From contig OZ287075.1 in NCBI GenBank assembly GCA_965645245.1, forward strand, positions 1,240,001-1,304,000: a stretch of 64,000 bases of DNA, written 5' to 3'. The stretch comes from Massalongia carnosa. Taxonomy: Eukaryota. The notes under the pieces are model-generated. The model did no database searches, was not told the origin of the DNA, and saw nothing but the letters and a program-made list of their open reading frames with translations. Below are positions 1 through 64,000 of the stretch, piece by piece (within the stretch, counting starts at the first letter, position 1; each line of letters opens with the position of its first letter). The translations under genes were made by a program, and so were the position numbers.

Positions 1-89
1 CATTTATCTACCCCTAGACTCGAAAATTCACTAGAACGTATGAAAGAATATGTAATAAAAGCTAGTCTTGCGAGGTAAAAAGCAACTTG

Positions 90-138
90 GAATGGGGGTG
101 TCAAGGTAGTGAAAAGGGGTGTCCCGGTATTAGTTCCC
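90..138. repeat. Right terminal inverted repeat of a Mutator-like element whose body lies left of the window
   Basis: 90-138 (gaatgggggtgtcaaggtagtgaaaaggggtgtcccggtattagttccc) is the near-perfect reverse complement of 17366-17414, the left terminus of the MULE relic. Confidence 0.6.
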
Positions 139-748
139 TTTTTATATCAGTCTTTTCTATTACTGTTAGTTTGGATGGTGTCGCAACTGACATCGTGCCC
201 TTTCTGTCGCGTATGCTTGAGTTCTCGCTTCATTTTCTTTTTCACCCAGTTACTCTCACAGCTATGCAAACCCGATCGCCTTCCTCTTTCACACTGCTCG
301 TTTCTAAACTCACTGAGTACCACCGGCTCTGTCACCGTTTTCATTGGGTATCCGCCTTACAGGGATTTTAATCCCTCCATTTCGAAGGCATTCTAGAGGC
401 CCCGGATAGGCGCGCGGGGGAGATCACCATCAAAGCTGGCAAGACGGAGCTCCTCGAAGCTTGGGCTGTGCACATAGTGAGTTAATACCGTGAACACGTG
501 ACTGGGAATAAAACTAAAATAGTCTCCGGACCACTCACTTCCTCTCATTGTACAACAGCCTTATTAAAAGCTTGGAGCGAGCCTCGCATGTGGATATATG
601 TGTTATATACACCCCGAACTTAGGATTGGCGATTACCGTTTTCGCTCGGGGAAAGGAGCATGGCCGCTTTAGAGGGAGCAGCAACGAGGGAGCAAAGGGG
701 ATTATCGAGGGAGCTTTTTCTGACTCCTTATATGTTGGCTATGATTCC

Positions 749-1935
749 CTAACTTTGCAGATTGCTATTCAACAATGATAGCTCAATGATGTTCATACTG
801 TCATCATCGTCGTCGTCATCGCATAGCTCCGGCAAATTAAACCTCTTACCGCCGTAATCGAAGCTCTTGATTGCCTTGGGGTCGCGAAACGTACTTAGGC
901 TCACGGCCCGCCTTTCTTTGTCTTTGATGGGGGTAGTGCATGGTGATGAAAGAATCGCCGACTGTATGACAAGACGTAAGTATGAGACAATCCTTGAGCC
1001 GTCGCCACCGTTCCAATCTAGCTTGCGGCTACGTGTGAGCTAATAAATCCCTTTAGCAAACTACTACCCGATAGGAAGATGGTTCAAGTACTCACCTCGC
1101 ATGAGTTATCTAGATGCCAAAACTGAAACTCGTTGCCGTCTGTGCTTAGCCCATACACAAGTTTGTTCTGCTTGCCTTGGCTCTCTCTTGTCCAGTGCAC
1201 AATACCTGTACGTGAGTCAATAACAATCCAGTGACATAAGCCGAAGAAAACATGATAAACTACTTGCCCATATATTCTACGAGTCGACCATCCGCCATGG
1301 AAAGCATACCTTCTCTTTTCGCCTCAATAATATTCAAATTTGTCCCCATCGGTTCGTCTTTGTCATACCAGAGCGAATAGTCTGCAATGCCCTGAAGGAC
1401 GCGCTTTTCATTTTTATAAGTCACAAGGCGGTCGAACTTGGTTTCGAGCTTCAGAAAAAGAGGAGCTGGATTTGAAGACCGTATTGTAGGACGGGCAAGT
1501 AATTGCGTTGACGGCGCCGCGTTGGGTCAATTATACATCTGAAGAGCAAGTCGCTTCTCTTCACCAATACAGACTATGAGAATATCACTAATCTGTGACC
1601 TCGCGAGAGCTTCATTTGCCAAAAATCCTTCTGTGACAAACAGATACTCGTTCTTGATAGCGACTTCAGAAAATTAGTATTAACCAGATCAACACAGGAG
1701 ATAATACCTAGCAGGGCAGGCATTTCGCACAGTTCGTTATCCGCCAGCGACCACGCATCAAGGAGCTGGTTATATCTCAAGTCACATATCTTGATGGCAA
1801 CTTTCAAATCAAGGCTACTGCTTGGAAGCTTTGTTTATATCAGCCAACGACATACGGGATGATAATGGTCAAACCCCATAACAAGCTTACTGATGTCGGC
1901 AGCTGCTTCAGTTCATCAAGCGTAGCGTCAAGATC
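749..1935 (-). pseudogene. Fungal PD-(D/E)XK nuclease-fold-like hypothetical protein, 5 exons, one in-frame stop
   Basis: Removing introns 1829-1890, 1664-1707, 1206-1267 (GC-AG) and 1040-1095 gives one frame: NEALARSQISDILI...GIADYSLWYD...TNLNIIEAK...EYMGIVH...VYGLSTDGNEFQFWHLDN...SAILSSPCTTP, stop at 749-751. There is an in-frame TGA at 1527-1529 and no clear start codon. The fold call rests on the D-Y...E-A-K motif. Confidence 0.7.
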
Positions 1936-3576
1936 CTACCTTAGTGTGTCACCTAGCTTAGGTAGGATATGCTATTCAAGCCAATCAAATGGGACAGCCT
2001 TTGGCTTTGTTATTGGCATATGAGTGAGATTGGTGCTTGCAACTTTGACTGGGGGGGGATGGGGAGGATGAGTCGTAGTCTGTATTATTTTGAGTTCTTC
2101 TAATTCTTACTTTCCATCATTCTCAACTATTATCTTAACAGGTTCGATTCCTGTTAGCGCTGGCCTGATGGTAGGGTGGCAGTTTTCTTTTCTGTTGCAT
2201 CTCTTCTTTCACCCAATCTTTCAATCTTTCAATCTTTCAGCATCAGCACTCTCATCTACACAGCTAAAGCATCGTCTTGTAAAGTGTTATTCCATTCTTT
2301 CCTCCATCAAATCATTCCCAGATGATACCCCTAATAACAATTTCTTCTCAAACCCACCTCATCTCCTCTATTCCATCCAACTCGCTCGTCCCGGCTAATG
2401 CAATTTTTCAATCAGCCCCAAAGCTCGCAAAATCGGTTTTCCCCATTTCGCATTCCCCCATAGTTATGGCAACCATCTTCCTCACCTAGCAGCAACATAT
2501 CCACCCCCTCACCCACCTGCAATCCGCTCCCAACAAATCCAATCCTTCCATAACCCCCCCCCCCCCCCCCAGCCATCCCATATGGCCTTCCATTCGCTGC
2601 CCTCGTAATATTACCACGGATAAACCTAGTCCCCCACCCATCCCATCTCATCCCATCTCACTCCGTCCCATCCCTCGTTCTCTCCCTCCACCACCATCAC
2701 CTTCCAACCCTACAATATAAAATTAACCTCTCCATTTCCCTCCCCCTCCTTCCCTCCCACCCCACCACTACTCCATCCACCCATCCATCGCTCTCCAATC
2801 CATCCCGTCCCCGCCTTGGCCTCTCCCTCGTCACCTCCCTCCACCCACCCACCCCCTTCCTCACTTCCTACAGGCTACCCCCGACCCACCTAAATTTTCT
2901 TTCTTGCATTCTTCCACCCATCCTAGCTGTCTATCTACCCACCCATCTCTTCCAATTCCCTTCCGCCTCCCCGGCGCTCCTCCACTTCCCGCATTCTGTG
3001 CCATCACCAGTCACTGTAAAGTATAACTAGGTGGATCAAGTAGCTAGCGAATCTATTTACAGGTTCGTCTCCTCATCCCCGATCTTGATGGAGGCAACCC
3101 CAAAACCCTGCGACGTGAGTTAGTACTAGCCGTATACGGTTCATGGATATGAAGCTGGCTAGCTGCCTACTTAGTAACGGATGATGGCAAGAGAGGGGGG
3201 GGATCGAAGGACGATTGTAGTGCTTTGTAGTCTCTTGGATGATGACCATTTTCTGCATTTCGCAAGCAACTTTTGAACGAATAGATGGATGACCTTAAAG
3301 TTTCGTCAACCTGCCAGTCTCTTCTCTCATTTGTAGCTTTTCAAGTTCACTTTCTCGTCATAAAAATTTCAGCTCGATCAATTGAACTTCTTGATGGTAA
3401 AATATCTCAGATCTGCGAACCAGCGCAGCACGCACGAAATCAAACGCAAAAATCAGAAAGGTCAAAAACGCGCCACCAATAACAAAGGAGAATATATAAA
3501 TACAAAAGTGCGGCTGACCAGCAGCGCAAACAAGAAACCGGCGAAAATCCTCCACGTCCACCTCTTCCCACTACCG

Positions 3577-6500
3577 TCAAAACCCCGTGGAGGAATCCGA
3601 AAGTGGATCCTCCCAAAACCACGGCGAGTCGCCGCCAGCGCGCAACGTGATGGCCGCGCGAGCGACCATCTCGTCGCCGCTCAACCACGACTCCCGCTCC
3701 TGGATGGCGGCGCCCAGCACCGCCCCCCCCCACAAAACAAAAAGAAAAAAGAAGAACAAAAGCAATAACCACTTCCATCCGAGGGCGACCCGCGCCCCCA
3801 CTCTCCCTTCCTCCGCAGGCACAACAACCACCCACTTCTCCTCCTCCTCCTCCTCCTCCTTCTCCTTCTCAACAGCAGGCACAACAACCACCCACTTCTC
3901 CTCCTCCTTCCAAGTCTTCATCCTCGCTTTCCTCTCCTCCTCCTCCTTTTGGCCATTTTTCATGCCAAGGATGAAGCTGTCCCTTTCCAACTCGAACAAC
4001 TCCCGACGCTCGAGCATAGTAGTCACGTCGTTGTAGTGCTGGATAGCACCCAACGCGTGCTTTTCTACGGCCGGGCGCCGGCGAGGTGGGAGGGAGAGGA
4101 TTGGAAATGCCTCTGGGTTCAATGAGAACCCTTCGGCGTTGGTTTGGAGGCGGCGGCGAAGAGCTCCGAGCTCGCTTGTCAGGCCCTTGATCTGGGCCTC
4201 TTGTTCGCCGCCCAGCTTGCGGGCCTCTTGGTGCTCATCTAAAATCTGTTCGAACTGGAGCGACAGCAGCTCGTACTGCTGTGTGGCAGCCTCCAGTTCG
4301 ACAGTTTCGGGTCTTGTCTCGAGCACCGCGATTTCAGCCCGCAAAGCTGTGTTTACCTCCGCGAGGATTTTCTTGTCCGCCTCGGCACGCTGCCGGGCTT
4401 GGCTCTCCTTGGCGAGATTTTCACTCGCCAAGTCACGCTCCTTCTTCACCGTGGCGACCTCCTCCAACAGTCCCTTTGCCGCGTTGGCCTTGGTTTTGAA
4501 CGCTGCAGCCGCCTTGGTTGCTTCTTCTTGAAGGCTGGCTATCGTTGCGTTGAGGCCGGTGGCCTCCTTGTCTTGTGCCTCGATGACACGGCTAGACTTG
4601 TTGGAGTTGAGCTTCGCTTCTCGAAGCTCATCTTGCGCCTTAGAAAGGTCGCCACGGTTGATCTCCATATCCTTCTCGAGAAGTTCATTCTTCTCGAGAA
4701 GGACATGGTTGCTCCTCTGCAGTCGATCGATGACTGCCGAGGCCTCTTCAGTCAGATTGGACAACTGTTCGTTGTGCTTGATTATCTCTGACTGGAGGGC
4801 CTCGACAGTATCGATCTGCATGGAGCCTTCTGCCTCCGCTCGCTGCCTCCGGAGCTCGGCCATATCCGAGTCCAGCTTGGCTCGCTGGTTCGCGAGGTCC
4901 TGGTCCATCATGCTCCATTTCTGGGCATGCTCAGCAGCCGCATCCATTAAGCCCTGGGAGTAAGCTTGCTCCTCCCGGGTTCTCAATGTTGCGAGCATTG
5001 ACTCTTGCTGCTGCAGGACCTCGTTCTTGTGCTGCTCGGATATCGTCTGTCGTTGCCGCTCGAGCTCGAGCTTGTGCTGCTCGGAGTCTGTCTGGCGCTG
5101 CTTCTCGAGCTCGTTCTTGAACTGCTCGTTAAACTTCTTTCGCCGCTTCTCGAGCTCCCGATTGTAATTGTCAACGACAAACTTCTTCTGCTTCTCCACC
5201 TCTTTCTTGTGCTCTTCCTGCACATTTCCCATGGCTCTCTCGTGCTGCTCGTGCAGCATCTTGATCTCCACATTGTGCATCCGCTGCGACAACTCACGCG
5301 TTTCCCCCTTATCGGCTTCATGCTTGGTTTTCAGCTCTTTGAGGAGTTCCGCTTTTAGGTCTTGTCTGTTTTGGCGGAGGAACTCCTCAAGATGAAGCTT
5401 GCGGAGCTCCATGCTGATCTCGCCGCGGAACCTCTCTTTAAGGTGAGATAGCTGCATAAAGCTCAGAGAGTTCACAGCTGCTTGTTCAGTTGTGGTCAAG
5501 GGTCGTCTATGCTGTGGTTCGACATAGAATAGTGAGGCGGTATGGGAAGCGGTAGGGGTGTAAAGCGAAGCGGTTCCATATGAAGAGGCAGGGTTGTAAG
5601 GAGCAGCGGGTGATTTTGCGGGAATAGGAGCTGTCCCAAATGGAGAAGGGGGAACATAAGCAGGGTTCGAGTGTGAAGCTATGTGGATAGGACTCGTTTC
5701 AGGTAGAGGAGCAGGATTAAAAGAAGGAGCTTTTGACTCAGAAGTTGGGGGAGTAAGTTCATATATTTGCGTTTGGATGTTCTTGATCTCAGCGTCCTCG
5801 TTAGACTCTTTCCTCTCGGAATCCTCGGGTTTCGCACTCTGAGCTTCAGTATCCATAGGTACAGGATGTTCATCAGACGATATAGTCTTGGTATTTGCAA
5901 AGACAATAGTAAGCGGTCCTTGTGTTTGTGGAAGGGAAGCCTGGCTTTCATCCTTAGGAGGCGAATCATATTGATTGGTGAACTCCGATGAGAAAATAGC
6001 AGTATTTGGATCAGGCCTCTGCTGCTTGCTGTCGAACTCAAATGTGGCCATCTGTGATGATATACCAGAGATTGGCATCCTATTGCGGCGACCTTTTGGT
6101 ACTTTACGCTTTCTGGCTTGGATTTCTGCGCGTTGTTTTTCAGTAGGTATTATTTTCTCTTCTATGAATTTATCGGCTGCCTTTTCAGCTTCAATTTCGC
6201 CCCAAGCTTGTTCGAATTCGTGTCTAAATGCTTCTTCTGTCATTATGCTACGGCAATCAGACAATTCGGAAGAATCGTCGCTGTCTTCTCCAGCCGCATA
6301 TTTTAGAATATGATCAGCTAAGGCCTTGATAGCATCGGGTTCTGGTTCTGAAGAATCGCCTTCTAAGTGTTCAAAATCTCCGGGTGGAGGTGGTGTAGAA
6401 TCATTATCCAAAAACTCCATTTGTGCTGCTATTATATCTGCAAGCTCATCTTCGGTAGGTTGCGTTTGCTTATTCACAGAGGATGTAACATTCATACTCG

Positions 6501-7908
6501 TCGTCGACTCTTCTTCGGTTACTGCTAAGGTTGAGTCAAAATTTGTAACATAATCTTGTCCTGCTCCACTGAGGGTTTGAGCTTGTTGGCTTGAAGATAA
6601 GGTAGCATCAAGAACTTTTGCATCGGAATGTTCAATTACAGGTAAGGTAGCTGCAGTAACACTCGTTTGTTGCTGTTGAGTTGATGGTGAGGTAGCAGTA
6701 TTTAGCATAGCTTGTGAGTTTTCCGGTGTTGATAAAGTAGTAGAGGTAGCATGAACGGTTGTAGCATGTGCATTTTGAGTTGCGGAAAACATAGCAGGAA
6801 TGCTGGCTTGTTGCTTTTGTTGAGTCGCTAATGAGGTAGCACTATTTATCATAGCTTGTGATGATTCAGGTGTGGATAAAGTAGAAGAGGTTGCATGAGC
6901 GGCCGTAGCATATGAGGTTTGAGTTGCGGGGAAGATAGTAGGAGCACTAGCTTGTTGACCTCGTCGATTCGCTAATGAGACAGCATCATTCATCATAGCT
7001 TGCAAGTGTTCGGTTTTGGGTGGTAAAGTATCAGAAGAAGCATGAACGAGTGTAGCATGTGGACTTCGAGTTGCAGAGAAGGTAGTATGAACACTGGCTT
7101 GTTGCTTTTGTTGAGTCGCTGTTGAAGTAGCACTGTTTATCATAGCTTGTGATGATTCAGCTGTGGATAAAGTAGAAGAGGTTGCATGAACGGTCGTAGC
7201 GTATGGGTTTTGGGTTGCGAAGAAGATAGCAGGAGCTTTAGCTTGTTGACCTTGTTGAGTCGCTGATGGAGTAGTATCAATCATCATAGCTTGTGAGTTT
7301 TCGGTTGTTTTGGGTAAAGTAGAAGAAGAAGTAGCGTGAATGAATGTAGTATGCGGGTTTTGGTTAGCTGGCAAGGTAGCAGTAACATTGACCTGTTGGT
7401 TTTGTCCGGCCGCTAACGAGGTAGCAGTATCAGACATATGATGATCTTGTCCAGTTGCTGACGAAGTACTATTTCCAATCATATCGTAATCTTGATCTTG
7501 ATCTTTTGCTGATGAGGTAGCATAGCCAGTTATACCATGATTTTGTCCAGTTGCTGATGAAGTACTATCTCCAATCATATCATAATCTTGATCCGTTGCC
7601 GATGAGGTAGCATAGCTAGTTACACTATGGTTTTGTCTAGTTGCTGTTAATCGAGGATCAGGAGTAACGGGTGGGTTTTGCCTAGTTGTCAATGCTGTAG
7701 TATCTGTAGTATCATCGCTCATGACTAGATCTTCATCATCTGCTTGTTGGCTAAAATTGACGCCTGTGGTAGGAAGAGTGCCGAAAGTTGACTGCATACG
7801 AGAATCTGGTGGACTTATGTATAGAAATTGAATCAGAGGTAGGGACGAATCGGAACCTTGGTTATGATCACCGCAGCCGGCAGGATCACTCATTAGAAAG
7901 TCACTCAT
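3577..7908 (-). CDS. 1443-aa protein: Thr/Ser/Gln-rich repeats, acidic/Pro-rich middle, long coiled coil, C-terminal transmembrane segment
   Basis: Single 4.3-kb open frame. Five 48-49 aa QAM repeats, an E/K/Q/L heptad-rich region, and hydrophobic WLLLLFFFFLFVLWGGAVLGAAI near the C-terminus. Confidence 0.8.
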   Translation of the reverse strand: MSDFLMSDPAGCGDHNQGSDSSLPLIQFLYISPPDSRMQSTFGTLPTTGVNFSQQADDEDLVMSDDTTDTTALTTRQNPPVTPDPRLTATRQNHSVTSYATSSATDQDYDMIGDSTSSATGQNHGITGYATSSAKDQDQDYDMIGNSTSSATGQDHHMSDTATSLAAGQNQQVNVTATLPANQNPHTTFIHATSSSTLPKTTENSQAMMIDTTPSATQQGQQAKAPAIFFATQNPYATTVHATSSTLSTAESSQAMINSATSTATQQKQQASVHTTFSATRSPHATLVHASSDTLPPKTEHLQAMMNDAVSLANRRGQQASAPTIFPATQTSYATAAHATSSTLSTPESSQAMINSATSLATQQKQQASIPAMFSATQNAHATTVHATSTTLSTPENSQAMLNTATSPSTQQQQTSVTAATLPVIEHSDAKVLDATLSSSQQAQTLSGAGQDYVTNFDSTLAVTEEESTTSMNVTSSVNKQTQPTEDELADIIAAQMEFLDNDSTPPPPGDFEHLEGDSSEPEPDAIKALADHILKYAAGEDSDDSSELSDCRSIMTEEAFRHEFEQAWGEIEAEKAADKFIEEKIIPTEKQRAEIQARKRKVPKGRRNRMPISGISSQMATFEFDSKQQRPDPNTAIFSSEFTNQYDSPPKDESQASLPQTQGPLTIVFANTKTISSDEHPVPMDTEAQSAKPEDSERKESNEDAEIKNIQTQIYELTPPTSESKAPSFNPAPLPETSPIHIASHSNPAYVPPSPFGTAPIPAKSPAAPYNPASSYGTASLYTPTASHTASLFYVEPQHRRPLTTTEQAAVNSLSFMQLSHLKERFRGEISMELRKLHLEEFLRQNRQDLKAELLKELKTKHEADKGETRELSQRMHNVEIKMLHEQHERAMGNVQEEHKKEVEKQKKFVVDNYNRELEKRRKKFNEQFKNELEKQRQTDSEQHKLELERQRQTISEQHKNEVLQQQESMLATLRTREEQAYSQGLMDAAAEHAQKWSMMDQDLANQRAKLDSDMAELRRQRAEAEGSMQIDTVEALQSEIIKHNEQLSNLTEEASAVIDRLQRSNHVLLEKNELLEKDMEINRGDLSKAQDELREAKLNSNKSSRVIEAQDKEATGLNATIASLQEEATKAAAAFKTKANAAKGLLEEVATVKKERDLASENLAKESQARQRAEADKKILAEVNTALRAEIAVLETRPETVELEAATQQYELLSLQFEQILDEHQEARKLGGEQEAQIKGLTSELGALRRRLQTNAEGFSLNPEAFPILSLPPRRRPAVEKHALGAIQHYNDVTTMLERRELFELERDSFILGMKNGQKEEEERKARMKTWKEEEKWVVVVPAVEKEKEEEEEEEKWVVVVPAEEGRVGARVALGWKWLLLLFFFFLFVLWGGAVLGAAIQERESWLSGDEMVARAAITLRAGGDSPWFWEDPLSDSSTGF
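3815..3910. repeat. 60-bp-period tandem duplication encoding EEEKWVVVVPA x2
   Basis: gcaggcacaacaaccacccacttctcctcctcct occurs at 3815 and 3875. Confidence 0.9.
6640..7400. repeat. Coding tandem repeat with 144-147 bp units
   Basis: The anchor catagcttg recurs at 6706, 6850, 6994, 7141 and 7285. Confidence 0.9.
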
Positions 7909-10900
7909 TCTTCTGAGAGCAAAAATTTCTCTTTCTTAATCTATTCGAGTGTAATATCAAGAGTGCCTTGATGAAAGGTGAAGGGTATAGCTTGGTGAAA
8001 GATGAAAAGTTTGGTTTTGACTAGGATCAAACATCAAAGATATGCTCAGCAGAGACTGCCTTGATAAGATATGAGGGTAGGTCTCGATGAAATATGATGA
8101 AGGGTATGGCTAAGGTCAAACGTACGCATGATGTACTTAGCACAAATTGTCTTGATTAGAGATGAATGATATGAGAAGATCGGAGCGATGCTCGTCAGGA
8201 CCAATGCTGTTTCACAAGGAAAGAAAGAAAAAGAAGAACTGGGAGGGAGGGTATGTTATAAATTTATAGAAATGTGGATGTCCGGGTAGCAAGTGGGTGT
8301 TTTGTTAGTGTCTGTGTACTTTGTGGGTAATCAAAGAGTATTTTGTGTTGCTGTTGATGTTATTGTAGTGTTGTGTGGGTGGTGTGGATGAGCGTTACGA
8401 AAATTATACGTGGTTGGACGCGAAGGTAGCTGAATGTTGAGATGATCGTGACAACTGAGTTCCAATGACGCGGTTGAGAATCAACCTTAGCTAGATACCT
8501 AAATCGAGTATTAAATTCCCAACAACTCGGTCGAAAATTTGGGCAATTGGCTTTGTTGGTAATATGTACCCAGACAGCATCCGGATCCGGCGTAGCTAGA
8601 CGACTGAGAAATTATCAGACACACATCATGTTTTTCTATACGTGGATCCATCTCTGTTTAGCTGCCTTGTTTAATCATCTGCTCTAGTTATCTAATTAGT
8701 CATTCCTTCAAATCTCCTTGTACCTGAAGAAAGATAAAAGAGAGCGGATAAGAATACATTAACAGCGAAGATTCGATTGTCAAAGACCAATGAATGAGAT
8801 GGTATATGGAAGGTTAAGAGAAGAGTAAAAGCAATATTCTAAAAATCTTTTCCTATATTGCGCTGGAGCACATATGAACTTCGAGCTAATTTTCGTCATT
8901 TCTACTTTTTCTAGACATCTTGCCCTCGTTAATCAGAATCATTAGACATTGAACGTCTCAGAAAAGAGCTGTACACAATTTTCCACAGTCGGCGTGGGTT
9001 GCTCAAACTTACATTTCATGCCTTTCCGGTAACCTCATTCCCAAAGAGACCATCGTTGGCACCTATGATAATACCGTGCCAGACTCACGCTGCGGTCAAA
9101 TTACCATCACGAGGACTAGCAATAAAATTGGATAAGCTGCAGGGGCTATTTTGCCAAGGATCACCAACCTCCTATTGTAGGATACTTGCTAAGCTCCTTT
9201 GGGGTCGAGACACTCCACCCTCGAGCCTTACTCAATATTCTGCAGCGCTTGTTGGGATGAGCAGAACTAGGAAGAACTTGGCAGGGAAAGAATGGAATAG
9301 AATGACGGTTCAAAGAGGATATGCAAGTAAACTCTCCTCATGAGCCGAGTGACCGCCAGAGTTGCTGCCGAGGAAGAGACTGTACACCAGACCCCAACGC
9401 GGCAGCAAAAGGGCCTATATGCGGACCCCAATCCTTGAAGCCTTCGACACTATAATTACATGGGAACGGAAGGGACAAACCCGGAAAGATGAAGTATAGT
9501 TTGGATTCCTGAGGGGTTTTGATTTTAGTATAGCGTGCCTATTATCACACGCTCCCTTCGAAGGCCCACAACATGAGTTCCAAGCGCTCCGAACTCAACA
9601 GCGTTATCTATCGAATGTGAACTACTCTTTCTTCGCGGGGGAAATGGAAAAGTGATCTCTCTACATGTCTCTGATCATAGATCTTACAGACGACCGTTTC
9701 AAGTTTCATTCGTAGTTCAAGAGGTGAAGAGGCAGCCAATTCCCCATTCAAAGGGTTAAGATTCAAATCAACCGCAGATGATCCTAACAGTAGTTTAGTA
9801 ACAATCTGGTTAACCTAGAATCCTGCCACAATTATATACCTAAAGGACCTTTAATCAATATACCATTACTATTTTCATAGAATCCTATAGCATTTGAATA
9901 GCTTATTGTATAAATATCCATAGAAAGTAGTATCGTCAACTGGGAAAGCAACGACAATAAAAAAGATTTCATCCTTCGCCTTGTAGTTATTGATGTTGAA
10001 TGGGTTCCAAGTTGCCGGATGAAACCTAGTGGCGGGTAACTAACTATGTACTCGTACTAATGCTAGTTAAACGTTAGGGTTCGTGGCTAAACTTCGGAAT
10101 GCCAAGAGAGATAGTTATGATCTACCCAAAAGCAGTAAGGAACTGTTGTTTGATCTTAAACCTATGGGAAATAAATCGCATTTATCCAAGGCCGACCGGC
10201 GACACAATGGTGTAGAGCTTAAAGGAGGAATATGTTAGCCATAGGACTTCCCTGAGGGTAGGAGAAGGTGGAGAAGAAATGCTAAAAGATTAAGTGAGAT
10301 ATCCTGACAGAAACGTTCCGTAGTGTCAGCTCGTTTGTATTTTCTCGGCGTAGAAATCTTTGCTTAAACGACGACTGGTCCATTGACGATGATGCTACTA
10401 AACCATATAGAATGCGCCGAAAAATTTTAAGCACGGCTATCACTTTCATTCTCACTAAAGACTACGGCAATATTAGGATAGAAATTTAGAGAGCATTTAT
10501 AAAATTAAGGTATGGGTGAGGGCCGAGAGAGAGCCCTAGGATCAGAAAGACATACGGTTGCCTCCTATTTCCACCCTTGACCTTTCCACCAAGCTCCAAC
10601 AGCTCAAAGTTGAACACGTACCTGTCGCTGCGCACTGCTGGCTGCTTAAGACTGAAGTACAGCATTTTCCCCTTCAGGTGCAAGAGATCCGCCTTCAGCC
10701 AAAGTATTTCAACGGAAGCCTCCACTAAGATAAACCTAGTCCATTAGCATATTGAATAGCTATGCGGCCATGCGAAACTCAAGCTCCAGTTAACTGTAGA
10801 GCTAAGGACCGGTACTGAAATGCTGAGGAGAACTCTTATTGGCGCGACGAAGGAGAAAAGGATGTTTGATGGATGGAATTATTGATTTCCAAAACAAGGT

Positions 10901-11372
10901 CTAGGGTTGCTCTAGGGTAGATCAAATGGAGTGTGTGACTAGTAAAACCTCAAATGGTTTGAACTAACTCGGGCATGAACCATCTAAAGCGAAGTAATAA
11001 GAGCAGTTACACCAGGATCACCCAAGGAGGTGGAACATAATATAAGACTGGAGAGAGCAAGATGAACAAAGGCAGAGGCGATTTTTAACAGGATATTAGC
11101 AGTAGAGAAGCCGGACTTGCTCAACCAATCTGGCGGCAAAAGCGGACTATTGAGGCGATATTCATGGACATGAAGACGCAGAATGATGTCTTTCCTCTAT
11201 CCCATATTTTCTGCAGTCTCGCCTGCCTCCTTATCGTGCTCAGCAATGCTCAGGATCTCGTGCAACTAGAAACCAGCTTCCACAAAATAGGATAGAAGGT
11301 GCTCAAACGGGACCAGTCTCGTAGGCTAGCTCGTCCTTATTGCCATCGCGATTCTTTAGGCCATCCTTCCTT

Positions 11373-12790
11373 CAAGAAGACTCGGGACAGTCCCCCGTCC
11401 CCCCAGCGAAAATCATTCCAAATTAAAACTAACTACAAACCACCTCCCCATACTAAATAATTAGGTGCATTTATTAATAATATTATAGGTATAGGCAGCC
11501 TATAAATTTATCACTATGATAGGTAGACCGCCCTTCTTCTCTCCCTTATCTTTTTCTTTGCTATGGCCCTCACATCAATGTCCCTGGATGCACGTTTGCA
11601 AAGGGCTATAGCGAGTTTATCGTCGTCTCATCGTCTTCCTCCGAGTGAGAGTGAAATCTTTATCTCCTGGGAGGAGGAAAAACTAGATTTCGTCGCGGGG
11701 GTGTTGATTTGCTGCATGCGGCCGCACATCAATCTATTGATTTTCATAAATCAATAGAAAATGTGCATAGAAGGGAGGGATACGCTCGTGAATTCGCCAA
11801 ATTCACTGCTATTTTCAATAAAAAATGGCAGGATAAGGAGCTGGGGAGGCCATTTATCCCTATAACTTTCCCCGACGAAATCCGACCGAAGGACAACCTC
11901 ATGTATAAAAATAATGAGAGTCGCCGGCGGGCTTACACTGACCGTGAGGCAGCTGAGACAGATGAAGGTAAGCAGCGACGTGCTAAACGTAAGGACTCGA
12001 TTGAAGAAGAAAGAAGAGGAAGACATGAGGATGAATTGCGGGCAGGCGATGAAGACAAGGATATGATTGATGATAAAAATTCACGATATCAGCAAATCGA
12101 TCGATGTACCGCGGCTAATATTCGATAGAGATTTCGGAGATGTTATCATCGTATCTGACGACGATGACCTGCAATATATAGCAACTCAATTTATTCTCGA
12201 TCCTTCACTTCCTCTGAATGAGAATGATGATTTTATTCCTCCATTCTCGGCATCTTCTTCCGATTCATTTGAAGATATTGATGAAGTGCTGACGAAACAT
12301 AATCAAAAGACTCTTTTTCAAACGATTTCCTCTTCAAAAGCTTCTTTCCTTTATAGCCTCAGTCAAAAAAACTTTCGCGCTAACCAGCTATCATCCATAT
12401 CGTCTGCAACAACAACACGAGGATCACGAAGTGTGATAGTCAAAAAATCGAAGGCTCAGTTGGAGTTAAAGTCTCAGCAGAGAGCCGACCAAGCGGCCAA
12501 ACAAGCAAGAACCGAGGAGAGGAAAAACGCAGCTGCAAGAAAGATTGCTAAGACTATGAAGCCTAGAAAGAATGATGTTTCGCAATTGAGTGATGCATTT
12601 TCGGAATTGAGATCATCGCAATGAGTGATAGAAGTAGTAGTAATAGTAGTAGTATGAATAGATGAGGATTTTTCAGAACGCGAGACTAGGCTAAATCAAC
12701 AAGAGGAAGCTTGCGGAGAGACGGTGGACATGCACATATTTAGTATGGGGAGGTGGCTTGTAGGGGGGGGGACTGTCCCGAGTCTTCTCG
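11373..12790 (+). mobile_element. Non-autonomous (internally deleted) Mutator-like element, about 1.4 kb
   Basis: Termini caagaagactcgggacagtccccc / gggggactgtcccgagtcttctcg plus a second inverted block (ccacctccccatactaaata). 9-bp TSD tccttcctt (11364-11372) / accttcctt (12791-12799), 8/9 identical. Internal ORF fragments (HRLPPSESEIF; TTRGSRSVIVKKSK...KSQQ) resemble fungal MULE protein ends; no DDE core seen. Confidence 0.75.
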
Positions 12791-13139
12791 ACCTTCCTTT
12801 ATCGCTAAGAGTTCGTCGGCGCCGTCGGCCCCAACCCTGGAACATGTTGATTCATATTGTTTTGGCGTTATTTGCTTTTGCCACTATACCGAGGTTAATT
12901 GTCTTACCCGATATGACTTCACCTTACAATTGCAGGGAACATTCTATGGGAATCTATAATTCCGCTATTATCGTACGACAAGGTCCCTGCGACGAACGCG
13001 ATGGAAGTTTCTCGAAGACTCCATGACAGCCATATTCGGTGTATATAATTGCTTTCTTTCTTAGATAGTTCAGTTAGTTCAGTTCAATTTGGTTATAGAG
13101 CTTCAAGCGTAGCATATCAGCCTTTTCATTGATTCAGTG

Positions 13140-14490
13140 CAGCTCCCTCAGCCCCTTTTATTTCAACAGAACATAAACCAAATATACGCGCTATAGAAGG
13201 CCTATCGTTCGGATTCTCGGCGACCATTTATGAAAATAACGCTACTACTTAGATTTCACGCAACTGCTTTCACAGCCTCAAGTGCATCGTGCCATTTTCT
13301 TTAAACTTCGCGCGATATCCTCCGAAATTACTTGTCCACGCCAATGTGGTAAAAAGCGACCACACGTCAAATTTACATGTATGCATTACTCCCTTATGTA
13401 CCTCCCGGGTCAGGAAATGATGCGTTCCAAAAAGGCCTTTGGCTTTAAAAGACGAAGCATAGAGCCCAAAGCCCCAAGCTGGAAGCTATATGGCCCGTTA
13501 GACTTGGTCTTAGAGAACAGTATGTTCTTGGGTCTGAAATCCCTGAGTATGATGTAATATTGGCCAGATGGTCCAATGCCTGATATATATCGGGATCATG
13601 CAAGGATTTGTTCTTAACAAAACTGTGGAGCGTCCCATCCTTCCAGCACATCAATATAGAGGTGGGTTTCTGTTGACCCAAGCCCAAGATAGTCGACAAT
13701 ATATGCCTGGAACGACATTAGTGAGTCAAGCTTCATTCAACAAACAAGGTTCTTACACTTCTGCAGCTCCTGAGAATATCCTTATCACGAAGCAATCCCT
13801 CCCAGCAGTCTTGCTCTTTTCGCTGTTGGATTTTGACTGCGATCAGTCAACTACAATCAATATCTATAGTCCTATACATCTCTCCGATGCTATTTTTTAC
13901 CACAACCTTATCTCCTGGTCCCTGCCAAAAACCCAGAGTTTCTTTTCATGGCGAGTCGCAGGTGCTACATTGATATCGTTTTCAGTCATGGCTTTTGGAG
14001 ATTTCTTGACCCAGCCAGATGCTCTCCCAGTACAGAATTGAAGCATGGACTCTATCTGACCCGCATTCCAGCTCAAGTGAATCTGACAATGTTTTCCTTT
14101 GTGATACTAAAGCGATGAATATGTTGACCCTGTTAGACACCATAGCTTTGCAAGGCCGCCCAGGTTCGAATTTCAGAACAGTATCGCCCATGGAAGCTCC
14201 TTGCAGATCTAAAAAATAAGACGATTCAGTAGCTAGTCGATCGTAAACCATAACAAATTCGGCTTCAGCCATCAACTCAAAGGAACAATGCACATTGAAT
14301 ACTGTTGAAAGCTATGGTAACATCGGTATTCTCTCGGCTTTTTGTGGCTAGAGTTTGTGACGCTGAGTCTGTCATCTTACCTATCGCAAGGGCGGTCGAG
14401 TCGGAAAAGGTGTGTTTCAGTTGACTGTTCTCCAGATGGTTAACAACAGCTGCCGCTGCACCTCCTTTAATAGGAAGCAGGAACATGCAA
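13140..14490 (-). pseudogene. FHA-domain Ser/Thr protein kinase pseudogene
   Basis: Frame-shifted fragments in kinase order: GEMYRTIDIDCS*LIAVKI, AYIVDY, QALDHLA, IILRDFRPKNILF, PYSFQLGALG, GTHHFLTREV, KFDVWSLFTTLAWT, MVAENPNDRPS. The upstream HCSFEL...VMVYDR...FEPGRP segment is FHA-like. Confidence 0.8.
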
Positions 14491-15278
14491 CAAGTATTAT
14501 CTTCTTCTACGCTTTTACTGGACCTACCAGCCACTCCGAATTGGTGCAAAGAGCCATAGCGTTCCAAAATGTAGTTTTCTGGGACAATTTAGTACATTCT
14601 ACGACTTGTTCAACAGGCATGGGTTGATGCCTGGTCATAGTGAACCTAGCATGTAGCTTCTGCTGGTCACCATGCTCCTAAAGACTGCGTTGAAACGGGG
14701 CTTCATTGAACGGGGTGATACCTATCTTTCGGTTCTGTTCCTGTTCATGAAGTGACGCTTTGCACTTATTTTTTTCGGGATTGCATTAAAATCATGCCAT
14801 ACTGTATAAGAAAGCCAAAGCAACACGGAACCGAATAGATACCAGAGTATCCCAATCCTGATCCATCAGAGACCTGCGATACAAGCATCCTGGTTGTTGA
14901 TTTTGTTAGATGGTGTTTAAAATAGGAGGGATGGATGGAGAATGATGGACCCAATGCACAGAAAATAGGTGGCAGAGTGCCAGAAGTCTCTGGATAGTAC
15001 AGAACTTCTATGAATGAAATAATTCAGATTATTGCGACTGATCTCTAAGCTATGCGTAGGAGTGATGTTATATACATGTTGATCATAGAACATTCGAGAT
15101 TCTCCTCGAACGTCTACAGACCTGAATTTCTAAGCATCGAAGATACCAGAAATTCTCAGATGTAACTATTCCTATATCAGTAAAATACGCGAGGGCATTC
15201 GCATATTACGTCAGATATGATCTAGCTGGCTTGGCATTCGCAACAGATGGTAAGGACTAACATCTAACATTTATCTAA

Positions 15279-16638
15279 CTGTTAGATGGTAAGTGTTAGA
15301 TGGCAAGGACTGTTAGACTACCATCATGGGCATCCATCTAGTGCTTATCTTCGGTGATCCTACCACGGGGGCCGAAGTGACCTCCGGGGGCCATAAATCA
15401 GTGGACCAGCTGACTCCCCTATGAAAGGGTCGCCGGAAAGTCATCAATGTGACTGCTATATAATGAGTAGATAGCTCACATATAATCCATACCTTCAATG
15501 ACAATCATGCTATTATACTGTGGTGGGGCGAGCTGGACTACCCTGAGATCCTTTGCGCGGGCCGAGCACTTTCGAGTCATGTGACACTCCTAAGCACTGA
15601 GCTTATATTCTCGGTCGCTCACCTGTCGACACAAAAAAGAGCAACATACATTCATTTCATCATCATCTGTTCACCTTCTGCTTCTTTCAGCCCTTCGTTT
15701 TCTAGTCAGTCCGTCTGTCAGCTAGACAGCCATATAGTCAATGCAGTCGTCGTCCACCCACCTAGCTGTCATGATGTGACTGTCCTCCATTTCGTATCAT
15801 TCGTTGGTCATCACCATCTTCGGCCCAGACCTGTCCTAGTAACAGCGCCATTGATCCATCACGATCAGCACCTCCTTCCACCCACTACTCCTCTTCAATA
15901 CCTACCAAGTGAATCTACAATTCCATAGATTTCAAGTCATCCAAGGACAATTATGCAACCGTGTGCAGCTCTATTGCATATCCGGCGCTGATCCAAAGTA
16001 TCTTAGCCTTGATTAAATTGATGCTTGAACATACCGATGATGGTCAATCTTACATTTCTTGACCGCATACAACTGGAGTATATTTTACCAACCTATATGC
16101 CTCTTAGGCTTGTAACAAATTTTCAGCATCCACTTTTAGGGAGAGCTTTGTGGCCATCAATAATTTTCTTATTGTCAATATGACCATATATTACATATCT
16201 AATATATTCTATCACGATCAAACTCAAGATATTTTATATCCCCGATGGGGGCCAATACTTGATTCATTTATCATTGTAAGCCCTCCAGAAGCACTAGGAA
16301 CAGCCACAATATCTTTGATCAATTTACAGCTCAATTGAGCATTGATAGAGAGCGATCCTATGAAATTATAGATTCACTTTGTAGGTACAATAGCATGATT
16401 GTCATTGAAGGTGATTATCTATGTGGGCTATTTGTCTGCTTTATATAGCAGTCACAAAACAGTCACATCTAGGAGCCTAAACGGTCAGACCTTGTCCCCC
16501 CATATCTGCTTGTTTAGGTACTCTGACGGTCAGACCTTGGCTCCTATATCTGCTTGTTTAGGCACTTTGCCAGGCACTTCCCGGGGCTCATGATGGATGC
16601 CCATATTGATGGTGGCCTCATCATCTAACATCTAACAG
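15279..16638. mobile_element. Unclassified non-autonomous element with compound terminal inverted repeats
   Basis: Ends ctgttagatg / catctaacag with reiterated gttagatg units. Inner inverted pair atgggcatccatc (15326-15338) / gatggatgcccat (16592-16604). 45-bp tandem duplication at 16481/16526. No TSD or coding signal recognised. Confidence 0.5.
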
Positions 16639-17665
16639 ATCCTATCTCTAAAAGTGGTTTATGAAAGGCTTTCAACAAAGAGAAGCTTGCAGTGTAGGAA
16701 GGGTGGCGGATGGGAAAAGTGAGGCATTTGGAATCGCTCATCGCGCCAGAAGCAGTACATGACGTACCATAAATACCAACGGCCACACCATGTGAAGCAA
16801 GACTCCGACCCGGAAAGTTGTTCGATACCCCAGAGTCCTTTTAAATGAGATCAGACTCATAAGTACGCAGCCTTTTCGGTGCTCTTGCACCCCCTCAAAG
16901 AAGCAACAGAAGTGTGGGAGAATAGCCGAATTTTTTAGAAAGAAGGGAGAAGGCAGAATAAGCGCGGCAGACATCCAGGGGTGCTCTCATAGTTCATGCA
17001 TCAGGTAGACGAGTAATCCAAGGAGATTCGAGAGCAGATTGCCAGCGGAAAAGGTTGGAACACCCACGACGACATCGCTTATCGTGCGGTTCGAAACCTG
17101 TAGATCAAATAACAAACATGGTACGACCGGTGGATCCCTTTGCCACAGTTCAGGTGGATAAACGATAAGGCGTCAGATCAAAGGGGCAGCCTAGAGGCAA
17201 AATCGTGAGAACAGATAAAGCAAAGTTGCACGATTTGTCTCAACACATACTACCTATTAGCAAGGCGTTCGTCCCAAGGGTCGGGGCCGGGTGATGCTAG
17301 CAAAAAGGGTTGGGTGTCTATAGTCATTCCTAAGTTAGGTATAAAACCAAATCGGCCTTCTTCAAGGGAACTAATACCGGGACACCCCTTTTCACTACCT
17401 TGACACCCTCATTCTCTAGGTTACCCCCAAGTAAGCTAACCTAATTTGGTAGTTTATCCGTTCCGGGGCTGGAACTTCGAAATTTTTTACACATAGTGCT
17501 CATTCCGATGATGACTGAATGATCCTCGAAAGCATGTGACATGCGGCGATTTATTCAAAGACTGAGAAGGAATATAAAGTCAATTGAGACGCTCTAAATA
17601 ATGCTTATTCACATGATCATTCAGCGGAAGTGCAGTATCTGATGAACACATGACTAGCCTCATAT

Positions 17666-18479
17666 TGTAACGGTTAAGCCAGGATGTGGAATTTGACTAT
17701 CTACTGGGAAGCTATACACTAGAAAATATCAAAGACGCAGAAAGGAAACAAGCAAAAGGTGCCCTCTCTAGGAGTCTATATAGATAATCGCTTGGCCCGA
17801 TCCAGCTGCTTGTGTCTTCATCAATAAGTGAACTGTTTGGTCAAACAGTCTATCTGCCCTTTGTCCCTTTCATCTATTTGTATTTGCTTTAGAAGGTCGT
17901 TCCGATGCGTCCTTTTCAGTCCTTTCAGACCTCCGTTGATTGCCCCTATGATTACTTGAGCCACCTACGGTTTCCGTAGATGGTGAGACGGTTCAACCAG
18001 GATGTGGAATTGAATATCTACTGGGAAGCTATACATTAGAAAATATCAAAGATGCAGAAAGGAAACAAGCAAAGGGTGCCCTATCTAGGAGTCTATATAG
18101 ATAATCGCTTGGCCCGATCCAGCTGCTTGTGTCTTCATCAATAAGTGAACAGTTTGGTCAAACAGTCTTTCTGCCCTTTGTCCCTTTCATCTATTTGTAT
18201 TTGCTTTAGAAGGTCGTTCCGATGCAGTCCTTTCAGACCTCCGTTGATTGCCCCTATAATTGCTAAAAGTGTTGAGTAGCGGAAGCGTTAGTGCGCCGGC
18301 AGATGCCGTACTTTCCTCTGATTGGCCTTGAGTGGATGTGGTTGAACCGTGACAGATGGAAATAAGGTTTAGCGTCCCGGAGCTTTCGGTCCCTATGTCC
18401 GGGTTGAGTAACGGAAGCGGTGAGTGCGCCGGTAGATGCCGTACTTTCCTTTGATTAGCCTTGTGGTTGAACCGTAGCA
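17666..18479. mobile_element. Solo LTR (outer), interrupted by a same-family solo LTR
   Basis: TGTAACGGTT...AACCGTAGCA, with flanks CATAT/CATAA. It interrupts the MULE transposase. Confidence 0.8.
17984..18354. mobile_element. Solo LTR (inner, 371 bp)
   Basis: TGAGACGGTTCAACC...GGTTGAACCGTGACA with perfect 5-bp TSD GATGG (17979-17983, 18355-18359). About 270 bp is near-identical to the outer LTR. Confidence 0.9.
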
Positions 18480-18579
18480 CATAAACGAAAATTCGTCAAG
18501 GCACTCGTTCACAAAGTCCTTCATTTCGACAATATTGCTGCTATCTTTAGAGTGAAGAGAAGTCATGCTGTGTTGAAAC

Positions 18580-19194
18580 TGTAATAGGGTAGGCCTAGTA
18601 TGCGTTCGTTGACCGTAAGACTGGCCTATGGCTATGTTGGATACGTACAGCCAAAACAGCCAATAAGGTACCGCCTAACCCAGTTAGGCATAGTGTGGGG
18701 ACTTAACTTATTCTTATTATGGAGGTGTTTTCGTAGTACACAGTACACGAAGTATCCTACCAAAGTGTTCGGTGACCGAAGTATTTCGGAGACCGAAAAT
18801 ACCAGGTAGTATGGGCAAGGTATGGAAGAAGAGCTTAGGTTGTGGATTGTCCATCCTATATAGATCAATGATCAAGCACTTCAAAAGGGTAGCATTTAGT
18901 CTACCCTTTGACCCGACCCAACCTATTTGTACCTCTATTGTTGTAACGGTTCGACCAAGCGTGGTGCGGACGGCAGGACCTACAGCGAACATAGTAGGAG
19001 TCCCAGTTATAGTAGAATAGAGCTTGGTCTGCGGACTAAGTATTGTGCCTTTGGTCGGGAAGGACAGGTGGCGCAATGGTAGAAATCTATTCACTATCTC
19101 GCTTCGTCACAATTGTGACCATCACGTTGTGTAGCCCCTGTGGATCCCATCTTCCAGTAGTGAATGCCTGCTGGGAGAAGGTCTCCCCGTTTCA
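18580..19194. mobile_element. Solo LTR (second family), interrupted by a short solo LTR
   Basis: TG...CA termini with perfect TSD GAAAC (18575-18579, 19195-19199). Removing it restores MULE ...HAVLK|HRLRF. Confidence 0.85.
18942..19111. mobile_element. Short solo LTR (170 bp)
   Basis: TGTAACG...CGTCACA with perfect TSD ATTGT (18937-18941, 19112-19116). Confidence 0.85.
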
Positions 19195-19512
19195 GAAACA
19201 TCGATTGAGATTTTCTATCGATAATCTCAAAACGATGATTGACAACATCGATTTGCTACTAAAGAATTAGCATCAAGAATACGTGATAAAACTGAATGAG
19301 ATTAAACTGTGCTTTCCTACCCGATTACGAAGACCTCTTTACAGCGATGTAAGGGCTCATATCACGTCTTTTGCATTGTTGAAGATGCATAATCAGTACG
19401 AACGTCTTTTGAATCAAACGATCTCTCTCATCATGCATCGAGACATTTCGAGCAACAATGAGGCTATCATGTGGTCATGCAATTCAGGAAAATTGATAAA
19501 CTGAATGAAATA

Positions 19513-21440
19513 CAGTCAGATCGGGTTATAAGAAACTCTAAAATCGTAGCACCTAGGTATCTTATTAAGCGAGGTTTCTAATATCAAAATTCTTGGCATA
19601 TTTTGAAGACTATACCTATCGACTACCTAATGGCAAAGAAATCTGTCATTACAGCTTGCATAGAGCTAATCGCCATTGAAGTCTTGATATCCCACTCTTT
19701 ACGATTCAGACGACGTATCAAATCATCGTCACCGACCTCTCGTTGCTCCTCATATAACCGTAACGTTTCAAGAGCTCGTAGAGCGTCCTTGTTTTGGTGA
19801 TACAATGGCCTCCTCCTCCGTCTCGTATTCACTTTCATGGTCATCATATATAGCAACGATGTGATCCTTCAAAGCCTCTTCGGTATCCTCTACCACCTCT
19901 TCAACAGGGTTCAGGAATTCGTCAATACGCATGACGCTTTGTATATGACCACGATCTTCCAAAGGCCTTATTGTAGCTTGTATCTGTAGTCGTTGCTCCG
20001 TTTCTTGATCTTGCGCCCGAGTCTCATTGAGATAGTCATATTTCTCTGCCTCTTCTCGAGTCATTGACCCATATTTTGCCCCGATTACACGGGATTTCAG
20101 TTAACATTTAGAGATAGTTAACTGATAAAACCGTAATTCCAGGCGGCTACGCACCAACTTATTGTCATCAATACGTTGATGGTTTTAGTGGCTCCCTATC
20201 TTCGTCGTATTCGGAGGCTATGTACTTTAGGCAGCGTTGTCTGTAATGAAGCCTTGAAAGCGCCTATAATACCCTGATCCAGCGGCTGGCATAAGCTGGT
20301 AGTATTGACTGACAGAAATATAATGCTAACATTGGATAAACCACCTTCAGCAACTATGATATCCCAGCCGCTTTGATGGGCTGAAAAATTGTCAATTAAC
20401 AATACGACCTTACGACTTACGTTGCCATTAAACCAGCGTAAATACTCCCGAAATATATCGCCCAACATCTAAGCTCTGCTGTTACTGCGTCATATCATAT
20501 GCAGATTACAAGCGTGAGCACCCTGTGAACCAAAAGCACTCGGATTTTGGCCGTCCCAATGAACCATATGAGAAGCTTGTGAGTTCCAGTAGCATTGCAA
20601 CAGAAATTTGCAGTAACTCTCGCTTTTTCCACCTTTCCGCTTGAGAGCTGTTCCGTAGCCAATGTAGGACTGGATGTAGCCTTCCAAAATAACGCAGTTT
20701 CATCCATGTTGTAGATATCTTCCTGATCGTATGGTAATAGCTGTACCTGTATTACTTCTAGCTCTTCTTCAACCTCCACACGCTTGACGGAATCGAGCTC
20801 GCCGTGTTGTCTATGTTTTGTAATCTTGTATCTTCTTTTGAAAGAATCCAGCCATTCAATAGAGAATCTGAAAGGTGATTGATTACGGTACAGAGGCAAT
20901 CGTTTCCAAAATTTCAAGGCCATTTCTCTTAACAAATCGCCCAACAAAGGCGCTCTTTTGCGTTGCATGCGCTGTTGCCACTCAAATAAGGCCGTTTCTA
21001 ATTCAGGCCAATGTGCAGTTCGACTTTTCTTCAGATTCGGGCGTAGCAATGCGTGAGATGTATCCAGATGAGCCCATTCATGTGAGAGAATTTTGGAAAC
21101 TTGTCCTTTGTCAATTTTATGACGGTAAAGATTGTCAAACCAAACGACCAGTTTTTCGTATTTCTTGTTATCTCCAGATACAGCATATCTCGATAACGCT
21201 GTCGTAATGCTCGTCGTTGATCGTCGGTAAAGGCGTCACGCTTTTTCTGCTTCTCTCTCTGAGAGAAAGCGGGGATGTAGGACGTTTTCGAGATTTCGAG
21301 ATGAAGGAGATGAAGTCTCCGGATTTTGACTATTATATCTCAAAGAAGTCGAAGAGAAAGTCATATTTACTGTAAGAAACCACCGCAAAATTTTTAGAGA
21401 AAGTTAAGAAACTTTCTAATAGAGCGAGGTTTCTTATCCC
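19513..21440 (-). mobile_element. Tigger/CENP-B-like pogo-family transposon, degenerate transposase (about 19623-21364)
   Basis: TA + cagtcagatcgggttataag terminus. Fragments WPELETALFEWQ, EWLDSFKRRY, IYNMDETALFWK, RVTANFCCNATG, LLIDNFSAH and CQPLDQGII, with frameshifts and stops. The second TIR was not found. Confidence 0.85.
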
Positions 21441-21869
21441 TCACCAGAAAAAAACCGGTCTTATTGCGATTTTTCGACATTTTGACGTCTTGCCTTTTCG
21501 TTTGACACGGGCTATTTCTTCGAAAGAATTCAAGTAGAATTTGTATAGAAAGTTTCCTGAAATTCCTGTTCGTTGTAAAGTTCATGTGGGGCAATCTGAT
21601 TGCACTTCGCATATAAATCGAGAATCGACTTAACGAAAATAACAAACTGTATGTAAAACTGCTCTGCACGTTATAAACATAAATAAAGATTGAAATTTAT
21701 AACGAAAAAATAAAAAATACATTGATTATGATTATATAAAGCGACGAAGTTACAAACATGAAAACAATAAAGTTGTGACGTTGTTCTGTGAGGTCGATAT
21801 CGTTCTTGTCATGATCTGTTGAAATAGGTATGTGACTATGGCTATATGAAAAATGGTATGTATGACCGT

Positions 21870-22117
21870 TGTAAGAACCACTATCCAGGGAAGACGAATA
21901 GTAGTCAGCTACTTAAGAGACTAAGCATGAAGAAGAGAAATCTATCTACAAAGAACAATGTGAAATCTATATGCCCCGTTTGCCCTTCTTCTCGAAGTTT
22001 CCATCCGGCTCTAGAAGCTTATCTCCGAAGCTTCGGTCGGAAAGAGCCGTTGGATTTAGCGCTCCCACACCCGAGTCCTGATAACCGTGATGTTAAGGAT
22101 GAAGCGTGCCCATAACA
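21870..22117 (-). mobile_element. Probable LTR relic
   Basis: Minus strand reads TGTTATGGG...GGTTCTTACA with an LTR-like size. No TSD. Confidence 0.4.
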
Positions 22118-22303
22118 CCCTCTGCTAAGCGAGGTGATAATATTATCTGAGCCGATCTTATCTAATCTATAGGCTAAGCCTAATACGGCATCTACGGTTT
22201 CTGTAGGTGCTCTGTCCATCTTGGGCAGTCGTGGGTTCTATGTTCATTGAACTGGTAGGTGTTCACTGTACTGGTAGGAGTTGAATATTCAACATGATCG
22301 TTA

Positions 22304-25300
22304 ACGTAACCCACCACTACTTTAAACACCAGAATATGTAAATACCCTCATCGTCATCATCAATGACAGCGACAATAATGATGAATTAAATAAATCTGAA
22401 TAGCCTCGTCGCTCGAAAACAGTCTGATCATCACCCGAGAGTAATTACATCCCCCACCCCCCTTCCATTACCATCTGAAAAACCTCGTCGTCGAACTTCA
22501 GCTCTCAAGATTTATGTCTTCATAAATCAGGACTTCCCTCCCTCACCACCGGCCTGATAAAATAAGGCGCGTTCAAACTCGACCCGTAAAGACTCGGAGA
22601 TGCTTCCAAAGAACGAGCTTGCGGGGTAGGCGAACCCCATACAAAATTCAACTGTGTTTGGGTGAAATCCCAGGTAAACTCCATCTGACTTTGAGAGGTA
22701 AATGGAGCATTTGTAGGGAAATTACCTCGTCTTCTTTTCGATGGCCCTTGATTTAACATCTTCAACCTCTTTCCCTCCTCCTTCTGCATGGCCTTTGCCA
22801 CTCGTTCACGCTTACGTTCAGCCTTCAGTTCATCCTCTTTCTCTTTCTTCTCAGCCTGAGCGGCCAAGCGTTTGATCCTCTCATCTTTCTTTCTTTCAGC
22901 CTCCTTCTTCTTTTCAGCAGCGTTCACCTTTCTAGTCTCAACGGCCTCCTTTCTCAGACGAGTGACCTCTGCTTTCTCCTCCTCTTCTATACGATATGCC
23001 TCGGCCTGAGCCTCGGTGAGAACACGTCCGAAAGCGCTACCATAAGTAGCCCTTTCCCCTGCCTCTTTTATCTTTTTCTTTCTCTCCTCCTTGGCCAGAT
23101 TCGCTTTGAATAATGACTGAGTAGAGTCTTGAAGAAGTGTTCGATCTGCGAAGGCGATAGCGGTTGCTCTTTTGAGACGCCGAAGCCGGTCTTGATGTGA
23201 TTTGGGTATGAACATTTCCAATGAATTCAACATAGCAGAGTAATCGCGCTTGTTAGAAAGAGTTCTATCGAAAGAATTGTTCGAAAATTAACTGTTGATG
23301 AAGGTGGAGATGGAGATGAAGGTGGAAGTCAAGGGAAATACGATTGAACTCGAAGGGGCCGAAGGAACCGATTGAAGAAATTGAGGTAATTTCTCAATTA
23401 CTCGCTGCAGGTCAAAAGGATAAATACCTGAACTTGTTAGCAAAACATTAAGAAAAGAATGTTACTTTACTCACCAGTTGCAGCCCAAGCTGACATGATT
23501 ACATCGGAAGTCACGACCGTTTCCCTTGCCCTCTTTAGAAACTTCAGGTAATCCAATTTATTCACGTACACCTCTCCGAATTTATTTCGCTCCTCTAGCT
23601 GTTTTTTGTATGCTTTGTCCAGAGGTCCGAAACATCCTACGTCCAAAGGCTGTAGAAAATGAGTAATATGAGGTGGAAGACAAAGCGGAACTATATCCAC
23701 TGACCAGCAGTACTCGATAAAATCAACAGAGACATGAGACGCATGCCCGTTAATTAGAAGAAGTCGTCGGCCTCCCAAATGAATTGTCTGAGGATTGAAA
23801 CACTCTCTCACTCAGGTCAGTCCAGTCAGTCCAGCCATTCTTGCTAACGGCAAAGGTTGCCTCAGGAAATTCCCCCTTCCAGGCTTTTACTATTCGTTTA
23901 TCTTCGAAGATAATCATGGGCTTGAACACGTATCCTCGAGTAGAAACGAACTCTATGCAGGTGCTCCATTTCCTGTCTCCAGAATGAACGAAAAAGGCGT
24001 TTTTGTCGCATCGTCGCACGATGACCTTCTACAAAATAATAATAATTTTAGCGTAAACATCAAGCCTTAAAACGATGAGGCTTAAAACTTTAGATCAAGA
24101 TTAAAATTTTCAACCAATCGATGATCTGAATGTAGCCCCGCTCATGCTTATTAACCGTAAAACATCTCGTCTCAGATATTTTCTAACCGAAAGTGACTTA
24201 GCTAAAAATATGATCACTTACCGAATATTTCCCGCAACTCCCATCAGATGTCCCTTTTCATCCGTGTTATAAACATCACCTGTCGCAATGCCATACTTGT
24301 CTATTGTTCTTCGAACAATCGAGAACCGAACACTTTGCGATCAGTGTTCCAGTGTCGTTCCTGATCCAAGTGACGAGGAAATCGAGAACGATAGTCCGGA
24401 TATCGATCAAGAAAGCGCTTCGTCCAATTAATTCCCAAAGATGCAGGAGATTCAACGCGAAGTCTCAACAACTTCATGGCCTTTTCACGAACCATATCAA
24501 AGCGAGCGGGAAAACCCAAAGCAGTGCTCGAATCAATGTAATTAAGAATGGATTGCTCCTCGCTGTCATTTAAAAGGCGACGAGTCAGACCATACTCCGC
24601 GGCATTTCGACTTCCTTTCATTCGACGGGCCACAGTTCCCCTGTTGACCCCGTAAATAAGAGCGACTTCGTTCGCTGTTTTTATTTTGCTCTTTGCAGCT
24701 ATGACAGCTAAACCTACACGATCTCCTCTGAAAAGCGGCGCAATCACCCGCCTAGCCAAAGGCGATGACATAGGCGAGAAAGATAGGGAAGAACATATCG
24801 AGTTCATGCGAGGTGGAGAGGGCGATGATGCATAAAAAGCCTCCAACTGTTCTTTCACTTCTCCGCGGATTTATTTGCGCACATGGTCCATGGTCATGTC
24901 CGGTACGCGTGCGAGACCTGTCCAATAGCCCTCCCGTTCTAAGACCTGAAAATATGCCAGTTGACGCAGTAGATCAAGCTCCTTGTCGGGATCATTATCC
25001 TTCAAAGCGGCCTTGAGCTCCGTGTTCAATTGTCGATGCACTCGCTCTCTCCACTCCTTAACAGATATACCATCTACAAAAGGTTCTTCGACAAGCTCTT
25101 CGAACTGTCGTCGGATGACGACGGCCTGAAACACCGGATTGATTGAACGTTGCGGGAGGGGGGGGGAAGAATAAAACAATGAATGATGACTGGTATCGAG
25201 AGTCTCGGAGACCTCGACAAGATCAGAGCATGGAACCTGTACGTTCTCCTGATTGGAAGAGATAGAAGGGCGCGCGCCGGATAGGAATTGTTCAATTGAA

Positions 25301-25845
25301 CTAGCCATGTCGAAAGGTCTTTGAAGAGGCAGGAAAAAGATGAAAGACTGTCCAGAAATTCGACAATTATACGACTATTTTACATACAAAAGACAACGAA
25401 GATTGGAAGAAATATCCGATGAAAAAAGAGCTTTTATGTTCATTTGAGCCTCTGATGATTTCTACTGGGCCTCTGATAATTCCAACCCCTTTGATTTTGA
25501 TCTTGTTTGTAGCTAATCGAACTACTTTCATTCAAAATCACACTCGTCATCTCACTATAATTAATACTGTCGATCATGAAGCTATTACGAAGAGATTTTT
25601 CGCCTGGGGAGACTCGGAAGGCATGGGGAAGTCGGATCAAAAAGGGTGGTTGGTTTGGGCTCTGGGCGACCAATTGAAGCAATTCCTTCGGTCCGGGGTT
25701 AGATTAATGGCTGAATAAGTGGCGCCTTTAGTTAGATTCATGAAGTTATTCATATCGACGACGTTGCAGCTGGCGACAGCAAGGTAAATGAAGCAATTCT
25801 GGTGTTTAAAGTAGTGGTGGGTGACGAACTAGTGGTGGGTTACGT
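22304..25845 (-). mobile_element. Fot1-like (pogo) DNA transposon, 3.5 kb, defective transposase (about 22520-25308)
   Basis: TA-flanked TIRs acgtaacccaccactac...tttaaacaccagaat / attctggtgtttaaagtagtggtggg...gtggtgggttacgt. Motifs: HTH (YGVNRGTVARR), GINWTKRFLDRYP, VYNTDEKG, SKNGWTD, LINGHASH, LPPHITHFLQPLDVGCF. Contains stops, frameshifts and two apparent introns. Confidence 0.92.
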
Positions 25846-25898
25846 TAAGCCATATCTGATGAGTTTTGGGCTCAGACTTGTGCTGGTAGTCAGCCTGT

Positions 25899-25948
25899 TA
25901 ACCCGAAGGGGCTTAACGTTCTGTAAGGCTAACCCGAAGGGGCTTAAC
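25899..25948. repeat. Direct repeat taacccgaaggggcttaac x2 within a probable LTR relic ending at 25961
   Basis: Copies at 25899-25917 and 25930-25948. The segment ends ...cacgtctca where MULE coding sequence resumes. Confidence 0.7.
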
Positions 25949-28017
25949 CGGGCACGTCTCAGAACCATCTGATGGAGGTCCACTCCACAATGATGGTTTC
26001 AGCGTTCCCTTGATCAGGCTTATTATCGTCACAAATAATTTTCTTCAAATGTCATCGATCCTTTGCTATTGATGCGCGATCTCGAGGTAGTAGCTCGACC
26101 TCGAGGGCGTTCTACAATCGCGATGCGTTTACAATCAAAAAGAGCTCAACGAGAGGCTGATAACTCTACTCAACGGGAGTTATCAGGGTTCGAACATGTC
26201 GAGGAGGTGTTGAATAAGCCTCCGAGGCGGGGGCGGGGGCGGGGTCGAGGACGGGGGCGAGGGCGAGGGCGAGGGGGAGGACGGGGCAGAGGGAGGAATG
26301 GTGAGCAGTCACAAGGTGAAGAGGTGGTCTTCGGTGAAGTTATTCAATCGATTGAAGTAGATGGAGTGGGTTTGTTTTAGACCTTTTGAATGTAAACACG
26401 AAATGAAGCTCAATTCATTGAAACGATCATCGGGAAAGCATCAAACGACTGGCTAAAACACAACTGAGTTTTATCAAATCGAAAATGTTTTCTTCAGTTG
26501 TTTCTGCAGCCCGAGGGAGATTTATACCGAATCGGGTTAGCTTACTTGGGGGTGTTAACCTAGAGAATGAAAAGTTCCCTTGGATTTTGATGGGGCGGCC
26601 CGAGTAGGTGGCTGGCCTGAATGGGTGGCAATTACGTTATTGCTTAACCGCTTTGGGTTAACAGTTGGAAGAATCTTTCTGGAAAAATTCGAATGCTTCT
26701 TTCCTTTTCCTGAATCAAAGTGAACCGGCAAGCGGCATGTCATTTGGTTCCACGTGGTAAGTGAGATGCTCATCTTTGATTGCCATCTGATTCCATGTGG
26801 ATATGCATAATTGTAGGCTAACTTAACATCTTAGGGAAAACTTCCGACTGGAGAAAATGCTCCACCGCTCCTAAAACTTTGGGGCGTAGCTTGACCCGAC
26901 AGCCTTACTTGGCTATGTCTCTCCAGTTAGCTTCTTGGACCTGAACTTCATGTCCAGCAAGCGTTCGCCATGACGTGTAGGAAAAGCTTGGAGATTACAA
27001 GAGAGTGTGGCGACTCTTCGCAATCTTTTGAAAAATCCACCCGTTGTCCGAACGTTCACGTGCTCAATTCGAGGTTTTAGTTACATGTTTAGGAATAAGG
27101 CTGCTGTTGTTGGCCTTGAAAACTTCCACCCTGTATTCATAACACGTCTGTGCCAAGCATCGAAGTCGATGCGGTGAGAAGGATATCACAAAGGTTCCGC
27201 GATGGTCTTCCACTATTATTGTTGGACTCAACCGATACCGGGTGGGAGCTTGTGACCTTTTCGTTGACTCCGCTATTGCCCATTCCCTATCCCCACAGCA
27301 TCATTTGACCGGAATCTGCTAATAGTGGTAGACGTTTAAGTTCGCTTCATTGTGCAGGTCGTACGAAATAAAAGGTGATTTGGGCTAATGTTACATTACC
27401 CTTTGGGAACGCTGAATGCTCACTGTGCAATGGAATACTAGATCTAGGCGTCCTGGCCACGTTGGCATCGATTTTCAAAGTTTATTTTACGCCTGGATCT
27501 GCCCTGTTTCGTTTCCTGGGATATGCGACTCCAACGGCACTTTTGAAACTGAGTTTTCACGATTTGTTTTTTATTCTAATCACATCGTGGTTATAATTTA
27601 ACCATCATATGATCTGCTTGAGCCACTCCGGCGCTATACGACAATATCGTTTGCCACATGGGATTTCAGAGGCTAGGTACGATTCCGGGCTTCGAGTAAA
27701 CGTTTCAGAACCAACCATGGTAAACATTGCATACCCTGATCCCACGAATTCCACGATACCGGGTATGCCACTTATGACTCTGGAACCAAATCAACTGTCT
27801 GCCTCAGGGCGACAGCGACTGGCGAGGCCAAAAACAAAGCTGGATCTTACGCCACCTTTGGGGCTTCAAGTCAATTCCCTTGCCTTGATGAGCATCACTT
27901 TGGCTTCACAATGTCTTTATAAGATGCCGCGAATATCCATATATTCAATCCTCACCCCTCACAACCTCCAGCTCCATCGCTATCAGCCCGTCCGGGATCA
28001 AAGATCCCGCTTGCCTT

Positions 28018-28059
28018 ACCGTTTCCACCGTTTCCACCGTTTCCACCGTTTCCACCGTC
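28018..28059. repeat. 9-bp minisatellite (accgtttcc)x4+ in the presumed 5' leader of the 28184 gene
   Basis: Seen directly in the sequence. Confidence 0.9.
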
Positions 28060-28183
28060 TCTTTTCTCGTGCTAATATTAAATCTGTTTTCCTAATCTAT
28101 CTCCACCTCGCTATACCCGCTCTTCCGCCAGCTTTGACTGCCTTTCATTTGGCTCTTTTTAAAACCACCAACCTTCATCCATC

Positions 28184-28720
28184 ATGTTCGCAGCAACAGA
28201 TGTGTGGAATTGTTGCAATTGTCAAGCCCCCAACCTCATCGCAAACTCTCTAGAGCGTTGCCCCGTATGTGATCATCGCCGCTGCCCATATTGCACAATC
28301 GGGGCCCCGCCAGCCGACATCGGCTCACCCAGCCCGCTGCTTCCGCCCTCTCGTTACAGCTATGCGACATCCTCAAACCAGTACACCTCCCATCAGGGGC
28401 TTCGCCCACAAAACTCATACACACCCCCCTCTGCCCCACCCCGTCATGCTTCCATCTTTGCCGGCAGGGCCCCTCCACCGCGCGGAAGCCCTCGCAGCAG
28501 CACCAACGCTCCAGCACCTCCGCCCCCCTTATATGCCTCGCGCCTTTCTTATCCGGTTGCAAGCTCTCCGAGCTACGGAACGCCCATGCATAACTCGCCG
28601 TCAATGAAGGGATGGTGGTACTGCTGTGAGGACGGCCATTTCAATAACCCAGTTCTCAGTCCGTTAAAGTGCGGCAACGACGGGCACCTCAAATGCTCCC
28701 AGTGCAAGGTTCTACTATAG
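28184..28720 (+). CDS. Cys-rich protein A (178 aa): two WxCC zinc-ribbon-like modules joined by a Pro/Ser-rich linker
   Basis: WNCCNC-x12-CPVCDHRRCPYC at the N-terminus and WYCCED-x12-CGNDGHLKCSQC at the C-terminus. Good start context (atcATG) after a pyrimidine-rich leader. Confidence 0.85.
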   Translation: MFAATDVWNCCNCQAPNLIANSLERCPVCDHRRCPYCTIGAPPADIGSPSPLLPPSRYSYATSSNQYTSHQGLRPQNSYTPPSAPPRHASIFAGRAPPPRGSPRSSTNAPAPPPPLYASRLSYPVASSPSYGTPMHNSPSMKGWWYCCEDGHFNNPVLSPLKCGNDGHLKCSQCKVLL

Positions 28721-30683
28721 ATAAAGAAACGGAGAGTTAAGAAATGGAGTTTTACGGGAGTTTGCGAAAGTGGGCGGATGGCGGGGTGGGGCGGAGCGGA
28801 GCGGGGTTGGGTTGGATCTTTCAACATTCATTTCTCTTCTTCCTTTCTTATTCCTCTTATTAAGTCTTCTTTTTGTTCTTTCATATTTCTTCGTCTTCTA
28901 ATTTGTCTTTCTCTATCCTTTCATTTTTCAACTCCTCCTGCTTTGCTTTTCTTCCTTACTCTCAGCACTCTTGTCATTCGTTCACGGCAAGGATTAGTAT
29001 TCCACTCAACATAGACTGCGTCATCATTGACCCCCCCAGGCAATCACGTTGGCGTTGGCGATATGTTTCACTTTGTATTATCATCTCTTTTTTGTGTTTT
29101 CACCTGTTTTTTGGGGGTTTATTGGCTACAGGTTTAGACTTAGAACGAGCATTTACGACCAGGGGTTTAGAGCACAGCACAAAAGATAGATTGAATGACA
29201 ATAGATTTCCTAAGCGTATGCATGAGATTTTCTCGGGACTTGCGTAATTTCTTCATGATGTCAATTCCTGTTCTTCTAAATTTTTTTTTGAAAAGATAAC
29301 TAATTAGGTCGTTTCTTCTCTCTCTGATACCGGGTTCTGGACCATTTCATACTCTTGGACCTTGATTTACCGCTTTTTCAATCTACATCATGGTTTTCTT
29401 ATTCCTGGATTACGTACGCTTCCCATCGAGCTTGTCTCTTTCACATCTTTCACATCCCCTCCTTCCGTTCCATCCTCTTCTCGATTTCTTCTTTTTTCCA
29501 TTCATTGGCTGGCTGGCTTCCTTCTTCAACTCAAGTCCTCACCTCGTCCCCCATATCCCCTGTGTAATAAATTCACCGAACCCCGCCCTTTCCCGCCATG
29601 CATACTCTCTATTTACCTGAACGGACTCCCCATAACTTTCTTCCCACCCTACCCTATCTACCCTTCGTAGCTTCGTCTCTATCTCCAGCCTAAGAAATAA
29701 GAAGGCAAGCAAGTGGCGAAATTTTGGGTTGTTGTTGGCATCGATCGATATGGGTCAAACTTGGTCTTAAACCTGGTTTTTACAGCCAAGCGTTTCTGGT
29801 TTCCAGGTATCCACGTTCCGGTTTCTCCTGATGTGGGGAGGGTGGCAGCATGTAAGGCCTACGAAAGAAAGAGGGGGAGGACATATCCCGCTGCTGCTTA
29901 CATGGATATCGGGGCCAAGACGATATCACCATGCGGTTGTCTTGATTTTTGTGAGGGGTTAGAGAAGGGTCAAAGGATAAGAGGGAAGAGAATGAAGGAG
30001 TGAGACGATGAGAAAACCAGATAGGAGGGAACGAAGGGAACGAAAAGCCGCATAGCTTGCATGTTGTATTTGTATGCGCATGTGTATGAGGGATGGGAAG
30101 GAGAGAAGAAAAGGAACTGGAGCCGCCGGGTAGGATTCTGTCCTATCATATCCTCGCTTCTCTTCTAACTGTCCTGTCTGTTAGGGGTTAGGGAAGTTGC
30201 ACTATCTAGCTAGCTAACTAGTTAGTTAGGTAAATAGATAAGTATCTGTCTCTATATCTATCTGGAAAGCAAGCAAGCAGCAAGAAAAAGAAGAACCAAA
30301 ATAGGGGGATGGATGGATGGATGAATGGACAAATAGATAAATGGATGCCTCTTCCTCCTTCCTCATTGTGCAGAAATTCATCGACCCCTTCCAGGTATGG
30401 CCAGTCTCATTTTCCGCGGGAGCCGAGTACCCTTATCCTCCACAACAACCCCCGATACGGGGCCTTCCCACCTAGCCTACAAGCAAGCTCAAGCAAGACC
30501 ATTCCATAAAATTCTCCCACCAGAAATCGTCATTAGGTACGTAGTTAAAAAGCGAACCATCTCCGCCCCACTCCTCCCTGACCCCCCTAAAAATAAACTT
30601 GAATCAGCTAGCCAGCTAGCTAGCCAAATCAATAGAAGAGGTTCTAAGGATCGTACGAAAAGGGAAAAGGGGCTGGGTAAGTA

Positions 30684-33600
30684 CCGTATTATCTGGCAAA
30701 TAAGACTCTAGTCTTATAGGGGGGTGATCAACCCGAGGGTCATTTGGAACGGGGTCTTATAAGCATGGGGGTCTTATAAACAGGTATGATCTTATGAGGG
30801 AGTGGAAAAAACGAAGACGCGCATCAAGTTTGGCCAGCGTTGGAGGTATCCCAGTTACGTATCACTTCATCATTTTATCCACCTTTATCATCTTTTCATT
30901 GCTTTATTTCATGGCTCCCTCGCACGTCCAGAATCCTATGCAGGCTCAAAACCAGCCTCGTCCTGGGCCTAATTCAAAGTCCACCAGTCTTCGCAGCTTG
31001 CATTCAGCCCGACTTCCCAAGAAAGCGTTTATGCAGCCTTCAATTCCTAGCATGCCCGGTTGTTCCAATGATAATGCTTCTATCATTAAACAATATCGTC
31101 TGCATCGAGAGGTGGGCGATCATCCTACACTTCGCGATATTTCTGACGACGAATATGATGCTCCTCGACATCGAGTATCCTACACCAGAGAGCAGAAAAT
31201 AGCTGCTATTAGCTATGCTCAAACTACCTGGAAGTCTCAGAAAGATGGAAGTATGAAGCTTATCAGTAAATATGCTGCAGCCAACAATCTTGGAATTACT
31301 ACCACGATGCTTAGAAAGTGGATTGAAAGTAGTTCGAGTATCGCCGCTCAACCTAAAGGTAAACGAAAAGACAGCAAAGCTATGGGTATATGTAAAGAGC
31401 CTGAGCTTAAAAGGCGACTTTTGGAGTTATTCATGGAAGCCCGTAACACTGGACGTAAAATCAATAAACGTTGGTTTATTCGTCAGGGTCGTCAGGTGTA
31501 TGGTCAATTATATCCTCATCGAGTGACTAAGGCATCCGGAAGAATGACTGAGTATGCCGAGTTCAAATTCTCTAATGGTTGGTTTCGTGGATTCAGACGA
31601 AGATGTGGTATAGCTGTCAGAAATCCTACCAAAAAAGCTCAGCAGGTGAATAATCAAATGTTTATTTTTTTGAACTAGAAGATTTCCCGAGGAAATGCCG
31701 CGCCCGGCGAAATGCCGCACTTTACAATTCGGCATTAGAATATTGTTTTCGTCGTTAATCAACTACAACGATTAATGGAATGTGTATTAAAAATAGTATA
31801 AATAGAAAGTATATACACGATATCCGACCCTAAAAACCTTACATAGCAAAACGCCCTGGGCGCTGGACCCTTCTTCCAGTCGAGGTAGTTAAAACCACCT
31901 CCTCTACCTCTTTAGCGATAATAACACGAGTAGGCGGCTTTACCTTCTTCTTTCGAGTCTTTTGAACTTTATTTGACCCTGTATACTGCTTCTGCTGCCC
32001 GAGCTGTCCCTTAGGATATCTGTTTGCTGCTTTACGTAACTCCTTCTGAGCCTGCTTCTCAGAGGCCTTTGCTACCTTTGCTTCTGCAGTCAATCGCCGC
32101 TTCTCTAGAGCGATTGCTACCTTTTCTAGCTTCTCCTCTTCTTTCTGTAACCTTTTAGCAGTAGCTTGTCGTCGCTTCTCGCTAATATCTAGCTGGCGTT
32201 GTGCTTCTTCTTCCTCTTTTGCTGCTTGAAATTCCCTGGCAGCCTGTACTCGCCTAGGACTAAAGAATTGAGGGCCTGAGTCCTCTTCCCCAACTAAATT
32301 AAGCCGTTTACCTCTCTTCCTCCTCTTCTTTTCGTCCTGAAGGGTATTGCAGAGCCCTTTGATCACGTGTTTGTTGATAGAGTCCTGGGCAGCAAGGCGT
32401 TCGTTAGCCCGGAAGATCTTTGCTAGTAATAACTTCGTAGGCGCAATATCGTACGCTCGCTGCGTACGGCGAATAGCACGGCTTGTCATTGGTATTTTTG
32501 GCGACTGAGAAGGAGCCTCGATTATCTGTGGTATGATAACATTTAGTATAAGGCTCGGATTGTAAGGCCAAATACCTGTTTTTTCGAAGGCAGAAGTAAG
32601 TTTTTCCCCCGAAAATGCCTGCTGCCATGCAGGGAAGAAAACGCTCCAAAAGTCTCTTTTTGACATGTTTATCATGCCTAGACTATCGAACATTAGTCTA
32701 TTCAGCCCATTGGTATAGAGCGTTGCTAACGGCGCGAATAGAGAAACGTCCAGAGACTGTAAACGATGCGTAGAGTGCGAAGGTAGAATCAGGAGAAGAA
32801 TACGTAAGTTATCGCATTTATCGATAAACTTAAGATTCACGTGGCTAGAATGACCGTCTACTATCAGTAAACGTCTTCTATTTCTAGCCTTTTGCTTCGT
32901 ATAACGCTGAAAAACCTGCTCTAGCCAATTCAGGCCAAGGATATCACAACTCCATCCTTTCGCCGATACTGCAAAGAACGCCTCGTCATTAGGATTTACA
33001 TCCTAAACCCATGTATCCTGGAGTATGCCAGAGTCGCCTTTATAGATCAAGGCAGGAGGTAAAGCGGTTCCGTCGGCCCCGATACAAGCAAGGAGGTTGA
33101 TAAACTCCCTATTCCCGTCCTGGCTTGCATGTGTGATCCGCCCTGATTCGAGGGCCTCTAGCGACATGATACGTTGCGTGGCGCTTGCTTGGCCAATCAC
33201 AAAGCCCTTTTCGTCCCAGTTGTAAAGGTTTTCCCCTGTGATATTGTATTTTTCGACACCGGCGATTAGCTAATAGAAACATTAGTTATTTTCGATCATA
33301 ATTAATATTCAACAAATAGGAATGGGTAGTTAACACGCTACCAAATCGTAGAATTGCTTAAATAAAGACGGATACTCAGATTTTATACGCTGGCTATCCA
33401 TATTTCGAAGATAAAGACTTTTAAGCCTATCCTTGTATCGGCGGACAAAATCCCCTGTCCAGTTCTTCCCTACAGGCCCTCCTATCACCTCCTCCGCTAG
33501 GTTTTGTACAATTCTGGCGGTTGGGGGCAGTCCACGATCGACAAGGCGATTGATTTGCTGAATTAAGGCCTATTCCTGGGCCAAGGTAAGTCGTTGCTTG

Positions 33601-35184
33601 TATTTTGACGCGGCTGCCTTTTCGGACACCGTTTGGCCTTTCCAGCGCCTCCGGAGGGTACTTTCGACTAGGCTAAACCTTTTAGCTGTACCCCTGAGGT
33701 TAGGCTGATCTTGCTGATTCAGATCAGCAATTGCGAGCTCGATACGAGCGTTGAGGGTGGATTTATTCATGTTTGCAAGTAATGGTTGGAAAGTGAGAAG
33801 ATGCGGCATTTCGTCGGGTGCGGCATTTCCTCGGGAAATCTTCTAACGGCATTCGGTTCATATCAGATTCCCGAGAACTTTCGCGATATTATCCAGTTGT
33901 GGTTACAATTTAATCGTCGCAATTCTCAACCGCTTTTGGGTCAAATTCCTTTGCATGGAGGAGGAAGATTTCGTCTTTGCGATATCGGCAATATGGATCA
34001 GACTCCTATTGCTTACGAGTTCCTGCAGGGTCAATGCTACGATTTTAAAGGTGCCAAAACTGTATGGATTAAAACCCATCGGTCTGGAGGGGACAAAAGA
34101 CAAGTCACTTTGATGATTTATGTTTCTGCTGACGGCATTAATCTATGCAAACCTCTTCTCATAGTTATAGGCCAAGATAGCACAAAATGCAGTCGAATCA
34201 AGACGCAGTACGACTCGGGAGTAGTAGTTCAATGGGATCCAAAAGCCTACGGCAATGGAAAAGTCATGTGTCGATGGCTAAAATAGCAGTATAAATACGC
34301 TACTCTAGGACTTCATAACGCTAATACACGGCGTTTTCTATCATTAGATGTGTTTGCGGGACAAAAAACCGAAGAGGTAAATAACTGAGCATTTTGTTTT
34401 CAAGCTGCACATGTTTGCTAACAAATTTTAGGTTAAACAAGCCTTTAAAGATTTAAACGTCACAGCATCATTTATTCCTTCCGGCTGCACCGGGTTTATT
34501 CAAGTTCTAGACGTCGCCATTAATAAACCTTTGGAGAATCGAATATCGGAGCTAGCCGACATTCATTACGATGAGCACTTCGAGAAATGGAATAAAGGCT
34601 CATACACGGTGGGTGATCGACGAATTATGCTAACAAAATGGGTGGGACAAGCGTGGAGGGAAATGCACTTGGAGCATTCTTCTTTGATTTGTCAAACCTT
34701 TCGAAAGTTGGGATTGTCTCTTGCTGTAGAAGGGTCGGAGGATGATGAGTTGTCAGTTAAAGACATACCAGGCATAACGGTAGGCGATTGGAAGCTTTCT
34801 ACCGGTCAGGAGGATATACAAGAGGTAGAGGAGCCTGATACAACTGATAATAGCGAGGAGGTGCAGAAGGATGACGAAACTGAAGGCGTCATTGAGGTTA
34901 GGGAGTATGTTTTGAGTGATGAATCTGGGGCCGTTTTTAAATAGCGATACTGAGATGGATGTTGATGACGATTGATTTGCAGGGGATTTTTACTGATACT
35001 TAGAGAATTTTTACTACTGTTTTGCACAAAATTGCCCTGTTGATGATTTTTCATTTCAAAATCTCGAAATTATGGTCTTATACTGCAGGACCCCCCCTAT
35101 TTTCGGAAATAAGCAATTTGAACGGGGTCTTATATCCGGGAGGGTCTTACCCAAAAGCAGGGTCTTATTTGCCAGATAATACGG
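30684..35184 (+). mobile_element. pogo-family DNA transposon (outer), transposase about 30911-34944 with two introns and one premature stop
   Basis: TA-flanked TIRs ccgtattatctggcaaataagac / gtcttatttgccagataatacgg. Motifs FKFSNGWFRGFRRR, IGNMDQTP, DKRQVTL, LSLDVFAGQKT and IPSGCTGFIQVLDVAINKP. Introns 31646-33866 (contains the nested element) and 34377-34431. TAG at 34284-34286. Confidence 0.93.
31678..33843 (-). mobile_element. Fot1-like DNA transposon (inner, 2166 bp), transposase with two premature stops
   Basis: TA-flanked TIRs gaagatttcccgaggaaatgccgc / gcggcatttcctcgggaaatcttc. Motifs ESTLRRRWKG, YNWDEKGF, DGNREFI, VDGHSSH and LPSHSTHRLQSLD. Intron 33270-33341. Stops at 33570-33572 and 33003-33005. 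Confidence 0.95.
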
Positions 35185-35760
35185 TATTGCTTAAATTTGT
35201 CGCGGAGGGAAGAATGGATGGATGGAGGGATAAGAAGCAAGGGAATCGAGAGAAGGAAAAGGAAAAGGAAAAGGAAAAGCAGAAGCCCCCTTTTGTCCCA
35301 CCCGGCCCCGCCCATTCGACTCGTCTCTACCCTTTACCATCTCCCCTCCCTCCCTCCATTCTCTCGCCCAGCACCTTCCCTTCCTACCTATGCCCTAATA
35401 TCGCCTGACCAGCAAACCGGGCAAACAGAACCTTGCTGGAAACCCTGACGCGCAAACCGGCGATCTAGATACATACATGCATACTAAAGTAAAGTGAAGC
35501 AAACATGTAAACCGATTGATGTTTACCCACTCCTCCTTTTTACTGGGGGGGATAGATGGATTGGTAGGGGGGGGAGAGGGAGAGGTAGGTAGATAGGAAT
35601 GGATAAGGGGGGGGCGGGGGAAGGTGGAGAGGTGGGTGGTGTAAGATAAAGAAGAAATGAATGACGGTAACCATGTAGGTAAATAGATGAAGAGAAGAAA
35701 ACGGTTAATTGAGAGAATCCTCAAACTCCAAAAGATCAGCATGGCCAAATGATCTACTAC

Positions 35761-37650
35761 CTACCGCACCACGCCATTCCTCTCCGTCAATACAATCCCT
35801 TTACCGCCGCCGCCGTTACTGCTGCCCCCCGACTCCCCCTCTCCGACCCACGACCCATCGTCTTCGGACCTAACTCGCTTGGTCCGACTGCCTTCCTCTC
35901 GCCTTGAGCGTCTGCGTCGCTTCCGTCTTGCAAAACCATCCACCCCTTTCTCCCCTTTGGGACTTTCTATCCCCTCTTCACGGCTTGGAGCGGGCGCTAA
36001 CCCAGCCTCGACGCGCATCCGCTGCACCACGGGCCCGAGTGCGAACTGGCTCTCGCCCCGATCGTGCTGACAGCAAGGGCTATGCGTAAGGGGGATAAAC
36101 CACTCGTACCAGCGCTCGCCCATGACGGACTTGAAGTTTGCAAAGGCACCCAAATCCCAAGGGTTTTCGCCTGGTTTACTGTGCAGGATTGCAAAGGTCC
36201 TTGGCTGGGGGTTTGGGTTTTGAGAAGGAGAAGAAGGGGATACTAATGGGTATGAGATTATGGGGAAGGGAGGGGAGGCCAAGGGTCGCGGAATATATAT
36301 TGCTAACTGCCAGACTTTGTTGCGGCGACTTAGGTTCTCGATGGTGGTTGTGTTGAGGATGACGAATTGAAGGGAACTCCCTGTTAACCCAATTGTGAAC
36401 GGGGCGAAGAATGCAGCGCTGCAAAAGTCGTAGTTAGTGGATTTGAAGCTAATTGGAGAAAGCGAATGGTAGACACCCACAAAGTGATTGTGACGATATG
36501 ATGATGATTGGTCTAGATGTAAAAAATATGTTAGCCTTGCAGGGACACAAGATGTCGGATTAAGCTTTTGTCTTGATGAAACGGAGCCGCATCCTTGCGT
36601 GGAAGGCTCGTTGGGAACAGGGATTGGATTCCTGGGTATAGAGAGGCAGATCGATGGGACGATCCCCAGGGCGTAACGAATTAGTGATAATTACAGGCGC
36701 GGAAAATCGCTTACCTTCTTTTTCAGCTCCGAGATAACAACTCCCATGATGATTAAGACGAAAATGCAGTATAGCGCGGTCCAGGCTACGAATTGGAGAA
36801 AGAACTTAAACGATGTTTCGGAGATAACACCCCCCACCCTATTTGTGATTTAACAAGGTCAGCCTTTTCACTCTTACAAAGGGCCCAGTAGACATTTCAA
36901 CCCAAGCAGACAGCGCTAGATGTTGAATTACTCACCAAGGACAGAAATGATCCATCTTTCGTACGCAACGACCTACCTCGCGGCAATGATGAGCTCTGTC
37001 GGGCTTCCAATTCAAACAATAGGAACACCATATAGGCTTTCCATTCCCTTCGCATGTAAATACTTCCTTGCCGAAAAACTCCCGCAGATCTGGCGAGGCA
37101 TCATCTGCCGGGAGAGGTCTTGTAGTTGGGGTCCCAGATTTTGTAGAGTCGCTGCCATACGCAAAGCCTTGAAGACTACTGCCATCCCAATTGCTATCTC
37201 GCACCACCTGGCCGGGCTTTTCTACTGAGGCGGGGTCTCTTGATCTTTCTTTGCCCCAGCCAAGGGTCTTCCGCTTACCGCTCTTCTCAGAACGTTCATA
37301 ATACTGAGGGCCTCTCAGAACGTAGCCAGGATTCAATATAACCGTCGAAATCAATCGGAGGTATGATATGGACATGAAAAACAGCAGGAAAGTATATATA
37401 ACAATAACCGCAACGGCCGTTCTATTGCGCGGTTTGTGCAGCAAAACTGGAGGTCGAAGGAAATAATCCACTGTTTGCTTCAAATCAGCAGAAGATTTTC
37501 CATGTAGATGTTCAATGACTGACCGCAAACCACCACAATCACGATATACGTCACATAACCTACGATCGCGGCCAGGCAGGTAGGTATTATACGGGCGGTA
37601 ATGCGGTTGACCAGCTTCTGGTTAACCCCAGCTTTGGTCGGAGGGGCCAT
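35761..37650 (-). CDS. PFA5: DHHC-type palmitoyltransferase (PFA5-like), multi-exon
   Basis: [45 protein letters not shown] (DHFC variant typical of filamentous-fungal Pfa5), plus NTTTIENL and GENPWDLG. Introns 37471-37523, 36839-36935, about 36512-36714 and about 36419-36480; the last two are less certain. Confidence 0.9.
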
Positions 37651-39146
37651 CAATCCGTCCTCCGTTATGACTGAGCCTTCAAAATGTGGTGCAATATCAA
37701 GAAACACATAATCATCCGTGCTTTCGATGAGGAACTTTGTAAGATGAGAAGGGTATGGGAAAGTAGGTAATTTAGGCGAAAGCAGGAGATGAATCTGGAA
37801 CAGCCTTGTAAGGCGAAGAGATGACACTAGTTGAAACGAACCACGCTAGAGTTTCTTACAATGTAACAAACTCGTGACGTGTTGATCTCGAACGTGAGCC
37901 TCATGTCCCCTTCCCTCAAAAACCCTCTTCCTTTCATCTCTCACCCCATTTGCCATCGTTCATATGCGATTTCAATCAAGCGGGTCTTAGCATCCCATTG
38001 ACACGCCCAGTCCCATCGTTGCACTGCCTCTAGTGTATCTCTAAGCCCAGGGAGAAAGACGTTCTGTTTCCTTGTCCGCCGGGCTCTCATAGCCTTACGT
38101 TCTGAGGCCCCTAAGGCTTACTCGCCTCTTTGCTTCGCCATCCCTAATGTAAAGCCCCATACTATCAGATGATATCGGGCATCTTCATTAGAGAGCGACC
38201 TTAAAAATTATCATGGAAGTAGTGCTCTCTCTACGAAAGCCTAGCCACAAATCCGTCGCAGAGGAGGGCAATGGTCATGAAAAGGCGGACGTACGTATAC
38301 CCATGCTCATCATCTTCGAGTGATGCTGACACTGTTTAATTGAGTGCTGAAGCCCTAGGGGGTTGTACCTGAGCCCCAACAATGAGAAAGAGAACCCTAA
38401 CTACCTTCCTGGGCAACATGTAGCGTGGACTCTGGCCGCTCGTGCGACCTCTCTAATCTCAAGAACAGGAATAGGTGCTTACTTGGTCCTCCCACCATGG
38501 ACTACACTTTATGGTTAGGTATTTAACTATTTGCTTAGTCACGCCTCCTGGTAGGAGTCCTTCTGACATCCTCGTTTGCTTTGGTATCATGCTTCTTCGT
38601 CTCTCTTATTGGAACATATCGGCTAGGAGTAATCAGTTTATTCATCTTTTTTGGAAAATATTGAGGAGAGCAAGGATATGTCCTGCTTGGAAGTAACTAG
38701 AGGGTTGTTCCTTGGACCCATCCTCCCGTGATCCCATTTTTAATCACGTTTGCCTCAATCCGTTATCTTGTTTTCTTCTATTGACATTGCCTTAAATGAA
38801 CCAACACAATGTGTGTCATATTATGCCCTGCACAGCTTTGTATAGAATCTTTACACCTAATATTATTGGAAGCCCTTGACATCCTTCTTAGTGTAACCCT
38901 ACAGCCGGTGTCACGGTTGTTGTGGTTATTCGCCCTTTTGTGGCTTGGCGAGGCCTTGAAAAATGAAGCCCCGTCTCATGGATACATCATAAATATCCTA
39001 TATCTTATTATCATGCCCATGAGGAGGGTTGTTTCTCGACATTATTTGGTATTGTTGACACTTCGCACACCACTGAACTACTGTATAACGCATAACTTGC
39101 CTCTTACTATCCAGCGTCAATTCGATAACCTCATTGGAGCACCGCT

Positions 39147-39741
39147 ATGGCTGAAGTAAGTACTCATATTCAAACTTGTCTTAAGCTTTGCTTACAATGA
39201 GAAGGATCGCCCGCACACTGGCGCTATGCAAGTCAACGGCATGACGCGAAACAATTCTCCAGTCTACTTTTTCTATCCTCCAGATCCTTCTGGAAGAAGA
39301 CCGAGTGAGCGAACCCTTCTTCAATATGCGAGCCCAGCAGAACGGGCAGCCGATCAAGGTCGTGGTGGAGACCAACAATACCAGCAAAATATTTCTCCAC
39401 GGTTAAACTCGACGTCGCAGCCTAGGCTTTCCCAGCAGAACCAACATTCAGCTTTGGACCTGACACCCACCTCGTCTCGCCGTCATGCTGGGGAATCGTA
39501 TGAAAACTCTGGTAATGCTGGGGGGAACAGCTCATTGTCAAGAAGTAACAACAGCGGCCATCATTCTCGAACCGAGCCACAAAGCATAGAATACTGGCGT
39601 TGTTGCCAACCGGGATGCGGCCAAGTGGGCCGGTACATTTCCAGGATACATGTTACGTGCATCGCAGGCTGCCGCAGACCGAGGTGTCTCCAATGTTCTT
39701 CTGAAACGGAGATTTTCCGGGATTACCCACCCCCATGGTGA
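39147..39741 (+). CDS. Cys-rich protein B: disordered N-terminus plus a C-terminal WxCC module
   Basis: ATG GCT GAA | intron 39156-39204 (gtaagt...cttac...aag) | joins in frame to the 39226 ORF. Module: WRCCQPGC-x13-CIAGCRRPRCLQC. Confidence 0.75.
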
Positions 39742-41232
39742 AGCATTGTACCTGTAGGCATGGTGTTGGTTTGGCTATGGGCCAATGACCTTTATTGGAG
39801 CAACAGGGGCTTCTCAACATAAATTTGCAGTATCTTTGATTCTCACAAGCCTTTGTCCTTCTCTGCGATATTGGACGAAGACCCTCTGAAGACATTCTCA
39901 TGTAGTCCATTTTTTTGAAATGCACAACTGTTGTATCACTAGCTTCAATTGCTTTTAGCGATTTCTTTAGTCAAAGATATATGTTTCAAGGTTCTGTAGG
40001 AGTAGGTTAAGATCTTGCCAAGCATGGTAAGTTAAGTAGGAAAAAAGGCGTATTCTCAGCTAGTCACATTATCACCCAGAATCGGCTATGTTTCTTCAAC
40101 CATTGGAGCTGTTCAAGCTGTTCAAACTGTGCCGCGATCACGAATTTCGAGGCTGAGGAAGCGGTTTAGAATATAGCAATTTCGACCAAGCCTCCTGGGG
40201 TCCATACAGTGTGAGCTAAGTTTCTGGAGTAGGAACCTGCTCTTAATTCATGTGCAACTAATCTGTTATAGCATTACATGCTCAGATTTACGTTTAAACT
40301 ATGGTAACACCAAAAATGGATGGTTTCTGATCTCCAAATCTCTTCACGCAGGATTTGGCAAAGCTAAAGACCGAAGATCCGCCAGAGTGTGATTCCAAGT
40401 CGATGTTACATACTCAACTTCGCCCGCTCCGGCATGGCCTTTGGTAGTTGGGCCTATTTTTCTCACAAGCAGCTTACCCGTACTGAGAGAAAGCTAGTGA
40501 TCGACCTCGTTGCAAATCGTTGATCCGCGAATGAAGATGCCTCGAAGACTCTTTCAGCATCAGATCATGGACTAGGTCTCTAATTTTCTCCATAGGTGGG
40601 TATAGGATTAACATGCATGTCACTCAAGCATGCATCAGATCCTTTTTTTTTCCGAACTGGATTGGAATCGTTACATTGTTCCTTTGCATGTTCCCTACGA
40701 GTAAGCTTTTCACACACCACCCTTGATCCTATCACCATTCATACGGGGAGTTTCTTCTTCGCATGAAGATTATGTGTCATCCACCTACCCTATGCTTGCT
40801 TTACGCGCGGATGCAAAGGATAACCAGCTTCATGCAACGTCGATCCTCAGAATGCTTTTAACTGAACGGCACTAGTGGCTCTGAAGAAGTTTGTATGACC
40901 ATCTCAGCCATATCACGAGAGCTATACCCGCCATTCACTGGTTTTCCATCTCCGGTGATTTCTACACCGCGTCTATCCTGGGTCCTCAGGGTGCGACCTT
41001 GCTAGTTGCTAATTGCCTTTCGCTGTGCCGATTAGTTGTAAAATATTTCACGAGATTCGTCATGCCCAATGTGTCTCCCTGTCATCATGCAATGTTTTGC
41101 GACACACATTGATTGGTCTGGCTTATGAAGTCGTTACGGCAATTTTTAGAGAGAGGAAACCTTTGGGGCGAGGACCTTGTCTCATAATCTACCATCCTTC
41201 GCCTTCGCCTTTGTACTAATATGCTCTCAACT

Positions 41233-41240
41233 TATATAAG
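41233..41240 (+). promoter_or_regulatory. TATA-like box of Cys-rich gene C
   Basis: TATATAAG 115 bp upstream of the ATG at 41348. Confidence 0.45.
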
Positions 41241-41347
41241 TTCTCAGTGTTCCAGACCGATGAATTTCTTCTGTATAAATTGTATTCTCTGGTAGCCCTT
41301 CAATTGATTTTCTATCAGTTTACCATTAATTTACCATTACAGCCAAC

Positions 41348-41894
41348 ATGTCTTCTCCCAGTTTTTGGTATTGTGGATTTTGCAGGTATGGCCCAATGAC
41401 CCTTGCCATTGTCGACCATTGCGTTATTTGCTTTCGTCAACGAGATTTCTATGCTACATACGAAACAACCAAGTCGTCTTCCATTGGCAAACAGCCAGCT
41501 ATAATGCTTCTACCTGCGGCATCTTTGGACACTCCTCAAGTCGACTCCTTACCAGCAAGAGCCTCAAAGCTTGATAGACCATCAGCCACTATGGACTATC
41601 AGTGTGGAATAATTTATGGGAACAAGTCATATCACCATCGACATCATTCCGTACACCCCTCCTCACCAAGACAAGACATTGATCAGCAGACGATTTCTGA
41701 TCAACCTGTCATTCCCACAAAGTGGTTTTGTTGTCAATGTGTGCAACTCCCCCCCCCCCCCCCAATAGTATATATGATTCGCGAAGCTGATAGTCTAAGG
41801 TAATGACGGTCCAAAGTACATAACAACCGAAGCCAAATGTGTTAATGGTAATTGCGGCCATGTGAAATGCAACAACTGCTGCACAGATCCCTAA
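41348..41894 (+). CDS. Cys-rich protein C (161 aa): N-terminal WYCGxC module and C-terminal WFCC module
   Basis: Intron 41739-41799 (gtgtgc...gctgat...aag) splits a Cys codon. Splicing completes WFCCQC-NDGPKYITTEAK-CVNGNCGHVKCNNCC. N-module: WYCGFC-RYGPMTLAIVDH-CVICFRQRDFYA. Confidence 0.85.
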
Positions 41895-43519
41895 AAAAAG
41901 TATGTGAACCTAATTTAGGTTACCAGTCTCTACTGTTGCTGACCTGAAACGCAGAAGAGGTCGCTCCCGCAGCCCTTCTCTCCGCAGCTCGATATCGCCG
42001 CTATTTGAAATGCGTTCCTTACATCTATGAAACTTGATTGTTTACGCTTAAATGGTCGTTATAGCTTGGATAGTTCCGTTTTGAGACTTGGCTTTTTGTT
42101 TCTCGTTACTTTTGCGGCAACGAACTTGTTTCGGCCTCTACAAACTGCATGAAATTATCCTGTATCATTACGGAGTTGGAGTGGGATATAGATCTTAAAC
42201 TACTCGTATCTTTAGTCTACGCAAGCTGTTTAGCTATTCCTTTTTGGTGTTCCTGTGTAATCTCTATGTATGCGACGATGACACAAAGCATCTACGCACA
42301 AGTTAACTGCTTTTATTTTCCGGTCATATTATGCATTAAACATGGGGTGTTCCACGGGCTATTGAAGCATTCCTCGCTGGGGGGCTGAACTAGCTGGATT
42401 TGCTGCAAAACTTAGATCCTCTCCCATTGAAGACGGTGCAAAATAATCTCCTGTCGCTCCCAAAAGTAGAAGGATGCAAGCTCCTGACTGGCGCCCTTCG
42501 TTGCAGGGCCTACATCGACCACTCGTTTACCCTGCAGCGGCATCGAGGAAAATACTGGCATAGGCAGGGCTGAGTAGTGTGTCGGTTTGCAGATTCCTTC
42601 TCAAGGCTAAGCGCTTATTCTTCTAGAAAACAAATGACTCGGCTTTATTCCGCGCCTCACCGTACTTTGAGGAGCGGGTAAAATACCCAAGAAATAGGAT
42701 TCCCGATAATTCCACGTGGCATGATCCCAAAACGAGGCTGCATCGGCTTCATCGTGCGTCTGTTAACCGGGAAACCTGCAGTACCGAGAAGCTTCCTCAC
42801 TCCTGAAATCGGTATCGCAGGATCTTGGGACATGGCGGTTTTTTCTTACCCTGGCACACGGCGCTGCTGCTGCTGCTGCTGCTAGATAGATTCACAGTTT
42901 CGCTCGGGCTCCAATGTTATGGATGCTGAGGACTCGGGATGTCCGCATGCAATTTTCCATCGCTCGCCACCAGGATCCCACTTCACCTTACGGGACCAAA
43001 CACACCAGGCCACCCAGGGCGCATTTTCCTTCCGACCCTGCCACAACGACAAAGTCGCAAAACGAGTTCGTGTCTTCCCCGCTAGCTCTAAACTGGCGCG
43101 GATCGTGGGCGAAGTTGCCCATCCTCATCATCATCATCATCATCACCATCACGCACGACCGCCTCCCCTTTTTCATTGAGTCATTTCCAGGATAGGGGCC
43201 TCTCCGAAAGGCCTTGGGAGCATGGCACTAAACTAGCTGGCCTGAATGGCTTCGCCAGGAAAGCGAAGCCTCCCCCTCTTTTCGCAAAACCATGTGCTCC
43301 TATCTCTCATAGGCCCTTTGTTTTCGACAAATCGGGAAATCAAATTCGTGGCTATGGGCTTGGATTGTGGAAACGGCACGCTGTTGAATCCTCCTTCCCC
43401 CAAATCTGGTGGCCGAAAGGAGAGGACGTCATTCCTCACGTCCTGAGTTTTAGGGAATACAAGGGAAGACTCATCATTTCATGCCTGATTTTTGTAGAGG
43501 CGAACTTTTGCTAGAAGGG

Positions 43520-43526
43520 TATAAAA
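43520..43526 (+). promoter_or_regulatory. TATA box of Cys-rich gene D
   Basis: TATAAAA followed by a C/T-rich leader to the ATG at 43748. Confidence 0.5.
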
Positions 43527-43747
43527 GCCCCACTCCCTCTCATGTACAAATCTCAACAAATATCACACGTTTACCTTCAATCATCCATCTCACATTGCCC
43601 ATTTGTCGTCTCTAATTCTCACTTCTCCTCCTGTCCAATCCATTCAGACGCATCCTCCTCATCCAATTACACCCACTCTTCACCTTATCATTTCGCCCAC
43701 CTCACCATTCTAGCTCATTCGTTTACCTCCATAAACACTCGAAGAAA

Positions 43748-43900
43748 ATGGATAATCTCCCAGTTAAGCCGAGATGGTACTGCGGGCACTGCCAAATGGG
43801 CCCCATGTCTTCTAAGTTCGACAAGCACTGCATGTTCTGCTATCGCAAGAAAGACTCCCTCGCTACAGTCGATCAATCCCCACCACCTCAGAAACGCTAG
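43748..43900 (+). CDS. Cys-rich micro-protein D (50 aa), single WYCGxC module
   Basis: MDNLPVKPRWYCGHCQMGPMSSKFDKHCMFCYRKKDSLATVDQSPPPQKR*. Colinear with the N-module of protein C, with strong aaaATGg context. It is below the ORF-track length cutoff. Confidence 0.85.
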   Translation: MDNLPVKPRWYCGHCQMGPMSSKFDKHCMFCYRKKDSLATVDQSPPPQKR

Positions 43901-46900
43901 TGGTTGCCGTCTCCGCGGCGTGGGAGCGCCTCGCTCATCTGGGTCCTCAGCATGCCAATCTCGATCGATCACGCGTTCCACCGATCCTCATGCTACACAC
44001 CGGAAACACCTACTTGATCCGAAAACAAACCTTTACACCCCATCTGCAAGGCATTTTCTTTTTTAGCGGTTCGGCATTTGAGATTTAGCGAGTTTTTCCA
44101 CTACTTCTTCGGCATAGCTCTCTGTTCTATACCTTTAGGCTAGGAGGTATTCTTTTGTTCGCGGCGAATGTTAGTCTCTAAGATTTCACCGCATATTTTC
44201 CGCCAGTGGAGTACCAGCCTACCTACTATCGACAGCATAAGCGAGCACCACACCAGTATCCTTCCTTTTGTTTTTCCCCCCTCCCCCTCCCTTGGATTTG
44301 CGAGCGATGATCTTCCATGGCATTTTGTGGAGCAAGGCATCAACAATCTACGGCGATTGGGTTTTCTCGATTCTTCTTGTTCTGCGGCCCGGTTGAAGAC
44401 AGGGAGGAAGGGAAAGGGGTAGTGGTCTGTTTTGAACATTGTAGGATTTTGTTTTTTGGTGTCGAGGCTTTCTACTGTCCTTTGCGCGAAATGGGCGGTT
44501 AAAGATTTCCCTGTCATTTTTCATGTACCGTTAACCCAAACCTGTGAGATTAAATACACCCTTTAACAACCCTTTTAGAAATTCTGCTTTCCAATCAAAA
44601 ACTCGTCTCCCCTTCTCCCCCGGGGGTAAAATCCCAGTGCCTAGGCTTTTGCTCGTTCCTGTGGATTTTTTCTTCTCGGAGAAACCAAGTTTAGTTCGTG
44701 AATTGGGGGGAAGTTGGGGGGGTTTGAAGGAGAAAGGAACAGCAGGACTTTGGCGTTGGCTTTGGAAATAACGAGGGGCTGGAAACCACTTAGGGGGAGG
44801 ATTTTACTTACCGATTGTTGACTTCGTTAATTAAGTGCCTTTTCCTTATCAGAGAGAGATTTCGCTGTTCTTATTTTTGGGTTGGGGGGGGGGGGGGGTG
44901 CCACGATCGTCTCACGCGCCGTAAAAGTCCTCCCTATTTTCCCGAAACGCATGATACTCGACAAAGCCAACCTTGTGCAACTCCGTTCTCGTCCCACCTC
45001 CCCCCATCCTCTCCCTTCTACTGTATCACCTCCCCATTTTCGCTTTTGCCCTTAGTCAGCTAGGTATGCAAGTCTGTATGCATGTATGTATATAACGCGT
45101 AGGCACTTGCCGGGCTTTTAGGGCAAGAATATCTTTTCCGTATCGAGCGCTTCTTGGAATTCCCCCAAAACCTCCCGGCCGGAACCTACCGACTACCCTG
45201 TGGCTTACGTCCCTGTCTTACCTTGCCTATCATCGCATTGGGTCATCGACTGTTCACATCATTGCATCTCCATCTTTCCATTCGCTCTGTGCTTGTAAGG
45301 ATCCATGTTGGTGACATGGAAAGACCGGAGAAGGCAACGTGGAAGGACGAGATACGACGGTGGCAAGGAGGACATGGCAAGGGGAAAGTTCTTTGGGAAG
45401 ATGAGATAAAAGGCGACAAGGAAGGAATAGAGGTAAAGAATATGACGAAAGGACAAGGGTGTTCAGCACCAAGCCCCAACATGGGGGGAAAGGTGGGACG
45501 AGTGATTGATGGGACCGGGGGGGGGTAGGGTTAAAGTAACTAGAACGGGAAGAATATGGAGATTACAGCTTCTGAACGAGATTTAACCTTTCACCGTCAT
45601 CCCAACCAAGCCTCCCCTCCTCCCCCACTCTTCATAGCCCTGCTCCATAGCCCAGCCGGGCCCACCATGGATGGAGAAATCAGACACCCGAAAAGACACC
45701 TCACAAATCCTACCGCAGCGCAGCGCGATGGGGGAAAAAGAGTGAGAGAGAGAGAGAGAAAGAGATAACCGAGCGAAATAGTAAGGGAGGCGGAGCGGGA
45801 GGCGGAACGAAAAGGGAAAAAAAAGGGCAAGACCAAAACGAAACGGGAATGGACACGAGAGTGACAGTGAGAGAGAGTAACAGTGACAATGACAATGAAC
45901 ATGAAGTTAGCCTGAGCAGGCAGCAACAGGTCCGCCCAACCCCACCAACCAACCAGAACAAGACAAAGGAAAGTGGAGCACGACCAGCATCCTCATCATG
46001 ACTCAACATCCGCAAGCGGTCAGGAAAGTGGAACACCTCAAGGCAGACGTTTAGCTAAGGGGGACTAACCTAGTTAGATGCCTGAAAAAGGCAATTTCTG
46101 CACGTAAAGGGGAAAACCTCCCAACCCCCCAACCCCCTCCCCTCCCAGTCACCGCGTACTCCTCATCAATGAGCCTTACCATGGCTGTGACTCGAACACG
46201 AAAAAGGAGCAGTTCGAGCGGTGTGCGCCTTAGGCTGAAGTCTGCGAGAAGAGGGAGGACGAGACGGAAAACCAAAAGGACTCGGGTTAGTGCGTCCCTT
46301 TCTCTCCCAACTAACGTATCAGAGTACCTAACTAGTGGTTTTTGACCCCCAAAGGTACCAGCCTTATGTGTTCCCCCACCCCCCCCACCCCCCCAAGCCC
46401 TCTTTGCTCTTCACCAGTCGTCCTCCTAGGCCCCAGGGAACTGAATTAACTAACTAGGTAGCGTTGTTCCTCTGTGTTCTACGCCTGTTCGACGCAACGC
46501 CCTCGAACAGCCACCTTTGGTCGGGGGGTGTCAGACGTCATTTGACACACGCCCTAGGCGCGCGCCCTCTTACGAAATCCCTGCGTGCGCCCTCGTCAAG
46601 GATCACCAACTAAGCCTTAACCGTCTTGCTTATCCAGGCCCTCGCATGACAAAACGGTCACGTGATCATGCGGTGTCTGTTGTGGTACCACCGAATTAGT
46701 CGTGCTGAGCCATCTTTTCGGAAACGGAAGGGCATCCATCCCCTTGACCCTTTCATTCCGCGAGTTTTTATTTTTAGGGAGAGTTGGGGGAAGGATATGG
46801 TGCGCTTCGGAGACGAGGACAGAGAAGAAAGAATTATGGTTTTCGGGTTCCGCATTTGGATTCTCACTCCTGTTAAGAAACTGGTTAACTAGGTAGTTAC

Positions 46901-47208
46901 TCTGCACCTCGCATTGAGTCGTTCGTCATGCTTGCGCTGGATGAAACGGAGATCGTCATCCGTTCTTCATCCTTCAATGCCCATCCTACGAACCCAAATG
47001 CGCGGCATCATCCGTGCGACACAGCAATGGGTTGAAATGGAATTGGGGGGGAAAGAGTTCCTCGTCGATCTTTCTAATGCGCGACATTGAATCCTCCCAT
47101 CTTCTCCGTCAGCCATCCTTGATCTTTCACGGTCATCGTTTCAACATGTTAAAAGATCATCATCCGGATCATGATGCCTTCTTATCTTTCCTTCCTTCCT
47201 CGGATCCT

Positions 47209-48693
47209 TCACCCCTCATCCACAAAAACCAAGCTAATGGAATCATCCCCGGCCGTCACAATCGTCCCTCCTCGCTGCACGAACCCCAGGACCCCCCCCC
47301 CCTCGCCGCCCCCCCTGTGCCCCCTAAATTCTCCCACGAGCCCTTGCCCGCTAGCGGACGTTCCCCCTCGGGAATCCCATCTCCGCACTACGCCGTCCAT
47401 GCCGCAACTCGTCAGGACATGCCCCCTTCCAGGCTCGTCCGAAAACTCCACCTTCACGACCGCGTATTCCTCGTGCGCGTCGCGTATATGCCGCCGCACG
47501 GCGAACCGGTGAGCTGTGTCGAAGAGAACGATGCTTCCATCCACGGAGCCGGCAGCTAACAAGGTGAGCGGAGCCGGACTGAACGAAAGGGTTTCGACGC
47601 CGTCGCTTTGGGCTTGTAGGCTCGCAAGGATTTGCCCGGACTGGCCGGCGCTGGCGGTTTCTGTGCCGCCGGTGCGTTTTCCCCCAGAATTCTTGCTCTT
47701 CACTCCGCCGCCTTTCGTGCCTGGCGTCCCTGCCGAGGTAATGGTTCCCAGCCGTGGTAAGCCAACGACACGGATCATGCCTCCGGCTCCGCCCACCACG
47801 GCGAAGGCGCCGGTTGGTGCTATGGCCACGCTATATAAACCCCCTTCCACGGCGAAGCGCTGATCATCCGCCGTTAGAGCGACAACGGCCTGGCTCTGGG
47901 TGCTCGTGACGCCTACAGCAGCCGCATCACGGAAGACGTCGTACACGTAGAAACTTCCATCTTCGCTGACGGTCGCTAGCAGCTTCCCATCTGGCGTCCA
48001 GGCACCTGCGGTGCACGACTCGGTGTGTAGATAATACGCTTGAAGGACTTGTAATGGAGCAATCGTATCGCTCGCGTCGACTTTGTAGACCCAGACACTC
48101 CCGTCTCCAGCCCCCAGCGCGAGTATGTTGTGTTGTGAGGAATTAGGACAAGGAACGAGGAAGTTTACCTCCTGGACCTCCTGGGTTTCACCGACGAGAG
48201 GATAGTTTTTGTCGGATGCCGAGTGCGCGCGAAGACGACCATCAAGCCCGCCGGAAAGAAGGTAATCGCCGTTGGGTAAGCTAAAGATTATAGCGTTGAT
48301 GGAGTCGGTATGACCGGAGAGTTTGGCAAGAGGGAAAGGGGAGGGCTTCGTCGGAGAAGGATTCGACTCGTAAGAGGAGGGTAGCAGCTGCGAGGGAGGA
48401 GACGCATCAAACACGTAGGCCGTGTCGTCGCCGGAGCCTGTGGCGACGATGAAGGGGTTGCGGGGATGTTGCGCTATGCTAAATATCGAATCTTTGTGAA
48501 GATCAAAGTACGCTCTGGAGTCGTTCTGGAGGTGGATTTCCTCGTCCAGTCCCTCGCCATCGGGATCGTCGTCTTCCGAGTCCATCGCATGATCTGGATC
48601 GCTGGGGATCTCCTCGCCAGCTTCATCGGCGTCGAGGAGGGCGTCATCGTTCTCGAGCGGTTCATGGCCTGTAGAGGGAATATGTGAAGCCAT
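47209..48693 (-). CDS. SQT1: WD40-repeat 60S ribosome assembly chaperone Sqt1
   Basis: Acidic N-terminus, then LQNDSRAYFDLHKDSIFSIAQHP, ATGSGDD, GHTDSINA, SGGLDGRLR, HTESCTAGAWTPDGK, FAVRRHI and GGVLGFVQ. Intronless; likely ATG at 48691-48693. Confidence 0.92.
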   Translation of the reverse strand: MASHIPSTGHEPLENDDALLDADEAGEEIPSDPDHAMDSEDDDPDGEGLDEEIHLQNDSRAYFDLHKDSIFSIAQHPRNPFIVATGSGDDTAYVFDASPPSQLLPSSYESNPSPTKPSPFPLAKLSGHTDSINAIIFSLPNGDYLLSGGLDGRLRAHSASDKNYPLVGETQEVQEVNFLVPCPNSSQHNILALGAGDGSVWVYKVDASDTIAPLQVLQAYYLHTESCTAGAWTPDGKLLATVSEDGSFYVYDVFRDAAAVGVTSTQSQAVVALTADDQRFAVEGGLYSVAIAPTGAFAVVGGAGGMIRVVGLPRLGTITSAGTPGTKGGGVKSKNSGGKRTGGTETASAGQSGQILASLQAQSDGVETLSFSPAPLTLLAAGSVDGSIVLFDTAHRFAVRRHIRDAHEEYAVVKVEFSDEPGRGHVLTSCGMDGVVRRWDSRGGTSASGQGLVGEFRGHRGGGEGGGVLGFVQRGGTIVTAGDDSISLVFVDEG

Positions 48694-48958
48694 TCGGAAT
48701 AGGTGTGTTTCGACAACAAGAGTGTGGCATGGGAAATTTAATTCTCTATCTCGCAATCTTTCTTTATAAGTACCTCGTAGTTATTGAATGTTTCCCCTTC
48801 CAACAAAAGGCATAGCTAAAGCTCCTCACTTCTTGCGCGCTGCAGTGCAACTTATTGGATTAGAAATCTTTACATGGTATGAGTTGTTAACGCTCATTTG
48901 AACCCCTCGCAATTTTGGTTGTTTAGATATGCATTGTTATTCGTAAGTTTTGTGTTTC

Positions 48959-49080
48959 GGTTCTATGGTGTAGCGGTCAGCGTATGACTTCCCATTTCTT
49001 GTTGAAATTTGATAATGTTAATCTAGTTTAGACTCTGGATTCTGATTCCAGCGACCCCGTTTCGAATACGGGTAGGACCT
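48959..49080 (+). tRNA. tRNA-Gln(CTG): tRNA-Gln(CUG) interrupted by a 50-nt GT-AG intron in the D-arm
   Basis: Exons 48959-48981 and 49032-49080 join to a 72-nt cloverleaf: acceptor GGTTCTA/TAGGACC, D-stem GTGT/GCAC, anticodon arm CTGGA-TTCTGAT-TCCAG, T-arm CCCGT-TTCGAAT-ACGGG. Confidence 0.92.
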
Positions 49081-49088
49081 TTATTTAA

Positions 49089-49095
49089 TTTTTTT
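49089..49095 (+). terminator. T7 run, possible Pol III terminator of the tRNA gene
   Basis: TTTTTTT beginning 9 nt after the discriminator base. Confidence 0.55.
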
Positions 49096-52000
49096 CCTCT
49101 TTCACTCCTCTTTTTCGTGAATGATTTCATTTTTCTAGTTTCCTATTGCTTTGAATTTTTTGAACCAAATTTTCAGTGTTGAGTTCAATTTATGAAGCGT
49201 TTCATCGTACAGAGAGAAGTTAGAATTAGGGTTGCCACTACTCGGTACACCACATGATCAATAAAGACCTGCATACTTTATACTTTCTCGTAATCTAGCT
49301 GTCTAGCTAGGTTTCAATCAATAAAACATGTATGTTTGGTATGGGCTGACACTAAGTCGCTCTCATAGTCCCCATCGAGTTGGACGAACGTATTGCTACA
49401 AGGTCAACTTTAATACCCCTAAGGACGAACACGCTATCCTATGGTCACTATCTACTTCTTGTACTCGCACCAAAGTGCCAGCAAAAGCTTCAGCAAGAGG
49501 GGAATCGAAATCTCGTCCAGGCATGGCCCAGAGTTTCCCTCCACAGTGTTCGTATGGTCGGACCAAAGCTTTTTCAACGCCGGGCGGTACTACGCGACCT
49601 TGTCTAGCTTTCAAGGTTCCAACAGCGTTCCTGAGGGTGGTGGCCGCTATGGTTACCTGAACGATTTATACATAATATGAGTCTATGATTGATTGAGGAA
49701 TAGGCACTTGAACCACTGACATGATGATATCAGGACTTGACACGCAGAGAGCCCATGCATTTTTACCATCCGACTGTCATCACAACGTACTCCAGTCTCA
49801 AACAAAGTAGCGCCAGTGACGGCGTCACTATGATGGGCGGCTTGGTTTTCCCGCTGCAATAGTAGGACGCAAGCGCACGAGGTGCTGAAGTATGTCTCGT
49901 CGGAATGTATCTAGGAAACGATTTCGAATATACAGGTATTCTTTGCTCGTCTGAGAGAGTGCTATTGTCTTCTAGATTCTTGCTCTAAAAGCTTACGCCT
50001 TGTTTCTTTGCGTCATTAATATATTCGGCGATATATTGTAAGGGAATAGTGACGTTTAACCTGTTCAACGTTGCCTTAAGCGCTGGCTTTACCTTCCAAA
50101 AAAAAAACGCCATTTGCTCACTAATGAGTTCCATCCCCAATGGGAGGTTGTTACTTCGTGACTTGGCCTGTCTCTTTTCCAAACAAGCCTTTTGGGCTAG
50201 GAGCATGTTCGTTTAGTATCATTGGAGATATTTCACTGGTGTTCGAGAGCAGCGTGTCTCCCCCTGTTTTCCAGCATGGTGATATTGAAAATAAAGAGCT
50301 GGGAAAAGGATCACCAAGAAACAGTCAAAAATAAACCAATTTCTACTATTCTTAACATAACCACTGTATTCGCCAAAGACTTTACCACCATTCCATCTCT
50401 CTGCGTCTTGGCTTTTGTATACCTATTCCCATTTCTCGTACTCTATTAGTACTCCGAAGATCACGGCTCACTCGGTCTTGAGCGGAGGTCCTGCGTTTTC
50501 TATACACGGCATGATCTCTTGTAACGGGGGTTCTCAAATTGCGACCAATCGTCATTCATCGCATCCTTCACATCCTTCGCATTCTTCGCATTCTTTGCAT
50601 CCTTCGCGCAATTTTTGTCCGCGAGAAATCTTCTTGGGTTTGCAATAGGCTAAAGCAGGTTACCTTGAGTCTGCTGCGCCTCCGGGCTACCTAAAATCCC
50701 CATGTCTTTTTCTCTCTTAGAGCTTCCCACAGTTGGAGGTCCAGAGCCCAAAGCGCAAGGGAGAGAGTTTTCATGGGTTGATCTCCACGAGATCGGTAAT
50801 CAACCGAATCGTTGCGTTCTAACGAATACGAAGTATGAGGTTCTTCGTCTTCGAGCTTCGGTATATATATAGGACAAGCCACCTCATTGGTGTTTTCGTT
50901 GTCCCCCTTTGAAAAGATTTGAGATGAATGGAGTCTAGGGGATGGACCTATTGCTGCCTCTAAACTCCATTTCTGCTTCTCTAAGACACTACCTGTCCAC
51001 GCCTAGACATAGCTAGCTCTTTAGGGTCTTCACTGTTTAACCAGTGAGTAAGGGTCAAGATGTGGACGCTTAAGCTCCCTGACCGGAGCTAACAGACGAG
51101 ATCACCTGTATCGGAGTTGTCTCTACACGCGAAGCTCCTAACAAAGATATTGTTATATTTCTGCTGTTTCTTTAGGGGGTGTTTTTACATAGAAAATCAC
51201 TTGTAAGTACCTGTGCTTACATATGATGAAAGAAAGGGAAGGCTAGAGGAATGAGAACTTAACCAAAAGGAGGGGAAAAAGAGCCCTATTGTCTTACGCT
51301 CGCGCTTCTTGTGACTATTACGGATGTTATCGCTGCCCTTGAAATTTGTCGAGCGAGGACCAAGAAGCTGGTATAGACGTTACTACGTGGACGGAAACGT
51401 ATTTTTCGTTGGTTCATCTGTATCATAAAAGAAGAGTTAAGGCCATGTGCAAACGCCAATTCTAGTTATTCTTTGAATCATGAAGATCTTCTTCCTGTTC
51501 TGCATCACGCGCGTAAGCGTACTTAACCTGTTTAGTAGTTCAATATTTGTTCTAAGAGTTATATCTCTCCGTATAGTTGCTAAGAATTATGTCTCTCAGT
51601 AGAGTTGCTACTCTTTCCAATTCCCATGCTCGTCTTATTGTTTTATTCGATTTCTCTTTTTCCCTCAGGATGCACCACACTGAACGTACTGTCAAGGCAG
51701 ATTAGACGAAGAATCTGACTTGCCCCTTTTAGAGTCGAATTTCACATAACAAGGTTTTCACTGGGTTTGTAGACTCGATGCAAGAAGAATGCGCTAGTCC
51801 TTGCTGATCTAATATTTTCGCATAGTATTCGATACGTTCTCAAAATCCGTCTCATTTGTATTTTGTCATTGTATTACCCTTGTCACTGTTGGTTTGGTGT
51901 AGATATCATGTTCCACCCTGGAAGTTGTATCAACTCACGGTAGACGCTAGATGGGTTCTATGGAATCAATCTGTCGGCTGGAAGGAAGTGCGGAGCAGCC

Positions 52001-55000
52001 GAACGAATGAGTCATTCCAAGAGCCGTAGTCGGCCAAGCTGATGCCATCAAGTCCTGTGGACGGCCTTGAAGCAGACGTTAGCCTCTGCAAATATCGGAG
52101 AGCCATTGTCGATGCAGAGTTTGGCCGGTATGTGGCACAGTTATAGTTCTTGTCCGTGTGCTTTTGAGCGTGTACGGCCTTTAAAAGGGGTAACAAGTCC
52201 TAGCAAATCCGAATGGAGCGCCAATTATTTATAGTATTATTGATCCATAATACCCTGCAACATCTAAGGCAAAGTATGATTATCGTATTGTCTAATTCAG
52301 GGTGGATGGCAGCATTTTTCTTCTTTTCCCCGAATTCGGAGGCGTAATAATTTAGTTCGCGTCGCCGGTAGCGGTTTTGGTGGCTCTCAGGTTCTTCCTC
52401 GATTAGCTTGTTGATCATGGCGATTTGGGGACAATACTCGGGCGTATAGATGTCTTGAATGAAACGCTGGAACGATGAATCCGTTCTTTTCATTCGTACA
52501 AGCCGTCGCTAATAGTTTTCGACTCACTCGTTCTTCGAACTTCCAACTTCCAACTTCCATGCTCATGAAGGATAATTTCGTCGTTTGTGTTCAAACAACG
52601 TGCCTGGTCCGCTTTTTGAATAGGCCGAGGAAGGAAGACCAGGAATAGCATGACGAGGCTGTTTGGATATAGCTATAACGATTAAAGAAGGTGAGATAAA
52701 ATACTGAGGGGTTGAACCGAGAATCTTCTTTCTTCGTGTTCTCAGCAATCTATTATTACCCACGTTAACCTTGAGCTGGACGCCCATTTGTGAGACACTG
52801 GCCTTCCGTTTCGCAACGGCTTTGTCGAAATCCTTCTGCAACGAGCCAAGGATGGTGAGGACCTCGCTGGTCACTACGTCTCACGAATTTATGAGAAAGG
52901 ATATAGTCCACACCATGATGAATTTTGGGAAGAATATCGGTCAGGGATTTACGTGTTGCTAGCAGTCGGGTTGTGCAAACCCCCAGGAAGGCAGAATTCC
53001 GCGCTTTAAGAATGTTCTTTATCCCTTCTGGTGATCTCCCTTATTCCCCATTGTAGAGACGTTATTGTTGTCCTTCTTAGTAGTATCCTAAGGATAAATC
53101 CGAGCTTATTAGTAGTGGTGAAAGAAGCTGGGATAATGTGCAAGAGCAACAGCAGCTACACGGCCTTCTATGAACCTCTGCATAATAGTTATATATATCT
53201 TGAGATAGGATCAATTTCTTTTTTAAAAATTAAGTTAAGTTTATTTTTCTCATATAAGAATCTTACAGAAAAGCCTGCTTCCGCTGCTAGGTTCGGAATT
53301 GAAGAATAATGCACCAAAATAGATGTATATCCTGGTAAGAGAGGAGGTTTTTGCAGCAAGGCTTTTGGATAACGGTTGCTTTAGATATCTTTCATCGCAA
53401 AATCTGGCTGCTCCGTAATGGTAACTGCTGAGAAGCAATCTTTCCGATACCATCGTCAAGGGGATGAAAGCACGACTTTTGAGTTTCACTCTCGAAGTTT
53501 ACTTCCCCGCGTAGCTCGGAGAGCTTTGGCCGGGTGTTGAAATAACCTTGTTGTTGTTGTTATTTTTTAGCTTTAAAACACTTGAGTTGCTGCTAAAAGA
53601 TATCGAGTTGAGCTTTCGCATTACCCCTCTTCAGTGAGCTCAAGCCTATAGACCCAATATTGCTGTAGTAATGTCGAGCTAACTGGTTGACTTCAAGCTA
53701 TTGGCTAGGTTGACTGGAACGAATATATTTACTCCTCAACGCATATGATCTTTTTGGCATAAACCGCAGCTCTCAATGCTATAACGAAGACTAGAGGGGA
53801 AACCCTGAGACGGATAATATAACAACATGGAGTAGAAGAGAAAGGCAGAAACGAGCGACCAAGAAAACCAGCCTGCAAAAAGCTAGCAACGATTATTAAG
53901 CAATAAACGCATGCCTGATTGCACAGAACCTTAAAGGGCCAACGCAAACTTGCGCTCACAGTTTATCCCCCTTGCTTTTGGCTAGGCAGAGGGCCTTACC
54001 ATGAGGATTCCGAGCCATAGATGATAAAAGTATGAAAGGAGAAAATAATAATAAAGAGGACGGGGTGGAAGTCTTGCAGGACCAGAAACGTAAGGCAACT
54101 TCTTGTTCTAACGTTAAATTTAAATCGGAATGGCCTAAGCTCACCGACTCCGCCTATGACTCGAAATCTGCCAAGGGACGTTGCTGGGTGTTGCTTTCTT
54201 GAAGCATAGAAAGCTGGTCCATATTAGCTATATTTTACTCAACAAGAAAGAATTCAGCGCAAGAGGTGGCCAAAAAGCAAAAACAAAGAAGACAAGGCAC
54301 TCTTTCCACGAGCTTGGCTCTATGTTAGAACTTATAGTGACAGTGGAAGTTGCAGAGACTCATTTTGCCAAAATGGGTGTACAGGAAATGTAGATTTGTG
54401 TTGGTAGCCACGACGGCGAATCGATACTTTATTGTACGCTCAACTGTCCTTCTTCCTTTGACTTGTCAATAGGTAAGATTTCGTGCCCAAAGCTAAGTAA
54501 ACTTGATTCTGCATCCGTGAAGTCTAGCATGCCCAGGAGGGAGTGAGATGGAGCCAATAAAAATTTTGTTAAAATCTTGATAAACACCAAATAGCTCCTA
54601 GAGAATATAGATGATTCATAACTAAAATATTTGAGAATGAATAGATAAAATGGGTTGGGGAGGACGTGAGACGGCAACCTCATGATGCTCGACTTAATCC
54701 AGTCTTTAATGGGAAGAATGACGGTTCGAAGAGCTTCAGTTGCCACGATATACTGCGGATGCCTGCGAGATTACTGAATAGGGATTTCGATAGCTGAACC
54801 GGAAGGAGTTATAACATGTGGTTTCTCTTGAGTGGAACTGGAGATAATGGATAGTACGATGAAAACTTTGAGAGCAAGAAGGATATCATTATTACTTCAC
54901 TTACTGCTATCAACCATAATGTTCATTCGTAGCTCAAACCCGCGGGTAAGGCAACCGAGCAAGTTCCCCATAGTGGCACTTTGCGCTTCGCCCAGAGTTT

Positions 55001-58000
55001 CATAGAAAGAGACAAATTCCTCGCAACCAACTCACTCCAAACGTTCGAAATCTCCATCTGTTGGCCTCGGTCTTATCGAGAAGTATCCTGGATACTGCAC
55101 TAGCTCGATCTTGAACTGCTCGTCAATATACCTAATGTGTGGTGAAATTTTTGCTTGACAGGGGATGCAGAGACGAATGTCTATTTGTACGACTGAAAGC
55201 TGTCCTCGTGGAGCCTTTCTGGATGGGTGAGATTGAGGTTGCGTCTTCAAAGTCCTCACCTGCACCGAAATAGTACATTCATATGGGAGTAGTCATGTAA
55301 ACTAACATAGTAACTTATGCTCCCGCTCGGAAAAGGCTTTGGAAGTCTTTTTGAAACCAAGGCAAGGGACATGGCTGTGGAAATAGCTTATAAGAACCAT
55401 ATCCAATATAAATGGAGTTAGCTCAGTTCATGACTGCAGATAAAGTCTAGAACTCCAACAGAGATGATTGAGGTGAAGATAACTTCGTCGGAAGAAATGG
55501 AGTGAAAGAACCCGATATCCAAGGTTTATCTCGGTCAGCTAGCTATAGCATGGAATAACGTTTCATATATCGCACCTCCTCGTATAGATTTTTCTTCGGG
55601 TAAGTCTTAACAGGGTTTCGCTATTGCACTTGAAACAGGTGACTAAATATGATTCTTAGTATAAGAAACTAGAGACATAAAGCTAACGATTGTCTCCATA
55701 TGTTGGCCTTCTGCCCTTTAGAAACTCAAAAGCTTTCTCGTCCACGTTCTAACCTTAGCTTGGATATCCTGGATCTAGTTTTATAAGAAACTATCTTCCA
55801 TTTCCACATTTCCCAAACGCAGGGGACAGCAGGTTTGTCTACTTTTCTCATATTGGTCCAGACCAAATTTCAACTCGTTGGCTGACCCTAAGTTAGGGCG
55901 TTGGCGTTTTGTTGGCAAAGAGCCTCCAGGATTGTAGGTTTGCGATTATTGAATAACACTCTCAGCGCAACGATGAGCAGTAACACTTGTGGCTTTCTGA
56001 CTTATAGTTTTCCATGATTGAAATCAAGCCTGGCAGCCATATAAGTTTGATAATGATCTTCGTAACAGTTTCTCTTGCTAGAAATGAGCGAGTGAGGTAG
56101 AGTAGGAAAGTCAGAATTTGCACTTAGAGTCCATCTTTCAATACAGTACCTTGTCAGTCATGAAGTTAACAAAACAGGTAATATGACTGACTGCCAGTTG
56201 TATGTTCATACATCGCTCCATCTGGAGCGCTGAAACGTTTAAGCCTTGGACATATTGATAGAGATTAGGGCTTTGCAGCTTCTGTTGATGTCGCTCGGAG
56301 GTGAAAAAAGTTCCAAGAAGCAAGAATCAAAGCTCTTCGTTTTATGTTCTATTTAAGATCTTAACCGTCATTGGCATTGCTAGATCCCCCGTTGCTTTCA
56401 GCAGATAACCGTGGGATGCGCCAAGATGAAGATATTTAATGAACGGAAACCGACATGGTTTAAGATTGGTGTCATGAATATTACAATAAGTGCTTCGAGG
56501 TAACTGTTACGTTTCCGTTGGATTTCTTTTAGCAACCCTTTTCCATTTTCAGGCTCCCCACAATGGATTCATAATGTACGCTCTCCAGCTTGTCCCTAGG
56601 ATTTTCACCTATATTTTGACTCGCACATTGAAGTTTCGTAAAATCTCAATTATCAGCTATTGATTTCTTTTCTCGGATCAATGCTAAAACATGAACTCTT
56701 TGACACAACCTAGAAGTCGGATGAAGTCTGACGTTGCTGAGAAATTTTGCAGGTAAATCTTGCATATAGCAAGCGAACAAGAACTCCCGGACCTATTGCT
56801 AAGGGTGACTTAGGGTTCTTACATAGCACTGGCACCCTGGCTGGGGTAAAATTTCAAGCTTCGCTTGCTGTGACAAGGTTGGGATCCTGAACGTTCTCGG
56901 CTGTCTGAAGATTAATTATTAGAAATGTCCAAGGAGGGAATTTACTATGATTAGAAAGCCTAGCCATAAATATCCAAATCGAAAAAATCCCTGCAAGGTG
57001 GTGCTTAGGACCATCTAAGGAAGGTATATGGATCTTGTACTCTGTAGGCAGCTAATAGCATCAAAGAGTGATTATATGATCGGGTAGCTTGGGAGTTATA
57101 TCTGGTTTTCTACGATAATCGGTTGCTTTTCCTTTTTAAGTAGGAGCAAGATGCGGTTTAGTGGTGTTTCAACTCTTCGGAACACTTGTACTTTATAACT
57201 AGTTCGGTTCGCTATTAGGTATAGGCTATTAAGATTTATAACTTTATATCTGTAACCTTGATGTATTCCCAGAAAAACATCAATCAAGAAAAAAAACAAT
57301 GTTGCGAGAAATATCGTCGAGAATCTTTTGAGCAAGGGTACCCCAGTATGCCTACGCCCATTTCTTCACCTTTCTGATGAATTGAGCCGAGAATGAAGCT
57401 ATTGCGGGATTGCACTCATTAGCTTAAATGAAGGATCATCATCTTTTCTATTTCTTTTTCATTACCTTCAGAGAAGACTGGCTTGCAAAAAGTGGTATAC
57501 TATGCAGCAAAATATTAGACAACAAAGAGAAGAACGAAACGACGCCTTTGGCTTGCTAGCGATTTCTACTATTTGAAACGAAACTGCGGCACCAAGCTCT
57601 GCATATTCAATTTTTTTCCTTTTGTTACTCCTTACATATCAAGATGTAGCGACCAAACTTGTAGTCTGCCATCTGTACATAAATAGTGACAGAACCAACC
57701 GGCTGCCCCCCAGATATTGTATTCTTTGACGTTGCCCACTCAGGTTTTCTCCTTCCAGAAGATATGCGGCGGCGATCTTCTTATATTTTCAATCTGCTTT
57801 ATTTATCTTGAAATATTATGAGCAAGTTTTTTTCCCTTCGTCTATTTTGACCAATTTTACGTCGAGTTACGCAATCATCTCCTTAGTAACGATGTAGGAG
57901 CGCTGCTCAAGGAGTAGCCTTTGAACCTCCTGTCAAGAGGATCTCCGCGGGCCTGCCCATATAACCCCCAGCCTTACGCAGTACTGGATGAGCTATAGAA

Positions 58001-61000
58001 CCAAAATCAGGGCGACTAGAAACCTTCAGTCCAGGAGTATAACCCCGGATGGAGTTTCTATCGATTGACAACTGGGCAATGAGTCATAGATAGCTTTGGT
58101 CTCCTTGGTTATCTGGGTGCTTTTTTGCTACTAGCGTTTAGTTTGAACTTATGGAAGGTCAATTTCATTTATTTGTGAGCGGAAGCGCCGACTGGCTTCT
58201 GCTCTGGCTAAATATTTCGCGTAGATATTTTCTTTACACGTGAGTTATTACTGGTGTATCTGTAATCAGAACTTACCAAAATCTTCTACCTTCTAGTGCT
58301 ATATGAGACATGATATATATGATAACTCAATCATGGCTCATTTGAGGCCCTTGGGAGACAAGACGGAATCCATAAAGATACCTAGCACAATTGTTATTTT
58401 ATATTAGTTAAAGGGCACTCTTGTTATCACCAAATCTGGTGCCAACGGACGCCCTTAAAGACCGAAAATGTGCAGAGATACTTTTTTCCCAACGAGGATG
58501 ACGCGTCTTGCGAGATAGCAAGATAAGGGAAAGGTATGTGGGACTGCTCGAAGATTTCACTCCTTGAGAAGGGGGCATGAACCTGGCCGTAGAAGGCAAA
58601 GGTATAGTGTATCCCTAAACTCTTTGTTTGCAGACGTTACGGGTCAAGAAAGTCCCAATTAGTCAGCCTTTCGAGAAGACCGCACAAACCGGAAAGGAGG
58701 AGTTGAGAGAAAGAATAAAGGGAGTAATATATGTTTAAGGCGCTGCCCTGGCTTTCAGGCCAGGAAAATATTCGACTGCGATCCTCAAACTTCTATCTCA
58801 TTCTACCGCTTTCTCTCAGGATTCCTGAATTTCTCCAAGGTAGCGTTAAACGAAGTATCTGGTAAAACTGAAAATTAACACAAATTATGTTCGCTCTTCA
58901 TATTTCAGACATTCGTGGCTAAGCTGAATAGCAGACAATAGTCCTGAATGGAATTATTTTATAAAATTGACCGAGAATTTCAATTCTCAAACGCAAGCGT
59001 GTGTCTTGTTGTCTAAACTCTTGCAAGACCCATATATTTGCAAGAAATTTTAGGGATTACTCCCCCTGCCTGTAAAGTTGTGAGAAGAAATACTGTGGGG
59101 GGTCTTTAATTCGTACTCCATGCGTACCCTTTGCTATAGATAATATGTGGTTATTTTCTCGTAGATCTAGTTGTATAATCAGTTTATCGTGCATGATGAC
59201 TACCAAGCCTGCAATGCTCAGCAATTCCTTCTCACCGTTCGGTTATTTGTCTAGGATTAAAATCTTGCAAGATATCAATATTGTCCATTGTTTGGTCTCC
59301 TGCTCTTTAATTAATCAAATTCTTCGCTTATAATTTCTATCAACCTTCAGTAATATCCTGCCCAACGACGCCATCGCTCGGGAGAGATTGATGGTCTTTT
59401 CTTACAATTGTTCAGTCAAGAATTCTCTTCGTCATGTAAAGTTGAGCGTCCTTAGTGTGTCACTGTACTGAATGTTATGGAATATAAAACTTTAAACTCT
59501 TCAAGATATTCTTTCGAACCAAGATCAAGTCCATCGCTGATGGAGAGTGTAACGATGATCTGTCATAAGCATCTTCTGCAAAAGGCTGAGCTGGTTCGTA
59601 CAGTTCTTTCAAGCCCTAGAGGAAAGTGTCAAATAGAACCTAGGCAACTATGGACGATCTGAAAGTCAGAGTAGTCTTAGCTCACTATGTTCGCGAGGGA
59701 GCCATTAAAATATACAAACCAAAACTTTCGGAGGTTCCCTTCAGCTATTGAACCACTCAATCTTCACTGCGACCCGGGTCGTCGACACTCATGTTGAGGT
59801 GCATCAGCCAAACCTTCCTGCTGCCGTTTGGGTGATTGAGTATTCTTGCGATTCGTCCGTATTGCTGGAAAGAAAATAAGAAGCCACAGCAAGACTCCCG
59901 ACTAAATTCAAAGGAGAAATGTTATCACACTAGGACTTAAATTTACGAAGTCGAATTTGGAGTGAAAGAAAATTTGTAAGAAGAATTTCTAGTTATAATG
60001 TTGCGTATTGTTTTAGAAAATGAGAAGGTGACGTTTATCCAGAACTTGTATTTAAATACTTAACACAGGCCTTGAGAGTCTGGCAGAAGACTACCGTGAT
60101 TTTAGAACGCCGGATTTCGATCACCTTGTGGATAATGAACTCCCGCATAGCAGGCCGTCATAATTTTCTATATGCAAATCCGACTTTATCCTGTCTAACG
60201 CATCAGGCTAGACTCCTCTGATTCAGGTGTCTACTGTCGGTAGTGATATCGGCTCGAGCCTACCTAACTAAGTGTCCTTCAGCGCACCATCGAACGCCGA
60301 GCGATTATATTTATATCTATGAGGGTATTGAAGTATTCCGGTTCTTTGTCTAACGGGGGGTTCACATAGAAATATTCCAGGTCGCTTAGTATTGGATACT
60401 TTTCTTTTAGTACACGATGAAGGATTTTTAGATGCAAGGGTATAAGTTCTCAAAGCTCCAACGAGATCTTGCGCTTAATATATAGTTTCCAGCCTGCTTT
60501 TTATATTCTCAGTCGCTAGTAACGAAGGAGGAAACTCTAGCATCATCATATATATAGATGCTGAAATTAGAGGCCAAAAGGCTTGTGACTGTTTTAGCCA
60601 TATTCAAATCCCTCAGCTCAGAAGAGATCCTAGTATTAAGCAATAACATAGAGACATAAGTTTTCCTTCTATTTAAAGACTCTGACGCAGGCCACACTGG
60701 TAGGCAAGAAGCCCATCTCCCATATTATCCTGAGACCCTTTGCAGTTTTACTCAAGGATTTCAAGACCTCTGTTAGGTCTCAATTGCTACTTGTTTTCTT
60801 CTTTTTTGTTGAGTTTGAGTAGGCCCCATACTTTTCGGAAGCGCTACATTGCACTTCACAGGGATTCTTCCGGCATGATTACGTATTCTAGGGAAGACGT
60901 AGAACGCTCTTTTTGTTGAGATAAGAGAAAGAGTTTTTTGAAGTCAATGAAGTGGGTTGCTTGAAATCTCAATACATTAGAACATATGCAAACCTCTCCA

Positions 61001-61452
61001 GGTTCTGGAATCTTGTGATCAGATCGTATACGAGAGAACCTTCTAACAACTCCGGCTAAGCAGACAGCTTGTGTATGAAGTAACCCTTGGTGGCGCTAAG
61101 GCCATTTTGCCACTGAAAAAAGGCATTAACATGTGTCGGCACAAAAAGGAACTTCGAGGTAACGATGCGAGGTGGCAATTGACTAACATGATTAACTTCG
61201 GCTTGATATGGTGATTAGGTGAGTGACTGATTTCATAAAACTAATGGTCAAGTATAGAAGCACCAGTTTTTTGATTCTCGTTCTTTGATGAAAATTATCC
61301 GAGAAGAAATGGCAAGATGTTTATCATGAACAAGCAGCTTGTAATAAATAGCGGAGCCAAATTGAGCGAAGATTCACGGGTATTAAAGTCGAAAAAGGAA
61401 GGGAATGATTCCCTATACTGTTAACATCGTGTTCACCCCTTTCTCATATTCA

Positions 61453-61576
61453 CCCCATTTGCAACACGCTAAAACTTACTATGGCAAAAACGACCTAAAT
61501 AGCTTATTAAACGTTAGAGATTGGAGAATATGACTCTACTATTATGTGCTTACTAATTAGCGTGTTGCAAATGGGG
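61453..61576. repeat. Perfect 20-bp inverted repeat, MITE-like relic
   Basis: ccccatttgcaacacgctaa (61453-61472) / ttagcgtgttgcaaatgggg (61557-61576). Confidence 0.75.
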
Positions 61577-62019
61577 GCAAGGGAATAACAAAAAACCCCT
61601 CGCTAATTCCAGTAGTATCATTTATCAAAAATCGATCTATAGATTATTCAGCACCTCTACAGAGTATACCTAGAGTACACCTACTTCTGCATAATTCTTA
61701 ATTTTAACATGCTTAAGGCATGTACAGAATATTATTCACTCTATATGCAATTCTGAGGCTTTTTGCCCTGATGATCAGTTGAGATGATTTACCTCTTGAC
61801 CAGATGAGGTGAAATGAATGGCATTGAACTATAGATGATTTTCTAGCTAGGTATGCCGCCAGGGGATAGATCAAGAGATGTCTCCGAAGGAAGAAAGAAT
61901 GTGGGGGATGAAGAATTTTTACCTGTGCCGCGGTGGCAATGTCATGTGACGGGCATGAGACGGGCCCGTTGACCAATGTTGGTTAATGCTGACATTTGAC
62001 AGCAATATATCTAGGTCTG

Positions 62020-64000
62020 CCAGCAGCAAGAAAAGAAAAACCGCCCCAGCCGGCTCTCATGAAGTATCGCCGGCAGGCCCAAGCCGCCCAACAGGAACGT
62101 CGTGGAAGGACACAGAGATCATGAAGCCCATGAACATGCAAAGAGCAATGGCAAAGCCCATTCTAGGCAGACCACCCAACACGTCAACGACGATGGCTGC
62201 AACACCCGCCCCCACCCGCACCAATCCCGCCGCCCACCCGCTGCAACCCTCCCCGCCGACCCCCGACACACCTCCCCCCCTCGACGACCAAGGACTAATC
62301 ACCCGCACCGCTCCTGCAACGGACGTAATGGAAGAAGGATGTTTATGAAGGACACAAACTCCATTAACATACTACAGTACAACGTCAGAAACGACCGAGT
62401 AAGTACAATGATACCACTTTTGGCAGATTCAAACACGCAGGACTACGACGTTATAGCAATACAGGAACCATGGCGGAGCACGCACGCCCCGACCACTCTT
62501 AGCTCTCACCAAAGCGGATTCCACCTTCTATATCGCCCCGGCGGCGACACACGCGTATGCTTCTACGTCAACGAGAAAATCGACCCGGAAAGCTGGGAAG
62601 TAGAATTCCCAACCGCAGACCTATGCACGTTGAAATTGAACGTGAGCACCGACGGTGTTACGAGAACGTTGCACATTCATAACGTGTATAACCCGTCCCC
62701 GTCTTCTTATTCATCCACAGACAGCCCCTCCACGCTCCCGGCTGTTCGTCAGCAACTCGCCGCAGATGCACAGCACGTCCTCCTCGGCGATTTCAACCTT
62801 CACCATCCATTTTGGAACGGAGTCACAAGGCCAACGCAACACGCAGCCGCGGACCAACTACTGGATATAGTAGAAGAATTCGATCTCTCACTTACACTGC
62901 CCAAAGGGACCGTTACATGGGAGGCTCGGAACTCTTTTAGCACCATAGACCTAGTATTTATGTCGGAATTCCTGACGGAAAGACTAGAACACTGCATGTC
63001 GAGACCGGAAATGAACCAATCCTCTGATCACATCCCGATTTCCACCCGCATTCTTCTCGGTAGTGAACAGCTAACGCAAGTCAAGCGCAGAGCATGGAAA
63101 CTGCTGAACATGGAGAAACTGAGAGAGGCAGAAAGCAACGCCCCGCCCGTCACCCACCCTCGCTCCGCCGAGGAAATTGACCAGTACGCTCAGACAATCC
63201 AAGAGTATCTTCAGAAAATCATAGCCGCCTCCGTCCCCTGGGCCAGACCCAGCGAATACGCGAAACCTTTTTGGAACGAAGAATGCAATCGCGCCATCCG
63301 TGAGACTCGCAAATTGCGCCGTTCCTGGTCGTCATCGCGTCACATGGACGACTGGAAAGCGTACATGAAGTCCAACGACAAGAAGCAAAAGATAATCCGA
63401 AAAGCAAAAATGCTCTCATTCCGCAAAGAGATCAGTGCAGTCACCGAGTCGCCGCTGGGCATATGGAAGCTGGCAAGATGGGCAAAAGATAGAAGCCAGA
63501 AGCCCCGCGAGATACTGAAAATGCCGCCACTGAGGCACGGAGGGCAGACGGCGGAGACGTTCGAAGAAAAAGCGGAAATGCTGAAAGCCAAGTTCTTTCC
63601 CCCACCACCGCCGGCGGACCTGAGCGACATACCTGGGTCATTCTACCCCGCTGCCGCGGATTGTCCCATGATGATCACAAAGAACGAAGTGATCGCAAAC
63701 ATACAATGCCTCAAGTCCGACAAGGCTCCGGGTCCTGACGGGATCACCAACAAAATCCTCAAGGCATGCTCTACAAAGCTAGCAGAATTGCTAACCCCTT
63801 TATTTCAGGCGTGCGTCACGCAAGCGTATCATCCTCGCGAGTTCAAAAGAGCGAACACGATAACGCTCAAAAAACCGGGAAAGAAAGACAACACCAGCCC
63901 AAAGGCATATCGGCCCATAGCTCTCCTGAACACAATGGGTAAAGTTCTAGAAGCGGTCATCGCAAAGAAAATCACCCACATAGCGGAACAGCATCGGCTC
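62020..64000 (+). mobile_element. 5'-truncated Tad-like LINE (non-LTR retrotransposon), continues past the window end
   Basis: Abrupt switch to A/C-rich coding sequence near 62020. The Pro/Thr-rich ORF1 tail ends at 62348 and overlaps the ORF2 start. Confidence 0.9.
62345..64000 (+). CDS. LINE ORF2 (APE endonuclease plus start of reverse transcriptase), 3'-partial
   Basis: All in one frame from ATG 62345: ILQYNV, DVIAIQEPW, HNVYNP, GDFNLHHPFW, STIDL, SDH, KAPGPDGI and AYRPIALLNTMGKVLE. Missing from the ORF track because no stop lies inside the window. Confidence 0.93.
   Translation, partial: MKDTNSINILQYNVRNDRVSTMIPLLADSNTQDYDVIAIQEPWRSTHAPTTLSSHQSGFHLLYRPGGDTRVCFYVNEKIDPESWEVEFPTADLCTLKLNVSTDGVTRTLHIHNVYNPSPSSYSSTDSPSTLPAVRQQLAADAQHVLLGDFNLHHPFWNGVTRPTQHAAADQLLDIVEEFDLSLTLPKGTVTWEARNSFSTIDLVFMSEFLTERLEHCMSRPEMNQSSDHIPISTRILLGSEQLTQVKRRAWKLLNMEKLREAESNAPPVTHPRSAEEIDQYAQTIQEYLQKIIAASVPWARPSEYAKPFWNEECNRAIRETRKLRRSWSSSRHMDDWKAYMKSNDKKQKIIRKAKMLSFRKEISAVTESPLGIWKLARWAKDRSQKPREILKMPPLRHGGQTAETFEEKAEMLKAKFFPPPPPADLSDIPGSFYPAAADCPMMITKNEVIANIQCLKSDKAPGPDGITNKILKACSTKLAELLTPLFQACVTQAYHPREFKRANTITLKKPGKKDNTSPKAYRPIALLNTMGKVLEAVIAKKITHIAEQHRL

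What the first reader, a model, noticed from the sequence alone, without database searches (positions are those of the whole stretch)
28184..43900. Cluster of four co-oriented genes encoding six copies of a Cys-rich zinc-ribbon-like module
Seen: genes at 28184, 39147, 41348 and 43748, all on +, share W-x-C-(C/G)-x-C-x12-C-x2-4-C-x-(H/R)-x2-(C/D)-x2-(C/A). The spacer is exactly 12 residues in five of six copies, with GP(M/K) in three. Architectures vary: N+C, C only, N+C, N only. Linkers are unrelated low-complexity sequence, there are no signal peptides, and each gene sits in long non-coding flanks. DNA similarity is not evident, so the duplications are old. Established: the WxCxxC...CxxC core resembles RanBP2/NZF zinc ribbons. 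Inference: an ancient, diversified tandem family of small intracellular metal-binding adaptors at a fixed locus near PFA5 and SQT1, of unknown function.
Basis: partly seen in the sequence, partly recalled or inferred. Interest (0 to 1): 0.78.

Follow-up and report, generated by a model that had tools for sequence, protein, structure and literature searches.

The report
Conserved fungal zinc-ribbon adaptor gene cluster
Four small neighbouring genes in this fungus carry an undescribed metal-binding module; the same four genes sit in the same order in a distant fungus, and the module also turns up glued to large proteins, so it probably works as a docking unit in an unknown fungal signalling pathway.

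Summary
Six Cys-rich modules in four + strand genes are real, fold confidently (pLDDT 94-98) and belong to a widespread ascomycete family (267 representatives) with no curated family here. The cluster is not an uninterrupted tandem array: a DHHC gene and pogo remnants split gene 1 from genes 2-4. But the order g1 - DHHC - g2 - g3 - g4 - WD40 recurs, gene for gene, in a second fungus with only 65% identity in the WD40 gene. The module is a rubredoxin/NZF-like Cys4 ribbon plus an inferred second Cys3His site that one subfamily lost. It fails the RanBP2 signature and is closest to the rubrerythrin C-terminal domain (E 6e-5). New here: the module is mobile, heading or ending large modular proteins, two of them with NLR-associated domains; and one conspecific allele of the 50-residue gene 4 differs at 7 residues while all cysteines stay. 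Best reading: intracellular protein-docking adaptors (0.45); a role in fungal non-self signalling is open (0.2). No binding or expression shown.

The parts
28184..28720 (+). g1: 178-aa intronless gene, N module + Ser/Pro-rich disordered linker + C module (type A)
   Evidence: 1:1 counterpart in L079
28205..28294 (+). g1 N module, all eight ligand positions (C C C C C H C C)
   Evidence: pLDDT 94-95
28616..28705 (+). g1 C module, Asp at ligand positions 3 and 5
   Evidence: pLDDT 96-98; same double Asp in 5 of 205 library modules
30794..34944 (.). pogo/Tc5 transposase remnants between g1 and the DHHC gene; absent at this place in the second lineage
   Evidence: HTH_Tnp_Tc5 E 3e-4, DDE_1 E 1e-17; gap about 1.4 kb in L079 against 7.0 kb here
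35761..37621 (-). DHHC palmitoyltransferase gene (PFA5-like), inside the cluster; ends are those of the open frames
   Evidence: DHHC E 1e-11; same place and strand in L073, L074, L076, L079, L083
39147..39741 (+). g2: three-codon first exon, intron 39156-39204 (or -39201), conserved N-terminal motif ending in RRPS, linker, divergent C module
   Evidence: same short exon, intron and motif in L079; splicing inferred
39595..39696 (+). g2 C module (13-residue spacer, Arg at the His position)
41348..41894 (+). g3: 161 aa after removing intron 41739-41799; one-site (type B) N module + linker + two-site C module
   Evidence: intron place supported by homologues that read through or run off at the same codon; splicing inferred
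41366..41455 (+). g3 N module, type B: four Cys kept, second site replaced by G, R, D, A
41723..41879 (+). g3 C module, interrupted by the intron
43520..43527 (+). TATA box 228 nt before the g4 start; one lies 195 nt before the counterpart in L079
43748..43900 (+). g4: 50-aa module-only microprotein (type B); carries the allele divergence hot spot 43774-43878
   Evidence: 56-aa counterpart in L079 and a similar ORF end in P0119
47209..48693 (-). WD40 gene (SQT1-like), right border of the conserved block
   Evidence: WD40 E 4e-32; 65% identical counterpart at the same place in L073, L074, L076, L079

Best explanation
The locus is the old home of a family of small intracellular adaptors built from a 30-residue metal-binding docking module. 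Shown by computation: each module folds on its own as a rubredoxin/NZF-like Cys4 ribbon; the linker is disordered; N and C modules are distinct subtypes that stay in their places across species. Inferred: most modules bind a second Zn through Cys2, His6, Cys7, Cys8; the type-B subfamily lost that site. Inferred mechanism: each subtype docks on its own partner protein, so two-module proteins (g1, g3) tether two partners, g2 couples one module to a phosphorylatable peptide motif, and the module-only g4 competes for the partner of the type-B module, which large modular proteins also carry in 1-3 copies at their N-terminus. The partners are not identified.
For: Confident independent folds, pTM 0.30-0.34; best structural neighbours are NZF/RanBP2/rubredoxin ribbons, e.g. 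NPL4 NZF Z 2.9, rmsd 1.7 over 31 residues. Second-site ligands are kept or lost together: 0 kept in 44 and 2 kept in 6 of 205 modules, against 3 and 64 expected. Nearest neighbour of a module has the same N/C position in 79 of 102 cases; within-protein N-C identity 0.33 against 0.61 to the best module of another protein. Four 1:1 counterparts in the same order in a second fungus, where g3 keeps only the C module and g4 only the N module. Module fused in single open frames to 340-1060-aa proteins (P0009, P0055, P0128/P0166, P0136, P0140, P0150) and, in this genome, at the head of a broken P0166 homologue and at the tail of a SesA-like/ULD_2 gene. No catalytic domain, no signal peptide.
Against: No partner or binding shown. 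Structural scores are all weak (Z at most 3.1; no Foldseek E below 0.001). The second site rests on co-loss that is about one evolutionary event (45 of 47 one-site modules in one clade, 3 changes on the tree); model coordinates could not be measured. The metal is not determined, and the closest sequence relative is an iron site. Fusions are few (6 of 148 proteins examined) and their partners mixed (one has PHD and C2H2 fingers). Single-chain models show no N-C contact.
Confidence: 0.45

Rival explanations
1. A narrower form of the best reading: the module is a folded, non-amyloid coupling domain of fungal NLR-type non-self signalling; g1 and g3 are bipartite adaptors and g4 a module-only decoy under diversifying selection.
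For: The module ends a gene with a SesA-like N-terminus and ULD_2, the slot where HeLo/SesA effectors carry their signalling motifs (PMC3321046, PMC9815663, passages). The domain behind the two modules of P0136 is, in this genome, the tail of a NACHT-ANK-TPR gene (27% identity, E 3e-16). One conspecific allele of g4 holds 9 of 45 differences of a 5901-nt stretch, 8 of them nonsynonymous (7 residues), no Cys touched; scan p 0.0006, or 0.003 with doublets merged.
Against: No NACHT or NB-ARC protein carrying the module was found. The cluster holds no NLR and is stable between housekeeping genes. SesA match is below the cut-off (19 against 26 bits); 3 of 4 ULD_2 loci found have no module within the 3 kb examined. 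The g4 burst is one allele pair; in the second lineage g4 varies no more than its flanks (0.0185 against 0.0180 per nt; the search pattern would have missed such alleles). Sparing of the invariant residues alone has p 0.08.
Confidence: 0.2
2. The Cys4 site holds iron as in rubredoxin, and the proteins are small electron carriers or redox/metal sensors for desiccation and oxidative stress.
For: Type-A profile hits the rubrerythrin C-terminal domain at E 5.8e-5 with the same 12-residue spacer and the AP-x2-C-P-x-C-x-H ending; RUBY_RBDX is the commonest sub-threshold Pfam match, 11 of 39 members, against 2 of 39 for RanBP; top Foldseek row is a rubredoxin (E 0.82).
Against: All Pfam matches are below cut-off; no ferritin-like di-iron domain or reductase lies in the cluster; g1-C replaces two of the four Cys by Asp; a Cys3His second site suits Zn (established coordination chemistry); N-terminal arrays on large proteins fit docking better than electron transfer.
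Confidence: 0.15
3. They are NZF/RanBP2-like readers of ubiquitin chains, Ran or single-stranded RNA with altered specificity, acting as post-transcriptional or trafficking regulators.
For: Same core fold; conserved Trp and, in 100 of 205 modules, Asn four residues after the third ligand; TAB2/3 NZF hits at E 0.02-0.2; terminal placement like NZF domains (PMC12383448, passages).
Against: Spacer after the Asn is 8, not 6; TF is not among the ten commonest pairs after the third ligand; 84 of 205 modules have Pro in place of the Asn.
Confidence: 0.12
4. Metallothionein-like metal buffers.
For: Small, Cys-rich, intracellular; TATA boxes before g3 and g4 in both lineages.
Against: Fixed folded domains with conserved non-ligand surface residues, long metal-free linkers, loss of ligands in one subfamily, and fusion to large proteins; low metal capacity per residue.
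Confidence: 0.06
5. Some or all ORFs (above all g2 and g4) are decayed copies without function.
For: g2 has a frameshift in 1 of 5 second-lineage records compared with L079; g4 shows many amino-acid changes in one allele; several dispersed copies in the second lineage lack the start Met.
Against: ORFs, motifs, intron and order are kept in a lineage whose non-coding DNA no longer aligns; g3 has 0 nonsynonymous and 1 synonymous difference in the second allele.
Confidence: 0.03

Closest known systems
Rubrerythrin C-terminal rubredoxin-like domain (Pfam PF21349 RUBY_RBDX; PDB 9fj2)
   Same: W-x-C-x2-C-x12-C-x2-C-x-H spacing; best sequence hit (E 5.8e-5) and among the best structural rows (Z 3.0, rmsd 2.6 over 41)
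   Different: Eukaryotic, stand-alone or paired modules, four extra ligands, no di-iron domain; all Pfam scores below cut-off
RanBP2/NZF zinc fingers (PF00641; NPL4, TAB2, NUP153, RBM5)
   Same: Two-knuckle Cys4 ribbon with leading Trp; Asn in type A; some members are auto-named 'RanBP2-type domain-containing'
   Different: Spacer two residues longer, no TF pair, C-terminal extension with a predicted second site
Pfam PF26652 Zn_ribbon_double ('probable double zinc ribbon', ascomycete)
   Same: Listed by the Atlas as a lead (0.79 and 0.76); a three-repeat gene on contig C8 shares the C-x2-C-x-H-x2-C-x2-C half
   Different: Model not in the local Pfam, so membership is untested; the top Atlas clusters for g1 and g3 carry no common Pfam family; probably a sister family (inference)
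Fungal amyloid signalling motifs of NLR/effector pairs (HET-s PFD, sigma, PP)
   Same: Short module at the C-terminus of a SesA-like effector and at the N-terminus of large modular proteins
   Different: Folded metal site, not a G/N/Q-rich amyloid; not found on an NLR; not encoded beside one in the cluster
Death-fold adaptors and decoys of animals (ASC, FADD; POP/COP) - recalled
   Same: Two-module adaptors plus module-only microproteins, with copies on large proteins
   Different: No homology; architecture only

Membership tests
RanBP2/NZF zinc finger | Signature W-X-C-X(2,4)-C-X3-N-X6-C-X2-C (PMC12383448, passage) | tested here: not met
   Spacer between the knuckles is 12 (X3-N-X8) in 5 of 6 window modules and in 134 of 159 spacers counted; Asn present in g1 only
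RanBP2/NZF zinc finger | Pfam PF00641 at or above cut-off | tested here: not met
   No match for window proteins; 2 of 39 type-A members match weakly, best E 5e-4
RanBP2/NZF zinc finger | Two-knuckle Cys4 ribbon fold | tested here: inconclusive
   rmsd 1.7-1.9 over 30-31 residues to NPL4 and RBM5 fingers but Z below 3.1
NZF ubiquitin-binding subfamily | TF pair after the second Cys of the first knuckle (PMC12383448, passage) | tested here: not met
   Absent from the six window modules; not among the ten commonest pairs in 205 modules
Rubrerythrin rubredoxin-like domain | C-x2-C-x12-C-x2-C spacing with leading aromatic residue | tested here: met
Rubrerythrin rubredoxin-like domain | PF21349 at cut-off; fusion to a ferritin-like di-iron domain | tested here: not met
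   Best 22.6 bits against 26.5; no such domain in window proteins or the 28 long homologues scanned
Rubrerythrin rubredoxin-like domain | Binds one redox-active Fe | not testable with these tools
   needs metal analysis
PF26652 Zn_ribbon_double | Score above the family cut-off | not testable with these tools
   Model absent from the local library; Atlas lead only
Fungal NLR/effector signalling module | Same motif at an effector C-terminus and an NLR N-terminus | tested here: inconclusive
   Effector side seen once, SesA below cut-off; no NLR N-terminus among the 148 proteins examined, but the library is made of unspliced ORFs and only 150 of 267 hits were listed
Fungal NLR/effector signalling module | Effector and NLR genes adjacent | tested here: not met
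   No NACHT or NB-ARC match among the 19 window ORFs scanned; a module fragment on C21 lies 1.6 kb from an NB-ARC-like gene but inside a transposon nest
Metallothionein | Cys clusters throughout a short unstructured chain, metal induction | tested here: inconclusive
   Fold and architecture disagree; induction not testable here

The most novel reading that the evidence does not exclude
The module is a folded, metal-based homotypic coupling domain of fungal innate immunity or allorecognition, a counterpart of amyloid motifs and of animal death folds. The conserved cluster supplies bipartite adaptors (g1, g3) and a module-only decoy (g4) whose surface diversifies between individuals, and dispersed effectors or receptors plug in through terminal copies of the module.
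Probability: 0.2. Interest if true: 0.85.

Novelty: new variant of a known kind. Interest (0 to 1): 0.58.

Why it matters
The family is widespread in filamentous ascomycetes (named members from Paracoccidioides, Periconia, Trematosphaeria and Massarina) yet only auto-named, and I found no paper on it. A four-gene block kept in order while its non-coding DNA diverged beyond alignment points to a real pathway. Fungal NLR signalling is known to couple through fused effectors or amyloid motifs; a folded adaptor layer would be new, and a polymorphic 50-residue gene would give a direct handle on self/non-self recognition in lichen-type fungi. If that fails, it is still a tidy case of a zinc ribbon gaining and losing a second metal site.

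Tried and rejected
Pfam, NCBIfam and Rfam gave nothing above cut-off for the window modules or the stretch 26000-49500. Word-based homologue searches were nearly blind (2, 0 and 6 hits). No RNA holder listed: no statement on expression. Fold searches: no significant match in PDB or viral libraries; IBR domains share the C-x2-C-x-H-x2-C-x2-C spacing (L041 looks like one, name recalled) but were not listed. Conserved non-coding elements between the two lineages: none above shuffled controls. Gene conversion of the g4 allele from g3: only 3 of 9 changed bases match g3; no close donor found in this genome, though the genome of run X4 was not searched. Wider synteny: no WD40-gene relative in viral contigs; the 4 prokaryotic pattern matches lack the second knuckle; 6 of 29 metagenome matches likewise; Paracoccidioides neighbours not found in main texts (supplements not searched and may hold them); contig lengths of 30 homologues gave no shared contig. 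The W-x-C-C-x-C pattern alone is too noisy (226 matches against 77 in the control; 3 of the 30 inspected looked like modules). P0145 looked ankyrin-like by eye but Pfam did not confirm it. P0109 and P0025 are probably small proteins with over-long 5' calls and were not counted as fusions. One search included the window's g1 and six near-duplicates; one search is the clean count.


Full report
1. Observation. The window is G000:C9:1240001-1304000 of a 52-Mb eukaryotic genome; a lichen metagenome holds near-identical DNA. In register they read W-x-C1-C2-x-C3-x12-C4-x2-C5-x-H6-x2-C7-x2-C8. g1 (28184-28720) has two, g2 (39147-39741) one divergent C-terminal copy, g3 (41348-41894) two, g4 (43748-43900) one. 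The g3 C module needs an intron at 41739-41799 (GTGTGC donor, AAG acceptor). Among type-B homologues two read through an in-frame intron at that codon and six run off there, while others are continuous; splicing itself is inferred. Against chance: 42-46 bits for four unspliced modules, at most 7.5 bits in the reversed window (g1's modules were part of that profile and g2 did not reach 8 bits). g1 is separated from g2 by pogo remnants and a DHHC gene.

2. Family. A seven-module profile found 267 representatives at E up to 0.001 among 1.84 billion; 150 were listed. After dropping three own-species copies and adding P0003, 148 proteins held 205 canonically spaced modules in 143 proteins. The typical member is about 170 aa: module, Ser/Pro-rich linker, module. 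Of 30 looked up, named ones come from Periconia, Trematosphaeria, Massarina and Paracoccidioides, as hypothetical or 'RanBP2-type' proteins. No local Pfam or NCBIfam family passes cut-off. The Atlas gives ascomycete clusters without a common Pfam family (0.91 for g1, with weak recognition) and PF26652 as a lead. Subtypes: type A (g1-like), type B (g3/g4-like N module, W-x-C-G-x-C-x2-G-P), and others.

3. Structure. AlphaFold2 folds both modules of g1 at pLDDT 94-98 and both of the type-B protein P0004 at 89-98, with disordered linkers and pTM 0.30-0.34. Structural neighbours are NZF/RanBP2 fingers, rubredoxins and ribosomal ribbons, all weak (Z at most 3.1). C2, H6, C7 and C8 are lost together while C1, C3, C4, C5 stay (0 ligands in 44 modules against 3 expected; 2 in 6 against 64; some of the one-ligand class are misregistered by indels). 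I read this as a ribbon site plus a second Cys3His site. The caveat is real: 45 of 47 one-site modules form one clade, 3 changes on the tree, so this is about one event. By sequence the nearest solved relative is the rubredoxin-like domain of rubrerythrin (E 5.8e-5), not RanBP2, whose signature has a 6-residue gap after the Asn and whose ubiquitin-binding branch needs TF (PMC12383448, passages). Zn against Fe is open.

4. Conserved linkage. A type-B pattern scan of metagenome contigs gave 29 loci: 6 chance matches, 17 dispersed paralogues in three groups without DHHC or WD40 neighbours, and 6 loci of the syntenic block, all 23 from one set of records, which I count as one lineage. In L073, L074, L076 and L079 the order and strands are g1(+), DHHC(-), g2(+), g3(+), g4(+), WD40(-), as in the window; L083 and L081 show parts. 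The WD40 protein is 65% identical, the DHHC pieces 41% and 60%, and intergenic DNA does not align. Each window gene scores best with its positional counterpart (293, 259, 110, 111; g3 also scores 109 with the g4 counterpart through its N module). g2 keeps its three-codon first exon and an N-terminal motif ending in RRPS (a protein kinase A consensus, recalled). g4 is module-only in both lineages; the second lineage's g3 has lost the N module, so there the two halves are on separate genes. Breadth beyond this one lineage is untested.

5. Mobility. Six of the 148 proteins are long single frames with 1-3 N-terminal modules, five of them type B (P0009, P0055, P0128 with its relative P0166, P0136, P0140; P0150 is two-site). 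In this genome a broken homologue of P0166 on C4 (55% identical) is headed by a degenerate type-B module. On C9, 257 kb from the cluster, a full module ends a gene with a SesA-like start (19 bits, cut-off 26) and a ULD_2 domain (35 bits, cut-off 24.5); an open spliced frame joins them; the other 3 of 4 ULD_2 loci found show no module. The domain behind the modules of P0136 matches the tail of a NACHT-ANK-TPR gene on C19, behind an in-frame stop. A fragment of the g1 C module on C21 sits between MULE and retrotransposon remnants 1.6 kb from an NB-ARC-like gene; I give that little weight. SesA and HeLo effectors carry their coupling motifs at the C-terminus, NLRs at the N-terminus (PMC3321046 and PMC9815663, passages); 'zinc' does not occur in either main text. 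No NLR carrying the module was found.

6. Variation. Run X4 differs from the window at 45 of 5901 sites (40 listed). Nine lie in the 153 nt of g4: R9S, Y11I, H14Q, Q16K, M17K, F30Y, S44F and one silent change; g3 has one silent change, g2 four nonsynonymous and three silent. Scan p is 0.0006 (0.003 with doublets merged). Nonsynonymous changes exceed the neutral expectation whether flanks (0.76 expected) or silent sites (2.4 expected, p 0.003) set the rate. Transversions are 7 of 9 against 7 of 31 outside. Runs X3 and X5 carry the window's allele. Against: one allele pair; pN/pS within g4 (0.066/0.035) rests on one silent site; no such excess in the second lineage (2 nonsynonymous, 0 silent, same rate as flanks), where my pattern fixed the very residues that change in X4.

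7. How it most likely works. Shown: real conserved ORFs, independent folded modules on a disordered tether, position-specific subtypes, module-only members, terminal fusions. Inferred: Zn binding, a second site, docking on proteins, tethering by two-module members and competition by g4 (0.45). The immune or allorecognition version is bolder (0.2): it explains the fusions and the allele burst, but the cluster's stability between housekeeping genes and the lack of a module-bearing NLR speak against it. Iron/redox (0.15), NZF-like reading of ubiquitin or RNA (0.12), metal buffering (0.06) and decay (0.03) remain.

8. Novelty. The fold is known and members are in the databases under automatic names; a Pfam sister family exists that I could not test. 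Searches for the family, PF26652, the PFA5/SQT1 pair and zinc ribbons with fungal NLRs returned no paper on it (listings only); the library lacks most subscription journals and supplements were not searched. Verdict: new variant of a known kind, interest 0.58.

Noticed in passing
window 3577-7908 (-): 1443-aa ORF with degenerate Thr/Ala/Gln-rich repeats, a long coiled coil and a likely C-terminal membrane segment; no Pfam family at cut-off, no counterpart in the 29 metagenome loci.
   Followed up: no
window 11655-12624, 20495-25374: More pogo/Tc5 transposase remnants (HTH_Tnp_Tc5 E 5e-16 and 3e-6) left of the cluster.
   Followed up: partly
L037, L038, L049, L052, L053, L031 (contigs C1, C2, C9, C12): Tiny ORFs with a shorter-spacer (8-10) version of the two-site module; L052 and L053 lie 2.5 kb apart. 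A wider microprotein family in this genome.
   Followed up: partly
L044-L046, G000:C8:1442163-1442696 (-): Gene with three C-H-x-C type double-ribbon repeats, probably the PF26652 type (assignment recalled, untested).
   Followed up: partly
L079:8040-8087: The intron in the g3 C module lies in the second Cys codon here but in the third in the window and in P0021/P0058: a two-codon shift or independent gain.
   Followed up: partly
L074, g2 counterpart: A short deletion shifts the frame and stops g2 early in one record; null allele or assembly error.
   Followed up: no
L059, L061, L064 groups: The second lineage has three dispersed copies of the g4-type module; several lack the start Met and two groups share upstream sequence, like captured or decaying duplicates.
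   Followed up: partly
P0099, P0164, P0165: Annotated Paracoccidioides type-A proteins end just before the C module, at the conserved P-x-M-R-G motif; true truncation or a gene-model error.
   Followed up: no
L079:13000-14700: Polymorphism peak (up to 76 sites per 500 nt) between g4 and the WD40 gene in the second lineage.
   Followed up: no
P0002 against g1: The only two internal differences in this near-identical g1 allele (D30E, Y36S) both fall in the N module.
   Followed up: partly

Follow-up and report, generated by a model that had tools for sequence, protein, structure and literature searches.

The 64-kb window of Massalongia carnosa (the whole stretch of DNA that was analyzed, 64,000 nucleotides long, from whose first letter all positions are counted) contains one tRNA-Gln(CUG) gene whose D-arm is split by a short insert of the mRNA intron type (Table 1). 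By Pfam, the window is gene-poor and repeat-rich. Its sole Pfam-supported cellular genes encode a WD40 protein and a DHHC palmitoyltransferase, and they share the window with fragments of Tc5/pogo-type transposases, a LINE-like retroelement, and a long uninterrupted open reading frame (ORF).

One mRNA intron could be pinned within the window, by a Pfam domain that it splits in the DHHC palmitoyltransferase gene. This predicted intron shows that the spliceosome of the organism reads signals of the GTGAGT...CTGAC...TAG type. Its length of 97 nt lies outside the range of about 44-62 nt that the initial annotation gave for the mRNA introns of the window, so that the stated match in length with the insert was not confirmed. 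A second intron of the DHHC gene starts at 36714, and its acceptor is ambiguous. The stretch with the locus was complete in three sequencing runs of one organism, and 57% of the sampled words of the locus were present in a lichen metagenome run.

Table 1. Features of the window, with positions counted from its first nucleotide
Feature	Position	Strand	Details
Upstream A/T-rich stretch	48922-48943	+	About 20-40 nt before the gene; TTGTTATT in the window, TGGTTATT in the relatives
Exon 1 of tRNA-Gln(CUG)	48959-48981	+	23 nt; acceptor 5' strand, U8 G9, D-stem 5' strand GTGT, D-loop, G22 C23 of the D-stem 3' strand
Predicted exon-1/intron hairpin	48967-48999		5' splice site in a 5-nt apical loop
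Intron, mRNA-type, between tRNA positions 23 and 24	48982-49031	+	50 nt, GTATGA...TTTAG
5' splice site GTATGA	48982-48987	+	Identical in 13/13 loci (window and L001-L012)
Intron segment +4 to +18	48985-48999	+	Complementary to exon-1 positions 9-21 (RNAalifold, pair counts)
Branch-point-like TTAAT	49018-49022	+	Fits YTRAY; putative branch A at 49021, 10 nt from the last base of the intron
3' splice site TAG	49029-49031	+	YAG in 13/13 loci
Exon 2 of tRNA-Gln(CUG)	49032-49080	+	49 nt; A24 C25, anticodon arm, 4-nt variable loop, T-arm, acceptor 3' strand, discriminator T
Anticodon CTG	49042-49044	+	Within exon 2
T-arm bases U53 and A61	49060 and 49068	+	Exon 2
T7 run	49089-49095	+	Resembles an RNA polymerase III terminator; 9 nt past the discriminator
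Conserved 44-nt block	49375-49418		About 295 nt downstream of the tRNA gene
WD40 (SQT1-like) gene	47212-48780	-	Divergent from the tRNA gene, start 266 nt away
DHHC palmitoyltransferase gene	35764-37621	-	DHHC domain split by an intron
mRNA intron of the DHHC gene	36839-36935	-	97 nt, GTGAGT...CTGAC...TAG, branch 20 nt from the acceptor
Tc5/pogo-type transposase fragments (HTH_Tnp_Tc5, DDE_1)	20498-21235, 23470-23811, 24304-24870, 30728-31675, 31842-33002	mostly -	
LINE-like retroelement ORF	62063-63997	+	Runs off the end; endonuclease/exonuclease/phosphatase and endonuclease-reverse-transcriptase domains
Uninterrupted 1452-aa ORF	3580-7935	-	No Pfam family at E <= 0.001

Recovery of the tRNA upon removal of the insert

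The initial annotation expected tRNA scanners to miss this gene, and they did: in the intact window, ARAGORN called no tRNA and no Rfam family reached its gathering score. Below that threshold, the sole Rfam match was a partial tRNA at 49017-49072 (21.8 bits against a cut-off of 29), in which the end of the insert takes the place of the D-arm. When the insert was deleted, ARAGORN returned a tRNA-Gln(ctg) of 72 nt, with stems of 7/4/5/5 bp, a 7-nt anticodon loop, and the T-loop TTCGAAT. In the window, the full cloverleaf with anticodon loop, acceptor stem, and discriminator is therefore obtained only after intron removal, and the coordinates first given for the 50-nt insert proved exact.

To control for chance recovery, every GT..AG segment of 30-150 nt was deleted, on both strands, and each product was scanned for a tRNA. 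These 51,512 removals gave four tRNA calls, all at the 48959-49080 locus. The same procedure with seven other dinucleotide pairs (411,992 removals) gave 36 tRNA calls in the window; among the 33 of these that were listed, 32 lay at the tRNA-Gln locus, and the one elsewhere was a 97-nt "tRNA-Ala" at 2060-2123.

ARAGORN is a lenient scanner that accepts a D-stem made almost wholly of wobble pairs. Removals shifted by +2 (48984-49033) or +3 (48985-49034) also pass, leaving a D-stem with one Watson-Crick pair and three wobble pairs. The GCAC strand of the D-stem is restored solely by the exact GT-AG removal, and since unlike bases flank the two junctions, no alternative cut yields an identical product. 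Thus, the initial assertion that the boundaries cannot slide stands for the restored GCAC but is too strong for the scanner, which also takes the +2 and +3 cuts.

Splice signals and predicted structure of the insert

The donor, GTATGA, matches the extended consensus GURNGN in all 13 loci (the window and the 12 relatives described below). The branch motif fits YURAY throughout, as CTAAC or CTGAC in 12/12 relatives and as TTAAT, a weaker version, in the window. The distance from the branch A to the intron end is 10 nt in all seven distinct sequences checked, window included, and this spacing is constant though the introns measure 50 nt in the window and 55 nt in the relatives. On the exon side, the donor (AGC/GU) pairs poorly with U1. 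The donor, the TGTTAAT-type branch about 10 nt from the TAG, and the acceptor had all been pointed out from the window, and all are kept in the relatives.

The intron alone has no stable fold (z = +0.82 versus shuffles), and the precursor folds no better than its shuffles (z = -0.81). A group I or group II intron was rejected, as the insert is 50-55 nt long, lacks a stable fold, and matches no Rfam intron family. With regard to an endonuclease-type intron, the insert lies at 23/24, not 37/38. The bulge-helix-bulge fold, which the initial annotation had set down as evidence against a spliceosomal intron, could not be drawn: none of the 16 registers tried gives a 4-bp central helix, the canonical register has one of four pairs, and the motif is absent from both the minimum-energy and the centroid folds.

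A different structure is predicted, in which the 5' third of the intron pairs with exon 1. The pairing holds in 97.4% of alignment cells, versus 40-60% with the partner slid, and comprises 8 further pair types versus 2-4 in slid partners, the structure having been derived from the same sequences that were used to score it. Every change in the hairpin is one-sided: the transitions affect the intron strand, which faces an exon strand rich in G and U. The window itself pairs less well. Retention of the hairpin by the relatives is suggestive. As modeled, it would partly bury the 5' splice site, and the precursor may perhaps be held in a non-tRNA fold until it is spliced.

Conservation of the locus in relatives and a second locus

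We searched metagenome contigs with a pattern of 14 fixed positions ending at C23 and 14 letters from A24, separated by a free gap of 37-67 nt, that required neither GT nor AG. The scan found 12 loci (L001-L012), representing nine haplotypes, on contigs of up to 516 kb. All 12 have a 55-nt insert at the 23/24 site that starts with GTATGA, holds CTAAC or CTGAC, and ends in YAG. An orthologous insert lacking GT or AG would have spoken against the initial annotation, and all 12 have both although the pattern demanded neither. None of the 12 unspliced relatives gave an ARAGORN tRNA, and removal of the 55 nt gave tRNA-Gln(ctg) in at least 11 of them, the gene of L012 being identical to that of L006. 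Eight matches to the end of exon 1 plus GTATGA in prokaryote genome contigs and one in viral contigs were set aside as chance matches, none of the nine being tRNA-like.

Variation among the nine haplotypes is distributed unevenly. A single exon column of 72 is variable (the discriminator, in L008 and L009) versus 19 of 55 in the intron (Fisher p = 2e-7); the 40 nt upstream have 31 variable columns and the 25 nt downstream have 4. Within the introns of the 12 relatives, positions 1-7 (GTATGAT) are invariant, the branch motif varies solely at its degenerate R, and the acceptor varies solely at the base preceding the terminal TAG (C or T), the final TAG being invariant. Between the window and the relatives, exon identity is 69-70/72, and 26-31 of 55 aligned intron columns are identical. 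Exon 1 of the window differs from that of all 12 relatives at one base (C16 versus T16), and exon 2 differs by A61 versus C61 and, in L008 and L009, also at the discriminator. The alignment bore out what had been anticipated for relatives, with exons and splice signals kept and the intron interior diverged. At the level of DNA, both the anatomy of the gene and its conservation are established, and the pattern indicates selection on exons and splice signals alike.

A T run of 5 or 6 lies at or directly past the discriminator in 12/12 relatives, which makes a run of T5-T7 in 13/13 loci. Within the intron, T runs reach at most 3 nt in the window and 4 nt in the relatives. Upstream of the gene, the A/T-rich stretch is partly conserved and may be a candidate TATA-like promoter element.

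The window and all 12 loci also share the 44-nt block, at 82-86% identity; it lies 290-370 nt downstream of the gene in the relatives (1009-1052 in L001). We regard the loci as orthologous because this downstream block is common to all of them. On this basis, the intron predates the split of the window lineage from the metagenome group, and the 12 relatives are best counted as one origin, long retained, not as 12 independent cases. As a small RNA, the block was rejected: its fold is weak (-10.8 kcal/mol), its covariation term is positive, and it has no Rfam match. It is preceded by a weaker conserved stretch with GGCTGA. Synteny with the WD40 gene was sought by tblastn of the 600-nt flanks of the 12 loci, with no match, and L004 has no long upstream ORF. 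Two assemblies, JAABUK (L005, L011) and JAABUV (L007, L009), each hold two different haplotypes, a sign that a single sample may contain two related fungi or two diverged copies.

The last pair of the T-stem departs from the usual tRNA pattern. G53-C61 is near-universal in cytoplasmic elongator tRNAs and forms part of the B box. Here, all 13 loci have U at position 53; at position 61, the window has A and the 12 relatives have C, so that the T-stem ends in a U53-A61 pair in the window versus a U53.C61 mismatch in the relatives. The invariant G53-C61 is absent, and the B box is weakened relative to its consensus. The initial annotation used U53 and A61 as diagnostic bases; they are present in the window, but treating them as a marker only overlooked that the T-arm is in fact abnormal. 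The difference between U53.C61 and U53-A61 restores pairing, which argues for selection on a folded RNA. With G53-C61 replaced, the product may be an unusual tRNA or an RNA with no role in translation, and the odd T-arm is the main internal reason for caution.

A contig of the divergent strain X4 covers 48300-49800 with 23 substitutions and two indels in 1501 nt (about 1.5% divergence). It has no change in the 72 exon positions, three substitutions in the intron interior (49006, 49008, and 49017), and five changes within the 47 nt upstream of the gene; GTATGA, TTAAT, and TAG are unchanged. X4 alone is weak evidence, as the chance of zero exon change is P = 0.09-0.27. Contigs of the four sequencing runs aligned here, none of them on record as RNA, showed no joints, and run X5 contributed short, gapped pieces of low depth that carry no weight in either direction.

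Runs X1, X3, and X4 also contain a second, single-copy locus that matches 48956-48998 with two mismatches. The match spans exon 1 and the first 17 intron bases and then gives way to unrelated sequence with GCTAAT, which would make a good branch motif. The contig of the second locus has about the same depth as the contig with the main locus, and the depth of exon 1, about 2x baseline, corresponds to two copies and not to a family, on which ground we rejected a SINE or other repeat. The second locus is not in the window, where exon 1 plus 17 nt, at up to three mismatches, matches only itself. Its 30-letter continuation had no match in the metagenome contigs, and no piece of its contig aligned on exon 2. 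We take it to be a probable paralog, a glutamine tRNA gene whose intron occupies the same site, perhaps for another isoacceptor. The shared piece stops close to the end of the intron segment that is complementary to exon 1, which lends the predicted hairpin some weight.

Candidate routes of intron removal and their significance

The spliceosomal reading of the locus is partly supported. With moderate confidence, we propose that a lichen-associated ascomycete carries at this locus a functional nuclear gene for tRNA-Gln(CUG) and that the U2-type GT-AG intron of this gene is removed by the spliceosome. From the features described above, we infer that the RNA is spliced, that the spliceosome is the agent, which polymerase is used, and that the product serves in translation.

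The gene would be transcribed through the intron, which is situated between the A and B boxes. RNA polymerase III is the likely enzyme because the gene has an A box, a weakened B box, a downstream T run, and no intron T run longer than 4; alternatively, RNA polymerase II may transcribe it from the conserved A/T-rich upstream element. In the transcript, the spliceosome would recognize GUAUGA, the YURAY branch point 10 nt from the acceptor, and YAG. To judge by its motifs, the intron has conserved the elements that U1/U6, U2, and the second-step machinery read. The intron would leave as a lariat branched at 49021, with C23 joined to A24; this joining would allow the D-stem to form, and the tRNA would be completed by RNase P, RNase Z, and CCA addition. 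For this lichen-associated ascomycete clade as a whole, we consider it an evenly balanced question whether one or more glutamine tRNAs depend on the spliceosome for their maturation, and possibly every one, since the second locus has the same exon-intron start.

The abnormal T-arm is central to a different reading, in which the locus is a conserved tRNA-like element with no part in translation: a TFIIIC or polymerase III site with an effect on chromatin or on nearby genes, or an RNA active in fragments or without splicing, the intron signals being otherwise used or idle. The absence of G53-C61 and the mismatch tolerated by the relatives are consistent with such an element, as is the position of the tRNA gene 266 nt upstream of, and divergent from, the WD40 gene, and the locus need not be the sole tRNA-Gln(CUG) gene and may be dispensable. 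However, a protein site at the level of DNA needs neither full cloverleaf complementarity nor intron signals, and the near absence of variable exon columns (1/72), the conservation of the anticodon loop and both acceptor strands, and the pair-restoring change at 53:61 make this reading unlikely. A tRNA pseudogene, that is, a redundant copy broken by random insertion, would also account for an abnormal T-arm, and transposon remnants are abundant in the window. According to a 2014 review, a non-canonical insertion mostly affects a single gene out of many synonymous ones, and the interrupted genes are regarded as pseudogenes (PMC4090602). Yet the gene body is not drifting freely, with 1/72 exon columns variable versus 19/55 in the insert and 31/40 upstream. 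The insert site is common to at least two diverged lineages, the splice signals at the insert ends are conserved, and the insert as well as U53 would be lost if intact copies converted the gene. A pseudogene is already largely contradicted by these comparisons, and we give it very little credence.

A functional gene could also lose its intron to a protein endonuclease followed by an RNA ligase, with either the tRNA endonuclease acting non-canonically or another hairpin nuclease making the cuts. Introns of the D- and T-arms are excised in cryptophyte nucleomorphs and in Cyanidioschyzon, according to the same review (PMC4090602), and the 5' junction of the tRNA-Gln intron falls in the apical loop of the predicted hairpin, which is kept via one-sided changes. 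The 3' junction, in contrast, lies in no comparable loop, the intron is unstructured, and a bulge-helix-bulge fits 0/16 registers. Nor does this route give a reason for an invariant GTATGA, a CTRAC at 10 nt, and a YAG whose degenerate positions are the ones that vary, and we therefore judge it quite improbable. Cleavage of the Ire1 type was rejected by eye: the 5'-junction loop misfits the consensus for hairpin-loop cleavage, and the 3' junction lies outside a loop.

Removal by the spliceosome, the reading that we prefer, has partial precedents. To our knowledge, Pol III transcripts spliced by the spliceosome are limited to those of U6 snRNA genes. The closest precedent is the U6 gene of fission yeast: Tani and Ohshima reportedly described, in 1989 and 1991, introns of the mRNA type in U6 of Schizosaccharomyces pombe and of Rhodotorula. 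Like these, the tRNA-Gln insert is a short GT-AG intron with a branch site in the gene of a small structured non-coding RNA with Pol III anatomy. The U6 intron is removed by the spliceosome, whereas removal from tRNA-Gln is deduced here from sequence. Unlike U6, the host is a tRNA and not a spliceosome component, and an origin by reverse splicing at the catalytic center has no obvious counterpart in tRNA-Gln. Spliceosomal introns are also said to occur in the rDNA of lichen-forming and other ascomycetes (described by Bhattacharya et al. in 2000). Those share with the tRNA-Gln intron the mRNA type, a gene outside the Pol II class, and the same broad group of organisms, but their rRNA host is transcribed by Pol I, whereas the host here, a 72-nt tRNA, can take up its fold only once the intron is gone.

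Canonical eukaryotic tRNA introns lie at 37/38 and are cut by the SEN/TSEN endonuclease. The tRNA-Gln intron resembles them in that it must be removed for function and is predicted to pair with the adjacent exon in the precursor; it differs in its position at 23/24, in having no anticodon-intron pairing, and in its signals. Introns at non-canonical positions in tRNA genes of Cyanidioschyzon merolae and of cryptophyte and chlorarachniophyte nucleomorphs are likewise found in the D-arm and missed by scanners, but they depend on a bulge-helix-bulge for cutting by the tRNA endonuclease, and those of nucleomorphs are 3-24 nt long (PMC4090602, PMC3728597). The tRNA-Gln locus instead keeps a GT, a branch site, and an AG. 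The 2014 review regards non-canonical insertions in eukaryotic tRNA genes as rare and usually pseudogenes, with the nucleomorph and red-algal cases excepted, and ties these exceptions to bulge-helix-bulge motifs (PMC4090602).

The wider literature separates the two processes. A 2025 paper treats the introns of the spliceosomal, tRNA, and XBP1 types as having no relation to one another and places the spliceosomal ones in Pol II transcripts (PMC12530127), and a 2023 review contrasts the spliceosome with the tRNA splicing machinery (PMC10275265). In both, the intron types of eukaryotic nuclei are kept separate and tRNA introns are removed via endonuclease and ligase only (PMC12530127, PMC10275265). 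The initial annotation knew of no earlier description, and we likewise found no account of a spliceosomal intron in a tRNA gene in a full-text literature search whose coverage excludes most subscription journals.

If it is removed by the spliceosome, the tRNA-Gln intron would be of a kind not described before. It would represent a fourth mechanistic class of tRNA intron, and its host would be the second Pol III-type gene, after U6, to depend on mRNA splicing, coupling the supply of one tRNA to splicing capacity. For annotation, such split genes would be invisible to standard methods, and tRNAscan-type inventories can miss essential fungal tRNA genes; an intron-blind search, in which each GT..AG segment is deleted and the product scanned, can find the genes that were missed. 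A conserved, selected mRNA-type intron in the body of a tRNA would break the separation of the splicing systems, and it would offer a natural system in which to study the competition of the spliceosome against the folding of the tRNA, La, RNase P, and nuclear export.
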